DNA from: an uncultured virus (IMG/VR IMGVR_UViG_3300020195_000012)
Lineage: Duplodnaviria > Heunggongvirae > Uroviricota > Caudoviricetes
Strand: one strand, 5' to 3'
Virus record (IMG/VR): IMGVR_UViG_3300020195_000012
Length of the DNA stretch: 64,000 nucleotides
Position 1 is the stretch's first letter. Every line of letters begins with the position of its first letter. Under the pieces are notes generated by a model, which saw only the letters and a list, made by a program, of their open reading frames with translations, did not search any database and was not told the origin of the DNA. Positions 1 to 64,000 of the stretch are shown piece after piece. The position numbers and the translations under genes were made by a program.

Positions 1-1249
1 CACGTTGAATATCAGGATTTAATGTTATACTTGGATTTTCCATAACACCCGTGATACTGACGCCCAACAATGCTTCTCTTCGAACAATTCTTTCTGTTAT
101 TTCTCCCAAGTATGGAAGAGAAGTGTATCCTGCTTGAAGAGTGCCAATAATTGCTCCTGCGCGTGCAGCAATGGCAAAATCTTCTTTAGTTTTGATTAAT
201 CCGCCATTGATTTCTGACAAATTGCAAAAGTGCCAGCCACTTTTGCCAGTCGTTTCGTCAACAGGCCACATTCCAATTTCAACACAAGGATTTACAAGGC
301 ATTCTGTGCTATCAGCGAAAAGAAATCCTGGCTCGCCAAATTCCTTGACGCTTTTCATTATCTCGGCAAATTGCTCTGCTGTCGTCTTGTCTCGCAAAAG
401 CAACACACTGTTATTTGATCTTCCCCTCTGTGGATTGTCATAAAACCAGTTGCCGACCTTGGCATTCATCATCAATTCGTCATCTGGCGAGAACAGACAG
501 ATTGTAGCTGAACGCCGTACACCACCTGCCAAAACTGCATCAGAAGCATGCATCACAATGTCATACGCATCAATTGTTCGTAGAAAATTTTGATTGCTCT
601 CAAGACAACGATCTAATAATTTTCTAATCTTCTCCAACGCGCGACGTAATGGTTCTGGACCAGGAGCCTTTCCAGACGACGAATTTAACTTAGAGCCTGC
701 TTCTCTAACATCAGAATAATCAAAAACCACATTGCATCCTGCATACTCTGGATATACAGGCATATAAAAATAACTACTTAGTAGTACGCCTAACGCATCT
801 GCCCATCCTTCAATGGAATCAGGAATTAAATACTTCTTCTTGTCTAACTTTTCACGTTCTTGTTTCGTATGAGAAAATAAAGACAATTTACCAACATGGT
901 GCTTCTGAACTGAGAAACCCACTCCAGAACCGCAAAGCAAAAGCCAAAACGCTTCTTGGAAGAATCTCAATCGATCACAGAATGACACGCAGCAATTATA
1001 AATTCTCGCATTTACTTTCTCAATTGGTTTTCCACCAAACTGAAGTGCGCGTTGAGAACCTAATACTCTCTTTTCTTTGACTCTATCGAATGCCCATTCA
1101 ATATGATCTTTAGCTTGTGGATAACGATTCAAGTGCATATTCTTGACACGATCTACTGCTTCATCCCACGTTTCTCTTCGCTTCTTTTCTTCATTGTATC
1201 GTGCATACCGAGAAGTAAATGTATAATCTTTAAGTGCTTCTATTGACAT
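1..1249 (-). CDS. nrdJ: Class II (B12-dependent) ribonucleotide reductase, 5' part; runs off the window
   Basis: Hand translation from ATG at 1249: MSIEALKDYTFTSRYARY..RRETWDEAVDRV..QRALQFGG..YNC..GSGVGFS..VLAGGVRRSA..GEPG..NPCVEI..CNLSEIN. Missing from the ORF track because there is no stop in the window. Confidence 0.92.
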   Translation of the reverse strand, partial: MSIEALKDYTFTSRYARYNEEKKRRETWDEAVDRVKNMHLNRYPQAKDHIEWAFDRVKEKRVLGSQRALQFGGKPIEKVNARIYNCCVSFCDRLRFFQEAFWLLLCGSGVGFSVQKHHVGKLSLFSHTKQEREKLDKKKYLIPDSIEGWADALGVLLSSYFYMPVYPEYAGCNVVFDYSDVREAGSKLNSSSGKAPGPEPLRRALEKIRKLLDRCLESNQNFLRTIDAYDIVMHASDAVLAGGVRRSATICLFSPDDELMMNAKVGNWFYDNPQRGRSNNSVLLLRDKTTAEQFAEIMKSVKEFGEPGFLFADSTECLVNPCVEIGMWPVDETTGKSGWHFCNLSEINGGLIKTKEDFAIAARAGAIIGTLQAGYTSLPYLGEITERIVRREALLGVSITGVMENPSITLNPDIQR

Positions 1250-1289
1250 ATAAACCTCATTTTAGGGAAAAGTATATAATCCCTACCTA

Positions 1290-3239
1290 TTACTTTCTAA
1301 TTGACGTAGTTCCATTTTTCATAACAACTTCGATTGTATCATATCCACTAAGTAAATCCAAAAGGTCTGGATCATGTGTAATAACAAATACTTGTCTATC
1401 TCTAGATAATTCACAAACCATCTTGAACAACGATTGAACACCTGGACGGTCAACGTGCGCAGCGACCTCATCTAGAAAAATAACACTTGGACAAGTATTT
1501 GCCGTCATCATCATCACATGCGAAAATGCTTGAGAGATCGCCAAATCTATTCTGGTGTGTTCGCCACCGCTCAAACCTGCGTAAACGAACGGGTCTTGAT
1601 CGACTGGATTTCTCTGAATTACCTCATCTAACTGATTATTGAAATGCAGTTGAATTCTTCCATCCATCAAAAACTGCAACCAGTAATTGATTCTTGAGTT
1701 CAATGCAGGAATCATCTCATCGATTACAAATGCTCTTATGCCATCGTCACCAAAAGCCCTAACCCAAAAATTATAATACGGCACATGAGTTTCTAACGTT
1801 TTTGCTTCAGTTCTATGTATTTCCGTCCTGGCTTCCGCTTCTTTGAGTTCTTTGTCTAACGTTTGTATCATTTCAATGTACGGATCATTTGTCTCAAACC
1901 CATCTTTGGTTTGCTTGACCAAGTTGTGAAGATGTTCAATATCACGTTCCAATACCATGATTTCGCCTGCTGCGTCTGGTCTGTTGATCTTGACCAGTTC
2001 TTTCTTTTTCTGCATTGCAGCATTAAGTTCCGATAAAACAGTTACTTCTTTCTCTCTTGCTGCTTTTCTTCCTTCTACCAACTTGGTCAAACTAGCCTCA
2101 TAAACATTAAGTTTATCCTGAACGACTGATTGTCTTTTCCTCACATCGGTAACTTGAGTTTGTAGAGTTTTGATTTTTACAATGTCTCGTTCCATCATGC
2201 GACGAATGTTTTTATCTTCAATTTCACCAAAACAATTGGTACAAGTTCCGCCTTTTTGAGATCGTGCGTGATCGCAATTCTTTTCTAATTGTGCTATTTC
2301 TTGAACTAAGCCAACAATCTCTCGTTCATATGCACTGACTTCTATCGCCAACTCTTGTTTCTCGTCACGACGTTTATTAATTACCTGTTCTGCCTTTTCA
2401 AGAGTTTCGTGCAGACTAGCTCTAGACTTATCTTTCTTGTCAATCAAATCTTCAATTGATTGCAATTCAGATTGCGCACTATCGTAATCAATAACATCCT
2501 TTCGCTTCTTGATGTCTAATATTTTAATATAAGCATCAGATAGTTTCTTTTGAAACAGCTCAATCTTCTGCATTTCTTGATCTTTCCATGCAGTTCTCTT
2601 AGCGATCAAGACTGTATGTTTCTTCTTGATCGTTTCAGTCTCTTGAATCGCTAATTGGATCAAGGAACTGATTTTTCCAACATCATCCTTGATTGTTTTT
2701 TGTTTATCTTTGGCTTGCTTGTTAAACTTTAAATACTTGTCAAGATTCAACAAGTTTTCTGCAATTTGTCGCTTTTCTGCTGCTGTGCATGACAAAAAGT
2801 TATGATTGTTGTGTTGACCAAAACACGCAACATTTATAAAAGAGTTGTGGTTAAGTTTCACAATATTATGAATCAAATCATCTGTGGCAGGTATTCCACC
2901 AAGACTAATGTCTTCATCACCTTTCCATAATTGAAGTCTGTCTGGTGCGCGTTTGCGAATAACCTTGTAATCATCCCAATGAACTTCTACTTCCAATCCT
3001 TTTTTCGACCTAACATTAATAGCTTCTTTGTGACTAAGCCCTTTTATCAATTTACCATATAATCCATAAACCAAGGCATTAATTATTGTTGATTTTCCTG
3101 CTCCATTACTGCTACCTTCTCCAGCATCGACATTACATCCTTTAATGTTAACAATATTACCTAATTTTGTAAAGTCTATTTCGATAGGCTCTTCACCTAT
3201 CGAAAGGAAATTACGAACTTTTATATACTTAATCCTCAT
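1290..3239 (-). CDS. SbcC/Rad50 (T4 gp46-like) recombination ATPase
   Basis: Walker A NGAGKST, coiled coil with CxxC hook (CTNC), LSGGE signature, Walker B FLDE, ITH. Likely start MRIKYIKVRNF. Confidence 0.93.
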   Translation of the reverse strand: MRIKYIKVRNFLSIGEEPIEIDFTKLGNIVNIKGCNVDAGEGSSNGAGKSTIINALVYGLYGKLIKGLSHKEAINVRSKKGLEVEVHWDDYKVIRKRAPDRLQLWKGDEDISLGGIPATDDLIHNIVKLNHNSFINVACFGQHNNHNFLSCTAAEKRQIAENLLNLDKYLKFNKQAKDKQKTIKDDVGKISSLIQLAIQETETIKKKHTVLIAKRTAWKDQEMQKIELFQKKLSDAYIKILDIKKRKDVIDYDSAQSELQSIEDLIDKKDKSRASLHETLEKAEQVINKRRDEKQELAIEVSAYEREIVGLVQEIAQLEKNCDHARSQKGGTCTNCFGEIEDKNIRRMMERDIVKIKTLQTQVTDVRKRQSVVQDKLNVYEASLTKLVEGRKAAREKEVTVLSELNAAMQKKKELVKINRPDAAGEIMVLERDIEHLHNLVKQTKDGFETNDPYIEMIQTLDKELKEAEARTEIHRTEAKTLETHVPYYNFWVRAFGDDGIRAFVIDEMIPALNSRINYWLQFLMDGRIQLHFNNQLDEVIQRNPVDQDPFVYAGLSGGEHTRIDLAISQAFSHVMMMTANTCPSVIFLDEVAAHVDRPGVQSLFKMVCELSRDRQVFVITHDPDLLDLLSGYDTIEVVMKNGTTSIRK

Positions 3240-4275
3240 GGCAAATATCCTTTCCGATCTGAAGCAATGTATTATAATGAAGATCACCAATTCCGACTGC
3301 GGCAATATAACGTTCTAGAACATCACCATTAGCTATATCGAATTTAGTTTGTAATTCTCCATGATTATGTTTGGTCTCTTTCGTCTTGATTTCCTTGAAT
3401 TCAATACTTTGAACCTTACCAAAATCAGTTATTTCCTTTTTCATCTCAATTACATCAGATGAATCAACGTCCTCAACCAAAACTTGAATGAAATTGTTGT
3501 TCAAATCCGTATACGGCACTTCATCATGTCTAATAATCAAATGCTTTGGCGAAAAAGTATTATCAACATATTCACATTCAAGTGTGTCTGAATCTAAAAT
3601 GATTACGTGTTTGGTTTGAAATGCCTCATTAAAACTCAACTGCAAAGGTGATCCAACATATTCAACGCGATCATCGAGTTGTTGCGGACAGTGATAATGA
3701 CCAAGTAAAACTTTTCGCCAACCTTTAAACACTTCTTTGCTTACTTTTATCATGTCCTTTTCATTTTCAATCGAAACTTCCGCCTTCGTACTGTACATTT
3801 CATTCAACGTAGCATCATCTACCGCAATATGTGCGCACAGCAAAGATGATTTGTCTTTAAAATGATTCGTCACAACAGAAATAGGATCGTGCGTAAAGGG
3901 CAAGAAATCTACATTGAGTCCAGCAACTTCAAGGGTGCATGCCTTGGCAATAACACGAACATTGTCCATTGCCCCAAGTGGTTGAACGCTGCTAATGTCC
4001 CACTTGTCGTAGAACCACAAATCATGGTTCCCGAGCAAAAGGTTAATGTTTAAATCGCGGAATTCTTGAAAGATTTTGAAAGCGTTGTGATACGCAATAA
4101 CTTGAATTTTTTGGCGATCATGGAACAGATCACCAAGAAAAATCACATCTTTAGCATTACGATCACGCGCAGTTTGAAAACACCATCGCAAAACATCAAG
4201 ACAATCTTGTAACCTTTGAATGCTGTGCTTATGTGAATGAATATGCAGGTCTGAAAACACTAGAACTTTGGACAT
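3229..4275 (-). CDS. SbcD/Mre11 (T4 gp47-like) metallophosphoesterase nuclease
   Basis: SDLH, GDLF, GNHD, LGHYH and YVGSP motifs; adjacent to the Rad50 gene. Confidence 0.93.
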   Translation of the reverse strand: MSKVLVFSDLHIHSHKHSIQRLQDCLDVLRWCFQTARDRNAKDVIFLGDLFHDRQKIQVIAYHNAFKIFQEFRDLNINLLLGNHDLWFYDKWDISSVQPLGAMDNVRVIAKACTLEVAGLNVDFLPFTHDPISVVTNHFKDKSSLLCAHIAVDDATLNEMYSTKAEVSIENEKDMIKVSKEVFKGWRKVLLGHYHCPQQLDDRVEYVGSPLQLSFNEAFQTKHVIILDSDTLECEYVDNTFSPKHLIIRHDEVPYTDLNNNFIQVLVEDVDSSDVIEMKKEITDFGKVQSIEFKEIKTKETKHNHGELQTKFDIANGDVLERYIAAVGIGDLHYNTLLQIGKDICHED

Positions 4276-4326
4276 TTGCCTTCCCGTGTACAACAGGAAG
4301 GATGATATCATCGATATCAGTTAAGA

Positions 4327-4710
4327 TCAAGTCATTAAAGAAGAATTCTTTTGATCTTTAGGTTTATCCTGTGATTTCATCGATGTTTTAGATTTTTTGC
4401 GTTCGTAATTAATGTTAAGTTCGTCATATTTGTCCATGTCTTTCACGGACTTTTTCAGAACTTCCCAAACGTCCATTGCATCAATAGTCTTGATTGGCAC
4501 AGGTTGTTGTTGCCCACCGGCACCCCCGCCACCCATCGGATCGCCCATTGGGGGACCACCCATTCCACCACCCATTGGAGGAGGTGGGGGCATTCCGCCA
4601 CCAATAGGACCGGCACCGCCCGCACCACCTAAAGCGCCGCCGGGAGGGGGCGGTGGAGGAGGAGGAGGTGGAGCAGCTTCTGCCATCAATTCATACAAGG
4701 ATTTTCCCAT
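4327..4710 (-). CDS. Pro/Gly-rich low-complexity hypothetical protein
   Basis: 127-aa ORF co-oriented with neighbours and preceded by CTAGATA-N5-ATG. Confidence 0.7.
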   Translation of the reverse strand: MGKSLYELMAEAAPPPPPPPPPPGGALGGAGGAGPIGGGMPPPPPMGGGMGGPPMGDPMGGGGAGGQQQPVPIKTIDAMDVWEVLKKSVKDMDKYDELNINYERKKSKTSMKSQDKPKDQKNSSLMT

Positions 4711-4795
4711 TATTATATCTAGTTGGTTTTTTCTTGTTTTGCACGTATCGTGCTGTAGTATGGTTTTTTAGTCAGTAACACAGAAAGGGAATCAA

Positions 4796-5059
4796 ATGGA
4801 AGAACGTAAAATTGGATCAATGCAAGAGACCAAAGCACAACGATGGAGGGCTTTGGCAATTCTATTCGATGGGGGAGAAGCACTTCTCTACGTTGGCAGC
4901 AGTATTGTTCAGATAAGAGAAAACTTTATCGACTCGTGGAAGAAATACTTCACTGACGAAACCAGGAAAGCGACACGGGACATCATCATTCAGAAATGGA
5001 ATGGTGCCCCGGACTGCGGATACTGGGAGAATCAATCCAAGATTCAAGTTCCTCGCTGA
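4796..5059 (+). CDS. Hypothetical protein
   Basis: 87-aa ORF with AAAGGGA RBS, filling the gap between genes. Confidence 0.65.
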   Translation: MEERKIGSMQETKAQRWRALAILFDGGEALLYVGSSIVQIRENFIDSWKKYFTDETRKATRDIIIQKWNGAPDCGYWENQSKIQVPR

Positions 5060-5060
5060 G

Positions 5061-6503
5061 TTAATTCACTAAAGGCCAGTTGTCTATGGCACTGGCCTTG
5101 TAAACTTTAATCGTGTGCCCTTCTTTCTCTAACACTTTGATTCGTTTACGACTGTGCTTTTCTAGATAATCGTTGATCTTGAACACAAAATCATAATAAT
5201 TCAATTGTTCTTTATCATTTGCTACACGTAAACCACGCCCAAATCTTTGAATGATTTGATGGTCAGCCTGTCCAGAAGCGCAATTCAAAAGGTTGTGGAC
5301 AAAAACATCAATTCCAGTATTGAAAATTCCGGATGTAGCAATTGCTACCAAATTACCTTCTTCTTTTTTCAATCTGTTAATAATTTCTTTACGAGTTTCT
5401 ACAGTGTCTTTGCCGCGAACCCATAAAGCCCCAGGAATTCTATCCTGAAGTCTATCGCCATGTTCAATCCTTTCAACAATAATCAATGATCTGCCTTCTA
5501 TTTTTGTAACTAGCTTCCTAACCATTTCGTGAAAATATTCATTTTCTGCAATACCTCGTGTCACTGCGTCCAAATAAATATCATAAGGGATCATTGGTTC
5601 TTCAACTTCAAAGAACGAACAGACAGCATTTGACAAAATGTTTCGCTCTTGGAGTTCTTTAGTTGTGATCTTCCCGTCCTCAGTGCAATGGGAAGCGAAT
5701 AAAGGGCCTATCCAGCCCTTAACTTCATACTTTTGGCTCTTATCCGTCCCACCGAACTTAAACGCAGTGGCGCTCATGCCAATGCGTACAGAAGCGTTTT
5801 TGAGTTTGTTGTAGATTTGTCTGGGCTTCTTACTCATCATTTCATGGATTTCATCCACAATCAACACTTTGATCTTAGGCAATAATGGTTCAAGTAGATG
5901 TGCGCTCTGAACAGTTGCGCAAGTAATTATATCTGGCTCTTTACGAGTACCATGAAATCTTCCAACACGTGGAATATTCCATTTACACAGTTCGTCGTAA
6001 TTTTGTTCCACTAACTGTTTTTTGTTGCCAAGAATCAAAACTGGTGTGTTTGGTGGCAATGCTTTGATAATTCCTATCAAAATATTCGTTTTTCCGCTAC
6101 CAGTGGGTGATGGGACTATGCCTCTACGATTCTTGATTGCTTGATTGATATAATCGACTTGATAATCTCGTAATACAACTGGAAATTTGTATGATGGATC
6201 ATTTAAGAAATTTTCATCAACAGATTCAATTTGAAAAGGAAATATCGTTCTGTGATCTTCAAACTTGTAAACGGAACCAATATGTTTTAGAGCAGCTTTT
6301 ACTTCTGGCAAAAGACCTGTTAGAAATCTCCCGCTTTCCTTCTTGAAGAAATCAGTATATCCATCCCATTTACGTTGTTTGAAACTTGGAGAATGAAAAT
6401 ACCCTCTTTCTTTAAATCTCAATGCTTTCCATAACAGATTTTTTACATCTTCATTTTTCGATATGAACCAAGAGTAATTATTTTCAATTTTTAATATATC
6501 CAT
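5061..6503 (-). CDS. SF2 DNA helicase, UvsW-like
   Basis: LRDYQ, PTGSGKT, DEIH, SAT, GID and QRFGRGLR motifs. Confidence 0.9.
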   Translation of the reverse strand: MDILKIENNYSWFISKNEDVKNLLWKALRFKERGYFHSPSFKQRKWDGYTDFFKKESGRFLTGLLPEVKAALKHIGSVYKFEDHRTIFPFQIESVDENFLNDPSYKFPVVLRDYQVDYINQAIKNRRGIVPSPTGSGKTNILIGIIKALPPNTPVLILGNKKQLVEQNYDELCKWNIPRVGRFHGTRKEPDIITCATVQSAHLLEPLLPKIKVLIVDEIHEMMSKKPRQIYNKLKNASVRIGMSATAFKFGGTDKSQKYEVKGWIGPLFASHCTEDGKITTKELQERNILSNAVCSFFEVEEPMIPYDIYLDAVTRGIAENEYFHEMVRKLVTKIEGRSLIIVERIEHGDRLQDRIPGALWVRGKDTVETRKEIINRLKKEEGNLVAIATSGIFNTGIDVFVHNLLNCASGQADHQIIQRFGRGLRVANDKEQLNYYDFVFKINDYLEKHSRKRIKVLEKEGHTIKVYKASAIDNWPLVN

Positions 6504-6535
6504 AGGACAATATTATAACATCAATGTAACAGATG

Positions 6536-7123
6536 TCAATTGACAATTTTGAAAAATCTATTTGGTGGCATGTGCGGAGCAACAATCTTCGACATAAGAA
6601 CTTCTGTTCCTGGCACTGTGAATACAATCACCCAACTTTTACGTGATTTGTTCATGCTGCAAGACATACCGACTTCGTTGAAATATTGTTCTATTATCTT
6701 ATTTCCCTCTTGACCAAAAGATTGAGTTCTTAGGCAAGCGTTCTTGTGATTTCTTCCTGTGAGACAGCCACTATCTCCATACCAAACTGATATTGCTAAT
6801 GACCTTAATTGATCCAGCCATGCCATAGTTATCTCTTTTTTGCCACTCGGATAACATAAATCTCTCAATTCTCCAAACACGGGATCAGAAAATGATCTCC
6901 ACGTACAAGTTGTTTTGTATTGATACCAAGGCGTACTACTTTCGTAAGCAGATAATTCTGATGCTTTACTATTGAGCCAGTCCATGTGACTGACACTATG
7001 TCGCATACAAAAGTACGAACTCTTTCTTCCTTTGCAAAGATATCCGTTACCTAGCAAAGTCCCTAACACAATTTGTCGATGATCATCATTTTGAAATGGC
7101 ATCTTACCGTTCCGAAAAAACAA
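6536..7123 (-). CDS. Free-standing two-motif LAGLIDADG (I-SceI-like) protein with substituted catalytic aspartates
   Basis: QIVLGTLLGNG and LAISVWYGDSG match the LLGDG and WYMDDG motifs. Start may be the ATG at 7102. Confidence 0.8.
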   Translation of the reverse strand: MFFRNGKMPFQNDDHRQIVLGTLLGNGYLCKGRKSSYFCMRHSVSHMDWLNSKASELSAYESSTPWYQYKTTCTWRSFSDPVFGELRDLCYPSGKKEITMAWLDQLRSLAISVWYGDSGCLTGRNHKNACLRTQSFGQEGNKIIEQYFNEVGMSCSMNKSRKSWVIVFTVPGTEVLMSKIVAPHMPPNRFFKIVN

Positions 7124-7158
7124 GTATAACTGTTATATATATCGTTCTAGAAACTAAA

Positions 7159-7394
7159 TTCTAGTCTGAATAATCAACCACCTATTCTTCGCCAATAGGC
7201 TTTCAATGGATTGATTATTACCAGAACTACAGAAAAAGCAAGTAATCTGCGAGTGACCGCAAGGTTATAGCAGATAGGAGCCTTGCCGCAAGGCCATGCA
7301 GGGCAACACATTAAAGGTCAACCTCCGATGAGGGTTAAGGTTGATGCTTGTTGTCCTAGCGAACTTTCAAGGTAAGATTTTCTAACTTTGAAAG
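7159..7394 (+). ncRNA. Putative structured non-coding RNA of unknown class
   Basis: ORF-free region with consecutive stems: AATAATCAA/TTGATTATT, CCTATT/AATAGG, ATCTGC/GCAGAT enclosing TGACC-GCAA-GGTTA, GCC-GCAA-GGC, TCAACCT/AGGTTGA, CTTTCAAGGT/ACTTTGAAAG. G-U pairs and GNRA loops favour the + strand. Confidence 0.65.
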
Positions 7395-7519
7395 AACGGT
7401 ATATCCTTCAATTTTATGATGAAAAATTAGTATTTAATTAGATTTATTTTGACTCTTTACAAAGGTTTTTATTAACTACTATATACCCTGTACAATCAGT
7501 TTAAATTCAACGGGACAAT

Positions 7520-8671
7520 ATGAGCAAATTCAAGAAATTCGGGGAGTTTGTCAAAGGTAAGGTCAAAGAACTTGACGTTACTGATGGCCTTGCCGGTAAA
7601 GATTATGATGGCCCACTATCCACAAAACCCATTCAAGAACCAACAAAGGGCAAGAAAGATAAGGCATTGCCATATAAAGCCACTGGCGAAGAAGAGGGTG
7701 GTGTTGTGTGGACCGCGCCTGATGATGGTAGCAAGAAAGGTTTGGCACAAAACGCCACCCCTGGAATGACACCAGCAACATCACCTTTAGGCAAGAAGGT
7801 GGATGATATGTCTAAGGCGAGACCAAAGCCAAAAAAATTGACGGCCGAACAGTTCATTGAGAACACTAAAGACCTGAGCAGCACTCAGTTTGTCAATTAT
7901 GTTCTTGAATCACATGGAGATGCGTCAATTTCTCCCGTGACTGACCTGTTCGGCAATGAATTCACTCCAGAACCACTCCAGACCATTCAGTACATGGCTG
8001 GATTGTTGATGGGCAATCATTATTATCTTGAAAAGTTTGTCCGAGAAGTCCGCCGACGTGGTGGAATGGATGCTTTGATGGACGAAATGTGTGATTGCGG
8101 TGGATATGATCTCATCGTTGACCACTTGGAAAATGAAGACTTGGGACAAGAACGTGCTGGGAAATTGGTCAAATCCATGAATGACAAATTCATGAAGAAC
8201 GTCAATATGTTTTCACCTGACGAAGATGAAGACGAAAAAGAATTAGGTGAATCGGTCGGTCCAGGGCTTGATCAAATGGGAATGGCTGGAATGCCTAACA
8301 TGGGTGGACAAGCCGCACCTGGGGCATCTGGCGGTAAACTTGGTGGTGGTAAAATTGGTGGTGGTGGCGTAGGTGGGTATCAAGCCAATCCTGACGATTC
8401 ATCAAGCGAACTTGATGGAAGAAACAAAACCGACAAGGGTATGGGCAGTCAAGGAGCTGGACGTAATCCATCAAATGCTGGTGGGGGTGGAATGCCAATG
8501 GGTGGTTCAACGCAGCCCAATTTTGGTGGCGGTGTCGTACCACCAATTGCCAAGAAGATGAGTGCTGGTGAGGATGTGAAATACGGTGGAGCTGGAAAAC
8601 ATCTCATTGATGAACTTACCAATTATCCAAGAGCTAAGACATACATGAAAGGTAAATGCATTGATTGCTAA
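7520..8671 (+). CDS. Hypothetical protein with Gly/Met-rich region; possible virion internal protein
   Basis: 383-aa ORF, N-terminus MSKFKKFGEF, CTATATA motif upstream, terminator downstream. Confidence 0.75.
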   Translation: MSKFKKFGEFVKGKVKELDVTDGLAGKDYDGPLSTKPIQEPTKGKKDKALPYKATGEEEGGVVWTAPDDGSKKGLAQNATPGMTPATSPLGKKVDDMSKARPKPKKLTAEQFIENTKDLSSTQFVNYVLESHGDASISPVTDLFGNEFTPEPLQTIQYMAGLLMGNHYYLEKFVREVRRRGGMDALMDEMCDCGGYDLIVDHLENEDLGQERAGKLVKSMNDKFMKNVNMFSPDEDEDEKELGESVGPGLDQMGMAGMPNMGGQAAPGASGGKLGGGKIGGGGVGGYQANPDDSSSELDGRNKTDKGMGSQGAGRNPSNAGGGGMPMGGSTQPNFGGGVVPPIAKKMSAGEDVKYGGAGKHLIDELTNYPRAKTYMKGKCIDC

Positions 8672-8672
8672 T

Positions 8673-8702
8673 AAAAACCCAACTCAATTGAGTTGGGTTT
8701 TT
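8673..8702. terminator. Bidirectional intrinsic terminator (perfect 30-bp palindrome)
   Basis: AAAAACCCAACTCAATTGAGTTGGGTTTTT between convergent genes. Confidence 0.85.
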
Positions 8703-8705
8703 TAT

Positions 8706-9551
8706 TTACCCTTTCCAGTTCAGTTTTAGATTTGACAATACCTCGTATGGTGATTTGCTGAATACATCGGCGTTGAATATATTTTTATCAATATTAGATT
8801 GTTTTGCCCAAGTGTTTAGCATTGAAATGAGCCATGGGAAATAAAGCATTACCTGTGGTGTATCAAAATTATCAGCCAAAACATTAAGACCGGATTGATA
8901 CCCAATAAACAATTTTGCTTTTTCTAAAATGTAAGTTACATTCATTGGACAAGAATCGTAGTATGATTTGACTTCACGACCTGATGATCGTAATATTTTT
9001 GCCAAAGGCTCACCAACATCACGATCATATTTTGCGCCAATCACAATAATAGGTAAATCAATTTCGTATTGTGAACACAACGTAAGTATAAAATTTTTCC
9101 ATTGTTCAACACTCCATACTGACCCGTTATCTTTCAAACTTCCAGACACATACACACAAATAAAATCTTCATATTCTAATGGACATTCAATCCTAGTAAC
9201 TGGAACACTCCATTCAACTTCATAGCCAGGATCGATATCCTCAAGCCTAACACCAGATTCTAACGGAACATTATATGCTACATATGCTCCAGCCAATTCA
9301 CTATCAAGTATATGACTAAGTTTTGGCGTGTGTTTTACAACATCATTATAAATAGACGAAGAAACAAGATGATAATTGATCTCACCGCACTTAGGAAGTA
9401 ACGAAAGAAAATTTTTCGCTCTGGTTTGTACAGGGTCTTTATTTACATGCAAAACATTTAAGTTTATCAAATCAAAATACGGCGAGAACTTTTGATAAAT
9501 CCAGAATATATCTCCAACACCTTGAGGTACACTAAGAGTAATTGTCTTCAT
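8706..9551 (-). CDS. Glycosyltransferase family 9-like (GT-B) protein
   Basis: N-terminal GVGDIF and C-terminal AKLFIGYQSGLNVLA..TPQVML, typical of heptosyltransferase-like enzymes. Confidence 0.7.
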   Translation of the reverse strand: MKTITLSVPQGVGDIFWIYQKFSPYFDLINLNVLHVNKDPVQTRAKNFLSLLPKCGEINYHLVSSSIYNDVVKHTPKLSHILDSELAGAYVAYNVPLESGVRLEDIDPGYEVEWSVPVTRIECPLEYEDFICVYVSGSLKDNGSVWSVEQWKNFILTLCSQYEIDLPIIVIGAKYDRDVGEPLAKILRSSGREVKSYYDSCPMNVTYILEKAKLFIGYQSGLNVLADNFDTPQVMLYFPWLISMLNTWAKQSNIDKNIFNADVFSKSPYEVLSNLKLNWKG

Positions 9552-9574
9552 ACCGTTAATTAGTTTACCAAAGA

Positions 9575-10165
9575 CTATTTTTCAGAGTGAGGAGGAATCC
9601 ACCACGTAAGAGTTACGTTCAATACTGGATCACGGTCCCATACGATCCACGCATAATCACAAGAATCAATGTTACTTCCACCAAATTTTGGTCTCTGAGA
9701 TAAAACCAATATCTCAGTCGGCTTAATTTCCTTGAACAATTCATAACGTTTAACACTCGCAATGAATGGCAATCTCAACAAGAACGCCATTCTGCCACTT
9801 GACTTGAGAAATCTGTAGGCGTGACGAATGAATGCTTCCGCTTGAGAAAATGGGGGGTTAGCAACGATTCTATCATAGGTGGGCGTTGGTGACTGCTCTA
9901 GGAAGTCACCAATTATGAAATCACATCCTGTTGCTGCTAGGTCAGGCATGAATTCAGTCTGAATCTCTACAGCAGATACACGAACTGATGGGAATTTGTT
10001 TTGAACTGATTTTACGATAGCGCCACGTCCTGCGCTGGGTTCTAGGACAGTTTCTACGCCACTATCAAAGAAATTAGAATCTATTAACCCCCGAACAACT
10101 TTGTCAGGTGTTTCATAGAAGTCTAAATGTTTACCTTGTCGATCTTTTACTCTAGTGCTGCTCAA
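9575..10165 (-). CDS. DNA N6-adenine methyltransferase (orphan)
   Basis: DFYETP, LEPSAGRG, VANPPF. Probable TTG start at 10165 overlapping the pyrC end. Confidence 0.85.
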   Translation of the reverse strand: MSSTRVKDRQGKHLDFYETPDKVVRGLIDSNFFDSGVETVLEPSAGRGAIVKSVQNKFPSVRVSAVEIQTEFMPDLAATGCDFIIGDFLEQSPTPTYDRIVANPPFSQAEAFIRHAYRFLKSSGRMAFLLRLPFIASVKRYELFKEIKPTEILVLSQRPKFGGSNIDSCDYAWIVWDRDPVLNVTLTWWIPPHSEK

Positions 10166-11186
10166 TTCGCCACTCCAAATATTCGTCCGCACGCCACGGT
10201 CGCACACCATTACATAATAGTGGAACTTTCCATTTAGTGTGTGAGAACTTACGGACTGGAACTTCGTCGCTAAATCCATAGAATTGATTACCAAGGTGCG
10301 ACATGAATCCTGGTAACATATCCAAACTTCCAAACCTATCAAACATTTCAATCAGGGATTCAGTCAACACGGGTGCCGTAAAACACCCTGCGCAACCATG
10401 TGAACATTCTTTCTTCATCGGATCGTGTGGTGCGCTATCACTACCAAGAAAAAAACAAGGCTGACCACTCATTGCCGCTTGACGCAAGGCATGACGATCA
10501 TCTTTCCATTTTGCGATAGGTTTACAAAAATTGTGCGGTTGAAGTTTGTCACCAATTACATCATCCATCGTCAAAAACAAGTGATGAACAGTAATTGTTG
10601 CGGCGATATGACATTTTGATTTTTCATGCAACCATCTGACTTTGTCAACTTGTTTCTCAGTGCTGATATGCTCTAGCACCATGCGAAGCTTTGGGAAATT
10701 GAGTGCAAGATACTCCACAAACTCAAGGAAGTGTTCTTCTCGGTCTTTAGTCTCTGATCCTGGCATTTCTCCGTGCATACAAAGCGTCATTCCAGAAATC
10801 CGAATCATCTCAATGCAATCAAGGAAATTTCCAGATGGTTTTCTCAGAGTTTCTTCTGTAATTCCATCATGACTGTTGGTTGTGACTCCTGAAGGATAAA
10901 GTTTAACTGCCGTCACACCAGATTTAGCCGCTTCTCGGATAATCGCTGGTGTGGTACTCGGCATAAACTTTATAGTTGTGAGAATATCAACACTTGGCAT
11001 CAGTTTTTGCAAAAACTCTTTGTAGACTGCTGCCTCTGCTGCTGTGGTGATTGGTGGCTCTGTGTTTGGCATTACCAAGACACGATGACATCTTTCTGCC
11101 GTAAATCTTGCAACAGCCTTTGCCATGTCACCTTGTCGCAGGTGAAGGTGCATATCCGATACTGCTGGCAAAACTAACATTGTCAT
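10152..11186 (-). CDS. pyrC: Dihydroorotase (type II, homodimeric)
   Basis: DMHLHLRQG, VMPNT, KLYPSGVTTNS, HGE, LEHIS, FCKP, FLGSDSAPH. Confidence 0.95.
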   Translation of the reverse strand: MTMLVLPAVSDMHLHLRQGDMAKAVARFTAERCHRVLVMPNTEPPITTAAEAAVYKEFLQKLMPSVDILTTIKFMPSTTPAIIREAAKSGVTAVKLYPSGVTTNSHDGITEETLRKPSGNFLDCIEMIRISGMTLCMHGEMPGSETKDREEHFLEFVEYLALNFPKLRMVLEHISTEKQVDKVRWLHEKSKCHIAATITVHHLFLTMDDVIGDKLQPHNFCKPIAKWKDDRHALRQAAMSGQPCFFLGSDSAPHDPMKKECSHGCAGCFTAPVLTESLIEMFDRFGSLDMLPGFMSHLGNQFYGFSDEVPVRKFSHTKWKVPLLCNGVRPWRADEYLEWRIEQH

Positions 11187-11363
11187 GTTTGTGTACCATT
11201 AGAGTAAAAACCCTTCACTCAGTATACAAAATCACTTTTCTGAAGGCAACTCCAATTCTTCATCAGTTTCATCAAAATCTTCTTCGTTATCAAACTCGTC
11301 ATCTTCATGCATGCTATATTTTTCAGCCAGAACTGGATCGTCTGTTGTGAACTACCCACGCCC

Positions 11364-12593
11364 CTAAAGGGGCGGGGCTTCCGCTTCAACCAATAGCCCA
11401 CTCATAGCGGGTCTTACATCAGGGCAAGCGGCTATCCCTCTCGTTCCGAGAGTTCTAATTCTCAATCCTTCGTCCAATATGTTACAAGCAGCATTATGAT
11501 CTCGCTGGTTGTTCTCCCAACAGTTCCAACAACACCACTCTCGCTCAGTTGGCTTTAACTCACGATTACGCCAACCACACTTGTTACACAACTGAGATGA
11601 CGGAAACCAGCGACTAACTTTCACCAACTCACGACCATACCAAACTGCTTTGTACATTAACTTCTGCACAAACGAGTAGAAACCACAATCGGTAATGTCC
11701 TTATGACGTTTTCGCTCTTTCCATCGTGGCTCATCCCTATCGTCAGGCTTGGTCTTCGCAAGCATGTCACTCACGCCTAGGTCTTCGACAACAATAACTT
11801 GATTTTCGTTAATGATGCGACGACTCAACTTGTGCAAATGATCTTCACGCTTGTTGTGTGCCTTCAAGTACAACTTCGCTAAATTACGCTTCGCCTTCGT
11901 CCTCCCATTACCACCTTTCTCACTTCTCGATACTTCCTGATGCAACAACTTCAACCGTGCCGCAAACTGCTTCGCAGGACGAGGATTGACTTCAGTGTTA
12001 CCATTGCTGTCCACCATCCCATGCACGTTCAGGTCGTAAGCCACAATCTCTGCTCGTTCTGGCAACGGTTGAACATCACGCTCGGTGGTGATTGACACAT
12101 GATATTGTCCTGCCTTATTCTTACTGATCGTGGCAAACTGTATTTCACCTTCCACTTTGCGATGTTCAATAACAGGAATGCCTTCCAAAAACTTCGGCAT
12201 CACTAATTTGTCGTCAATGATGTAGATGTTTTGTTTGACACGGAAGGATTGTTTAGCATGTCGTTTCTTGAACCGTGGGAAACCTTTCTTGCCTTTGATC
12301 TTTTGCTTCACTTTGCGGAAGAAATTATCGTATGCGTTTTGCAAGCATTCGACTGCGTATTGCAAACTTTGGCTTCCGACTTCTTTGAGCCAAGGAAACG
12401 CTTGCTTGAGTGTTGGCAGTTCTTTTTCGTTGTCGCTTCGTTTGAGTGATTTGTTGTTTGTTTTGTATTCTTGTATCCTTTTATCGAGGAAGTGGTTGAA
12501 CACGAACCTGTTGCAACCGAAGTGTTTGGCGAGCAATACTTCTTGTGTGGTGGTTGGTGACAACCTCAGTTTGTAGGAATACAGGTATTTCAC
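11364..12593 (-). CDS. tnpB: RNA-guided endonuclease TnpB
   Basis: HTH YKLRLSPT..FGCNRFVFN, RuvC D (YDLN), E (VEDL), D (RDHNAA), zinc ribbon PSSQLCNKCG..CWNC. Confidence 0.95.
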   Translation of the reverse strand: MKYLYSYKLRLSPTTTQEVLLAKHFGCNRFVFNHFLDKRIQEYKTNNKSLKRSDNEKELPTLKQAFPWLKEVGSQSLQYAVECLQNAYDNFFRKVKQKIKGKKGFPRFKKRHAKQSFRVKQNIYIIDDKLVMPKFLEGIPVIEHRKVEGEIQFATISKNKAGQYHVSITTERDVQPLPERAEIVAYDLNVHGMVDSNGNTEVNPRPAKQFAARLKLLHQEVSRSEKGGNGRTKAKRNLAKLYLKAHNKREDHLHKLSRRIINENQVIVVEDLGVSDMLAKTKPDDRDEPRWKERKRHKDITDCGFYSFVQKLMYKAVWYGRELVKVSRWFPSSQLCNKCGWRNRELKPTEREWCCWNCWENNQRDHNAACNILDEGLRIRTLGTRGIAACPDVRPAMSGLLVEAEAPPL

Positions 12594-12739
12594 TTGTCTT
12601 CCTTGATGTATTTGACCATCAACTCACGGACAACTTCGGAGATTGTCTTGTAGTTGTTTTTGCACTTTGCTTGGAACTGTACGAAGAGTGTTGGTTGCAC
12701 TCGTACTACTACGTCTTTTGTTACATTTTCCTTATCCAT
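12590..12739 (-). CDS. Small ribbon-helix-helix protein
   Basis: MDKENVTKDVVVRVQPTLFVQFQAKC..TISEVVRELMVKYI has the beta-alpha-alpha RHH pattern; overlaps the tnpB start. Confidence 0.75.
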   Translation of the reverse strand: MDKENVTKDVVVRVQPTLFVQFQAKCKNNYKTISEVVRELMVKYIKEDK

Positions 12740-13134
12740 ACACTTATATAGTCCTGTCCCGACATTTTTGAGCAAGGACATCTGATTTTTATCCGAATTT
12801 CAGGGGACGGTGCGTTTGTCCTGTTTTAACCTTGCTTGATTTTGCTTCAAGAATGAGTTAATTTTTAGTGCATCGCCTTCATCCCCTACCCTAAAGGGCT
12901 GGCAAGCAGTCTCCCTCGCTCCGCTCGGTCGCTTTGCCTGCCAGCATCTACGATGTAGGGGCTTTCGGCTCCGAAGACTGGTAAAGAATGCATAATCATC
13001 ATTCATTTCTTCAGACATTTTCAGACCAGCAGCTTCCATTTCTCTCAGATAAACAATCTCTGCTTCTAGTCTGTCAGCAATCTCGCCTTAATGATTTCGC
13101 CCCGTCACCAAGCCATTTACAACGATAGATTCCA

Positions 13135-13311
13135 TTAAACATTATTTTCCCTTTTTTTAGTGTTAGTTTTCAACTTCTGTGTCATTTTATACATTGCTTC
13201 CGCTGCTTCATAATCTCGCTTCGCTTTAGCAAGATTATTAATTTCATCATTGAATTTATTACGAGCAACTTCGATTATTATATCAAGTTGTTCTTCAGAT
13301 GTTTTCTTCAT
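13135..13311 (-). CDS. Hypothetical coiled-coil protein
   Basis: Short ORF coupled to the dnaE end and to the next ATG (TAATG). Confidence 0.6.
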   Translation of the reverse strand: MKKTSEEQLDIIIEVARNKFNDEINNLAKAKRDYEAAEAMYKMTQKLKTNTKKRENNV

Positions 13312-14686
13312 CACATTCTGCCAATATGTTTTCAACTAATGTCTCCGCTCTAGTAATTGGTTTTCCGCTAAACTTTAACCTGTAAGAACGACCACCACGA
13401 CTTTCACTCAAAAATCGACTAAACAACAATTTGTGTCTGATTGGGTCAACATCTGTAATTCCCAAACAATAACATGCTAATGATCCGCAAACCGAACCTC
13501 TTCCTGGTCCAACGGCTTCACTGCCATCTCCCCATCCTAGAAGACTTGGACAGATTCTACGTGCTTCATCGGTCATCTGTTTTTGAATCAGGAAATAACT
13601 TGCAAATCCTTTACGACAAATCAAATCATATTCTTCTTTAATTCTGTCCTTGTATTTCCTATTGTTAGTAATACCACGACTTTTTGCGCCTTCTATTACA
13701 GCCTCTTTGAAACGATCATTTGCATCAGGAAGTTCTGGTAACTTCATACTTCTGTCGATTTGAACATTTTTAGCCTTTTGACAAATCGCTACCGTATTCA
13801 TCTTTGCTTGTACATACAAATCATAAGGAATGACATCTTGGTACATCGCCAGCCATTTCTCATTCAATTCTCGTTCGCTTTTCATCCACAAGTTGGTGTC
13901 TTGTAACTCAAAAATGTCGGCTTTATCATCAGCAGATAACTTATTTTCAATCTCTTTAATTGATGAATCCTTCTGAATCATCAACATATATCTTTGAAAT
14001 TTACTGTCTTCCTTTTCACAATAATGAGTGTCTTGAGTTAGTATGAGTGGAATTTTGTACTTGTCATGTGCCTTGATCAAAAAAGCATCAAAAGGTTTCT
14101 GCTTGTTGTAATCCAACATCATCAATTCAAGATAGAAGTTTTCTCCGAATTGATCACGATACTTTTCAATCATTGCGTAAGCAGCATCTTCTCCACCTTT
14201 ATCAAACGCTTGACCTACCTCGCCATTATAACAACAAGACGTAAAGATAATTCCTTCTTTGTGTTTACGCAATTGTTCATGCGTTACACGAGGCTTATAA
14301 TAGAATCCATTCATCCATGCCCATGATGATAACTTGACAAGATTGCTATATCCTTGATTCGTATAAGCAATTGCAAGAAGATGATAAGACTTTCTTATTT
14401 CGCCCTTTTCTTTGCTCGTCATTTGAGCAAAGTCATCTTTTGATGGATGTTTATCCTGAAGGTAAAGTTCACACCCGAAAATTGGAGTAATTTTATTTTT
14501 TTCACAGGCTCTAATTTGCTGTGGGATTGCAGCCATCATACCATGATCGGTAACACACAAAAATTGCTGATTGATCTTGGGAGCGCGTTCTGAATACTCT
14601 ACTGTCGTTCCAAAACCATCAAGAAGGCTCATATCAGTGTGCAAATGTAAATGTTCAAATCCACGTTCGTCTTCAATATAATTCAT
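13295..14686 (-). CDS. dnaE: DNA polymerase III alpha subunit, N-terminal fragment only (PHP domain + start of palm)
   Basis: HLHLHTDMSLLDG, TDHG, GCELY, GFYYKPR, QDTHY, GPGRGS..LGITDVDPI..LLFSRFL; ends before the PDID catalytic motif. Confidence 0.9.
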   Translation of the reverse strand: MNYIEDERGFEHLHLHTDMSLLDGFGTTVEYSERAPKINQQFLCVTDHGMMAAIPQQIRACEKNKITPIFGCELYLQDKHPSKDDFAQMTSKEKGEIRKSYHLLAIAYTNQGYSNLVKLSSWAWMNGFYYKPRVTHEQLRKHKEGIIFTSCCYNGEVGQAFDKGGEDAAYAMIEKYRDQFGENFYLELMMLDYNKQKPFDAFLIKAHDKYKIPLILTQDTHYCEKEDSKFQRYMLMIQKDSSIKEIENKLSADDKADIFELQDTNLWMKSERELNEKWLAMYQDVIPYDLYVQAKMNTVAICQKAKNVQIDRSMKLPELPDANDRFKEAVIEGAKSRGITNNRKYKDRIKEEYDLICRKGFASYFLIQKQMTDEARRICPSLLGWGDGSEAVGPGRGSVCGSLACYCLGITDVDPIRHKLLFSRFLSESRGGRSYRLKFSGKPITRAETLVENILAECDEENI

Positions 14687-14694
14687 AAATAATG

Positions 14695-14877
14695 TTAATC
14701 TTTTTTCTTGTTATCAATTGGCATATCTTTAATATCCTTATTTTCTTGAGGCAAAACATTTGCCAATTCAACATACTTGCCAATGTGCTTTATATAATCT
14801 GTGCCTTGATTCGACAAGGCTTTCATCTTTTCACGAAGCTTATTAATATCTTTCATATCGTACTCCTGTTTTAACAC
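14695..14877 (-). CDS. Hypothetical protein
   Basis: 60-aa ORF in the operon. Confidence 0.5.
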   Translation of the reverse strand: MLKQEYDMKDINKLREKMKALSNQGTDYIKHIGKYVELANVLPQENKDIKDMPIDNKKKD

Positions 14878-15515
14878 TAAATCAAGACAAATTTTCTACC
14901 TAATTTCGATGCTGCCTCTTCAACGAATTTCGTTGTTTTAAACGGATCAACAACCGTTCCGCCCTCTGGACACGTCAATAAAATTGGCATTGTATACCAA
15001 GAAGAATCCTCTACATCAGTCCGATCCCAAATCGGTTCTGACATACTGAATTTTTCTTCATCACACCAAGCTAATTCTGGCGGAAGACGTGTAAATCTTA
15101 ACCAGTACCCAATACAACCAAAATACCTTCTATTGGTTTTTACAGATTTGAATTTGGTGTGTTCTGGAAGTGACCGTCTATAAACTTTATCTGCAAGTTT
15201 CCAACTGCGATCCAACATCATTCCAATCAACACTTCAGGCAAAAGACTCATTGACCCGCCAACATCTCGTCCATCTCTCATTAAAACCCACACGTTGCCA
15301 TCAGGAAGCAACGGAACACGATCCAATGTGTCAGCGACTAACATTGGATCGTTTGTTGGTGGACGAGTAACTACACAATTAACAGGCGTATTTATCTTTG
15401 AGCAAGATAATGGCGTTGAAGAGCATTCTTGTCCAACCTCCGTCTTCGATTGCGCAATTCCAAATGCGCCTAAGTTCTTCAGCATCCCTCTTTCCCAAGA
15501 ACGTGAGATTGTCAT
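14877..15515 (-). CDS. Degenerate N4/N6 DNA-methyltransferase-like protein (start uncertain)
   Basis: VNCVVTRPPT resembles VDCVVTSPPY; TCPEGGTVVDPFKTT..AASKLGRKFVLI resembles CPEGGxVLDPFxGSGTT..GRxYIGIE. Confidence 0.6.
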   Translation of the reverse strand: MTISRSWERGMLKNLGAFGIAQSKTEVGQECSSTPLSCSKINTPVNCVVTRPPTNDPMLVADTLDRVPLLPDGNVWVLMRDGRDVGGSMSLLPEVLIGMMLDRSWKLADKVYRRSLPEHTKFKSVKTNRRYFGCIGYWLRFTRLPPELAWCDEEKFSMSEPIWDRTDVEDSSWYTMPILLTCPEGGTVVDPFKTTKFVEEAASKLGRKFVLI

Positions 15516-15897
15516 TAAACCACTTTTCTGCCCTCGCCTGATTTTCTGCGTTGCTTACATCAATATACACAAAACCCAAATCATCCACCGGACGATAACA
15601 CGCCAAATCAACAAACATTTGCAGCTTATCTTGTGGTGTAAGTTCAGCAAGCGATTGTAACTTCTCTTGTTGTTCAATCTCTGATTTTACTTTTGTCAAT
15701 CCTACTTTTGACTTGGAATCAATAACAAATTTAAGAGGTTCAACTTTATTTATTTGTTCTTTTGACACAGGACGTTCTTTTGGCTCAGGATTGATAACAA
15801 ACGATGGTGCTTTGACTACCTTGCTAGGTTGTGTCTTGATAATCCTAGATTTAGGTTTTTTAGACTTGATCTTTTTAGATTTACGTTTGGTTTTCAA
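15379..15897 (-). CDS. Hypothetical protein with basic N-terminus
   Basis: 172-aa ORF, TTG start with GGGAGA RBS, CTAAATA upstream. Confidence 0.65.
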   Translation of the reverse strand: MKTKRKSKKIKSKKPKSRIIKTQPSKVVKAPSFVINPEPKERPVSKEQINKVEPLKFVIDSKSKVGLTKVKSEIEQQEKLQSLAELTPQDKLQMFVDLACYRPVDDLGFVYIDVSNAENQARAEKWFNDNLTFLGKRDAEELRRIWNCAIEDGGWTRMLFNAIILLKDKYAC

Positions 15898-15941
15898 ATG
15901 AGTCTCCCAAGTAAGAATATTATTTAGTCAATTTTCAGAAA

Positions 15942-15966
15942 AAACTCCAGGCATTGCCTGGAGTTT
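15942..15966 (-). terminator. Intrinsic terminator after the protease gene
   Basis: AAACTCCAGGCA-T-TGCCTGGAGTTT, followed by a T-run on the - strand. Confidence 0.7.
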
Positions 15967-15971
15967 CAAAA

Positions 15972-16883
15972 TTACTTAATTAGCGGAATCTGCGTATCCT
16001 TTAGATAAATAAGGAATGGAAATTCCTTCTCTCTTGCGTGAGGAGGTGCAATTTTGGCAGGATCAGCATGAAATACAACTCCAGAATCTTCAATTGGAGA
16101 TTTGCGAAGTTCTTCCTCAGTTGGAACTGCACTATCATCCATTGTAAACCCAATCTTGACGTGTTTTGCCCACAGTTCCATACGGCGAACTGGAACCATT
16201 AGATTGAACGTTTCTCCTGCGCCACGAACAATCATTCCTACATACTTTGCATCACTTTCCAAGTAAACACCACCACCACTACTACCTGGAAATGCTGCGC
16301 AAGTGCTTTGGTCGTAAACTTTCGTTGCATATACACGACCGTGCTGAGACATAACCCCACTGGTCAAACTATTGCTACCCATTTGACCCAACAAACTGCC
16401 AACGTGTAGCAATTTGGAACCTACTGGTGGAATCTTGGAATCCAGATAGAAATTCACACTGGTCTTGATGAAATTCTTCTTGCGAACACGAAGTAATGAC
16501 AAGTCTTCACCATTCTCTGCGTCACTATACCTAAGAACTTCAGCATCCATTTCCAACTTTCCAACCGCTCTTCCATCTTCAATCAATTCCTTGACAATCT
16601 TTGCGTCAGCGAATTCAACAATGGTTTTGGTTGATCCGCTCTTTGAATCAATTACTGTTCTAGTGCTACGCAAATGCTGTACTACGTGTCCACACGTCCA
16701 TACATAGTTAGTATCTTTAACGGTCTTGATGACACCTGATCCTTGTGCGCCTCCTGCATGAATTGTTACACTGATATCTTGTAGATATGCTGCCTTGTCT
16801 GCGTCATCTTTGAATTTATTCTGAGCAAACCCCGTTCCAGCAAACCCAATAACAACCGCAAAACCCAATAAGAATTTAAACAT
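15972..16883 (-). CDS. Secreted trypsin-like serine protease
   Basis: Signal peptide; catalytic triad in TCGHVV, DLSLL, FPGSSGGG. Confidence 0.85.
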   Translation of the reverse strand: MFKFLLGFAVVIGFAGTGFAQNKFKDDADKAAYLQDISVTIHAGGAQGSGVIKTVKDTNYVWTCGHVVQHLRSTRTVIDSKSGSTKTIVEFADAKIVKELIEDGRAVGKLEMDAEVLRYSDAENGEDLSLLRVRKKNFIKTSVNFYLDSKIPPVGSKLLHVGSLLGQMGSNSLTSGVMSQHGRVYATKVYDQSTCAAFPGSSGGGVYLESDAKYVGMIVRGAGETFNLMVPVRRMELWAKHVKIGFTMDDSAVPTEEELRKSPIEDSGVVFHADPAKIAPPHAREKEFPFLIYLKDTQIPLIK

Positions 16884-16911
16884 TAACTTTCTTTCCCTTT
16901 AAATAGTAATT

Positions 16912-16945
16912 TACTATGAGCAGAGCAATTGCTCTGCTCATAGTA
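16912..16945. repeat. Perfect 34-bp palindrome downstream of spoVR
   Basis: TACTATGAGCAGAGCAATTGCTCTGCTCATAGTA. Confidence 0.85.
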
Positions 16946-16953
16946 TAGTGAAA

Positions 16954-18501
16954 TCAAACTTTTCCTGGCGTTATGATTTCGACTTTATCGTCCTCGCAAT
17001 AATACATTATTTCTCGCGAGTCTTTGTCCTTACTCAACACAGCCGTTGGTCCCTTCCAGATTGCGCTGAGTGCCCTCAGACTGTCCTTCGTCTGCTGTGG
17101 GTGAAGCAGCCGTTGGTCCCATGTGTGTTCCATGAGGAAGATACGCTTACCCTTGTGGTTAGGGTCAACCAGTTTGATTTCTGGCAACCCGCCATTCAGT
17201 TTGCTCTTCAACAAACTTTGCTTGATGCGATTCGCATCCCGATCCATGATCTTGTACGTTCCGTCAGGGAATTTCTCCCAAATGAAGAACTCGTACTTGT
17301 CGCAGAACTCTTGATCAAAGTATTCTGCAAGCATCGTCACATCGTTGCCAAACTGCCTCACTTCAAACACTTTTTCGTGACCAAGACCAAGTTTCTTGTC
17401 CCACAACTGACGTTCTCGTGCATCCGTGCAGTCATCGTATTCTCGACCAAACTTGCCCTTGTTGTAGCATTCCTCAATCCAGAGGAATAGCATGTAACCC
17501 ATCTTGTAAGGATTCATACTTCGCTTGCCACCAAGAACACCTGCCTTGTGATGAGCGTAGTCGAAGATTCCAGCTCCTTCCGCGAAACCGAATCTTGCCA
17601 TGATCTGACTATCGACGTAGCTTGCCCATCCTTCGTTGATCATCTTCGTCTGCCGTTGAGGGGCGAAATACATCGCCTCCTCATACAACATGGAGATGAC
17701 GTCACTTTGCCACGAATTGAGTGGCGCATGATCCTTCATGAACCCCAAAATGTCCTTCGTCGGATTCTCAAAAATTCCGATTTGACGGCGAACATCTTCT
17801 TCTTGGATACGTTCGCGTTCCGTCTTCAACCACTCTGGTGTGTTGATCCAATCTTCCATGTAGTCGTGATCCACCCGCAGTCTGCGAGGGTGGTGATATT
17901 CACGTTTTGTCCGATACACTGGCTCACTCACTGATCGCTTAGTCCATGCTGCCGCTGGATCGATCAGTGTATCCACACACAGAATCTTGTCGATGAACCT
18001 GCCAACTGGCTCTTTGCCCCACTCGCTCATGTATCTTCGGATTCGGCTTCCATGATTCGCCAGTTCATTCATCATGTTCTGACTGGTTTGCCCGAAGAAC
18101 ACGTTGTTCTTGAAGAAGTCATTGTGTCCGGTCGCGTGTGCGATAACGGTCACATGGTCAACAACCGTGTTACTGTCCAAACAGTAGATGTAGCACGGGC
18201 TGGTGTTAATCACCATTTCGTATATGCGGTGCATCCCGTGTTGATAACCTTTAGACAGGTCTTCGTACTGCTCTCCGAACTGCCAGTGTGGGTATCGGAC
18301 AGGGAAACCACCATACGCCGCCACTTCACTGATCTCGTCATAGGTCAGAAATTCCACGATTGTATCGTAAAAATCCAACCCAAAATCGCGGCACGCTTGA
18401 AGTATGCCTGGAATCTTGACGAGAATTTCTTTCGGTATCTTTACCCCAGGAATCGTATTATCGCCCATCAACAGAGTTGGGGATTGCATCAACTGCGACA
18501 T
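16954..18501 (-). CDS. spoVR: SpoVR/YcgB family protein
   Basis: AAYGGFPVRYPHW, IYEMVIN..PC, AHATGHNDFFKNN, PQRQTKMINEGWASY, NPYKMG; ACGGAG RBS. Confidence 0.95.
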   Translation of the reverse strand: MSQLMQSPTLLMGDNTIPGVKIPKEILVKIPGILQACRDFGLDFYDTIVEFLTYDEISEVAAYGGFPVRYPHWQFGEQYEDLSKGYQHGMHRIYEMVINTSPCYIYCLDSNTVVDHVTVIAHATGHNDFFKNNVFFGQTSQNMMNELANHGSRIRRYMSEWGKEPVGRFIDKILCVDTLIDPAAAWTKRSVSEPVYRTKREYHHPRRLRVDHDYMEDWINTPEWLKTERERIQEEDVRRQIGIFENPTKDILGFMKDHAPLNSWQSDVISMLYEEAMYFAPQRQTKMINEGWASYVDSQIMARFGFAEGAGIFDYAHHKAGVLGGKRSMNPYKMGYMLFLWIEECYNKGKFGREYDDCTDARERQLWDKKLGLGHEKVFEVRQFGNDVTMLAEYFDQEFCDKYEFFIWEKFPDGTYKIMDRDANRIKQSLLKSKLNGGLPEIKLVDPNHKGKRIFLMEHTWDQRLLHPQQTKDSLRALSAIWKGPTAVLSKDKDSREIMYYCEDDKVEIITPGKV

Positions 18502-18565
18502 TGTTATCTCCGTAGAGAGGTTTATTTGGGTCAAAAGGAAGCAGAGCAAAATGCTCTGCTAAAGT

Positions 18566-19804
18566 TTAAACAACTTCTTCAATCTTGACATCCGACTTTT
18601 TTGCATCCTGTTGTGCTTTGGCGTCTTTGCCCAACATCAACTTGATGACCCGTTTGATTTCTTCATCTCTCTTCGTTTCATCCGAGAAAACTTCATGCCA
18701 AGATGAGTTTTCTGGGCGATCAATGCTCGCATTGCGAACATGCGGGAGTTCACCCTTTTGTTGTCGCTTATCGATGTAACCCTTCAAACTTTCACCAAAT
18801 CCGGAATAGTGGAGAATTTCCACCTGTCCGAACATATTCACAGTGTTCGGACCAAGATGAGTTCTCAGCATCTTGGTGAACTCTTGATTGTCCGTTCCGA
18901 ATGACTCACCGTCTCCGAAGTAAAACCCGTAAATGTTCCACTTGATCGGGTTATATCGATTCTTGATAATCTTGTTCATCAGTTTTAGTGCTGATGTACA
19001 AAACGTCCCACCACCATATCTGAGTTCATAGAAGTGCTTTGCGGACACTTCCTTGGCTTCTGTGTCGTGCCAAATGTGAACTCGTTCTGTCTTCTTGTAA
19101 TACTTCGTGATGTACAAATCCAACCACCACGAAATATCCGACACGATATCGCACTTGTACTGATCCATCGATCCTGACCCGTCACGCATGAAAAAGATCA
19201 CAGCGTTACTTGTCGGAATGCGAATTTCGTTGTACTGGCGGTATCTCTTGTCATCGTTGATTGGACTGAGAATTGGAACCGGAGTCGTAAACCCAGGCAA
19301 CAAAACCTTCTTGTCCAATTTCCCGAGAGCAGACAGACGCTTCATGCACTGCTTCATCGTTCGCCCCTTGTGGAGCAACGAATTGGGACCAAGTTTGCTG
19401 ATCCCGTTGTACACGATCTTGGTGTCTTCGTAGGTCTGGTTTGGTTTCGGCTTCATGTCCGGAAGTTGCAATTCTTCTTTGAGCAACTTGAGAACTTCTT
19501 CCAAATCCACTTGCACCGTGATTCCGTCGCCTGGGTCCGTTCCGGGTTGACCTTTCTTGCCCTTTTCTGGGTCTTTGCCAATCACGTCGCCCTTTTTACC
19601 TGGACCTCGCCCAACACCATCGTTCGGCTTTCCGAAGACAATGTGGGGAAGATCAATTCTTGGTATTGTGACGCTGATTTTGCCGTTCTTCCCTCGTTGA
19701 CGGAAGATTGACCCGTTCTTGATGTGTTTCTGAAGTTCTTCTCGAAGTTTTCCGCTAATAATATTGCGGAATTCCTGATGGTCTTCAATGATGCGTTGAG
19801 CCAT
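18566..19804 (-). CDS. yeaH: YeaH/YhbH (DUF444) vWA-domain protein
   Basis: GVGRGPG, LQLPDMKPK, DKRYRQY, AVIFFMRDGSGSM (MIDAS), GGGTFCTSA, WNIYGFYFGDGE. Confidence 0.93.
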   Translation of the reverse strand: MAQRIIEDHQEFRNIISGKLREELQKHIKNGSIFRQRGKNGKISVTIPRIDLPHIVFGKPNDGVGRGPGKKGDVIGKDPEKGKKGQPGTDPGDGITVQVDLEEVLKLLKEELQLPDMKPKPNQTYEDTKIVYNGISKLGPNSLLHKGRTMKQCMKRLSALGKLDKKVLLPGFTTPVPILSPINDDKRYRQYNEIRIPTSNAVIFFMRDGSGSMDQYKCDIVSDISWWLDLYITKYYKKTERVHIWHDTEAKEVSAKHFYELRYGGGTFCTSALKLMNKIIKNRYNPIKWNIYGFYFGDGESFGTDNQEFTKMLRTHLGPNTVNMFGQVEILHYSGFGESLKGYIDKRQQKGELPHVRNASIDRPENSSWHEVFSDETKRDEEIKRVIKLMLGKDAKAQQDAKKSDVKIEEVV

Positions 19805-19925
19805 TATACACCTCCCGTTTTGGGAATTTTCCCTGAACTACACCACATTAGTGTACAGAATTGCTAATAACTTGTCTATACGTTTTAGATGATAAACTTT
19901 AGATATAAACTTTATCAATAAAGAA

Positions 19926-19952
19926 GTGGGGGATAACATTGTTATCCCCCAC
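19926..19952 (-). terminator. Hairpin/terminator after prkA
   Basis: GTGGGGGATAACA-T-TGTTATCCCCCAC. Confidence 0.65.
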
Positions 19953-19963
19953 AGGAGACACGA

Positions 19964-22045
19964 TTAGTCGTCAGAAGCGAGTTCGCCGCGAGCGAAGATG
20001 CTTGCGACATAGTTCAGAACATCGGTCGCAGACTCTTCGTTGTACCCGAAGTTCTTGATCATTCGGGTCTTGATGGCGTCGATCTTCTCTGCCAAGTCCT
20101 TGTCGATCACGCCAGCAGCGTTGGACAGAGCGGACAACTTGATGCTGTCCTTCGTATCCTCAAACAACTTCTTTTCCAGAGCCTTCGCCAGCTTCGGGTT
20201 GCTGTCCCAACGAACTTCCTTCTTGCGGAAGTGCATGGTGCCGATGAACTGCGCGATCTGGCGACGGAAATCGTCTGCCATCTGCTCCGGAATATCCGCC
20301 TTCTCTTCAATGGAACGCATCAGGCGTTCGTCGGGTTCAACTTCCGCACCAGTGTACGGATTACGAACCTTCGTCTTCTCGACATGGGCAACCACATTGT
20401 CAATGTAGTTGGTGAACAGCCGTTCGATTGCGCTGTTGTCAGCGACCAACGCTCGTTGGACCTCGTTCTTGAGGATTTCGTCCAGTTCCTTCTTCGCCAA
20501 CTCGATGCACGAGTCGTAGAAGGTGCGGTCGTTCTCATCGTTGATCATCAGCAATCGCAACTTCGCCTTCAACTCGTTCATCACCATGAACGGATTGATG
20601 TAGCCAGGATTGCTAACCAGCGCGTTGCTGATGGCGTTCTGCACGAATCGTGCCGACACACCGCGATACATGCCTTCGTTGCTGTACTTGTCCCGCAACT
20701 CCTTCACGGAGTCTTCGGTCCAACCCGGAAGGGAACGACCATCGTACAACTTTGCCTTCTCGACCAGACTGATCTTGTTATCCTTGTCTGGCGTGAGCCG
20801 AGTCAGGATAGACCAGAGAGCCGCGATCTCAATGGTGTGCGGAGCGACGTGCTGCCGAACCTTGTGCTTGCCGTAATCGTGTTCAAGAACTCGTTGTTCT
20901 TGCTTCCATTCCAACAGGTATGGAACATCCACACGAACCGTTCGGTCACGAAGGGCTTCCATCGTTTGATCAGCCTTCAGCTTCTCAAACTCCGGATTGT
21001 TCGTGTGCCCGATGAGAACCAAGTCCACATCGATCTGAGGGAACTTCTTCGGCTTGAACTGCCGTTCCTGACACACGCCGAGCATGTCGTACAGGAATTC
21101 TTTTTCGAGCTTCAGAATCTCGATCATTTCCAACATGCCACGGTTGGAAACTTCAAACTCGCCGTCAAACGAGAAGGCGCGAGGGTCGCTGTCCACACCG
21201 TAGTGACCCAGCTTCATGTAGTTGATATCACCCGTCAGTTCAGTTGCGTCCTGATTCTTCGGGTCTTTTGGCTGGAATGTTCCGATGCCGATGCGGTCAC
21301 TTTCTGACAGCAGAATCCGCTTCACTCGGATGTGCTTTTCCACAACCTTCGCCCAATCGCCGTCGTACTTCTTGAGCAATGCACCCATGAAGTATTTGCA
21401 ATGTGGGTTCAATTCGCCTGTCAAGCGAATCGGGTGAATGAGGTGGCGTTGAGACTCAACGGCATCCTGATCCAACTTCCCGTTCAAGTATTGCAGAACC
21501 GACTCGCGCATCTCGACCGGAATCAACTTCATCGGATCATCGTTCATCGGGCAAGCCGACTCTGGCTTGATGTCGAAGTCCCCGATGTTGACCCAATCGT
21601 AAGTGTAAATCGCACCTTCGTCAGTGTGCGAATACGCTTCCATGCCGCGCTTCATGCGACGACAAATCGTGGACTTGCTGCTACCGACTGGACCGTGCAG
21701 CAAAAGGATACGCTTTTCCGTACCGTACCAGTCAGCGGCACCCTTGATGTGCTTGACGAGTTGTTCGAGGGTATCTTCCAACCCACAAATCGGAATCTGA
21801 TCGTCATCGAAGAACTTGTAGTGTGTCACGGTTCTTCGATAACGCTCATGTGTCGTCATACCTGGAGCGACAATGAGGTTATAGAGACGCTGATAGGCCG
21901 AGAAAGCGAGTTGCGGACGCTCCTTGACCCGTTCCAAATACTCTGGGAACGACAGGGTTTCCGTCAACTTCTTGAACTGATTCCGATTGAACTTCGGAGC
22001 CAAGTCGTTGAACCATCCAGATCGTTCTGCGGTTGCTGTAGCCAT
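19964..22045 (-). CDS. prkA: PrkA/YeaG family AAA+ protein (annotated serine kinase)
   Basis: EKRILLLHGPVGSSKST, GIGTFQPKDPKNQD, SDPRAFSFDGE..NRG, HTN, EALRDR, HVAPHT, PDERLMRSIEE; GGGAGA RBS. Confidence 0.96.
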   Translation of the reverse strand: MATATAERSGWFNDLAPKFNRNQFKKLTETLSFPEYLERVKERPQLAFSAYQRLYNLIVAPGMTTHERYRRTVTHYKFFDDDQIPICGLEDTLEQLVKHIKGAADWYGTEKRILLLHGPVGSSKSTICRRMKRGMEAYSHTDEGAIYTYDWVNIGDFDIKPESACPMNDDPMKLIPVEMRESVLQYLNGKLDQDAVESQRHLIHPIRLTGELNPHCKYFMGALLKKYDGDWAKVVEKHIRVKRILLSESDRIGIGTFQPKDPKNQDATELTGDINYMKLGHYGVDSDPRAFSFDGEFEVSNRGMLEMIEILKLEKEFLYDMLGVCQERQFKPKKFPQIDVDLVLIGHTNNPEFEKLKADQTMEALRDRTVRVDVPYLLEWKQEQRVLEHDYGKHKVRQHVAPHTIEIAALWSILTRLTPDKDNKISLVEKAKLYDGRSLPGWTEDSVKELRDKYSNEGMYRGVSARFVQNAISNALVSNPGYINPFMVMNELKAKLRLLMINDENDRTFYDSCIELAKKELDEILKNEVQRALVADNSAIERLFTNYIDNVVAHVEKTKVRNPYTGAEVEPDERLMRSIEEKADIPEQMADDFRRQIAQFIGTMHFRKKEVRWDSNPKLAKALEKKLFEDTKDSIKLSALSNAAGVIDKDLAEKIDAIKTRMIKNFGYNEESATDVLNYVASIFARGELASDD

Positions 22046-22304
22046 CTTTGCCAATCTCCCAAAAACAGAGTAGAGAATCCACCCACTCAACCCACTCAGG
22101 TCAAGTATGATTTTGACTTATTTCCAATGAAACAAGTCAATCAAGCCATTTAATTAGGATCATATAAGAAATGAATGAGATAATATTGTCATCGGACTCA
22201 ACCATCTCATTTTTTATAAACTTTATCATGCGTCATCTATCATGCGTCATTTATTGATTGGTCTATTATTACGTCTTTGAAGCACTTTTGCAATACGAGT
22301 TTTT

Positions 22305-22640
22305 TTAGTCAATAAAATTCATTCGTCTTCCATTATTCGTGTCGTCAATTGGCTTGTAAGGCAATGAACCTTTATTTGCTTTCTCTGCTGCGGCTCGTTG
22401 AACCTTTGCTTCTTCCCAAGTCTTACCTTGTCTGTAAGACCAGTTATTCCACTTACTGCTCTCTCTTGGATTTTCAAATATAAGCCCAGGAACATCTCCA
22501 GTCAATACGTTCTTTGTTAACTTTTTTCCATTACACGTTGGGCATCTTACACTCGGAAATCCCTTATCATACTCTGCAAAACTGCAAAGACTCTCAAACA
22601 TCACATTACACTTTTTACACACAAAATTATAATTAGGCAT
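22305..22640 (-). CDS. FmdB-like zinc ribbon protein
   Basis: MPNYNFVCKKC..CPTC. Confidence 0.8.
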   Translation of the reverse strand: MPNYNFVCKKCNVMFESLCSFAEYDKGFPSVRCPTCNGKKLTKNVLTGDVPGLIFENPRESSKWNNWSYRQGKTWEEAKVQRAAAEKANKGSLPYKPIDDTNNGRRMNFID

Positions 22641-22644
22641 ATTT

Positions 22645-23187
22645 TCACACTTTCGGCAATTTACTAAAATCCGCTTTTAGCTTTGTTGCTAAAAGCACGA
22701 TACCAGCTTCAACCTTGTCCTTTCCTTGTACTAAATTAGTAAACGCTTCTGGATTACGTTCATGAATCTTTAACGCATATTTCTGCATCGCTGATTCTAA
22801 AAGAACGTATGCCGAATGAAGCGTTGCAATTGCATATCGATCTTCTTCAGAAACAACTGGTCTTACTGCCGCTTCTACTTTTGGGTCTTTCGTTTCTTTT
22901 GGCTGTTGTTGCTCAAGACGTTTGAGCAACGCATACAACATCAACCCTTCAGTGGTTGATGGACGACAACATAAAATTGCTTGAGAACGTAAAAATGTAT
23001 CGAGTTCTACAACATCGACGTTCATTTTATCGGCAATTGCCTTACTGCTGCGCCAAATCTTCCCATCCGAGAATTCTTTAATAAGAACTTCATTGAACTC
23101 TTTTGTTCCAATTTTTGATTGGACTGGGGTGTGTTGTTTGACTACTTCAACATCTTCAACAGGTTCATCAGCCAAATCAGACATCAT
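22645..23187 (-). CDS. Hypothetical protein
   Basis: 180-aa ORF coupled to folA. Confidence 0.7.
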   Translation of the reverse strand: MMSDLADEPVEDVEVVKQHTPVQSKIGTKEFNEVLIKEFSDGKIWRSSKAIADKMNVDVVELDTFLRSQAILCCRPSTTEGLMLYALLKRLEQQQPKETKDPKVEAAVRPVVSEEDRYAIATLHSAYVLLESAMQKYALKIHERNPEAFTNLVQGKDKVEAGIVLLATKLKADFSKLPKV

Positions 23188-23699
23188 TATCTCACTTTTT
23201 TCAGTGTAACTAAATCAAAGCCTGTTTTGAATTCTGTGTCAGTGACTACCCAATCAGAATCAAGTTTAGGGAAATAAACATCGCCCTCATATTCATTAAC
23301 AATCTTAGACATGATTATCTGATCAACTACATCAAGTTCAAGAGCGGATTTATAAATATTTTCACCGCCAATAATGTAAATGTCTTTGTCGCGGAATTGT
23401 TCAAATCTATCATCAGTACGAATGGATGATATAGCGCCCACCATATCACTCATGAAGAACGGACCATAATCTTTGGTTCTTACAGGGAACCACAAAGTCT
23501 TTGACAAGACAATGTTGGCACGTCCCTCCAAAGGCTTATTTTTATCGGGTATGCTATTCCACGTGTTTTTACCCATAATTACTGAACAGCCCATAGTCTT
23601 TTGCTTGAAGATGCGGAGGTCTTCAGGCATTCGCCAGGGCAACTTGCCTTTTGCGCCAATAATTCTATTGGGATCACATGCGACTATAATTGAAACCAT
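23187..23699 (-). CDS. folA: Dihydrofolate reductase
   Basis: IG..GKLPWRMPEDL..FK..T..VIMGKNTW, PLEGRANIVLS, IIGG, GDVYFP. Confidence 0.96.
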   Translation of the reverse strand: MVSIIVACDPNRIIGAKGKLPWRMPEDLRIFKQKTMGCSVIMGKNTWNSIPDKNKPLEGRANIVLSKTLWFPVRTKDYGPFFMSDMVGAISSIRTDDRFEQFRDKDIYIIGGENIYKSALELDVVDQIIMSKIVNEYEGDVYFPKLDSDWVVTDTEFKTGFDLVTLKKVR

Positions 23700-23707
23700 T
23701 TTAGACT

Positions 23708-24631
23708 CTAAACGGCGATAGGGACTTTAATTGGAGGATGTGGATTATAACCACTCAACTCAAAACAATCCATATCATATGAAAAAATGTCTTTAGCCTG
23801 TTTAATCTTTAACGTCGGAGAATCCGTTTCTGACTTAGACAAATACTCTTCTACCTGTTCAATCTGATTAACATAAATGTGAGAATCTTCAGTGTGATGA
23901 ATGAACCGATATGGAGTATATCCAGTTTGTTGCGCAAGCATGTAACACAAAGCACTGTAAAACTGAATATTTGCTGGAACGCCTACCGGAAAATCAGAAC
24001 TTCTCTGATTTAACAAAATACTCATCCTGCCTTCATCATCAATATCAATGTGAAAACAATAGTGACATGGAGGCAATCTCATATTGCCAAGATCAATTGG
24101 ATTCCACAATGAAACAATCAAACGTCTTGATCTTGGATTGGTTTTAATTTCATTTACCAACCAACTGATTTGATCTACACCTTTACTCAAAATTTCTTTA
24201 TCGGCATCAATGTATGCTTCAAAGTTATGATCTTGACGTTTTAAAGCAAGTATCCAGTCGCTATAGCTAGCCCCGAAGTGTCTCATCTGCCAGCCGTAAA
24301 CTGGACCTAAATAATTTGGCGGGTAGCCAGTTCTTGCATAGAATTCTTGATTATCTTTATTACTTGGATCAACCCAAGGTGTCCAAAAATTAGCACCAAG
24401 TTTAACTAAATCTTCGTTATTTGTTGATCCGGATAACATCCAAAGCAATTCAGCAAAGACTGCTTTTGGATATAGTTTTCTTTTTGTCACTAAGGGGAAA
24501 AATCGATCTATTTCATAAACCGATTTTATTGAAAAGACGCTGAGAGTATCGATCCCCGTCCGATTCTTTCTTTGTTGCCCATTTTTCAAAATAGACCGCA
24601 GCGCGTCATCATAAGGACTTAATAAATACAC
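23708..24631 (-). CDS. thyA: Thymidylate synthase
   Basis: RTGIDT, LGPVYGWQMR, SRRLIVSLWNP, LPPCH, QRSSD, DSHIYVN. Confidence 0.97.
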   Translation of the reverse strand: MYLLSPYDDALRSILKNGQQRKNRTGIDTLSVFSIKSVYEIDRFFPLVTKRKLYPKAVFAELLWMLSGSTNNEDLVKLGANFWTPWVDPSNKDNQEFYARTGYPPNYLGPVYGWQMRHFGASYSDWILALKRQDHNFEAYIDADKEILSKGVDQISWLVNEIKTNPRSRRLIVSLWNPIDLGNMRLPPCHYCFHIDIDDEGRMSILLNQRSSDFPVGVPANIQFYSALCYMLAQQTGYTPYRFIHHTEDSHIYVNQIEQVEEYLSKSETDSPTLKIKQAKDIFSYDMDCFELSGYNPHPPIKVPIAV

Positions 24632-25002
24632 TTATTTTTTTCTCCATTTGCTATTCTTTTACCCATTGTCATTCCAGCCAACAAGAGATTCTTTTTCATA
24701 GAACCTCCAATCGGAACATACCGCTTCTGAACCTCTTCCAAATCTTTGATCTTCTTGTCAAATTTGATTATCACTTCGTTAAGATTCCTGACATGCTCCA
24801 CGTATTTGTCAGTTTGTTCATTCATGTTTGCAATCATGGAAGACAAATTCTTCCAAAATTCCGCAGGAAGAGCAAGTTCAGACAATGGCGGTGTAGGCGA
24901 ACCGTCGATAGATTCAACGGTAATTGACCCATCTCTTTTGACCAAGATTTTCTTTCCGTTGAAAATCTGTTCAATTTCCATGATTCGTTGGAATCCAGAC
25001 AT
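24619..25002 (-). CDS. Hypothetical protein
   Basis: 127-aa ORF with GGAG RBS. Confidence 0.65.
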   Translation of the reverse strand: MSGFQRIMEIEQIFNGKKILVKRDGSITVESIDGSPTPPLSELALPAEFWKNLSSMIANMNEQTDKYVEHVRNLNEVIIKFDKKIKDLEEVQKRYVPIGGSMKKNLLLAGMTMGKRIANGEKNKCIY

Positions 25003-25043
25003 TTTTGTCTCCAGGTTGGAACAGTTTAAAGTTTAACTTTGAT

Positions 25044-25835
25044 TCATCCTTCGTTCAACAAAGTCTTGAACCGTTCCAAAATTACTCTTGATGCCGTGTT
25101 ATCCTTCCAGTCATATTCTGGATGCCACTGGCACGACAACCAACGCTTGCCCTGCATCAATTCCACAATTTCCTTACAACACGTAAGATCAACTCTGGCA
25201 AGCCCAAGAATGTCAATTCCTTCTTCTGCATACTTGACTTTTGGATTGAATGCAACTGCCTGATGGTGAAAACTGTTGACCCAAATGCGATCACGAGTTT
25301 TCTCAGACAAAACATCCCGCATCACCTTTCTCTCAGGTGGTTCTTGCGGCATACCATAAGTTCCGTAGACGATGCTTGGATTGATGATTTTGATCGAGTG
25401 CATCGGCTCTTTGGTCGTATGCTGAATTTGCTGCCGTTGAGGTTGATGGCAAATCGCAGACGTAGAAATGTCCATCACGAAACCCATGCCGTGACGAATT
25501 CCAAGTAACTGATGACCTCTGCATATGCCAAGCATGGGTTTCCCCTTGCCGATGCAATAGTCAATAATGTTTAACTCGCGACCGTCCCGACGAATGTCGA
25601 ACTTGCTCAAATTATGGTTCGACCAAACGCTTTCGCCATACACTGTTGGGTGAATATCAATCCCACCCGCCAATATGACTCCATCCACTTCACCAAGCCA
25701 ATGATTCACATTCGCATCGCGACCGTGATATAGCAAGACGAAGTTTGCGTCAAAAAACTCCTCAATTGCATCCATGCACTCTTGAGTAAATGAACTCGGA
25801 CCTGTCAGACCAATCAATTTCCTTTTAGCAGGCAT
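25044..25835 (-). CDS. Gamma-glutamyl hydrolase-like class I glutamine amidotransferase (peptidase C26, PuuD-like)
   Basis: DGVILAGGIDIHP..YG, RD..E, LGICRGHQ, VNSFHHQ, QWHPE. Confidence 0.9.
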   Translation of the reverse strand: MPAKRKLIGLTGPSSFTQECMDAIEEFFDANFVLLYHGRDANVNHWLGEVDGVILAGGIDIHPTVYGESVWSNHNLSKFDIRRDGRELNIIDYCIGKGKPMLGICRGHQLLGIRHGMGFVMDISTSAICHQPQRQQIQHTTKEPMHSIKIINPSIVYGTYGMPQEPPERKVMRDVLSEKTRDRIWVNSFHHQAVAFNPKVKYAEEGIDILGLARVDLTCCKEIVELMQGKRWLSCQWHPEYDWKDNTASRVILERFKTLLNEG

Positions 25836-25845
25836 GCTGCCTCCA

Positions 25846-26124
25846 TTATTCCGGAAGTTTGAACGTTGCGTCGGAACCTTGAACTTTGAAAGAAGGAGTT
25901 TCCTTCTTTACTACGTAAACCTGCTCTACTTCAATCGGGTGCGTTACTGAAAATTCACGCAGAGCTTCTAAAGTGAGTTCAGCCATGAAATCATCAATCC
26001 TTGGACCAAACTCGCTAATCATTATTGCCTTCAACCCGTCATCAGTCCAGCCACAAACCTTGGCAGCTTGATATGCTGCTGCTTTTTGTGCATCTGAAGT
26101 ATCCTGCCAGCCTTTTGAACCCAT
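25846..26124 (-). CDS. Hypothetical protein (start uncertain)
   Basis: 3' part of the 187-aa ORF; its 5' part overlaps the opposite-strand gene. Confidence 0.55.
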   Translation of the reverse strand: MGSKGWQDTSDAQKAAAYQAAKVCGWTDDGLKAIMISEFGPRIDDFMAELTLEALREFSVTHPIEVEQVYVVKKETPSFKVQGSDATFKLPE

Positions 26125-26248
26125 GTCCAACCAAGAATTGTGATCAATTTTTACTCCCTGAGAGTGAACTGATCCATTAAGTGAATTAATCAAAATAAGT
26201 TCTCCTTTTTGAGACATATCGCTCTGTAATATAGCGAGAGGACGTTTT

Positions 26249-26821
26249 ATGTCAATATCGGAAACCGGAAATGGACTAACAATCGCCATCGCATCTAAAT
26301 ATGAAGATGAACGAAATTGGATGGCATTTGCGTGTTGGTACAGTATCCATAAAATGATTCCCGATGCCGACATAGTCCTTCTTCTCAAAAAAACCAACGA
26401 TACGCCCAAAATAAATTACTGTTTTGGGTGGGCGACACGCGCAAACGTCAAAAAAGTATATTCCATCAAAAATCGCCCACTTCTCATTGTCGATGATGAT
26501 GTTTTAGCCGTTCGAGATTTCCGACCAGAAAAAACATCCTGCCAAAGCCCCGATGGATCAGTGACCTTGCTGTACGGTGACGATGACTCGCCACAAATCG
26601 TTACTGGATTGTGTGCTGAATGTAAAACAAATGACTACGCCACCTTCGTAAAAGTCGGTGATGAGTGCGGAAAATACAAAAAGGGCAGTCACATGACTGC
26701 CCCACCATTCTTTGCTCGTTTCAAATACGCAGAAACTTCTAACGAATTGCTTGTAGTTGACTTGTGGTACAAAATGCAACTGTCCTACATGGCTTTAAAC
26801 TTTAATCTGCCCCAGTTTTGA
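26249..26821 (+). CDS. Hypothetical protein with GT-A-like features
   Basis: MAFACWYSIHKMIPDA..LLIVDDDVLAVRDF (DxD after a hydrophobic strand); GAGGA RBS. Confidence 0.55.
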   Translation: MSISETGNGLTIAIASKYEDERNWMAFACWYSIHKMIPDADIVLLLKKTNDTPKINYCFGWATRANVKKVYSIKNRPLLIVDDDVLAVRDFRPEKTSCQSPDGSVTLLYGDDDSPQIVTGLCAECKTNDYATFVKVGDECGKYKKGSHMTAPPFFARFKYAETSNELLVVDLWYKMQLSYMALNFNLPQF

Positions 26822-27134
26822 CCATTGGCTTTTTTTCACCTTCGTTGTCTTCACGAGTTTTCGCCAATCCTTCTTTGATTCGGGATGACCAACCCGCGAT
26901 TATATCAGTGCTAACGCCTAAAAGCTTTGATGCACCTTCACTATTGTTTCCTAACACAGAAACAAAATCATCCCAAAACGTATTTCCTTCTGTGCGATCT
27001 GGACGGATTTCCAGACCACGATGAATAACAGACATACTTTGATCATCTAAATGAGATTTATCGGACTTTTTATGATCCCAAAAATCTCTTCCAGGCTGAT
27101 TTGCTAATTCACAAAGTTTACGAAAAGTCGCCAC
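26802..27134 (-). CDS. Hypothetical protein; possible virion internal protein
   Basis: 110 aa, N-terminus MATFRKLCE, GGAG RBS. Confidence 0.65.
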   Translation of the reverse strand: MATFRKLCELANQPGRDFWDHKKSDKSHLDDQSMSVIHRGLEIRPDRTEGNTFWDDFVSVLGNNSEGASKLLGVSTDIIAGWSSRIKEGLAKTREDNEGEKKPMVKTGAD

Positions 27135-27145
27135 AACATCTCCAA

Positions 27146-27418
27146 TTACGGTACTTCAGACACAATATCAAGAAACTTGAATGCGCCACTTGTAAAATTA
27201 TTCTTCAGATACAAGCCATTCAATCCATCAAGAGTGAACTGTGATCCATGCTTCAATTCACGATTATTCCTAAGAATATCAGGGAACCACGTCAAACGTG
27301 TTAGTTTGAAATTTGCACCATCAGTCTGATTGTATGGTGGTTTATCCGAAAACTCATTTACCGTAGATAAATTAACCTGAAATGTAATAGTCGCCATGTA
27401 CCCTCCTTGAATATACAT
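27146..27418 (-). CDS. Hypothetical protein
   Basis: Probable start MATITF at 27397 after a GGAGGG RBS. Confidence 0.65.
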   Translation of the reverse strand: MYIQGGYMATITFQVNLSTVNEFSDKPPYNQTDGANFKLTRLTWFPDILRNNRELKHGSQFTLDGLNGLYLKNNFTSGAFKFLDIVSEVP

Positions 27419-27447
27419 TATTTATCCAACACAACCTAAATAATTCC

Positions 27448-27609
27448 ATGCTAAACAAAAATCCAGATTGTCTCACCGAAAAGGAAAAAATCATTCTTGG
27501 AATCGATACAATTAAACAATTCTTCGACTCGTTGGGAGAAAACGATGTGTATAAACAAATCGTCCTTGAGGAAATAATGAGATTTCTAAAAAACGAACCA
27601 AACGATTAA
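27448..27609 (+). CDS. Small hypothetical protein (53 aa), not in the ORF track
   Basis: MLNKNPDCLTEKEKIILGIDTIKQFFDSLGENDVYKQIVLEEIMRFLKNEPND*; preceded by CTAAATA-N5-ATG. Confidence 0.6.
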   Translation: MLNKNPDCLTEKEKIILGIDTIKQFFDSLGENDVYKQIVLEEIMRFLKNEPND

Positions 27610-27827
27610 TCTTTATCTTCTTTACGTTTATTCATTTTATCCTTGATTCGTTCCTTGAACTTAGCCTTCAAATCTTCTTTTTTGTCTTGTTGTATAGATT
27701 CACTAGGCTTATCGTTACGCTTGTCTCGTTTTTGTTTAGAAAGCCACTTTCTAAACTCATGCAAAGAAAACGACGGTTCTTCACCTTCTGGTTCCTCATC
27801 ATGTAAATCTGCGAAAAAATCTTCCAT
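27606..27827 (-). CDS. Hypothetical charged protein
   Basis: 73-aa ORF with GGAAGGG RBS. Confidence 0.6.
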   Translation of the reverse strand: MEDFFADLHDEEPEGEEPSFSLHEFRKWLSKQKRDKRNDKPSESIQQDKKEDLKAKFKERIKDKMNKRKEDKD

Positions 27828-27839
27828 ATCCCTTCCCTG

Positions 27840-28751
27840 TCAGCCAAAATAGTTGGCTACCCTTTCATCCTGTATGTAGGGAACTCCTCTGTAATCTGGT
27901 CCCGAAGAGTGATTGGCAATCATAACTTTGTTATACTTTTGTGCCATCAGCCAAAACAACATACCCTCAATCAAAGAATGAGAAATTTTATGTTGCGGAT
28001 ACATCCATAGTCCATTAGGTAATTTATCTGCGCCTGCACGTTCCCCTTCAAAAGCATCATCACAACACAACAACATCAATCTCTGAACACCCCACTTGTA
28101 CGCAATCGCAATCGCTGCGCAAATAGGATTTCGATAATCATCCACAACAAATGACGGTCTTCCAGCAAGCCTGGATGAAAAAAACTTGTCTTCAACCGGA
28201 GCATACTTGTACACTACACCTAACCTAGATCGATAATTACGAACAAAATAAGGATTAGTACGTGATGATACAATGCACTTAGGATAATATGGATGTTTTG
28301 GCAACATCGATGTACATTCTTCATATGGATTATTAGCCAAAAACCAATCCATACGACGCAATCGCTTCCACTTAGCCAAACTGTGATTTGTGCCAATCAC
28401 TACAACATCATTAGGAATCTTTGATAAAAATTCTTGCTTCTTATCAAAATCAAATCCATCCGAAATAATAACCACATTAGGCGCATATATTAATTCAGCC
28501 TCAATTCCAGCCAAATTCATTGCAGTTATTGCTAATTCATTATCATAAAACAAGTTGTAATCAGAACTCTTTACAAGTTTGTTGATATCTTGTGGAGAAG
28601 AGGATGGACGAGTGAAATCACGTACCCACATACCAGATCGTGTTAAAAAATAACGATTCTGGTTTCTGTGAAGTTTTATGATCGGCTTATCAGATTGAAT
28701 TACATCCATCATTGATTCGATTAACGTTTGCACGGGAGAATTTGAAAACAC
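27840..28751 (-). CDS. DUF115/Maf(MptE)-like protein
   Basis: VVIISDGFDF..VVIGTNHSL..DWFLANNP..NPICAAIAIAYKWGVQRLMLLCCD resembles the MAF_flag10 pattern. Confidence 0.5.
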   Translation of the reverse strand: MFSNSPVQTLIESMMDVIQSDKPIIKLHRNQNRYFLTRSGMWVRDFTRPSSSPQDINKLVKSSDYNLFYDNELAITAMNLAGIEAELIYAPNVVIISDGFDFDKKQEFLSKIPNDVVVIGTNHSLAKWKRLRRMDWFLANNPYEECTSMLPKHPYYPKCIVSSRTNPYFVRNYRSRLGVVYKYAPVEDKFFSSRLAGRPSFVVDDYRNPICAAIAIAYKWGVQRLMLLCCDDAFEGERAGADKLPNGLWMYPQHKISHSLIEGMLFWLMAQKYNKVMIANHSSGPDYRGVPYIQDERVANYFG

Positions 28752-31522
28752 ATAGGAGATTCTGCATCTTCGCCCAGAATCTTTTCAAAGCCCCAATTAA
28801 CTTTCAACTCTCCAGACAAAGGTGGTCCTTCAAATACTAGAGGAACTTTCAAGTTATCTGGCATTTCAACACGAATTACACTTGGAATTGTGTGAAGAAT
28901 TTCAATCGTATCAGGTATTCCAACCACCTTGATAGATTCAGGAATTCCTGATGTATCAAATGATATTACTGGCATCTTTTCTGGGAATGACAATGATATC
29001 GACTTTGGTATGGCTGAAGTATCAAGCTTCAACTCAATGAATTCCGGCATACTGAATGATATCACACTTATTACAGTGTTCAGATCAGGCATTACTATGC
29101 GTATTTCATTAGGAAGTGGAATTTCCGGACCAATAATACGAATGTCTTTGAACTCTGGCATAATAACATTTATCACACTCGGAATCGTATGACTTATCGT
29201 AATTGGTGGAATCTCAGGCGCAACTATCTTGATCTCCGATGGAAAGCCAACCATATCATACTGCAATTCCACACTGTCGAAACTCGGATCGGGCATCTCT
29301 TCCAACCCAAATGATGCCTGTTTCGCATTAAAGGCAACTGCACTTGGACAAGTAACCGAACACGAGCAATTTACTGTTGGTGGAGTTCCCCAATTAACAC
29401 TAATCGTTGGTGGAGTCGCAAACGAAATTGGTGCAAATGAAGGTGCGGGTCCGAAACTAATTGGTTCAAATGTTGGTGCAGGTCCAAATTCAATTGGTTC
29501 AAATGTCGGTGTAGGACCAAAATCAATAAGTTCAAATGATGGCGCAGGACCGAAATCAATCAATGCAAATGACGGTGCAGGACCAAATTCAATCAAACTT
29601 GGAATATCAACAGGACCAAACGAAATTGGCGCAAATGAAGGCGCTGGTCCAAAATCAATCAATGCAAATGACGGTGCAGGACCAAATTCAATTGGATCAA
29701 ACGTTGGCACAGGTCCGAAACTGATTACCGCGAATGACGGTGCTGGACCAAAACTAATTGCTGCAAATACTGGCGTCGGAGCAAAACTAATTGCTGCAAA
29801 TGTTGGAACAGGACCAAAACTAATTGCTGCAAATGACGGTGCTGGACCAAAACTAATTGTACTTGGTACACTTACTGGACCAAAATTAATTGTACTAGGG
29901 ACACTTATTGGACCGAAACTAATTGGGGCAAATGAAGGTGCTGGTCCAAAATCAATTAATGCAAATGATGGTGCTGGACCAAAATTAATCAAACTTGGAA
30001 TACTTACTGGACCGAAACTAATTAATGCAAATGATGGTGCTGGACCAAAATTAATCAAACTTGGAATACTTACTGGACCGAAACTAATTGGTGCAAATGA
30101 TGGCGCAGGTCCAAAATCAATCAAACTTGGAATACTTACTGGACCGAAACTAATTGGTGCAAATGATGGCGCAGGTCCAAAATTAATAAGTATTGGTATA
30201 CTCACTGGACCGAATATAATTGTATCAGGTATACTCACTGGACCGAATCCGATTGGTCCAAACGATGGAGCAGGACCGAATCCGATTGGTCCGAATGACG
30301 GAGCAGGACCGAAAGTAACCATACTAGGGACACTTACAGGTCCGAAATTAATTGTACTTGGGATGCTCAATGGTCCAAAAGTAACTATGCTTGGAAAACT
30401 CACTGGTCCGAACATAATAATGCTAGGAATACTCAATGGTCCAAAACTAATCAAACTAGGCAAGCTTATTGGACCAAATCCGATTGGACCAAATGACGGA
30501 ACATTTATAAACGTTATAAAACTTGGAATGTCAAGTAATGGCGTAAATAGAATTATTGACGGTATACTAATTGGTCCGAAATCAATAAAACTTGGAAAAC
30601 TAATACTTGGAAATGTTATGTCTATCAGAGACGGAATAATAGCCAATATTGGATTCAGGTCAATACAAGGGAAAACAATCGGTGGAATTACAATATCCGC
30701 AGACGGAATAATTGTCGGAGGAAACGTAAATGGCGGAATCGCTGGGAATCGCAATGTTGGCACAGTAAATGGAACTGTCTGGACATTCGATTGCGGTTGA
30801 TTTACTTCTTCTCTTGCTATTGGAGTCTGAATAATTTGACATTTTTGATTCGTAACCGTTACAACTGGATCAACCAATGCATTTGGTGCATAAGTGTGAG
30901 TTCCAGAAATCAACGTACTACTTTGCCCATCTCCAAACTGAACAAGAACTGATCCGAAATTGCCTTGCAAATTAACAAAGTATTGTGCAATAGTTCCTGT
31001 ACTTGGGTCAGACGACAGAACATTGAAATCAAATTCTACGTCAGGACAAGCAAAATCATCAAAAATCAAAGGCTCATCAAACAAATTTCTTATTCGCCAA
31101 TCAAGCGTTTCTTGAACGGTTGTGAAATTCTCACCAATAAATCCTTCAATTTTAAGAACCGCAGATACGATTTGATTATGATGCTCTGCAATTACAAAGC
31201 CACGAATCCATGTTCCAGCTTGATTTGATTGTGTGTCACGTCCTCCGATATTACGCAAACAACGTTTTAATTTGAATATCTTGCCATTTATATCTTTCTC
31301 TACAGCATCATAATACAAAAGTTCACCCTCAATAGTGGCGAACCCATTCTCTCCCCAAATCTCTGGCTCGTCAGCATCAACAGGCGCAATCAATATCTCT
31401 TCAGCAAATGCCGTATTATTAGCAGCAAGAACACTTTCTGTGGTGTTATACACCAAGTAAAGCGTTCTATCACCATCGATCCCAGTGGGATATTCGATAT
31501 TTGGCGGAAAACCTACGCTCAA
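28721..31522 (-). CDS. Tail-associated protein with PKD-like domain and long 11-aa repeat region
   Basis: N-terminal domain shared with the two neighbouring PKD genes, FGDG..HTY PKD motif, 32 FGP-type repeats. Confidence 0.8.
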   Translation of the reverse strand: MSVGFPPNIEYPTGIDGDRTLYLVYNTTESVLAANNTAFAEEILIAPVDADEPEIWGENGFATIEGELLYYDAVEKDINGKIFKLKRCLRNIGGRDTQSNQAGTWIRGFVIAEHHNQIVSAVLKIEGFIGENFTTVQETLDWRIRNLFDEPLIFDDFACPDVEFDFNVLSSDPSTGTIAQYFVNLQGNFGSVLVQFGDGQSSTLISGTHTYAPNALVDPVVTVTNQKCQIIQTPIAREEVNQPQSNVQTVPFTVPTLRFPAIPPFTFPPTIIPSADIVIPPIVFPCIDLNPILAIIPSLIDITFPSISFPSFIDFGPISIPSIILFTPLLDIPSFITFINVPSFGPIGFGPISLPSLISFGPLSIPSIIMFGPVSFPSIVTFGPLSIPSTINFGPVSVPSMVTFGPAPSFGPIGFGPAPSFGPIGFGPVSIPDTIIFGPVSIPILINFGPAPSFAPISFGPVSIPSLIDFGPAPSFAPISFGPVSIPSLINFGPAPSFALISFGPVSIPSLINFGPAPSFALIDFGPAPSFAPISFGPISVPSTINFGPVSVPSTISFGPAPSFAAISFGPVPTFAAISFAPTPVFAAISFGPAPSFAVISFGPVPTFDPIEFGPAPSFALIDFGPAPSFAPISFGPVDIPSLIEFGPAPSFALIDFGPAPSFELIDFGPTPTFEPIEFGPAPTFEPISFGPAPSFAPISFATPPTISVNWGTPPTVNCSCSVTCPSAVAFNAKQASFGLEEMPDPSFDSVELQYDMVGFPSEIKIVAPEIPPITISHTIPSVINVIMPEFKDIRIIGPEIPLPNEIRIVMPDLNTVISVISFSMPEFIELKLDTSAIPKSISLSFPEKMPVISFDTSGIPESIKVVGIPDTIEILHTIPSVIRVEMPDNLKVPLVFEGPPLSGELKVNWGFEKILGEDAESPMCFQILPCKR
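29423..30478 (-). repeat. 32 tandem 33-bp/11-aa coding repeats (FGPAPSFAxIS and FGPVSIPSxIN types)
   Basis: Counted directly in the translation. Confidence 0.92.
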
Positions 31523-31566
31523 AATGACTCCTTGTTATTCTGTTAGTATTTACACAAATACTGACT

Positions 31567-33690
31567 TTAATACAATCCCGCCGTAAATTGTTCTCCGCTC
31601 GGTCTAACGGGCAAAGAGGTAAACGTCAAATCTGTTTCGTTGAATTTTAACTGTGCCCTCGTGCTATAATCATAAAACAAATATGCCTTGCTGCTTCCAT
31701 CTGAAATTGCCACCAATCTATTTGCTGCACTATCGTAACCAGCAACAGTGGAATCCTGTAGTCTGGCAAATTCTATACTGTTAGACCCCGGACCTACCAA
31801 TGCCCACGTATTCGTCGCTGGACTGTATACTGTCGCTTCTCCCGTGTTGTTGAAGAAATACACGCCACGCGACAATGACACCATCTGACCCTCAAACTTT
31901 GTCGCACCTGGCATATCTGTCAACTTCCTAATTGTACCTATAGGAGCCGATTGAGTACCTTCTGTGCGATAAAAACTCTTCAAACGAAAGAATAACCCAG
32001 TACCATCGTTCCTGACAAAATATCCACTAGAATCTTGCCACGTTCCTCTATAAACACTAAAATCTCCACCACTGCCTGCCCCAACATTTGTCATCAACTC
32101 ATTTGCGCCATTCAAATAATTCAATGACGTGAAAACAATATCATCCAATCCATAAGTCGTCAAATCAACAGATTTAAAAGACTGATTGGTAGGCGACCCA
32201 ATAAAACTACCAGGACCAGGAGAACCAAGTAAGAAATACAAATTTGATGGTGATGACAAAGCCAGCCAATTCCATTGACGATCAACATTATCAGAACTGT
32301 TACTCAAAACAGGAACAGACCAAGTATTGTCAAACCCGTTAAATTCACGAAATCGAATTTTTTGCTGTGTTGATGGCGTTGTTGCGCCTTCTGCCCAATA
32401 CAAAAGCCCCGCCCCTTTATCTCCAGACGATACATAAGACCTCGGTGAAAACCCACAATTCTTCCTAAACTCAGCATATTGTTGAGGCTCTAATGGAACA
32501 CCTGTCAAAAATCCCGCATCTCTCGTTACCGTCAATGCTGAAGAAACACTTGCTGCTTTGTACGTTTCACTCAACAGACCAAATTCATAAGCATATAAAG
32601 TTTTGGTTGTTGCAGATAAACTCTGAGAAGAATCAAATATAAAATGCCATATATTAAACTTCTCAACTATATCAATCACATCCTCAAAAGTCGTAATACG
32701 ATATGATCCAAGTTGACTCTCAGCCTTGACCTTAACATCATAAATTCCACCAATGCTATACTGCGCATTGGTGTTTGCCGACTGTGCATGTTGCAAATCA
32801 TCCGTTATATCCCAAGTAAATGATGCAATTGAATCGCCTACCTGCGATCCATCATCAGAAATCAACATTTTAATCAATTGATTTGACCTAGATCGTAGGA
32901 CGCCACCAATTACTGCCTGTGATGTTGTTGGCAAGAAATCCAATACAGCCTCGTCAGGTGCCTCATAACGAACCGTTACCATGTCAGGAATAACAATCGT
33001 ATCTGTGCCAAAATCATTCTCTACCGTAAGAGTTACATCATAAATTCCTGGCGTATAATACGTCTTAGTCGTTTCTCCAGTCAAAATTGTCTCAGTACGA
33101 TTTATAATATCTGTACTGGCGTCACCAAAATCCCAAGACCACTTCGTAGGCTGTCTTGTACTAAAATCCTTGAACGTTACCGTTAATGGAGCAATACCAA
33201 TTTTCTTGGTTGCTGAGAACCATGCTTTGGGAGCGAGAACAAGGTTACGAAGAAAGTTTATTCTCGCTTCCATCGTGCCAACCAACGCATTTGGAGCCAC
33301 TACACCCTCAACACCAACAAATTCCTCAATAGCAATCAAGGCATCTTTCAATTGATTGTGATGTGCTGCCATCACATTCTGAGTAACGTGTGTAATTCTC
33401 TTAGGTTTTGCTACATCAGTAAAGCCAGGCAGCAACGTAAGCCCACTAAACGACCAATCTGTTCCTTTGGTTGTATACTCAAATGAAATTGCTCGTAAAC
33501 CTATATCACTACATTGCTCAGTTAATGTAATAATCCCAGTTGGCGGAAACCTATCAAAAACACTTGTGGCGTCCACGTAAATAACTGTGTCGCCTGGATT
33601 GTAGTCTTCTACCAATCTTGTTCTCAGTTCGTCATGAACCAAATACAGGTTTGCATCATTATCAAAATTTATCGGATATACACTTGGCAT
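31567..33690 (-). CDS. PKD-domain tail/baseplate-associated protein
   Basis: GIAPLTVTFKDFS..WSWDFGD..YYTPGIYDVTLTV; beta-rich C-terminus. Confidence 0.8.
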   Translation of the reverse strand: MPSVYPINFDNDANLYLVHDELRTRLVEDYNPGDTVIYVDATSVFDRFPPTGIITLTEQCSDIGLRAISFEYTTKGTDWSFSGLTLLPGFTDVAKPKRITHVTQNVMAAHHNQLKDALIAIEEFVGVEGVVAPNALVGTMEARINFLRNLVLAPKAWFSATKKIGIAPLTVTFKDFSTRQPTKWSWDFGDASTDIINRTETILTGETTKTYYTPGIYDVTLTVENDFGTDTIVIPDMVTVRYEAPDEAVLDFLPTTSQAVIGGVLRSRSNQLIKMLISDDGSQVGDSIASFTWDITDDLQHAQSANTNAQYSIGGIYDVKVKAESQLGSYRITTFEDVIDIVEKFNIWHFIFDSSQSLSATTKTLYAYEFGLLSETYKAASVSSALTVTRDAGFLTGVPLEPQQYAEFRKNCGFSPRSYVSSGDKGAGLLYWAEGATTPSTQQKIRFREFNGFDNTWSVPVLSNSSDNVDRQWNWLALSSPSNLYFLLGSPGPGSFIGSPTNQSFKSVDLTTYGLDDIVFTSLNYLNGANELMTNVGAGSGGDFSVYRGTWQDSSGYFVRNDGTGLFFRLKSFYRTEGTQSAPIGTIRKLTDMPGATKFEGQMVSLSRGVYFFNNTGEATVYSPATNTWALVGPGSNSIEFARLQDSTVAGYDSAANRLVAISDGSSKAYLFYDYSTRAQLKFNETDLTFTSLPVRPSGEQFTAGLY

Positions 33691-33694
33691 AATT

Positions 33695-34669
33695 TTAACT
33701 TACAACAATAGGTTCCGCTACGTACCGTCTTAATCTATCATCAGAAAATACAACTATCAAAGCAGTATTGTACGTACCCGGAGAACTGTACGTGTGAGTA
33801 GATGTATGAATATCTGGGTCTAATTGCTTGTCCGTCGCTCCATCATCAAAAATCCAGTAACGACTTATAACATCACCAGGAGTTTGGTCTACAAACACAA
33901 ATTGGGTCGACGTAGTTCCAACCACAGGCGATGTGTAATAAAACCCCTCAGCTAAATTATTAGCGACAGTAATATAATCTGTCTTGGTTGCAATACCTTG
34001 CGCACCCAAAGTCGTAATCATATTCAACTTCACAGTATAAATGCCTTCTTGCAAATACGTGTGAACAGGAGCCAACGATATGGAAGTCTCTCCATCACCA
34101 AAATCCCACAAATACCTAATCGGTTCGCCGCCAGAAAAGTTCTGAAACCTCACCATCAATGGCGGCGCACCACGAACCTGACTCGCCCTAAAAATTGGCT
34201 TCGGTGACAAAAATCTCGTCTCCAAACCTTTCAGAATCCCATTCAGGCTCGCTCCCGCTGGACCTGTCTCTAACCCGACATTGCTCTCAATCTTAATTAC
34301 TGCATCTTTGACCGCATTATGCACTTCTGCCGCTACTGGATTAGTGACTTTAGTTCCGATTGGCCATTGATTCTTCCGAGAACCAGCAAAAGACCTCTTG
34401 AGATTCTGAAATAACCCCTTGCCAGACACACTCTGAGTCTTTGTCCCATAATAAACTAACTCTTCGCCAACCCGAATAATCCCCTGTGGCGGGAACTTAG
34501 ACGTGTCCTCAACAACAATAAACAAAGCAGAATATGACAAACTTTGAGTCAGTATAGTTTCCGCATTATTGCGAACTTCATACAAATCAGACCTAGCATC
34601 CTTAGATACAGGATACTTCGAAAGACCACCAGTCTGATAACCAACGTCTAATGTAGATGCTCTTTCCAT
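33695..34669 (-). CDS. Tail-associated protein with two PKD domains
   Basis: YLWDFGDG..HTYLQEGIYTVKL and RYWIFDDG..HTYSSPGTY. Confidence 0.82.
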   Translation of the reverse strand: MERASTLDVGYQTGGLSKYPVSKDARSDLYEVRNNAETILTQSLSYSALFIVVEDTSKFPPQGIIRVGEELVYYGTKTQSVSGKGLFQNLKRSFAGSRKNQWPIGTKVTNPVAAEVHNAVKDAVIKIESNVGLETGPAGASLNGILKGLETRFLSPKPIFRASQVRGAPPLMVRFQNFSGGEPIRYLWDFGDGETSISLAPVHTYLQEGIYTVKLNMITTLGAQGIATKTDYITVANNLAEGFYYTSPVVGTTSTQFVFVDQTPGDVISRYWIFDDGATDKQLDPDIHTSTHTYSSPGTYNTALIVVFSDDRLRRYVAEPIVVS

Positions 34670-34673
34670 AGTA

Positions 34674-35252
34674 TTATTTACCCGACAACATCTTATCTAC
34701 GTTTCTCCCGATAAGAGAAACAATCTTTTTCTTGACCGGAGTCTCTGACGGAAGCGAAAGTACCGTCTTGACAATCTCAAAATCAATTGGCATATTCATC
34801 ATAATACGATAATTAACTTCTTCTAACATTTTTGCATTCCAATACTCAGTCTGAACCTCAATATCATCCCAATCCCTAAATGCTTCCACTTCATTCAATT
34901 GATTGAACGCCTCAACAAAAAATACCATCTCTTCTTCTGTATTCTTAACTTGCTCTTTTAATTTCTCAATCGATATCTCATTTTGAATAATTCTACGATT
35001 CAACATTCTTTTCTTGATTTCGTCATCAGCGTTTTCTAATTTCATCAATTCATTGCGATCCATCACGTCATCAATCTCCATAATAAGAGATTCAATAGTA
35101 GATTTCCTTGATTTCAACTCTTCTACACAACGCTTCATCTTGGCTTGATGAGTTGGCTCTTTACCAATAACAAAATAATTCAACTGGAAAATTGTGTGTC
35201 TGTTTGGAACATTAGACTTCAAAATGGAATCAACTTGTTCTTTTAGTGTCAT
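34674..35252 (-). CDS. Coiled-coil hypothetical protein (possible tail fibre chaperone)
   Basis: 192 aa, in the tail operon. Confidence 0.6.
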   Translation of the reverse strand: MTLKEQVDSILKSNVPNRHTIFQLNYFVIGKEPTHQAKMKRCVEELKSRKSTIESLIMEIDDVMDRNELMKLENADDEIKKRMLNRRIIQNEISIEKLKEQVKNTEEEMVFFVEAFNQLNEVEAFRDWDDIEVQTEYWNAKMLEEVNYRIMMNMPIDFEIVKTVLSLPSETPVKKKIVSLIGRNVDKMLSGK

Positions 35253-35776
35253 ATGAAACGCGCTCCTACGATGGATTTAAGAGAATAACCTTTATCAATT
35301 GCAGTCACAGCCCAATTCAATTTTGATTCAGATAAGTCCTCAAAATCTTCAAAATTGCCAATGTCCTCAAACGAATCCCTGTGAATCAAAATGCCATTAA
35401 TTGAAGCTTCATAAAATAAATACTTACGATCAACTGCTGGATAAATAATGTCTTTCTTGGACTTCAGAAAATAACGATATTTTTTCACCAGATTATACCT
35501 AACCCACGACCCACACATCACCAAAAGACACCAATCTTTTGATTCACATATTCCCTTACTCATCAACGACGTAATCGTATCCCCGCCCTTAATAACCCTG
35601 CCATAACGACTCATGTCAGAAATTTCTAACGCAGTAGAATTATTCGGCACAACACCAAAATAAGAAACTTTGGGGAAATCACCCTTGATTGAACTGGCTG
35701 TGTTCTTAAAACTGCCAATGTTACAATCAGAGCAAACTACAGCAATATTTAAATCTTTATCAGAAAGAGAATCCAT
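35249..35776 (-). CDS. Degenerate glycosyltransferase family 2-like protein
   Basis: GILIHRDSFEDIGNFED resembles GT2 LIRREVFEKIGGFDE; expected DxD position reads MCG. Confidence 0.5.
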   Translation of the reverse strand: MDSLSDKDLNIAVVCSDCNIGSFKNTASSIKGDFPKVSYFGVVPNNSTALEISDMSRYGRVIKGGDTITSLMSKGICESKDWCLLVMCGSWVRYNLVKKYRYFLKSKKDIIYPAVDRKYLFYEASINGILIHRDSFEDIGNFEDFEDLSESKLNWAVTAIDKGYSLKSIVGARFI

Positions 35777-35814
35777 GGATTCCTAAAAATGTTATTCTTG
35801 AGATAATACAGTGA

Positions 35815-36594
35815 TTACGTATACAAAACGTCAAAATCAATAACCACTCTTGCAGCCGATGCTATAGGAGCATTCAAAGAGAAATCACCACCAATCACAG
35901 TTCCGCTAATCGCTGATCCTTCACTAAACGACAAAGGAGTCCACGTTATAACACTCGGCATTCCAATCGGAACATAAGTCAAATTAAGATTATTCAACTT
36001 CACACCATTGACGTGAACACGAAGACTGTCCTCTTTATAAGGCGTACTCAACACAGTTGTTGTATAATTTTGATTGTCCGATGTCACAGGAATTATATTA
36101 TAATAATGGTTGTGACGTATTGATGTCGGAAAATCAATCTCCGCAATAATCTTACCACTAACATAATTCCAAGTTACCGTATCAGAAGCACCAAAAGTCA
36201 ACGTATCATCAATAAATGGAATTGTACCAGAAATTACATCAACATTGATTTGTAGCGCTGTTGCCCCTGGCGAAATGAAACTCAGCTTGATTCGCTCATC
36301 CAAAGTCATTCGGACGAAATTATTACTGTCCAAGTGATCCTCAATACTATGCAAAGCATTGTCAATCGCTTGAGTAATTATCGTTCCATCTGGATTAAGA
36401 GCTTGATTTAAACGATTAGCCAAACTTCCTGCCGTCCCAATTGACTCAGAAAGAATGGCTGTGTTATTATCTACTTGATTGTTTACTAAAAAGACACGTT
36501 CAACCAAACCATCAATTGGCAAATTGTCTACAATGTGATGGTACGGATCAAGAGGCTGATACCTCGGAACTGCTACTGTTTCTATTGCTGGCAT
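35815..36594 (-). CDS. Putative tail structural protein
   Basis: Beta-rich, TPYKEDSLRVHVNGVKL motif; CTATATA-N5-ATG upstream. Confidence 0.65.
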   Translation of the reverse strand: MPAIETVAVPRYQPLDPYHHIVDNLPIDGLVERVFLVNNQVDNNTAILSESIGTAGSLANRLNQALNPDGTIITQAIDNALHSIEDHLDSNNFVRMTLDERIKLSFISPGATALQINVDVISGTIPFIDDTLTFGASDTVTWNYVSGKIIAEIDFPTSIRHNHYYNIIPVTSDNQNYTTTVLSTPYKEDSLRVHVNGVKLNNLNLTYVPIGMPSVITWTPLSFSEGSAISGTVIGGDFSLNAPIASAARVVIDFDVLYT

Positions 36595-36622
36595 GTAATT
36601 ATATAGATAGCAAGACTCCTAT

Positions 36623-37099
36623 TTAGACGATGGAGACCCTCCAATTGAATGTCATTTGCATTGAAGAAGTTTTTGTAATATCTCCAAAGGTAGTCATGCT
36701 GAAATAATCGCCATTTCTCATCTTTAATGCCATCTCATTAATAATCGATCCAACAACATCATCAAATGTCAAAACCGAAGTAAATGTCACCTGAGTCGGG
36801 AAATCAGGATTGATGCTGGTAATTACACCCTTCGTGGTTAATGTAGGACCAAATAACCCTTCACGAGTGTCATCAACAAACCTGGGAGCGCCACCTACCG
36901 TTCCACCACTGCCGAATGTAATTCCCGTAATGAAATACTCAAATGATGAACCAAAATCATTCGCTAATGCTTTCGCAAAATTCTTGCGACCACTCAGCAA
37001 AATACGGTTCTTCATCTCTCGATATTCAACACGACCATCTTCCCAAGTGATTTCCAAATACACTACACCAGCCGGTACTAAATTTTCTTCCACGATCAC
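36623..37099 (-). CDS. Putative baseplate/tail-fibre attachment protein
   Basis: KNRILLSGR..ITFGSGG..INEMALK pattern; directly after the wedge gene; start uncertain. Confidence 0.6.
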   Translation of the reverse strand: MIVEENLVPAGVVYLEITWEDGRVEYREMKNRILLSGRKNFAKALANDFGSSFEYFITGITFGSGGTVGGAPRFVDDTREGLFGPTLTTKGVITSINPDFPTQVTFTSVLTFDDVVGSIINEMALKMRNGDYFSMTTFGDITKTSSMQMTFNWRVSIV

Positions 37100-40002
37100 T
37101 CCCTGTATTCGATGTTGTACCAAATTTGTTCTTGTTGGATCATTGCATCCAATTGTTCGCCTTGATTATTAAGCATTGATGCTCTCAAAAACATCGGCAT
37201 TACTGTTTCTGTTATAATCTCAACAGACTCATTCCCTCTACGATCCAAACGATCAAACTCAAGACCACCAAAAGGATTATCAATACTCTGAGTCATTATC
37301 GGTGAAGTCTTAATAAACTGAACTATTGAATAATTAACAGGCGTTCCAATCAATCCCCAAGATAACACAGTGCCACTCAAAATCATGTCACTGCCACTAA
37401 TACTGCTGATTTGATAATAGTTACTTCCAATCAATATCAAATAATTGTCCAAAAACTGATTGGTTTCCGCCACATTGCTAATCACAGGAACCACACCTGT
37501 CAGTTTCATACCTTTTATCTCAAGATAACCAGTCGCAAGCTCAACAAGACGATGATAAACTTTAACCGACGCACCGCCAACATTTCCACCAGTGTACCCA
37601 TCAATCCAAATAAACTCGTCTACGCCACGCGCCTGATACTGAGTTCCACTGTACTCAACATAATCACCAGACCTAATCCCATAATCAAACGCATTTACAT
37701 CCATCGTCACTTTACCAACACCCAACGAAGACACACTCCCAGTCGTTCCTGTATACCTCAAATTATTAGATGCAGTTCTTAATTCATAATTCAAACCAGT
37801 AATAGTAGCAGTTGTCGGAAAACTTGCCAATGTTAACGTATTGTTAGGATTTATGCTATTCACATTATATGTTCCAGCATATGGACCACTCGTCACAACT
37901 ACCTTGTAATTTTCTACTGTTCCAAAATCAATAAACTCAATATTAACATCGCTAAATGTATACTCATAACTTTGGTCTATATCCACAGTGCCATTAAACA
38001 TTTCATTCGATAAACGAAATGGAAATCCACTCGGATCAATCGACCAATTGATTGTATCTGGTTGCCCTTGTATAATATCTACCGTAAACTTATTCGCCGT
38101 ACCAACTTTATACTCACCCATGTCTGTTCCAGACAAAATCTCTAAATAAGTATCACTATCTGTGTCAACACCCAAAGTTCCAAACTGAATGCCTGGACTA
38201 AATAACGAAACAGCCAAATTAACACCTGTTCCAGAATGTGCCGTCAATGTAGTAGATGCCAACATATTACGTTTCAACTCTAGAACATTACTACTTCCCT
38301 CTTCAATCAATCGATTGAAATTCATCTGCGTTGCAACAACATTGTCATTCTGGATTATTGTACACAAATACTCAATATCTTCCGCAGGAGATAACATAAA
38401 CTCATTTACACTTCCAGTGTAATTAACACTGTGAATAACAGCATGAAATGGCACAAATTCCTTGATTATATCATTAGTCTCGTCAATTCTATCATTTGAA
38501 AGATTTTCTATCTCTACATCAATTGTAAACTTGCTTCCCTGACAAGAAGAACACTTGTCCATAAAATCCTTGTCCAAATCACACGGATCAAGCGAATCTC
38601 TAGATGATCCGTTATATTCATCCATATTATAGATGTTTTCACTGTACGGGAACTCAGTTCTGATTTTCCCGTATGAAATAGGATACTGAAATGGATGACG
38701 CGAAGGTATGATCATGTCAAACAACGGATCATCTTCGCCAATCACACGAACATTCCAGTTCTTGTGCGGTGCAGTCACCAACAAAACATCACGAAGATCA
38801 GCCAGAGGAAGACTACGAATATAATCTTCTATTGTCTGATTAGTGACCGGATTGATCTTGTAAACAACCCTAATAACATCACCAGCAAACAACTCAATCG
38901 CTCCAGACGAAAGCATATCACCAATCCAAGTAACCGTAGTCTTTCCACCCGAATTCGCCAAACTGACATACGCATCCGTCAAAAGTGTATAATCAGAGTC
39001 GCCTGACTCACGGTAATACAACTCAAAATTCAAAACATCAACAGGAAGAATCGCCAACTTGGACAAGACAAACTCTATAATCCCTCCATCAACCTGCTCT
39101 TGCGTTACAACAAATCCATCTTGCCATGTAAACGGAGAAACTACTTGCCACAATCTCGTCAACTTGTTAAACTTTACATCCGAATTAGCTAACGCCTCCT
39201 TCAAACCATCAAGCGTGCCCTTCTTCTTATACAATGGAATCGCACGCTTGATTTGCTTTCGCCAAAGCGCAGTATCTTTATCCTTCAAATCAAGATCAAA
39301 ATAATTACCAAGATAAGGCAACAAATAATCATTAACTGAATTCGCATCAATTAAATCAACAATTTGATTGACCTGATCTTCAATCGACGTAAAACCTTTG
39401 GCAATCGCTTTGTTTAATTTGTCTAATACACTTGGAGTCAAATCGCCATCAGCCAACATCATCTTAAACATTTCAGGCAAATACCGCTCTAACAAAACTT
39501 CATACTTCTCAGGAACAGTAAAATGACTTGGAATACTCGTTGTATTCCTTGAATTGGCAGATAGATAAAACCCCAAATTCTGTATCAAATGATCCGCAGC
39601 AGGTATTGGAGTCCATTCATAACATAATACGTAATCGCCTTCCTTCATCAACTCCTGATTCCATTCAAGACGATACACTCCAGTTAACGGAATGCCAAAC
39701 TCATCATAATCTACCTTCGTCAAAAACGCATTATCTAAGTCCGTACCAATCCACGCCGGAAAATCCGACGTACCAAATATTGCCACAGGAATTGCTTCCT
39801 TGAAATATTCCGTGTAAATCTCATTCGAAACAGTCTTGGTATATTGATTTACATTTTCTGCCGTTGCGCCACGTTCAATAAAATAAATCGTAACTTTATT
39901 AACAGAATAAACATCAATAACAAATCCATCTATGTCTGTGGTAATTAAATCAAATACCACCACATCAGCCAAAGTCGGATTTTCGTTGTAATTTACTTTC
40001 AC
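37096..40002 (-). CDS. Baseplate wedge protein (P2 gpI / T4 gp7-like)
   Basis: LIDANSVNDYLLPYLG..WRKQIKRAIPLYKKKGTLDGL; EFVPFH. Confidence 0.8.
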   Translation of the reverse strand: MKVNYNENPTLADVVVFDLITTDIDGFVIDVYSVNKVTIYFIERGATAENVNQYTKTVSNEIYTEYFKEAIPVAIFGTSDFPAWIGTDLDNAFLTKVDYDEFGIPLTGVYRLEWNQELMKEGDYVLCYEWTPIPAADHLIQNLGFYLSANSRNTTSIPSHFTVPEKYEVLLERYLPEMFKMMLADGDLTPSVLDKLNKAIAKGFTSIEDQVNQIVDLIDANSVNDYLLPYLGNYFDLDLKDKDTALWRKQIKRAIPLYKKKGTLDGLKEALANSDVKFNKLTRLWQVVSPFTWQDGFVVTQEQVDGGIIEFVLSKLAILPVDVLNFELYYRESGDSDYTLLTDAYVSLANSGGKTTVTWIGDMLSSGAIELFAGDVIRVVYKINPVTNQTIEDYIRSLPLADLRDVLLVTAPHKNWNVRVIGEDDPLFDMIIPSRHPFQYPISYGKIRTEFPYSENIYNMDEYNGSSRDSLDPCDLDKDFMDKCSSCQGSKFTIDVEIENLSNDRIDETNDIIKEFVPFHAVIHSVNYTGSVNEFMLSPAEDIEYLCTIIQNDNVVATQMNFNRLIEEGSSNVLELKRNMLASTTLTAHSGTGVNLAVSLFSPGIQFGTLGVDTDSDTYLEILSGTDMGEYKVGTANKFTVDIIQGQPDTINWSIDPSGFPFRLSNEMFNGTVDIDQSYEYTFSDVNIEFIDFGTVENYKVVVTSGPYAGTYNVNSINPNNTLTLASFPTTATITGLNYELRTASNNLRYTGTTGSVSSLGVGKVTMDVNAFDYGIRSGDYVEYSGTQYQARGVDEFIWIDGYTGGNVGGASVKVYHRLVELATGYLEIKGMKLTGVVPVISNVAETNQFLDNYLILIGSNYYQISSISGSDMILSGTVLSWGLIGTPVNYSIVQFIKTSPIMTQSIDNPFGGLEFDRLDRRGNESVEIITETVMPMFLRASMLNNQGEQLDAMIQQEQIWYNIEYRE

Positions 40003-41549
40003 TCAAACACCAGATTGATTGCCAAATTGTCCTTACGAACAATCTCAAAATACTTCGCCAATACTGTTGATCCACTATTACCTGGATCAATTGTCGTAAA
40101 CGATACAGACACGTCTCTAATTTCCTTCATGTCCGCAAGAACACGAACCATCTCAACATCCTTCAATGATCTTCCATACTCCCAATACTGCAATGCAAAA
40201 AATCCTTCTATCCTCTGAGAAATCTTTCTAGTCAATTCTTCTTTGAATTTACGATAAAACTTATCAACAGAAATGTCTATCGTTACATCAGTCAAAATAA
40301 TTACACCATCTTTAATACAAAGAAAATCCGTAATCATCTTCTTCTTATTCATAAAGTCATAAAGTTCAGACTTGAGATTCTCTGACGCTTCTTGTAAAAA
40401 ATCATTACCTTCCCTCGCCAATACATACAAATCTACAATATTACCCGCACACCCGTAATTACGAAGAACTGCCACAGACTTGCCAATTTGCCCATTGTAA
40501 GGCGATACAAACTGATCTGCAAGCGTCTTGTAATCTTCCCCCGTAACTGCCCTGTCTTGCGCTTTATTATATCTTGGTAACTTTATTCTAATGTCTTCAA
40601 TAGTGTCGCCATTATAACCATTATCTGCTCTTGTATAATTTGTGAAACTCACTGGAAGAGCGAAATTGAAACCTGGAACATTAAAACCCATCTGTGCTTG
40701 AACTGCTCCCGTAATCACATTCCCACGAACACCTCCACCAACCCTGTACGTAACAGATATTTCTGACCCGACAGTAGGCGTTCTTCCTGCTTTGCCATTA
40801 CCAAAAATCACAAATCCTGTCCACGTCGAGTCATATTCAAGACGAAATTCATTCCTGCTCTTACTGTCTGTAAAGAAATCAACAAGATTCCATCTCTGAC
40901 CATCTACAGAAACCCGAACACTATCAAATATCACTGGAGTAGAATTCAACGTAACAATCTGATTGATCTGCCCGTTCGCCACAAATGAATCAACTCTCGT
41001 CTGACCTTCCAACCCCACGATTGAAGTATTAGTCACTTCGCCAGTAGTTATCAAAATGTTTTGATCAAAAACAGGATTGTCTTCCGCATCCGCCGCAAAC
41101 AATTCAAAAATAAGAGTTTGTGCCGCCGATGGGACTTCAATTGTAAATCCTGATGGAATTATAATATTTGTTGGTGCTGGCGTTTGAATAGTTGCAGAAA
41201 ACAATGCTTTGGCTGCAATCGGTGGCGTTGGTTGAAACCCTACCAGCTTACATAACCGAAAGGCATTTTCTATTTCGGCAACCGTGTCAATGAATAGTTC
41301 ATTGATGATTTGGTCTAGTTTGAATGAGAGTGTGTCGGCAATAAATGCCCAATTCTCAATCAACATGATTGCAAGGTCGCCTTCAACAAAATCTGTGAAA
41401 TCAGTTGTGAATTGCTCTTGAATGAACGTCACTAACCGAGTCTTCATAGAGTGGAAGTCTTGATTGGTATAATTCAAATTAGGTAGATTCGCCAATGAAG
41501 TCAAATCTGCCTGAGAAAGCGGTTCTAATACAAACGTACAATCGTTCAC
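39999..41549 (-). CDS. Baseplate wedge subunit (T4 gp6 / baseplate J-like)
   Basis: NYTNQDF, LSFKLD..NELFIDT, FGNGKAGRTP, YRVGGG..GN, QDRAVTGEDY. Confidence 0.9.
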   Translation of the reverse strand: MNDCTFVLEPLSQADLTSLANLPNLNYTNQDFHSMKTRLVTFIQEQFTTDFTDFVEGDLAIMLIENWAFIADTLSFKLDQIINELFIDTVAEIENAFRLCKLVGFQPTPPIAAKALFSATIQTPAPTNIIIPSGFTIEVPSAAQTLIFELFAADAEDNPVFDQNILITTGEVTNTSIVGLEGQTRVDSFVANGQINQIVTLNSTPVIFDSVRVSVDGQRWNLVDFFTDSKSRNEFRLEYDSTWTGFVIFGNGKAGRTPTVGSEISVTYRVGGGVRGNVITGAVQAQMGFNVPGFNFALPVSFTNYTRADNGYNGDTIEDIRIKLPRYNKAQDRAVTGEDYKTLADQFVSPYNGQIGKSVAVLRNYGCAGNIVDLYVLAREGNDFLQEASENLKSELYDFMNKKKMITDFLCIKDGVIILTDVTIDISVDKFYRKFKEELTRKISQRIEGFFALQYWEYGRSLKDVEMVRVLADMKEIRDVSVSFTTIDPGNSGSTVLAKYFEIVRKDNLAINLVFE

Positions 41550-41971
41550 TGTGCGCCTCCAAGCGGAACTTCTAATTTCAATTCGTGTACTGAGGAAATA
41601 TCTTGTGGGTCTTTAAACATTATCCTTATCATTAATACAGCTCCTGCTTCTGTCTTGTCATCAAAAGCATTCAAACTATTATCATCCGCTTTTGCCAAAA
41701 CCTCAATTTGCTCTATCGAAACACGTGGTTCCCATAACTCTATCGCAGTAATGATCATCGCCCTGGCTCGTTGCCGCAAAGTTGGATCATTTGGCTCAAA
41801 ATATAACTCTCTAAGTGGAGTTCCGAATGAAGGTAGCATTACACGCTCACCCGGATTTGTAAGCAGCAATATCAACATATCACTCTTGATCTGATCAATA
41901 TCACTTTGCGACCCAAAATATCCTCTTGGACTTTTAATGATCGGATATGGCGCACCTACAAACTTAGGCAT
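41546..41971 (-). CDS. Baseplate gp25/GPW-like protein
   Basis: LLLTNPGERVMLPSFG..LYFEP..WEPRV. Confidence 0.93.
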   Translation of the reverse strand: MPKFVGAPYPIIKSPRGYFGSQSDIDQIKSDMLILLLTNPGERVMLPSFGTPLRELYFEPNDPTLRQRARAMIITAIELWEPRVSIEQIEVLAKADDNSLNAFDDKTEAGAVLMIRIMFKDPQDISSVHELKLEVPLGGAQ

Positions 41972-41973
41972 TA

Positions 41974-44244
41974 TTAACTCCCAGCAGATTTTTCCGCACT
42001 GGCAAATACTCTTGTACTACGACTATCCAAACCTGGATATATCCCGTAATGAACATATCCAAACAAAGGACAAACCCACGGGTCTTTTGACGTAATCACA
42101 TTGTAAATACACGGTCCCTTCATTTCATCCGACTCATCACTAGCATTTTCTGCACTTCCAGCAGACGAACCTGGATTCGCTTGTGCATTCGCAATAGCCT
42201 GTTGTTGAGTCAATTCCGACGCTTCTGCTGCTGCGTCAGGGTCACTCGGCAATGGACAATCTCTCCCTGCCAATAAGAATATGTAGGTTTCAGCAAAGTT
42301 TATCATTAATTCGTTATGATTAAAATACGTTTGCTTACAATCAACCATATAATTCTGACTGCAAGCGGTGAACTTATCTGCTGGATGTTCTTCAGAACCA
42401 ACAACTTCAATCGTCTCGTCATACGAAACCTGCATGTAAATTCCACCAGCCCTCAATAACACCAATCCTTTATCTGCTACATTGGCTTGCATCACTAACA
42501 TATGTGGACCAGCATCAACCCCTGTTTGTGGATGCAACAACATTGTAAATTGCTGTTTGGTCTCAGTCTGAATATCTTCGTCTTTCATCAATAATTGCAT
42601 TCCATAACCGGAACGCAACAAACAAAATCCTTCAAACCCTGACTCATCAGCAGGTTTCGGTATGCCACCACCCGTCCTGACAGGACCAGTTTGCTTCAAT
42701 CCCGCATCGTTCATCATAAACAAGTGCGTACTCGTACTTTGCATCGTGAATCCACGCTGCTCTCCAGCTTTTCCTCCATCTGGATCGCACGGTTGAACTG
42801 GCTCTGTGTGGTCATTCATTTCAAAAAGATTACCAGTTGCAGTCCTCATCCCAATGAAATTATCTTTGCCACGAATCTTTGCTGGCTCTTCTATATCACT
42901 CATTTCCAACAAGTGACCAGTAGCAGACTGCATGTACATTCTGCCTTTATAATGATCGCTACATCCAAACCCGAAATCCAAATCCCAACTTGGTACACCA
43001 AACGGCTCTGCAACCGAATCATCCATAATAACTTGATGACCACTAATTGACTGCACTTGAACACCACTCTGAGGCAAATTCAGTCTGTTGCCTTGTGGAG
43101 TCGGCGCACCATAAATTGGTCGCATTTCTTCAATTCGCTTAAAGAATGGATTTTTGCCCATACTCGCAACGCCAGGACCACTAAATAGCACAGAACCATC
43201 TACTCGTGACGGATCAGTGCAAGCATGTGATTGAAGTGGTGGTTCACATTGAGATTTGCCACAAGAAATCTTGACACATCCTGTTGGAAATCCTACCACT
43301 GAATTACGTCCGTCACATGAATAACCAGCTCCTTCATCCGAGCAACAAGGGTATTCTTTAGGAACATCTGAATATTCTTGTGGTTCAAAAATTGGAATTT
43401 CAGTTCCATCTTCTGTTTTTCCAACTCCTGTCTGTCTTCTTTCCAGATGACAATTTGCTCCACCTTGTCCATATCCCCACTCACCAGCGCCATGCATGTG
43501 GTCATCTTTAAAAATCAAGAAGTTGCCGCGACTGGATTGAAGTTCTAGTCTTTTATGACGTTGATTACAGCGATAATCACCATCTACCATCTTCAACGAA
43601 TGTTTGCCATTAGTTTTGAATCCATAAATATTTGGATATGTGATTGCGTTGATTTGATTTTCGTCTGTGTAAAAATCCGTAAGTGAGTCTAAATCTAATC
43701 CGTTGTAACTTTCTGTGTTCCATGGCGGTAAAACTTCTTCATTGTTTTCACCAAAAATATAACCATCTCGTTTGCCTTCCCACAAACAGTCATATTCTTT
43801 AATGGAATATCCCCAAAAATCATGGTGAGACGGCGAACCTGATGCTGACCCTCTAGATCGATACCAAACCGTCCCAAAGTAATATGCAGAATCACGATCA
43901 CCATTGGCAAAAAAGATAACTATTTTTGACCCTGCTGGTGGTGGCCACGTTGAACCACTATCATCCATTCCACCAAACGGAGATACCGGAGATGCCCATG
44001 GCAAACCTAATTGTTGCGTTTCTTCTTTGCCAAGATAAGGTGTGTAAAATCTAACACGTCCTCGTTTTAGAGGATCAATAGTATCTACAACAGTCGCAAT
44101 ATGCATACCAAGCAAGTCTTCGGGTTGAACTTCAATTCTTTGTTGTTGTTTGGAATCTGAAGTGATTGCTTGTTGGAACTGATACTCTTGTTGTCTTTGT
44201 TGCTCCTTGAGTTGTTTTACATCATCAATAAGTTCTTTAATCAT
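41974..44244 (-). CDS. Baseplate central spike (gp5/VgrG OB-fold)
   Basis: VVDTIDPLKRGRVR..PWASP..PPAGSKIVIFFANGD; repeated SxSGH..MxD motifs. Confidence 0.85.
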   Translation of the reverse strand: MIKELIDDVKQLKEQQRQQEYQFQQAITSDSKQQQRIEVQPEDLLGMHIATVVDTIDPLKRGRVRFYTPYLGKEETQQLGLPWASPVSPFGGMDDSGSTWPPPAGSKIVIFFANGDRDSAYYFGTVWYRSRGSASGSPSHHDFWGYSIKEYDCLWEGKRDGYIFGENNEEVLPPWNTESYNGLDLDSLTDFYTDENQINAITYPNIYGFKTNGKHSLKMVDGDYRCNQRHKRLELQSSRGNFLIFKDDHMHGAGEWGYGQGGANCHLERRQTGVGKTEDGTEIPIFEPQEYSDVPKEYPCCSDEGAGYSCDGRNSVVGFPTGCVKISCGKSQCEPPLQSHACTDPSRVDGSVLFSGPGVASMGKNPFFKRIEEMRPIYGAPTPQGNRLNLPQSGVQVQSISGHQVIMDDSVAEPFGVPSWDLDFGFGCSDHYKGRMYMQSATGHLLEMSDIEEPAKIRGKDNFIGMRTATGNLFEMNDHTEPVQPCDPDGGKAGEQRGFTMQSTSTHLFMMNDAGLKQTGPVRTGGGIPKPADESGFEGFCLLRSGYGMQLLMKDEDIQTETKQQFTMLLHPQTGVDAGPHMLVMQANVADKGLVLLRAGGIYMQVSYDETIEVVGSEEHPADKFTACSQNYMVDCKQTYFNHNELMINFAETYIFLLAGRDCPLPSDPDAAAEASELTQQQAIANAQANPGSSAGSAENASDESDEMKGPCIYNVITSKDPWVCPLFGYVHYGIYPGLDSRSTRVFASAEKSAGS

Positions 44245-45800
44245 TATGCTCCACCACCTAATTGTCTACCAATAGGAATATCATATCCTGGTGCCGCTAA
44301 CTTCAACTCCATCGTTGTTGTAAACGAACCATCTCTAATTTCGTGAAATACTTTCATTATCATCCAGTTTTTATTAGACAAATCATTATTTTGAATTATA
44401 TTTGTCCAATCAAAACTACCAGCGTTCAAAGCTGGGGCACGTGCCTTACCAACCCTAGAAGGATTAAAATGAATAATTGTTAGATAATGACCTTGTAATA
44501 ATACAGGATTATCAAACGTTGGATCGCCTTGAATCTTCAATTCAGCCGTAATACCTGGACTTAATGGATTTGCATGAGAATTAATCAAATTATGATCAGA
44601 AGCTATTTTTGCTCCTAAGTTAAACCCAAAAATATTAAGAGTACGGTCATTCCCAGTAAAAGGAACTTGCAAACCTTGTTCTTTAGTCTCTGTATTTCTT
44701 GCAGCGTTATTTCTCAAACAAGGTTCTGGACCTTCTATAGAAAAAGAAGATGGCATTAATGCACCGCCTGCTGTGCCGCCTGTGTTATTATACATCTGAT
44801 CCATGACAAATCTAATCTTCGGAGAAAATGATATTACTGGTGAACACGTACCAGAATTGACCAAATAAGTACCTAAATTAAATCTATCTGATGCTGGCTC
44901 ATTACATTTAATGTTGTTAGCCTCAAGGAAAACAAGTGTTGGCTTGCTTTGAGAGGAATCCCAATACGAAACAAATCCCCTTGTTTTCTTTGAAACATAA
45001 TCATTCAACCAAGTTCTCGCAGCCTGAATTGGATTCCTGCCCTCAGATCGCCAAAGATTTCTTGGACCTAATTTTTGGGAAACGTCGGCAGACTTGCCAT
45101 TTGCGGGATTGAATTCCAAATCCTCAACAGTACATGGACCTTTCACTTGTTTGAAATCCACATTTATATCCCATTGCGCAAACATACCTCTGATGGCAGT
45201 AACAAGATATTGTTGCTCCGCAGCAGTCCCAGCAACAAATTTTGTACGTGTAGTAAACATATCCATCGTCATGTCTGTACATTCTACACTATACTTAAAC
45301 ATTCCTTCAGAAACATTACAAGTAATACTTCTTACTAACATTCGATGTTTACAACTTCGCATCGCTTGTCCTGCTTTTGCTGCATCTACGCAACATTGTT
45401 TAGGAGGAGGAGGCATAAATCCATTTCCTTTACAATCCATTGTCGCCCACCCATACTCAATTTCAACAAATGAATTTGGTTGATAAACATTCCCTCTGCT
45501 GATTTTATCAAAAAATGCTCTAAATTGACCACCTTCCTCATCAACAATCTCAATGGTTGCGCCATTACCATTAGACATTCCAAATTGAAATGATTTAATA
45601 CAAGCCTTGATTGTTTTCGAAGAAATGTTAGAGACACTAATTGTTGGATTTTCTCCAATTGCAATCAAACTATCATTAATAAGAGTGCATTTCACCCATG
45701 GCATGATGCTTTCAGAATTCAATGGTTTACGAATACGTCCAGCGTCTTTTTCCTTATCTGTTCCAACTCCAGCCAAACAATTCCATGGACCAACAGGCAT
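44244..45800 (-). CDS. Putative baseplate hub protein (gp27/gpD-like)
   Basis: Position; IEYGW, AELKIQGDP, WMIMKVFHEI..GSFTTTMEL. Confidence 0.65.
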   Translation of the reverse strand: MPVGPWNCLAGVGTDKEKDAGRIRKPLNSESIMPWVKCTLINDSLIAIGENPTISVSNISSKTIKACIKSFQFGMSNGNGATIEIVDEEGGQFRAFFDKISRGNVYQPNSFVEIEYGWATMDCKGNGFMPPPPKQCCVDAAKAGQAMRSCKHRMLVRSITCNVSEGMFKYSVECTDMTMDMFTTRTKFVAGTAAEQQYLVTAIRGMFAQWDINVDFKQVKGPCTVEDLEFNPANGKSADVSQKLGPRNLWRSEGRNPIQAARTWLNDYVSKKTRGFVSYWDSSQSKPTLVFLEANNIKCNEPASDRFNLGTYLVNSGTCSPVISFSPKIRFVMDQMYNNTGGTAGGALMPSSFSIEGPEPCLRNNAARNTETKEQGLQVPFTGNDRTLNIFGFNLGAKIASDHNLINSHANPLSPGITAELKIQGDPTFDNPVLLQGHYLTIIHFNPSRVGKARAPALNAGSFDWTNIIQNNDLSNKNWMIMKVFHEIRDGSFTTTMELKLAAPGYDIPIGRQLGGGA

Positions 45801-45812
45801 AAATTACTCCTT

Positions 45813-46133
45813 TCACAGAATAGTTGGGATTACAATGTTTGCCCCAGCTTTAAACTCCCAGATGTCCTTCATTCCATTCGCTTCTAATAACTTCCACCAA
45901 TAAGATACAGTCCCATACGCTTTAATAGAAACCAAATCAGGTCTATACTCAGTTCCCTTAGTTACCAAATAAAACTTGTCTTGACTGGAAATCTGATAAT
46001 TAACTCTTTTATAAGTCTCAAATGTAACAAATCTACGATCACCATAATAAATGATTTTCGACTTATTATATCTGCTCGCTCCATCTACAAAATTACTATG
46101 CTGTAAATTAGATTGTTCAATCAAATTAGCCAT
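45813..46133 (-). CDS. Baseplate gp53/LysM-like protein
   Basis: EYRPDLVSIKAYG..YWWKLLEAN..IVIP. Confidence 0.85.
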   Translation of the reverse strand: MANLIEQSNLQHSNFVDGASRYNKSKIIYYGDRRFVTFETYKRVNYQISSQDKFYLVTKGTEYRPDLVSIKAYGTVSYWWKLLEANGMKDIWEFKAGANIVIPTIL

Positions 46134-46684
46134 TACAAATCCCTCATAATATTGTCTTGTCCAGGCAAGTTCTCATTGGCATAAACTACTTCCCACGTCA
46201 AACTCATACTAAACTTGTACGGCAAACATTCTGCTTCTTCTCCCGAATACCATGCAACATCTGGCGGAAAATCTACAGAATAAGTTTTCATTACCACACA
46301 CAGTTCACCATTTTGATCTCCACCCTTTGAAAGCAACTTACCACACTTGATCTTACAAACAGGTGGCGGCAAATAAGGTGAACTCGTTCCACCATCGCGT
46401 GGATAAACTGCACTCTGCAATGTTCTTAATTCTTGTAGTATCCTAGCTGCATCCGGTTTTTTCAATATAATGAAATGAACTTTCATTGTAATTGAACGGT
46501 TTTCACTATGACTAAAAGTTTTGATCGGAAAAGAACGACCGATTATAGGAGTGTCTTGATATTGCGCAGATTTCGAGTCAGTTATATCTGGCAATATATA
46601 CATTTTGATTGGGTCTGAACCTGGAACCGTAATCGTGCAATTCGGTATTGGAAGCAGATCACCTTGACCGTCTGTAGCCTTCAT
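46133..46684 (-). CDS. Tail tube initiator / CIS-tube-like protein
   Basis: IIGRSFPI..RSITM..VYP..PPPVCKIKCG..V..W. Confidence 0.75.
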   Translation of the reverse strand: MKATDGQGDLLPIPNCTITVPGSDPIKMYILPDITDSKSAQYQDTPIIGRSFPIKTFSHSENRSITMKVHFIILKKPDAARILQELRTLQSAVYPRDGGTSSPYLPPPVCKIKCGKLLSKGGDQNGELCVVMKTYSVDFPPDVAWYSGEEAECLPYKFSMSLTWEVVYANENLPGQDNIMRDL

Positions 46685-46691
46685 TTAGTCC

Positions 46692-47168
46692 TTATGGGAT
46701 TGGTGGTGTATTAATTCCGAGCTTATACAGAACGTAACATACGATGACAACCCAAATTCCTTGAACTAATAAATGTCCATAATGTTGAGTTTTTGATCGC
46801 CAACCTTCATTATGTTCCTCTAACTTATTGATTCTTGCAATTAATACGTTGGATTTTTCATCAAGTAATTCCAATGTTTTGTACGTTTCGTCAATGTTAA
46901 CTTTGAATGTCGATGTGCCAATAAGATCAATTCGTTCAATTCTCGTCTGAATTTCTCTTATCTCTTCCTCAAATGCATGCAATCTATTGCCATTCTTCGA
47001 CTCAAGAACTGAAACACGAGCAGTAATGTTACTACAGTCAGAAACAAGCTGATGCAACCTAATGCTCAACTCCTGCTGCGTTAACTGGATCATCTTGACA
47101 CGTTCATCTACCCGTGAACTAATGTCCAAAACCATTTTAATGTCACTAATCAAATCGGTATTAGACAT
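46692..47168 (-). CDS. Coiled-coil protein with C-terminal transmembrane helix
   Basis: Heptad pattern followed by LLVQGIWVVIVCYVLY. Confidence 0.65.
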   Translation of the reverse strand: MSNTDLISDIKMVLDISSRVDERVKMIQLTQQELSIRLHQLVSDCSNITARVSVLESKNGNRLHAFEEEIREIQTRIERIDLIGTSTFKVNIDETYKTLELLDEKSNVLIARINKLEEHNEGWRSKTQHYGHLLVQGIWVVIVCYVLYKLGINTPPIP

Positions 47169-47207
47169 CGAACTCCTTTTACAGTATATATAACTATATA
47201 ATCACAT

Positions 47208-47654
47208 ATGGAACAGTCCACAACAAAAATAGAAGACGAGATGCAGCTACCACAGCTCAACATGAACGTCAACATACCAGAACAAAAAAAAGAAGAAATA
47301 GTAAAATCAGAACAACTTATCGGATACTACAACGAAATTCTCGACGATATTCGCGAGGATCGTAAAGAAATTGATGAAGTTCTCAAAAGCTTCCTAGAGA
47401 TGGTCATGAACGAAGGCGACGCAACTACTTCCAGCAAAGAAGCTCTTGTCAACCTTCTCAAAATGAAAACAGACCAAGCTGATAAGAAAACCCGAATCGT
47501 AGACTTATTAATGAGAGCGTTCCTCAAAGACAAAGATACGTTCCCAAAGTATTTAGGTGCGAAACAAGAAAACTTCTTCAATATATCAGATGGAAGTCGA
47601 AAAGGTCGATTACTAAAAGCCATAGCCGCAGAGGGTCAAGATGCCAGTAAATAA
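47208..47654 (+). CDS. Hypothetical protein
   Basis: 148 aa, helical; CTATATA-N7-ATG upstream. Confidence 0.7.
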   Translation: MEQSTTKIEDEMQLPQLNMNVNIPEQKKEEIVKSEQLIGYYNEILDDIREDRKEIDEVLKSFLEMVMNEGDATTSSKEALVNLLKMKTDQADKKTRIVDLLMRAFLKDKDTFPKYLGAKQENFFNISDGSRKGRLLKAIAAEGQDASK

Positions 47655-48915
47655 CGTATGGGATAGTTGGTTGAGTGAAGCCGAAGAACCTACCGCAGCA
47701 CAAGCTCCTACATCCGGAGCAATGCAGGTAACTCCGGACCAACCAACCGTACAAACACCACAACAAAGTCCAGCACAACCACCACAACAAGACAACGTGG
47801 AAGATGATCCTGCCGACCCAGACGGCCAGGAACAACAAAGTTCTCCTGAAAAAGACTTCGAACAATGGAAACACGATTTCTACGAATTGTCCATCAAGGG
47901 CGATCCTAACGAAATGTTGACCTCCATCGGATCAGTGCGTGATCGTCCAGGTCTGGAAATGACTCAACGACGATTCGTCCAAGACAACATGCAAATCCTT
48001 TTGTATCGCCAAGATGCAAACGTGATGAAGGCAACAAAAGAAATACGCAACCTGATCAAAGAAGACTTGGACCGCACCAATCCAGGTACTACTGTCATGC
48101 AACACGTAACTGCAACACTGGAAAAAGACCAGTTGCTTCAGAACGTTCTAATCAAGATCAGTGGTTACTTAGGGCAAAAAGGCGAATTGCATCGTAAGTT
48201 CATTTCTAGTTTGCTAGGAGCAATTCAGGTTGGCGGTGGCGCAAGTCGCCAAGACTTAATGTACTTTGCTAAAGATTATACAATCAATATCAGTACACGA
48301 TTTGCTACTCAATTTGGCGAAGTCAACATCGGCAAGTGGAATCTCAAGGTTGACGACCCTTCACGCTATCTCAGTGAGCCAGAACTCGATAGATTAGATC
48401 AAGGAAGCCCAGAAGAGAAACAAACATTACGCAGACGCATTATCGTTGAATCCATTAGTGAAAAGTTCAAAGAACGTGCTTTCCTTATCCACATAATCCA
48501 TGTTGACGGAACCATTCATTCACTAGGTTGGGACTTGGGCGATAGCCTTATGTCCGCTTACAAAGAAGGCAAGATCGTAATTCGCGGACAACAAAATAAT
48601 GAAAAAGATGCTATGATTTCTGACTCTGGTGAAATCATTCCACTAATTGACATTGACATCTTGTTCGTTCGCGAAACTGGCGAGACCGATGATGACGGCA
48701 ATCCTTCTATGGTAGAAGTGCCATTCATCAGCAGAAAAAATAGCAACTTGGTACTGACTGCCGATCTAGCAACGCTTCACGCTGCTTCATCTAGTTTGAG
48801 CGGAATGTTCTTCAGAGAAACACCGTTCAATGGCAATCCAAGCGAAGTTATTAATTTGATGGACAGTAGTCCGACTCTGCCTGAAATATTGAATCGTAGA
48901 AGTCCACCCAAATAA
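47641..48915 (+). CDS. Hypothetical protein with Pro/Gln-rich N-terminus
   Basis: 424-aa ORF with GAGGG RBS. Confidence 0.75.
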   Translation: MPVNNVWDSWLSEAEEPTAAQAPTSGAMQVTPDQPTVQTPQQSPAQPPQQDNVEDDPADPDGQEQQSSPEKDFEQWKHDFYELSIKGDPNEMLTSIGSVRDRPGLEMTQRRFVQDNMQILLYRQDANVMKATKEIRNLIKEDLDRTNPGTTVMQHVTATLEKDQLLQNVLIKISGYLGQKGELHRKFISSLLGAIQVGGGASRQDLMYFAKDYTINISTRFATQFGEVNIGKWNLKVDDPSRYLSEPELDRLDQGSPEEKQTLRRRIIVESISEKFKERAFLIHIIHVDGTIHSLGWDLGDSLMSAYKEGKIVIRGQQNNEKDAMISDSGEIIPLIDIDILFVRETGETDDDGNPSMVEVPFISRKNSNLVLTADLATLHAASSSLSGMFFRETPFNGNPSEVINLMDSSPTLPEILNRRSPPK

Positions 48916-48955
48916 CTTTTAGCAGAGTTCTTGTAATACTCTGCTAAATACTCTT

Positions 48956-49468
48956 ATGAAGTCGTTTTCCAGTTTCCTAGTAAAAAAAGATCGTGTTAAC
49001 AAAGAGAACCTTCACGTTCTCAAAAACATATTAGACAAGGCTGGTTTTCAAGTAGCGAACCACCTTGACGATCACAAAGAACCATATCTCTACGTATACA
49101 AACCAATTGACATTGATCCGGTCATGGAACAATTGTCATTCGGCGGGGTTCGTCTCTACACAAGGGGCAGAGACTTGGTTTGCTATCGTGCCCAGAACAA
49201 AGAGAAAACTGAACCTTTTGGCGAAGCACAACAACTTGACATCAAAGAAATGTTCAAAGATTTAGTCAAAGACTTTGATAAAGAAAAAATTGGCTACAGA
49301 ATTATATTCTACGTCATCAAAGAACTAAAAGAATACTTTATCCAGAGTGCAATAGCAGAACGTGAAGCAGATACAGGTGGTGATGATAGTCCAATGGGCG
49401 CAGCATTGGTTGCCGCTAACGGAACTTCAGATTACAGCAATTCTGTAAGTCGAAACAACAGAGGATAA
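48956..49468 (+). CDS. Hypothetical protein; possible virion protein
   Basis: MKSFSSFL start, CTAAATA-N5-ATG upstream. Confidence 0.7.
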   Translation: MKSFSSFLVKKDRVNKENLHVLKNILDKAGFQVANHLDDHKEPYLYVYKPIDIDPVMEQLSFGGVRLYTRGRDLVCYRAQNKEKTEPFGEAQQLDIKEMFKDLVKDFDKEKIGYRIIFYVIKELKEYFIQSAIAEREADTGGDDSPMGAALVAANGTSDYSNSVSRNNRG

Positions 49469-49472
49469 TTAG

Positions 49473-50279
49473 ATGCCTCCCACAACGCCAGGAACGCCCC
49501 AGGGCGGGCAAACGCCCCCAACTGGGGCAAATGTACCAACCGCCGCTCCGATGGCTCCTGTGGTGCCAATTGTGGGTGCTAATACGGTTGCTGGTCAGGC
49601 TATGGCGGCAAAGGTACGCCAGTCCGCAGCCGAGAAGCGTCAGGCGACATTACAAAAGATTGCTGGACAGAGTAATCCAATATTTCGTCGTGCTTATTAC
49701 AAGTCATTACAAAAGGGTTCGTTAGCCAATTTCAATTATACATTTTGGAAGCATGATCCTTATCCTTTAATGTTATGCAGTGGGATTTATCAAGATGGTC
49801 GTGTGGCTGGTGTTAATTTGCATTACATGACATTCAAATACATTCGTTATTTGATTCAGCAGTATTGCGGCAAGGCATTTAGTTACCCTCTAATTAAGAA
49901 CAATATTTTCATATATAATTCATTCCGCTCTTATAAAAGGGATGGAATGAGAATGGTGAAATTGTTGGATTGTGAGTTCTTGATGACTTTGTTAGGAACG
50001 GTCAGGTCTTTCAATCCGAATGAAGTGAAGGCGATACGAGAAGAAGTACAAAGACAGTTGAAGGCTAGAATGCATCCGACGCATGAGGATGCGACTAATG
50101 AATATGAAGGTATGGTTGTTCCAAACCCTAACCACAAGCAGAACTTAGATACTGCTGGTTATAACTCACTTGAGCGTTATGGTGAACCACACTGGCCGAA
50201 TGCAGTTCCAAAACTCATTAATCCTAAACCAACATTGGGTGATGCCCGATTCAATCCCACAGGACTTGACCCACTATAA
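49473..50279 (+). CDS. DNA end protector protein (T4 gp2-like)
   Basis: FNY..DPYPLML..GVNLHYM..FRSY pattern; tail-gene context. Confidence 0.65.
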   Translation: MPPTTPGTPQGGQTPPTGANVPTAAPMAPVVPIVGANTVAGQAMAAKVRQSAAEKRQATLQKIAGQSNPIFRRAYYKSLQKGSLANFNYTFWKHDPYPLMLCSGIYQDGRVAGVNLHYMTFKYIRYLIQQYCGKAFSYPLIKNNIFIYNSFRSYKRDGMRMVKLLDCEFLMTLLGTVRSFNPNEVKAIREEVQRQLKARMHPTHEDATNEYEGMVVPNPNHKQNLDTAGYNSLERYGEPHWPNAVPKLINPKPTLGDARFNPTGLDPL

Positions 50280-50288
50280 AGTTTAACA

Positions 50289-53200
50289 ATGGCAGATATG
50301 CAATTAGACTCTTACGGACGCTTGACACCAATTTCCACCGAGGAATTGATCAAAGGCATGGATTCCAAGACTAAGACCACTACTCGTGCTGATCTTGAGA
50401 GTTCAGGTACGTTCCATGATCATAAAAGTCCTGCTAGTAAATTATCAGCATTAGCTGACAAGTCTGGTGACAACAAGAAGTTTTTCGAAGAGCAAATCAA
50501 ACCGCTAATTCCGATGTTCGTCAAGGAATTCGAAGTAAAAGAGAATCAGCAGTATCTTGAAGAAATGACTGGTTTCTTGAAAGAACTAGCCGAGAAGCGT
50601 GAAAAATATCTTGCTGCCAAGAAGGACAAGGGTGGTAGTTCCAAGAAAGAACCTGCTATTCCTGATCTTGCAGGGAACTTAGAGAAAGCATTAAAGGACA
50701 GTTCTGGAAAAGACATTTGGACTAATGGGCGGGCACGTGCGTTAGATCACTTCATGCACGAAGCGACTACTGGACATAGTTTACACGTTCATGATTATAC
50801 TGCTCAGATACTTTTGATATCTATTGCCAAAGATGTTAAGCATATTGGCATGATGATGGCACAAGCCTCTGGGGACAAAATATCAAATTCCGCTCGTGAT
50901 ATTGTTGGTGATTTTGAAATCAAAATACCAGAACAAATGAAAAGCGATCAAAAGATCGATAAAGCCGCACGCGGTACACGCGAGATGGGTTTGCGTGGAA
51001 TTAAAGGTGGTGGCTTTTCATCGACAAGTGGTGTGCCTTGGTGGTTTGATCGTCGAAAAATCAAACCAGAGATGGGAACTCCAGCAGAAGCAGCTGCATC
51101 GTCTGAACTTACTGTTCCCGATAGTAGAGTGGTTGGTGATGACGGCGGAGCAGCATTAAGTAGAGCTGACAAGAAAAGAGAAAAAGCCAAAGCCCGTGAA
51201 GCCGCTGCTCTTGCTGCTGGCGATGCTGCTATGATTGACAATGGAGTGGTCGGTGATGGTGGAGAAGCATTAAATGAAGTTCAAAAGAAAAAAGAAACAA
51301 GTACAAGGAAGGATAGGGCTGCTGCAAAAAAAAGACTGAGATCAGATGATTCAACATACTCATTGACAGAATCCTTACGATATAATTCGTCAGGACTAAG
51401 ACAAACTCGTCCACAATTAATCAGCCTTGGTAAAGAGATTGCAAAGTCTGTAAAAAGAGGAGGTCTTGGTAAAGACCCGGTTGTTGTAGAAAACAAACTT
51501 GAAATGATGACGAAAGCCATCGTCGGAATGAATGACTTGTCCAAGTCCGAACGAAGGTTAGTGGAAAAGAAGCTTGAAGAACTTATTAAAATTCAAAAAG
51601 ACCCAACTAAAGGCAAAAAAGAATTTGACGCGAAAGTTGCGGAATTGGCTCTTCTTGGTGAAAGAAGTTCTAAAATAGCCGAAAAGAAACGTGAAAAAGA
51701 AGTACGTGATTCCAGAATCAAAGAGATTGCAGACAAAGGACGTACTTTTATTGAGTACGCACAAATGCTTGCTCCAAGTAGAGCAGGAATAGGAACTAAA
51801 TTTGATCCAATGGCAGAAGCTGCGAGAGTTCGTGATGAAACTCACGCATGGACGCAAGGCATTCACGAACAAATGTCTCAAAGTTTCGGCATGAGAGGAA
51901 CAATGCTGGATCGTGGAGACCATGTAGGACCAGGAGATCAATATCGAAAAGCAACAGAAGGACTCAAAGGATTTTTTGAAGAAGCAAATGATCTTGCTAC
52001 CGGAACTATCAGCAAAGGCGTTCTCGGAGGTGAAGCATACTCGCGTGGAGGTGGTGGATATGGTAGTGGGACTACCTTAAAAGGAGCAACAGGTAAAGAA
52101 GTTGGTGGGATGTCATCTTTTGACGTCACTGGACAAAAGACCGACAAAATACAAAAAGTCCTTCTCAAAAATACACAACGTGGCGTTACATCACTAAGCC
52201 GTTGGGTTTCACTCAGTAGACAAGGTCTTCAACTTGGAACTATGATCGGTGCTGATGCAGAACATACAGCAGAAGAACTAACTGATTGGCATCTTCAGAT
52301 GGGAATGACCGTCGATCAAACATCCCAATACTCTAGAGACTTACAGACAGTCAGTAAAGTAACTGGCGTTACAGGCGATAAACTACTTGAAGCTGCAAAG
52401 AATGGTCGTTCGCTGGCAGACAGTATGCGAAGTGCTGGTACATTGACGAGTGAGGCAGCGAAGAACTTGACTCAGTTTTCAGCAGCAGCATCTCGACGTG
52501 GAACTGACAAGATTGTTCAGCCTTTAATTGATGCTTTGAGTAGTACAGTCAATTTGTTTGATAGTGCTGATCCTGCTACATTTGCGTTGGCGATGCGTTC
52601 TGCGCAAATAGGTGGTGGACCAAAACTAATGACTTCTTTGCAAGCAGGAACTATACCACAAGACCCGAAACAAATGAAGGCATTTGCTCAAGGTTTACGT
52701 GGTGTGATGATGCAAATGACGGGTGGTCGTGAACTCAATCAAATTGGTCCAGAAGAATTAGCGCAATTGAATTTGGCTGCAAAGAGTGCATATGGTAAGC
52801 AACTTAAAGAAATGGAAATGGGTGCTGATACTTTTGAAGAAGGCAGTATGTCTGTAGCCGAAAAGCTTGAAAAGATAGAAGCCACAATCAAAAAAGGAAA
52901 TTTAACAGGTAAAGAACTTGAAGATTTAAACATTCAAGCAAATGCTTTGCTTGCTACACAACACACAGAAGATACGAATAATGCTCTTCGTAATCTTAAT
53001 AGTATTACTGCCGAGATGAAGGGTGGAAAAACATTCGATCAAGCGACAAAGACAGTAAGTGATCGAATTAATTATGTTAATCCAGATACTAAACTTCGTG
53101 AAAATATCAATCCCCAACAACAACTTGACAAAGTTATTGCAGGAATTGAAGCCAGTGCAAACAAATTAGAGGGACCAAGAGCGGAAGATCAAAAGCAACG

Positions 53201-56200
53201 CTTACTTGCTCGTGCGGCTGAGTTCAAAGAACGAAAAACTACAATTGGTAGTGATCCAAAACAATTTGGATTGTTACTCAAGGACATGGATGATTTAATT
53301 CAAGCCAATCAAGTATTTGAGAAGCAATATCAACTGGATCAGAGTACGTTTCAATTACGCAATCAAGAACGTGTTCAACGTGAATTTTTTGAGGATGAAA
53401 TTCGCAAGGACTTGTTGTGGATGATGGCTTGGTCGCCACCCAATGCATCTTTGGCTAATATTGCTATTGGTATCGCTGCTGGATTTGCTGGAATGCTTGA
53501 AATACTAATCAAAATACTATTGGCATTTGTCGGATTTTCTATACTTGGTAAAGCAATAGGAGCTTTAGCAAGCGTATTAGGCGGTCTTGGTTCAGTTATA
53601 GCTCCCAGCGCACTGGGAAGTGCTGCGGCTTTTCTAGGTGGACCTTTGTTAGTAGCCGGTGTTGGAGGTGCTGTTGTTGTTGGCGTTGGTCAATACCTTT
53701 CATCAAAATCCAAAAAAAAAGAGGAAGAACAATGGAAAGACCTTGGTACAGAACACTCAGCTGTTCGAGACTCTTTTCAACCTGTAATTGACGCAGAAAA
53801 AGACCCAAAGCGCAAAGCGCTATTAGAAAAAAAACTACAGCTCGAACTAGATGTTAAAGCAGAACGAAAAAATCTGGAAGTATGGAAAACCAGAAGTGAT
53901 GATCCGGAAACAATGGCACAAAGAACTGCTGAACGACTAGCGAATCTTTTTAGAAGGCGTGAGCGTGATTATGCAGTTCCAAATGGGCAATTAGAAATGG
54001 ATGCCAACGTAGAAAAAGAACGAAATGAAGCTGTAATGGCAATACAAGCACGATTAGATGAATCTATCAAAGAATTAAAAGCATACAAACCAGACAATCG
54101 ACAAGCAGTAAAAGGGTTGGGTTCTGATACCGCACAAATATTTGAGGTAAATGCAAATCTCAATGCTGAAATAGCAAAACGTGGTCAAGAACTCAACCGT
54201 GCAGAACAAAGCGCGGCACTTGAAGTAGTCGGGGTTTGGAGTGCAAGGAGCGAGCAGGAGAAAATTAGTGCGCGCTTCTATTGGAGAAATTGGAGAAAAG
54301 CAAATAACCTGGCTCATCGATCACATGAGGATGCGGACGTTGATTACATATTGTTCAAACAGTTCATCACAGAACAAATGGCAGCCAGACGTAATGATCC
54401 ATCTAATCCTATCAATGTAGCACAGTCAAGTCTGAATTCAGCAGAACAAACACATAGCGATGTTGTTTGGGGAGGAGGAGAAAATATTGGAAATAAACTA
54501 GCGGAAATGATGCCCGCCATTGATCCAAAACTTCAAGAAACACTGAAACGACATCTTACACATATAGGCGCTCTACGAATCGACCGTGGAGAAACCTGGG
54601 ACAAAGGACAAGATGTTATTGATTTGTTCAAGAAAATGAAAAAAGAATTAGGTGGATTTGAAATTGAAACCCACGTAAAAGAAGCTTTGCCAATGTTAGA
54701 AACCGCATCTTCCCACCAAAAAGATTTACGCACATGGGAAAGCACTCTCAAGGCACACCAGGACAAAATACGAAATTATGAAGACGCAATTAAAAATGCG
54801 ATAAACAATCCAGAATTACTAAAATCGATTAATGAGAAATGGGCTAAGGATGAATACCAACCACTTGATGAATTGAAGAGATTGATTGAAGGAACAAAAG
54901 AGATGGCAGCTATCACACAAAGATCAATGGCTGCGATCACGCCAGCCGCAGCAGCACCACCAGTGCCAGGAGCAGTTGTACCACCAGTGCCAGGAGCAGT
55001 TGTACCACCAGTGCCAGGAGCAGTTGTACCACCAGTGCCAGGAGCAGTTGTACCACCAGTGCCAGGAGCAGTTGTACCACCACCATCGCCACCAACACCA
55101 TTTATTGGATTGTTTGATAATTTGCTTCCTATGATTATATCTCAAGCAGACAAAGCAAAAATAGAGGCAGATAAAAAAACAGCAGAAGCAGCAGCGGCCG
55201 CCAAAAAAGCCGAAGGAGAAGGACTCTCTATTTTCGGCATGAAGCTATCTGATATGGTAATCAAGATAAAAGAAGCCAATATCGAATCTGCTAATATCAA
55301 TAATGCAATAATAAAGGGATTAAGTGGAATACAAATGCCACTATCTCCAATGCCCGCATATGGAACAGCACCACCCGGAACACCCGGACAGTCCTACGTC
55401 ATGCCACTTAGCAACAATGCAGTTCCAACGCCAAATCAACCTACTGCACCAAATGCCCCATCAGAACCTCGTAATTTTGTACAAAAAGGGTTTGATTGGA
55501 GCAAAGATGTAGTCATTGATACTCTAGCTCCAGCTGGATTTCAAAAAACTCTTGAGTCATTAAAATCAATTGAACAACAAGGAAGTAATCAAGGTAATAT
55601 ACCATCATTAACATCTAGACCTGGAGAGGGCGGCAAAATCAGTCATGGGGCTATGATTGATGAAATGAACGCAGGCGAACGTATTGTACTTGCTAAAAAA
55701 CTTAATGTTTCTGAAGAAAACTTGAAAAAAATGTCGACATTAGACATTTACAAAAGAATGTCTGTCGCTCCGGATTTATCTACAGAAGCAACTAAATTTC
55801 GTTCTAAAATTGAAGAAAAATTCATTCCAAAACATGAAAAAATCGAACACAAAGACTTGTGGAACAAAATTGATCCAAAAACTCAAGAATACATATTGCA
55901 AAATGCAGAAATGACCAAAGAAGAAGCATTATCAATGCCAACAGAAAAATTCAAGAGCAAAATTGAAAGTTTCAATCCGGAAGGGGTAATGGGGCAAGGA
56001 GAGGCAGGTAAAAAAAGAGAGAAAAAAGTAAAAGAATTACAAGCAGACGTTCGCACAATTACTGCACCCAAACCTGTACCTGCAACAGACAAAAATTCAA
56101 TTGCAGTAGCAGGAGGAACAGCACGTGAAACCGGAACGGCAAAAGCTGGACAAATCGGAAGTGTTGCTACACCAACTGACAGAGTATCTGGAAAAGATAT

Positions 56201-57593
56201 ACTTTACTTCCAAAACGTTAATGCAATTGAAGATATGCTTTGGTCATACAGACCAGACATAGACTTACTCAAGTCCCACGAAATTGCTATCAAAACTTAT
56301 GAAGATTATCGCGTACTCGCAAAAAATGGGAAAGTAGAATCAGACACATTGCGCAAATTGCTTGATACTAACCTCAATGCTGCCACAGGGCAATTTTTGG
56401 GTACAACTCCAACGCCACCACTGGCGGAAGGAAAAGGCATTGCCGCCCCTACAACACCTGGGATTGTTGGACCACCAGCACCATTGAAAATCTCTGGTAA
56501 TACTTACGGAATCGCACCAACTCCAGAAGTTGCACCAGCGCCAAGAGCCGCAGGAACACCACAACCCGTTATAGACGATCCAGCAGAGCAAGCATTTGAA
56601 AAAGCTGCATCAGGAGCAGCAATGCCACCAGTACCATTGCCACCTGAATTCAAAGATGAATTGAATCTTGGTAAGAAATCGTGGACAGGTGAAATGGGAG
56701 ATAATACTCGTATTTTCCAAATGGACCAAGATGAAAAGAAACGAAAACGTCAAGGGTACATTGGTGATCTTGGAACTTGGATGAAAACCACTGGGGGAGC
56801 AGGCGGTGTAGATGATACTTGGTCTAAATGGGAAGATGGAAAATGGGGAAAATCATCACTGCACAGTCCAGATGAACAAAAGAAACTCAAAGAAGCAGGC
56901 AAACTCAAGAGCGAAAAACCACTTGAGTATTATGATATCAATGCAGCATCAGCACTCGGAGCCAATCCAGCAGGAGGTGGATTTGAAAAGAAAATAACAG
57001 ACATTACCAAACGTATAGAATCACCAGGAGATACTACAGAATCAGGAATTGACATTGAGAAAATAATAAAATCAATGTTGACCAAATCAGCATACAATTT
57101 ATCTCCAGAAGAATTAGAAGAATTCATAAAGAAATTTGAAAACTTCGATAAAATGTTCACAATGCCTCTAGCCCCAACAGACATAATTCCGTGGCTAAAT
57201 GAGCCAGAAGCAAAGTCTGTCACCGAAAAGGAACCCGAAACAGCATCATCTACCAAGCCAGGAAGTGTTGGAGACTATGCTTACACAAAGGAAATGACAG
57301 ACGTAAACGCCGTTGAAATAACCGGACCTCTCAACGATGCCGTCAATCACCTAACAGAAATTGAATCAAATACACGTGAAACTGCTCAGGAAACTAGAAA
57401 CGTAAGAGAACTCATGCAGAAACTCGTTGCCGCAATGACTACCCCACGAAGCGAAAGCCGCAGCAACGGAATTGCACCAGGCGATCCTTCTACCGACAAT
57501 AGACCAGGAAGTCCTCCTAACTACTACACCTGGGCACTAGATATGACAATGTCACCAAATCTAGGCGCAAGACGACCTAATGGAGTCACGTAA
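50289..57593 (+). CDS. Putative tape measure protein (2434 aa)
   Basis: Very long helical Ala/Gly/Lys-rich ORF with a central hydrophobic segment, near the baseplate genes. Confidence 0.8.
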   Translation: MADMQLDSYGRLTPISTEELIKGMDSKTKTTTRADLESSGTFHDHKSPASKLSALADKSGDNKKFFEEQIKPLIPMFVKEFEVKENQQYLEEMTGFLKELAEKREKYLAAKKDKGGSSKKEPAIPDLAGNLEKALKDSSGKDIWTNGRARALDHFMHEATTGHSLHVHDYTAQILLISIAKDVKHIGMMMAQASGDKISNSARDIVGDFEIKIPEQMKSDQKIDKAARGTREMGLRGIKGGGFSSTSGVPWWFDRRKIKPEMGTPAEAAASSELTVPDSRVVGDDGGAALSRADKKREKAKAREAAALAAGDAAMIDNGVVGDGGEALNEVQKKKETSTRKDRAAAKKRLRSDDSTYSLTESLRYNSSGLRQTRPQLISLGKEIAKSVKRGGLGKDPVVVENKLEMMTKAIVGMNDLSKSERRLVEKKLEELIKIQKDPTKGKKEFDAKVAELALLGERSSKIAEKKREKEVRDSRIKEIADKGRTFIEYAQMLAPSRAGIGTKFDPMAEAARVRDETHAWTQGIHEQMSQSFGMRGTMLDRGDHVGPGDQYRKATEGLKGFFEEANDLATGTISKGVLGGEAYSRGGGGYGSGTTLKGATGKEVGGMSSFDVTGQKTDKIQKVLLKNTQRGVTSLSRWVSLSRQGLQLGTMIGADAEHTAEELTDWHLQMGMTVDQTSQYSRDLQTVSKVTGVTGDKLLEAAKNGRSLADSMRSAGTLTSEAAKNLTQFSAAASRRGTDKIVQPLIDALSSTVNLFDSADPATFALAMRSAQIGGGPKLMTSLQAGTIPQDPKQMKAFAQGLRGVMMQMTGGRELNQIGPEELAQLNLAAKSAYGKQLKEMEMGADTFEEGSMSVAEKLEKIEATIKKGNLTGKELEDLNIQANALLATQHTEDTNNALRNLNSITAEMKGGKTFDQATKTVSDRINYVNPDTKLRENINPQQQLDKVIAGIEASANKLEGPRAEDQKQRLLARAAEFKERKTTIGSDPKQFGLLLKDMDDLIQANQVFEKQYQLDQSTFQLRNQERVQREFFEDEIRKDLLWMMAWSPPNASLANIAIGIAAGFAGMLEILIKILLAFVGFSILGKAIGALASVLGGLGSVIAPSALGSAAAFLGGPLLVAGVGGAVVVGVGQYLSSKSKKKEEEQWKDLGTEHSAVRDSFQPVIDAEKDPKRKALLEKKLQLELDVKAERKNLEVWKTRSDDPETMAQRTAERLANLFRRRERDYAVPNGQLEMDANVEKERNEAVMAIQARLDESIKELKAYKPDNRQAVKGLGSDTAQIFEVNANLNAEIAKRGQELNRAEQSAALEVVGVWSARSEQEKISARFYWRNWRKANNLAHRSHEDADVDYILFKQFITEQMAARRNDPSNPINVAQSSLNSAEQTHSDVVWGGGENIGNKLAEMMPAIDPKLQETLKRHLTHIGALRIDRGETWDKGQDVIDLFKKMKKELGGFEIETHVKEALPMLETASSHQKDLRTWESTLKAHQDKIRNYEDAIKNAINNPELLKSINEKWAKDEYQPLDELKRLIEGTKEMAAITQRSMAAITPAAAAPPVPGAVVPPVPGAVVPPVPGAVVPPVPGAVVPPVPGAVVPPPSPPTPFIGLFDNLLPMIISQADKAKIEADKKTAEAAAAAKKAEGEGLSIFGMKLSDMVIKIKEANIESANINNAIIKGLSGIQMPLSPMPAYGTAPPGTPGQSYVMPLSNNAVPTPNQPTAPNAPSEPRNFVQKGFDWSKDVVIDTLAPAGFQKTLESLKSIEQQGSNQGNIPSLTSRPGEGGKISHGAMIDEMNAGERIVLAKKLNVSEENLKKMSTLDIYKRMSVAPDLSTEATKFRSKIEEKFIPKHEKIEHKDLWNKIDPKTQEYILQNAEMTKEEALSMPTEKFKSKIESFNPEGVMGQGEAGKKREKKVKELQADVRTITAPKPVPATDKNSIAVAGGTARETGTAKAGQIGSVATPTDRVSGKDILYFQNVNAIEDMLWSYRPDIDLLKSHEIAIKTYEDYRVLAKNGKVESDTLRKLLDTNLNAATGQFLGTTPTPPLAEGKGIAAPTTPGIVGPPAPLKISGNTYGIAPTPEVAPAPRAAGTPQPVIDDPAEQAFEKAASGAAMPPVPLPPEFKDELNLGKKSWTGEMGDNTRIFQMDQDEKKRKRQGYIGDLGTWMKTTGGAGGVDDTWSKWEDGKWGKSSLHSPDEQKKLKEAGKLKSEKPLEYYDINAASALGANPAGGGFEKKITDITKRIESPGDTTESGIDIEKIIKSMLTKSAYNLSPEELEEFIKKFENFDKMFTMPLAPTDIIPWLNEPEAKSVTEKEPETASSTKPGSVGDYAYTKEMTDVNAVEITGPLNDAVNHLTEIESNTRETAQETRNVRELMQKLVAAMTTPRSESRSNGIAPGDPSTDNRPGSPPNYYTWALDMTMSPNLGARRPNGVT
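54957..55076 (+). repeat. 5 exact tandem copies of a 24-bp unit (PPVPGAVV)
   Basis: CCACCAGTGCCAGGAGCAGTTGTA x5. Confidence 0.95.
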
Positions 57594-57620
57594 AATTACC
57601 TTTTACCGATATATACAAAT

Positions 57621-58910
57621 ATGAAATCACATGAAGGTATGTTAATAGAAAAATACGGGTACAGATTCAAGGAATTCATTTGCTTCAAAGAAGGCAAAGA
57701 AAATCTTGAACAACCCCACATTATCAGTTCTGATTCACCCATGAAGCTACCTGCTGGAATCACTCGCATCATCGAGGCGTTCAAAAAAAGCAAAGAAGTG
57801 CCAATTGGAAAGGAAGTCGATTCCAAGTCAGGAGGTGAAAAGGACGTCACCCTCAAGTCAAAGAAAATCTTCATCGTAGGCGAGGCTGTACGTGACTTCC
57901 TGCTCGGACACACACCAAGAACCTACGATATCGCTACAGATGCTCACCCAGATGAAGTCGAACGCATCATCAAACACGCCAAACCACCCATCCAAGTTGT
58001 CAAAAAAGATAGCAAAAATGGCGTCGTCAAAGTGTCTATTGATGGCGAAACTTATAACATCGAAACCATGAAACTACCAGGCGACGACGAAGGAAATATA
58101 ACTTTTACAACCAACCCAAAAGAAGATAGCGAACGTAAAGACGTAACAATAAACTCACTGTACTACGAACCATCCAGTAATAAGATTTACGACTATACAG
58201 GCGGGCTACGACACCTGAAAGATGGAACCATCAAAATGATCGGCAAAGCCAAAGACCGAATCAAGAAAGATGGAATGAGTAAATTCCGCTACGCAAGAAT
58301 GCTCAACAAAGTCCCTAATGCAAAAATGCACGACGACGACAAAGAAGCAATGTCAGACGAAATAGATTCAGAATTGCCACCAGAAAAAATCCGAGACGAG
58401 TTCTGGCAGGGCATGGAAGACCTGCATACCAACGCAGCCAAATACCTGAAAACCTATAATGAAATGGGTCTGCTCAAACAAGTATTCCCAGGACTAGAAT
58501 TGACCTTGGACTTCCCAGAATGCAAAACTTGTAAATCCAAGCCACTCGTTCTTGCAAGCCTGCTCAAGAATAACAAGCCAGTCAAATTGGTTGAGAAATT
58601 ACGTGATCTCAAATACACAGACCGTGACATTAGAGATGCAGTGTTCTTAATCAATCTGTTACTGTTCAAGCCAGACTACATCTCAGACTTCAAAACTGAA
58701 ATGACCAAGACAAGTCTAACCAAGCGACAAATAATGGATTGGGCTAAGATCAATAACTTGGACACGAACATGATTGAAAAATTCTTGACACACCAAATTA
58801 GCACTGACCCCATGGATGTGCATGGAAGAGAAGGACTTGTCGGAAATGATCTAAAGGACCGAGTTCGTAGAATGGAAGCAATGGCATTTATGAAAGCTAT
58901 GCGGACCTGA
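57621..58910 (+). CDS. CCA-adding/poly(A) polymerase class II nucleotidyltransferase homologue with degenerate motifs
   Basis: FIVGEAVRDFLLGHTPRTYDIATDAHP, EDSERKDVTINSL..DYTGG, EKIRDEF. Confidence 0.85.
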   Translation: MKSHEGMLIEKYGYRFKEFICFKEGKENLEQPHIISSDSPMKLPAGITRIIEAFKKSKEVPIGKEVDSKSGGEKDVTLKSKKIFIVGEAVRDFLLGHTPRTYDIATDAHPDEVERIIKHAKPPIQVVKKDSKNGVVKVSIDGETYNIETMKLPGDDEGNITFTTNPKEDSERKDVTINSLYYEPSSNKIYDYTGGLRHLKDGTIKMIGKAKDRIKKDGMSKFRYARMLNKVPNAKMHDDDKEAMSDEIDSELPPEKIRDEFWQGMEDLHTNAAKYLKTYNEMGLLKQVFPGLELTLDFPECKTCKSKPLVLASLLKNNKPVKLVEKLRDLKYTDRDIRDAVFLINLLLFKPDYISDFKTEMTKTSLTKRQIMDWAKINNLDTNMIEKFLTHQISTDPMDVHGREGLVGNDLKDRVRRMEAMAFMKAMRT

Positions 58911-59124
58911 TATAATTACCAGAACACCAAACGAGAAACCTGTGAGTATTTTCTTTACTCGCAGGTTTTATTTTTTTGCAATCCGAAACTCCGTAAACAC
59001 CAGTAATAATGTTTAAATTGTCTGCAATCATTACTCTAGTCGTGATTAAATTCTTTTGATTTGTTGTAATATCGATTATCCTTCCAAGACAATTAAGATA
59101 TTCAACAATATCTCCAACCTTCAT
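58897..59124 (-). CDS. Hypothetical protein
   Basis: MKVGDIVEY start; GGAG RBS. Confidence 0.6.
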   Translation of the reverse strand: MKVGDIVEYLNCLGRIIDITTNQKNLITTRVMIADNLNIITGVYGVSDCKKIKPASKENTHRFLVWCSGNYIRSA

Positions 59125-59125
59125 G

Positions 59126-59443
59126 TCAGACTCCAGGTCGATTCTTTATCTTTTCATGCCACAAAGCAACATCTGCCCTTACATCAGCATTCCAAGACTT
59201 CCACGACATCAAATGACCAAATGTGTAATGACAACGATTGTGATTACAAAGCGTAATCAAATTATTAGGATCAAGTTCTTTTTCTGGATGAATGTGAAAT
59301 GGCTCGATATGATGAACGTTTAAATCTTCAACTCCATCACATATCACACAGTTAGGTTCTTTCTTGAGATGTTCTTGTTGAACTTTTCTCCAGCCTGGGG
59401 AACGTGGCGAACCGAAAAAATACTCTATAAATCTAGCTAGCAT
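59126..59443 (-). CDS. HNH endonuclease
   Basis: CVIC..VHHIEP..NLITLC..CH. Confidence 0.9.
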   Translation of the reverse strand: MLARFIEYFFGSPRSPGWRKVQQEHLKKEPNCVICDGVEDLNVHHIEPFHIHPEKELDPNNLITLCNHNRCHYTFGHLMSWKSWNADVRADVALWHEKIKNRPGV

Positions 59444-59448
59444 AAAGA

Positions 59449-59664
59449 TTATATACGATTTGCAGCCAGCATATACTCGTGAATTTCTTCAGACGTTGGC
59501 TTGAAACAATACTCTTCTAACCACCAACTGCCATTGACTTTACATCTCATTCCAGCGTCATACCAACAAATATCTTCAACCTTACCAACACGTCGTCTAG
59601 TCTTCCATCCAATTCTATTAGCGTCAGGGACAGAATACAAAACAACAACAAGTTCGCCAATCAT
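59449..59664 (-). CDS. Small hypothetical protein, paralogue of 59661-59879
   Basis: LVVV..SVP..GW..RRRVGKVEDICW..W..EEYCFKPTSEEIHEY. Confidence 0.7.
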   Translation of the reverse strand: MIGELVVVLYSVPDANRIGWKTRRRVGKVEDICWYDAGMRCKVNGSWWLEEYCFKPTSEEIHEYMLAANRI

Positions 59665-59879
59665 ATATTGTTTTTCCCCAACTTGTATGCGTGGATTTCT
59701 TCTCGTGTTGGATCAAAACAAAATTCCTCTGGAAGCCAAAAACTTGATTCTAAAAAATAGGATGCTTGGTCTCCAATTCCCCACGCGATGTCCGTCACTC
59801 TACAAACACGTCGTTTTATTTCAAATCCAGACTTAGTGGGAACAGATTCTTTGATAACAACAAGTTGAGTAATTTCCAT
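59661..59879 (-). CDS. Small hypothetical protein, paralogue of 59449-59664
   Basis: LVVI..SVP..GF..KRRVCRVTDIAW..W..EEFCFDPTREEIHAY. Confidence 0.7.
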   Translation of the reverse strand: MEITQLVVIKESVPTKSGFEIKRRVCRVTDIAWGIGDQASYFLESSFWLPEEFCFDPTREEIHAYKLGKNNI

Positions 59880-59881
59880 GT

Positions 59882-60463
59882 TCAGCTCTCCAAGCCAATA
59901 TAGACTGGAACTCCATCCTCAATTAATGTCATACTGGCATTCGTGATTGTCATTGGCTCACGCCTGCCACCAAAGCACATTTGCCTAACCATATGCGTAA
60001 TTGGAGTCATGTGACTCACAATGAAATAGTTCTTGTCCTTCTCTAATGAGGCAATAAAATCATTGATTCTGGTTCCGTAATCAGCATCAGACTCGTCATC
60101 GTAGTTGATGGTATTTTTGTTGCCAAACATGCTCCAATCAAATAACGTATATTCACATGCCTTCTTGATAATCTCTGTTGATTGATGTTTGTGTACTGGT
60201 TCGGGGCTTTCGCCAATTCTTGTGTCAACACGAAACTTGACTCCGTTCATCGTCCAGAACTTGTAGGCAGTCTGCAAGCAACGATTGTACGGACTCACAA
60301 TCCCAATGAAACTTTCAGGTTTTGCACCGATCTTCTCTCGACCCGCCAACGCCAAACGATGCGCTTGATCTTTACCACGCGGACTAAGATCGCTGTTAAA
60401 TTGTTCGGTGCTGCCAGCATTGAACTGACTTTGCGCATGCCGAACGAAGAAGATTTTTCCCAT
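59882..60463 (-). CDS. Histidine phosphatase (phosphoglycerate mutase family)
   Basis: FVRHAQS, LSPRGKDQA, VSPYNRCLQTA, IVSH, NAS. Confidence 0.88.
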   Translation of the reverse strand: MGKIFFVRHAQSQFNAGSTEQFNSDLSPRGKDQAHRLALAGREKIGAKPESFIGIVSPYNRCLQTAYKFWTMNGVKFRVDTRIGESPEPVHKHQSTEIIKKACEYTLFDWSMFGNKNTINYDDESDADYGTRINDFIASLEKDKNYFIVSHMTPITHMVRQMCFGGRREPMTITNASMTLIEDGVPVYIGLES

Positions 60464-60472
60464 TGCGTTCCC

Positions 60473-60970
60473 TTATGATAAAAGACTATACGTTCTTTTT
60501 AATTCTTGCCATTCTTGATATCCGAACTCTTGTACTGCCACGTGTTCATCATGTCCATCGAAGTCAGTTGGACTAATGGTACATTTGAATCTTGGGTACA
60601 ATTTCTCTAATCTACGTAGTTCTTTCAACTTTTGACTGAATTGAAAATCTGAAATTGGTTTGAGACCTACAATTTGACAAATATATCTCAACCTAATAAT
60701 GTCTTTTGCCAGGTTTCGGATTGAGTCGTGGATGACGGATTCTCGCGTAGATGAGCCTCTACGCCACGCCATATAATCTTTAACAGGAGGTTCATGTTCG
60801 CCCCAAATCCAAACCAATTGTTCTTCGATGCAATACTGGATGGAGTATTGCATTCGAGCGAATCTGTCTGCTACCCATCTGTGAAATTCCCCAATCTTGT
60901 AGCTAAATAAAATCAACAAAATCAAAAAGAACGGGGAACAACAACAAAACAATGCAAACACTGCCTCCAT
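60473..60970 (-). CDS. Membrane-anchored protein with a LigA domain-Ia-like C-terminus
   Basis: N-terminal TM helix; PISDFQFSQKLKELRRLEKLYP..SPT resembles LigA PxISDAEYDxLxxELxxLExxHP..SPT. Confidence 0.55.
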   Translation of the reverse strand: MEAVFALFCCCSPFFLILLILFSYKIGEFHRWVADRFARMQYSIQYCIEEQLVWIWGEHEPPVKDYMAWRRGSSTRESVIHDSIRNLAKDIIRLRYICQIVGLKPISDFQFSQKLKELRRLEKLYPRFKCTISPTDFDGHDEHVAVQEFGYQEWQELKRTYSLLS

Positions 60971-60996
60971 GACGTTTCTCCCGTCTGGATTCTACT

Positions 60997-61560
60997 TTAG
61001 TGCGAAAAAGCATCAATGCGAACTTTACTCTCTCTCGTACTTTCCATTAGTTGTTTGACATTTTCCGCACAAAAACCAAACTCTTCACGTTCTATGAATT
61101 CGTATATCATGCCAGTCAGCCTATGAGGTTTACTGAATACCTGCTTCAAACCTGGACACGTCATTATATCCTTAGTGGTGAAATCTCCATAGCCCTTTTC
61201 CGTCCACTCTGCCATTTTTTTAGCAACAGAATCCACTTGGTACGCAATATGATGAGCGCCACCAATCCCATTGCGAGCCTCAACCCAATCAAAAACTATT
61301 GATCCAATCGTTCCTTCACTAACAAATATCTCAGGAGCAAGATGATATTCAAGTCGGTCATCTACATGATAAACCCACGGCATGTCCTTATCGAGTTTCT
61401 CTGGCGGCTCTAACGCCATGCATAAGGCTTTATCCGTCTTCTCGTCATTGAAGAAGATTTCAAACTCGGCTTGAATTTTGTATCCAAACGCATCCACAAA
61501 GAACTTGACTGCATCATCACGGTTTTTTACTCTGTAGGCGACGTGATCAATTCTTGACAT
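60997..61560 (-). CDS. VOC/glyoxalase superfamily protein
   Basis: RIDHVAYRV, EIFVSE, GGAHHIAYQV, QVFSKP..YEFIER. Confidence 0.85.
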   Translation of the reverse strand: MSRIDHVAYRVKNRDDAVKFFVDAFGYKIQAEFEIFFNDEKTDKALCMALEPPEKLDKDMPWVYHVDDRLEYHLAPEIFVSEGTIGSIVFDWVEARNGIGGAHHIAYQVDSVAKKMAEWTEKGYGDFTTKDIMTCPGLKQVFSKPHRLTGMIYEFIEREEFGFCAENVKQLMESTRESKVRIDAFSH

Positions 61561-61960
61561 TATTTATCTCCATTCCACACTGACTTTTCAATTGGACAAT
61601 TTCGTCTTCAACCCAATCTGTTAATACTCTGCTTTTATAGCTGTAAACCAAACATAATTCATCCATAGTTTCTCGACCTGGATTGGCAACATAATCCCAC
61701 TCAACTCCATAAAATTTATGTTTCGTATGAATATGCTGATTAATTATTGAAATAACTCCATCTTGTATCGCTGAAAGGTTATTTCGAGTATTGAACATTT
61801 TTTCTGAATTAAAATGATCTACATTTTTAATCCACACAAACAAATAATTATGATCAATCAACATTTTAGAGATCGGTACTCGCCACGAAACATTCGTATT
61901 GTAAATTTTATTAATTTCTGCGTCACGCGAATTAAAGACGCGCATATACGTTTCTAGCAT
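61547..61960 (-). CDS. Hypothetical protein
   Basis: 137 aa, translationally coupled. Confidence 0.6.
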   Translation of the reverse strand: MLETYMRVFNSRDAEINKIYNTNVSWRVPISKMLIDHNYLFVWIKNVDHFNSEKMFNTRNNLSAIQDGVISIINQHIHTKHKFYGVEWDYVANPGRETMDELCLVYSYKSRVLTDWVEDEIVQLKSQCGMEINNVKN

Positions 61961-62310
61961 TATAACTCAAAATATTGTGTTTTAACTCTTGCACGGTAAC
62001 GGAATCCAATTTGTTTAATATACATTAATGCTCCAGACTTATCACCACTCAGGTCCGAACACTCAACGCCATAATAAATATGTGTACTTAAATGCTTGTG
62101 ATCCAAATACAACTTCAATTCCAATATACCATTAAACATATTAACAATTGCATTTCTAATGTCAATATTATTATTAAAAGATTTATGATCTTTTAATAAT
62201 AATTGCAGTCTTCCATTAAATGGAGATATATCAAAGATAACGTCAACGGGAGGGCAAATAATCAACCCGTTGACGTCTTTGCAAGTAAACCACACGTCAA
62301 GTTTTTTCAT
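61960..62310 (-). CDS. Hypothetical protein
   Basis: 116 aa, translationally coupled. Confidence 0.6.
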   Translation of the reverse strand: MKKLDVWFTCKDVNGLIICPPVDVIFDISPFNGRLQLLLKDHKSFNNNIDIRNAIVNMFNGILELKLYLDHKHLSTHIYYGVECSDLSGDKSGALMYIKQIGFRYRARVKTQYFEL

Positions 62311-62738
62311 CGCTTTTTCCGTTCCGCTCGTTGCTGCTTCTTCCTTGCCTCTGCTCGTTCTTTTGGATTCAGGCGAACAATACCCTTTGCCTTACACATC
62401 TTTTGAAAATCATTCTGCATCTCTATAACTTCACCTTCAGTTCCAATATACATCTTGGGCGATACTCCCTTGATCCACATAAAGAACGTACCAATCTTGC
62501 CCTTGTCCGTGTCATAGAAATGCGACGCGGCAACATTCTTAACTCCATCAACTCTTGGCTTGCCTTTAGCCATCATCTCGGCAGAATTCTTGGCGAACTC
62601 TTCCAACTGTTCTTTGGAAAACAACGCTGATACTGTGTCTGTAGCAGCGACATCCGAATAAACAGCATCTTTTTTTTGTTCCGACAAATGTGGACCTTTT
62701 GTGTCCACAACAGCATTGTCAATTACTTCAGTAACCAT
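62307..62738 (-). CDS. Hypothetical protein
   Basis: 143 aa, basic C-terminus. Confidence 0.65.
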   Translation of the reverse strand: MVTEVIDNAVVDTKGPHLSEQKKDAVYSDVAATDTVSALFSKEQLEEFAKNSAEMMAKGKPRVDGVKNVAASHFYDTDKGKIGTFFMWIKGVSPKMYIGTEGEVIEMQNDFQKMCKAKGIVRLNPKERAEARKKQQRAERKKR

Positions 62739-64000
62739 TTTTTGTCAAACTCCCGTGGGATTCCAAAATAAAACCTTTGATACTTTTGTTTCATGTCCTT
62801 GTACCAATCGGACTCTAAAATATAACTCAAATAAGCAAACACATCACTGTACGGACGACCTGTCTCTTTCCAATAAAGTTTAAACTCGTCCGTCAAGTTG
62901 TTTTCAACTCCATCTACGGGAACAGTTCTATTCGCAGATGGACTACAATTACGATTCACGTCATAGTCGGTGAACCCATGATAGTCCAAACAACCTTTAC
63001 TTGGGTTGCCTGGAAAGTAGAAAGACCGGCATGGATTCGGATTCAACTGGTACACGAAACTTGCTTTTTTCAATGCTTCGTGTCGAAAATAGAACCGAAT
63101 CTCATGACGGTGCTGGATTGGTTTGTAAAAGTTATCACATTGAAAATCTTTGGTGTCAACCCGTCGCCTAATCTCTTCAACATAACGACTAACCACTTCC
63201 AGTTTATTAATATCACCCTTCTTCAACGCCCTCAAATGCGGTTCACCCTGATAGGACAAACCTTCCATTACCCCAACTTGACCAGAGAACAACCTTATCA
63301 ATCTTTCCTTGAAATGCTCTCTTGGCTCACATTTCACCGACAACAAAACACTCTCGCACGGAACACTTCCCAAGTAAGTTTTCTTGAATATGGATTGAAA
63401 AGGAATCAAGTCCTCGTCAACTCCATAAAACGAATCTAAGTTAGATTCAATCCCATCCCACAAAAACTTATCCGAACGTGTTCCATCTACAACAAAATGA
63501 ACGTAACACAGGTCGGTTGTCACACCAAAAAAATCCTGTCCAATGTCATTCACTGATACAAGTCTAACATTGTTTTTCAGAAATCCCGTAAACGTCTTGT
63601 ACGAACGAGAATTGTTCTGGAATATTGTCTTCGGCAAAATGTAGTAAATGTGACCACTAACATTATTCTTCAAAATCAAATCAATGCTTTTGATAATGAA
63701 AAATACTGCTTCTTCTCGTATTCCTGTTACGCCATACTTCTCACACATCTTGCGAAGGTATGGCTTACGATTGAAAACCACATCATCGCCCAGTGAACAA
63801 GCTGGGGTGCGATAAGGTGGGTTTCCTATAAACGTTATATCGTTACCAACCAGTAAATCAAAATCATAGAAATTCAGATTAGCAACCTGTTCTCCTACGT
63901 ACTCAAGCTCTTCATCTAACTCAATTCCCAAGATAATGGTATTTGGCGATTTTGCTCTGATCTTGTCTAAGAAAACACCTTTGCCGCAACTCGGTTCAAT
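62723..64000 (-). CDS. DNA adenine methyltransferase-like protein, 5' end outside the window
   Basis: Frame is open to the window edge: IEPSCGKGVFL..LGIELD..FIGNPPY. Confidence 0.85.
   Translation of the reverse strand: MEPSCGKGVFLDKIRAKSPNTIILGIELDEELEYVGEQVANLNFYDFDLLVGNDITFIGNPPYRTPACSLGDDVVFNRKPYLRKMCEKYGVTGIREEAVFFIIKSIDLILKNNVSGHIYYILPKTIFQNNSRSYKTFTGFLKNNVRLVSVNDIGQDFFGVTTDLCYVHFVVDGTRSDKFLWDGIESNLDSFYGVDEDLIPFQSIFKKTYLGSVPCESVLLSVKCEPREHFKERLIRLFSGQVGVMEGLSYQGEPHLRALKKGDINKLEVVSRYVEEIRRRVDTKDFQCDNFYKPIQHRHEIRFYFRHEALKKASFVYQLNPNPCRSFYFPGNPSKGCLDYHGFTDYDVNRNCSPSANRTVPVDGVENNLTDEFKLYWKETGRPYSDVFAYLSYILESDWYKDMKQKYQRFYFGIPREFDKKWLLK

What the first reader, a model, noticed from the sequence alone, without database searches (positions are those of the whole stretch)
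7159..7394. Unassigned multi-stem ncRNA candidate
Seen: long hairpin 7159-7234 with inner stem CCTATT/AATAGG; stem 7245-7275 capped by a GCAA tetraloop; a second GCAA loop at 7288-7291; nested GGGCAACA/TGTTGTCC and TCAACCT/AGGTTGA stems; final stem 7364-7394. Mismatches read as G-U only on the + strand, as expected for selection on RNA structure. An AT-rich TATATATA lies just upstream. I do not recognise it as tRNA, tmRNA, SRP, 6S or RNase P RNA.
Basis: partly seen in the sequence, partly recalled or inferred. Interest (0 to 1): 0.7.

Follow-up and report, generated by a model that had tools for sequence, protein, structure and literature searches.

The report
Orphan TnpB guide-RNA scaffold in phage
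The folded RNA candidate is real, but it is best read as the guide-RNA scaffold and right end of a TnpB-type jumping gene that has lost its protein gene and is scattered in many near-identical copies through huge phages of microbial mats.

Summary
The + strand folds far better than shuffles (z -5.45) and better than the - strand, and no Rfam, tRNA or tmRNA model matches. Only 7222-7400 (179 nt) is conserved. This core recurs at 97-100% identity in at least 7 unrelated flank contexts in mat-phage contigs, twice on single contigs. Its 3' boundary is sharp (GAACGGT). A syntenic relative lacks it, so it is an insertion.

A covariance model of the core found four diverged copies in a related 436-kb phage contig. 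With them, 33 of 54 pairs change on both sides. Three of the four sit on the 3' end of a tnpB gene or its remnants; one reaches NCBIfam's RNA-guided TnpB cut-off. The core's unpaired 5' segment is the remnant of the TnpB C-terminal codons.

The element is therefore an omega-RNA scaffold and right end of a TnpB element. GG at both junctions, no inverted repeats, and a serine-recombinase partner in a relative make it IS607-like. The window copy is an orphan: no cognate tnpB lies in the 64 kb. Two mat RNA libraries hold the core. It is a new member of a known kind. The ribozyme and splicing ideas found no support.

The parts
7222..7400 (+). Conserved 179-nt core: omega-RNA scaffold and right end of a TnpB-type element
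   Evidence: It is 97-100% identical in 12 metagenome loci and 3 IMG/VR loci whose flanks are unrelated. CM hits to four diverged copies in G006, three of them at tnpB 3' ends.
7222..7244 (+). Unpaired 5' segment, a remnant of the TnpB C-terminal codons. It runs into the invariant AAGUAAUC (7240-7247).
   Evidence: It translates to QNYRKSK*. It aligns to the stretch of L184 that encodes ...HADVNGSLNIGRKVI of the TnpB ORF. AAGTA and TC are invariant in the MAFFT alignment.
7245..7275 (+). Hairpin H1, with GCAA loop at 7259-7262
   Evidence: Fold. The upper stem is replaced by other sequence in all G006 copies. The basal pairs covary (UA/CG/GU/AU, GC/GU/CG, CG/GC/UG) even in a structure-blind alignment.
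7276..7294 (+). Invariant junction AUAGGAGC running into hairpin H2 (7280-7294, contains GCAA 7288-7291)
   Evidence: Nearly invariant across all 8 aligned copies. One pair covaries, CG in 6 and AU in 2.
7298..7360 (+). Long hairpin H3: two stacked helices and an apical 2-pair stem
   Evidence: Fold. 14 of its 21 pairs in the two main helices change on both sides in alignment A2. G-U becomes G-C at 7317/7345 in L142.
7364..7394 (+). Hairpin H4, the subterminal hairpin of the right end
   Evidence: Fold. 9 of 13 pairs change on both sides. G-U becomes A-U in L142. An RNA-library variant has another hairpin here (CCAGA...UCUGG), like G006 copy L183.
7395..7400 (+). Terminal AACGGU. The element ends at 7400/7401.
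   Evidence: All 7 mat contexts that reach the 3' end lose similarity right after GAACGGT. 3 of 4 G006 copies end in GGAACGGT.
7401..7420 (+). Flank that would be the guide if the RNA is used by a TnpB (inferred; length assumed)
   Evidence: This is inference from the family's architecture (passages of 10.1101/2023.03.14.532601). No intrinsic terminator lies after 7400 on the + strand.
7140..7221 (+). Variable 5' part peculiar to this copy: small hairpin 7147-7164, long hairpin 7165-7225, and 7141-7146, which can pair with 7395-7400
   Evidence: Fold. It is not shared with the other mat copies. A DNA-run contig carries a ~85% similar version whose small hairpin has three compensated pairs, CUAAUU/AAUUAG.

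Best explanation
Window 7222-7400 is the omega-RNA (guide-RNA) scaffold and right end of a TnpB-carrying insertion sequence of the IS607/IS605 kind. It is present here as an orphan that has lost tnpB.

In intact relatives the RNA is transcribed on the tnpB strand. It starts inside the last codons of tnpB, folds into four hairpins, and ends at the transposon boundary. The next ~16-20 bases of flank would serve as the guide. With that guide, TnpB cuts the empty site in a genome lacking the insertion, and repair copies the element back in.

The sister copies in mat phages are protein-less mini-elements: a left end with a sigma-70-type promoter, a few leftover TnpB codons, and the right end. They have spread, or been copied, into many intergenic sites of huge phages.

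Shown here:
- the fold, the strand and the covariation;
- multi-copy spread with sharp ends;
- linkage of diverged homologues to tnpB.

Inferred, not shown:
- that the RNA runs on into the flank;
- that GGGT is the adjacent motif;
- that a TnpB encoded elsewhere still uses this copy.
For: 1. Linkage to tnpB. A CM built from the core found 4 copies in G006, a 436-kb contig of a helicase relative, at 63, 42, 41 and 28 bits. A second model scored them 78-132 bits.
   - The L184 copy overlaps the end of an ORF that reaches NCBIfam guided_TnpB (101.6 bits, cut-off 100) and Pfam OrfB_IS605 and Cas12f1-like TNB.
   - That ORF reads ...HADVNGSLNIGRKVIGDK... across the start of the RNA.
   - L183 and L185 carry decayed or internally deleted tnpB directly upstream.

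2. Leftover codons. The core's 5' segment translates to QNYRKSK*. The longer sister form reads ...ATDQNYRKSK.

3. Structure. In the 8-sequence alignment 33 of 54 pairs change on both sides and 94.5% of cells pair, against 76.8% in shuffles. 0 of 500 shuffles reach any of the five measures. Slid controls give at most 48% pairing and at most 16 such pairs. A structure-blind alignment keeps the covarying H1 base and H2.

4. Transposon-like spread. There are at least 7 flank contexts at 97-100% identity, with two copies on each of two contigs. The core unitig has depth 119.6 against about 22 for the flanks in a DNA run. The syntenic relative L159 has only a 114-nt spacer there.

5. Ends.
   - GGGT stands before the left end in 6 of 6 copies that have one.
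   - ...GAACGGT closes 7 of 7 mat copies.
   - No inverted repeats or duplications were seen at the ends of the type B/C mini-elements.
   - This fits the GG junctions of IS607 (passages of PMC6188088).
   - An intact 400-aa relative of the TnpB (41% identity) follows a serine recombinase gene in G008.

6. Precedent. Protein-less elements that keep an omega-RNA are described (passages of 10.1101/2023.03.14.532601).

7. RNA libraries. Two RNA libraries of one mat study hold the core as short contigs.
Against: - No cognate tnpB or tnpA lies in the 64-kb window or in about 45 kb of sister loci. The window's own TnpB (11364-12593) is another clade: 24% identity over 116 aa, E 0.006.
- The tnpB linkage rests on one phage contig, G006. 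Its best tnpB is in two frames and the other two are wrecks. The fourth copy, L181, has none.
- The window copy lacks the left end and the promoter of its sisters.
- Among the near-identical mat copies alone, 0 of 54 pairs show a double change.
- The covariation count was made on an alignment fitted to the model.
- No omega-RNA model in Rfam matched.
- The intact G008 TnpB has no detectable copy of this RNA after it.
- Contigs from RNA libraries cannot exclude DNA carry-over and show no ends or strand.
- No guide use, TAM or cleavage was tested.
Confidence: 0.8

Rival explanations
1. It is a dead transposon end only. The hairpins and end motifs matter, or mattered, as DNA sites for the transposase, and the RNA has no present role in this phage.
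For: No cognate tnpB or tnpA lies in the window or the sister loci. The tnpB copies in G006 are broken. The window copy lacks the sister copies' promoter.
Against: 33 of 54 pairs covary across copies that share little sequence in the helices. That points to selection on an RNA or single-strand fold, not on protein-binding repeats. The core is better kept than the left part in the most diverged mat copy: 97% in L142, against about 92% over that copy's whole cassette. The -35 and -10 hexamers of the sister copies are kept while the spacer varies. RNA libraries hold the core.
Confidence: 0.1
2. It is a promoter-plus-structured-leader cassette, a large PeSL-like regulatory module. It heads blocks of phage genes and works in cis, by mRNA stabilisation or anti-termination, independently of TnpB.
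For: The sister copies carry TTGAAA-17-TATAAT, 11 of 12 matches. In 4 of 6 contexts a co-oriented ORF starts within about 120 nt downstream. No terminator follows the core in the window or L135. Two direct copies bracket a 4.9-kb gene block on one contig. PeSLs are repeated promoter and stem-loop cassettes (passages of PMC2839356).
Against: In 2 of 6 contexts the next gene is convergent. The window's downstream gene is 120 nt away behind an AT-rich spacer. Diverged homologues sit on tnpB 3' ends, not in front of genes. The stem-loops are not terminators.
Confidence: 0.06
3. It is a new free-standing ncRNA or ribozyme, or a group I intron relative tied to the neighbouring LAGLIDADG endonuclease.
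For: It has several stems, GNRA loops and no Rfam match. A LAGLIDADG gene abuts it and an HNH gene abuts copy L139.
Against: The orthologous LAGLIDADG gene in L159 sits at the same place without the RNA. No split host gene exists. There was no Intron_gpI match even at E<=10. The element carries a promoter in its sister copies, and its homologues are tied to tnpB.
Confidence: 0.03

Closest known systems
TnpB omega-RNA (reRNA) of IS200/IS605/IS607 elements
   Same: A structured RNA of about 180 nt on the tnpB strand. It begins in the last codons of tnpB and ends exactly at the transposon's right end, with variable flank after it (passages of 10.1101/2023.03.14.532601).
   Different: The sequence and the four-hairpin fold match no Rfam model. 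The window copy has no tnpB. Use of a guide is untested.
PATE-like protein-less IS605-family elements that keep an omega-RNA
   Same: The sister copies are 236-348 nt elements with a left end, a right end and no gene. They are multi-copy and presumably depend on proteins encoded elsewhere (for the concept).
   Different: They live in huge phages and carry a strong sigma-70-type promoter. The junctions look IS607-like (GG) rather than like hairpin-guided IS200/IS605 ends. The window copy keeps the right end only.
IS607 family (serine-recombinase TnpA plus TnpB)
   Same: GG at both junctions. No terminal inverted repeats or target duplications in the mini-elements. An intact relative of the TnpB follows a resolvase-type gene (PMC6188088 passages).
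   Different: No serine recombinase was found next to any copy of this RNA. The window copy has a 6-8 bp complementarity between its two ends.
PeSL promoter-early stem-loop cassettes of T4-type phages
   Same: Repeated intergenic units with a sigma-70-like promoter and folded sequence, sitting between small phage genes (PMC2839356 passages).
   Different: PeSLs are about 100 bp with one terminator-like stem-loop. This unit is 236-348 nt with four covarying hairpins, no terminator and a tnpB ancestry.
HEARO / IscB omega-RNA
   Same: A transposon-borne guide-RNA scaffold of similar size.
   Different: No match in the Rfam scans. That Rfam holds a HEARO model is my recollection. In that family the guide is at the 5' end, upstream of iscB, whereas here the variable flank is at the 3' end.

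Membership tests
TnpB omega-RNA | Encoded on the tnpB strand, within or downstream of the 3' end of tnpB | tested here: met
   Met at family level. 3 of 4 diverged copies in G006 lie on a tnpB or its remnants. It is not met for the window copy itself, which has only leftover codons.
TnpB omega-RNA | The scaffold ends at the transposon right end, and unrelated flank (the guide) follows | tested here: met
   Similarity stops after GAACGGT in 7 of 7 mat contexts. That the flank is transcribed as a guide is not shown.
TnpB omega-RNA | Conserved secondary structure with covariation | tested here: met
   33 of 54 pairs change on both sides; 0 of 500 shuffles reach this. The alignment is fitted to the model. 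H1 base and H2 are confirmed on a MAFFT alignment.
TnpB omega-RNA | Transcribed, bound by TnpB, and directs cleavage next to a TAM | not testable with these tools
   The only evidence is presence of the core in contigs of 2 RNA libraries of one study.
TnpB omega-RNA | Conserved motif (TAM) abutting the left end | tested here: inconclusive
   GGGT precedes the left end in 6 of 6 copies that have one. It could equally be the first bases of the element. The window copy has no such left end.
IS607 family | GG at the termini and target; no terminal inverted repeats; no target duplication | tested here: met
   Junctions read ..GGG|T.. and ..CGG|T.. in the mini-elements, and no repeats were seen. The feature list comes from passages of PMC6188088.
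IS607 family | Serine-recombinase tnpA in the element | tested here: not met
   None was found beside any RNA copy held. One was found only beside a 41%-identical TnpB in G008.
Rfam families (all 4227), tRNA, tmRNA | A match to the model | tested here: not met
Group I intron with homing endonuclease | Interrupts a gene, has the intron core, and the endonuclease is linked to it | tested here: not met
   There are no exons and no Intron_gpI match at E<=10. The orthologous endonuclease is present without the RNA in L159.
PeSL cassettes | A sigma-70-like promoter plus a terminator-type stem-loop of about 100 bp between genes | tested here: not met
   The promoter is present in the sister copies but not found in the window copy. 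No terminator follows. The unit is three times larger.

The most novel reading that the evidence does not exclude
The protein-less, self-promoted copies are not relics. Each would make a guide RNA against the 'empty' version of its own site. One TnpB, encoded somewhere in the ~0.45-Mb genome or in a co-infecting phage, would then drive many loci at once into rival phages: an RNA-guided homing network among huge phages. Alternatively, the copies have been taken over as RNA-guided regulators.
Probability: 0.15. Interest if true: 0.75.

Novelty: new member of a known kind. Interest (0 to 1): 0.45.

Why it matters
It turns an 'unassigned RNA' into a recognisable thing. The result is a previously uncatalogued omega-RNA scaffold with a supported four-hairpin fold.

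It also shows that TnpB-type elements, and their protein-less derivatives, are actively copied between loci of huge phages. Such scaffolds are raw material for compact RNA-guided nucleases.

Phage populations with frequent co-infection are a natural place to test whether guide-RNA-only elements spread by homing.

Tried and rejected
**Searches for relatives that found nothing**
- Phage GenBank collection, DNA searches: no match.
- Pattern CCGCAAGG..CCGCAAGG: about 6500 unrelated hits. None of the first 100 of the 123 loci fetched matched the CM; the other 23 were not searched.
- 19-mer of the 5' segment: only chance coding hits besides the known contigs.
- 22-mer in species genomes: only DnaK coding sequence of Bacteroidales.
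- Patterns for the window's 5' hairpin and for the sister 5' domain: nothing new.
- Terminase-based search for an empty site: only the same three contigs.
- CM searches of 10 further relatives' records and of LR756511.1: no copy. The best other scores were 15.5 bits (G008, R1) and 14.5 bits (G013, R2).

**Ideas tested and dropped**
- Group I intron or endonuclease linkage, DGR repeats, and coding potential. The 11-codon and 53-codon frames are broken by indels in variants.
- A closing helix formed by the RNA's two ends. It holds in the window's form only.
- boxA-like and hammerhead-like strings seen by eye, not pursued.
- PeSL-like leader: this was my working reading until.

**Reads**
- The flanks 6000-7219 and 7401-9000 had no cover in the RNA-library contigs. 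Per the tool this proves nothing.

**Records out of reach**
- The metagenome records behind L135-L141 could not be searched whole.

Full report
**Setting.** The window is part of a very large environmental tailed phage.
- It has 40.6% G+C and carries SbcCD, a helicase, a DNA polymerase, thymidylate synthase and baseplate genes.
- Sister contigs of 24-29 kb are rated 5-6% complete.
- Helicase relatives are contigs of 175-436 kb.
- The finding lies in the 396-nt gap between a LAGLIDADG endonuclease gene (6536-7123, - strand; PF03161, E 8e-23) and an unknown 383-aa gene (7520-8671, + strand).

- The + strand of 7140-7410 folds to -87.5 kcal/mol, against -59.8 +/- 5.1 for shuffles (z -5.45, 0 of 200). 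The - strand reaches -74.8 (z -3.0).
- Five of the 54 core pairs are G-U, so they are readable on the + strand only.
- ARAGORN finds nothing.
- Rfam finds nothing at gathering score and only noise at E<=10, both here and in a sister copy.

**What is conserved.** An exact 26-mer found three IMG/VR contigs and a 20-mer found 13 metagenome loci, 12 of them true.
- Only 7222-7400 (179 nt) is shared, at 97-100% identity. The flanks on both sides are unrelated.
- There are 8 flank contexts. Two are partial and could be halves of one locus, so at least 7 are distinct.
- One 100.7-kb contig and one 11.4-kb contig each hold two copies.
- In a DNA run the core is a collapsed unitig of depth 119.6, against about 22 for the window's flanks. 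The tool warns that this is not a copy number.
- Several contigs break inside the core.
- The 3' boundary is the same everywhere: similarity ends after GAACGGT.
- The other copies share a further upstream part that the window lacks. It has a left end starting GGGT-GCTGAACAG, a promoter TTGAAA-17-TATAAT (11 of 12 matches), a small hairpin and an optional 49-nt piece.
- The window instead has its own 5' part, 7140-7221.
- One-base indels among the copies exclude a conserved reading frame.

**It is an insertion, and the endonuclease is a bystander.** In the syntenic relative L159 the helicase is 64% identical, the endonuclease 63% and the 383-aa gene 35%. There the gap between the endonuclease and the 383-aa gene is 114 nt and holds no copy.

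**The turning point.** The near-identical copies give no covariation: 0 of 54 pairs change on both sides, and there are two G-U to Watson-Crick changes. I built a covariance model from them and ran it over the whole records of five helicase relatives.
- One relative, G006 (436 kb, 85% complete), holds four diverged copies at 63, 42, 41 and 28 bits. A second model scores them 78-132 bits.
- With these copies included, 33 of 54 pairs change on both sides and 94.5% of cells pair, against 76.8% in shuffles. 0 of 500 shuffles reach any of the five measures. Slid controls stay at or below 48%.
- That alignment is fitted to the model. However, a plain MAFFT alignment with RNAalifold still recovers the covarying base of H1 and H2.
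- The separate folds of L183 and L184 show the same four hairpins. In all five sequences the + strand is 9-14 kcal/mol better than the - strand.
- The strings AAGUAAUC before H1, GAUAGGAGC before H2, and GGAACGGU at the end are the conserved unpaired parts.

**What the diverged copies sit on.**
- The L184 copy overlaps the last 110 nt of an ORF. That ORF reaches NCBIfam 'RNA-guided endonuclease TnpB' (101.6 bits, cut-off 100) and Pfam OrfB_IS605 and Cas12f1-like TNB. It reads ...HADVNGSLNIGRKVIGDK... across the start of the RNA. Its N-terminal part lies in another frame.
- L183 and L185 have decayed or internally deleted tnpB directly upstream.
- L181 has none. It follows a terminase-like ORF, as mat copy L142 does, and it starts GGGT-TGATGAACAGTTAGC, like the mat left end.
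- The window's unpaired 5' segment reads QNYRKSK*. The longer sister form reads ...ATDQNYRKSK. I read both as leftovers of the TnpB tail; this is inference from the alignment.

**Reading.** An RNA that starts in the end of tnpB, is bounded by the right end and is followed by variable flank matches the description of the TnpB omega-RNA. Protein-less elements that keep such RNAs, for use by a TnpB encoded elsewhere, are also described. I saw both points in passages of 10.1101/2023.03.14.532601. The names ISDra2 and the 2021 discovery papers are my recollection only.
- The junctions carry GG on both sides, and I saw no inverted repeats or duplications.
- IS607 elements insert at GG, keep GG at their termini, and make neither repeats nor duplications (passages of PMC6188088).
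- An intact 400-aa TnpB, 41% identical to that of L184, follows a resolvase-type gene in G008. No copy of this RNA is detectable after it.
- I therefore file the element as IS607-like, with the transposase link unproven.

**What is not shown.**
- No cognate tnpB or tnpA lies in the window or in the sister loci I hold.
- The window's own TnpB (11364-12593) belongs to another clade.
- Two RNA libraries of one mat study hold the core: a 152-nt contig identical to 7249-7400, and a 306-nt contig of a variant whose last hairpin resembles G006 copy L183. Contigs show neither strand nor ends, and DNA carry-over cannot be excluded.
- Whether the window copy is still used as a guide RNA is open. I put identity as a TnpB omega-RNA and right end at 0.8, and present activity in trans well below that.

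**Rivals.** Until I favoured a PeSL-like promoter-and-leader cassette (passages of PMC2839356).
- The features that suggested it were the promoter, the co-oriented neighbours in 4 of 6 contexts, and the lack of a terminator. All fit a transposon that relies on host transcription equally well.
- An orientation preference relative to the upstream gene is reported for the IscB-encoding relatives of these elements.
- Two earlier notes of this scan pointed to PeSLs for other genomes. I did not test them.
- Ribozyme, intron and free-standing sRNA readings have no positive support.

**Verdict.** This is a real structured RNA element and a new member of a known kind. It is of moderate interest for its fold, its spread in huge phages and its protein-less self-promoted copies.

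Noticed in passing
window 11347-12985 (- strand); L001 5227-5578: A second, unrelated TnpB element: a 409-aa TnpB at 11364-12593 (NCBIfam guided_TnpB 268 bits; Pfam HTH_OrfB_IS605, OrfB_IS605 and TNB). Both of its ends match a TnpB-less mini copy in the sister phage contig L001. A piece of its left end also lies beside the decayed tnpB in L183 (ORF 726-1079).
   Followed up: partly
window 6536-7123 (-); L159 3393-3962: A free-standing LAGLIDADG endonuclease gene sits just upstream of the helicase gene. It is kept at the same place (63% identity) in a relative that lacks the RNA, so the two are independent.
   Followed up: yes
L139 1729-2208: An HNH endonuclease gene (PF13391, PF01844) lies convergent to, and right after, another copy of the element. 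Mobile genes seem to gather in the same intergenic spots.
   Followed up: no
window 29419-30503: The 564-aa ORF 28721-30415 holds internal repeats of roughly 67-75% identity. They appeared as many off-diagonal matches when G001 was aligned to the window.
   Followed up: no
window 57621-58910: A tRNA nucleotidyltransferase-like gene (phrog_2244), although ARAGORN finds no tRNA gene in the 64 kb.
   Followed up: no
window 4327-4710 and 50289-57593: A 127-aa ORF with long proline and glycine runs, and a 2434-aa ORF with no Pfam match.
   Followed up: no
L185 2171-3124: The 436-kb relative encodes what looks by eye like an isoleucyl-tRNA synthetase next to one element copy. No family search was run on it.
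   Followed up: no
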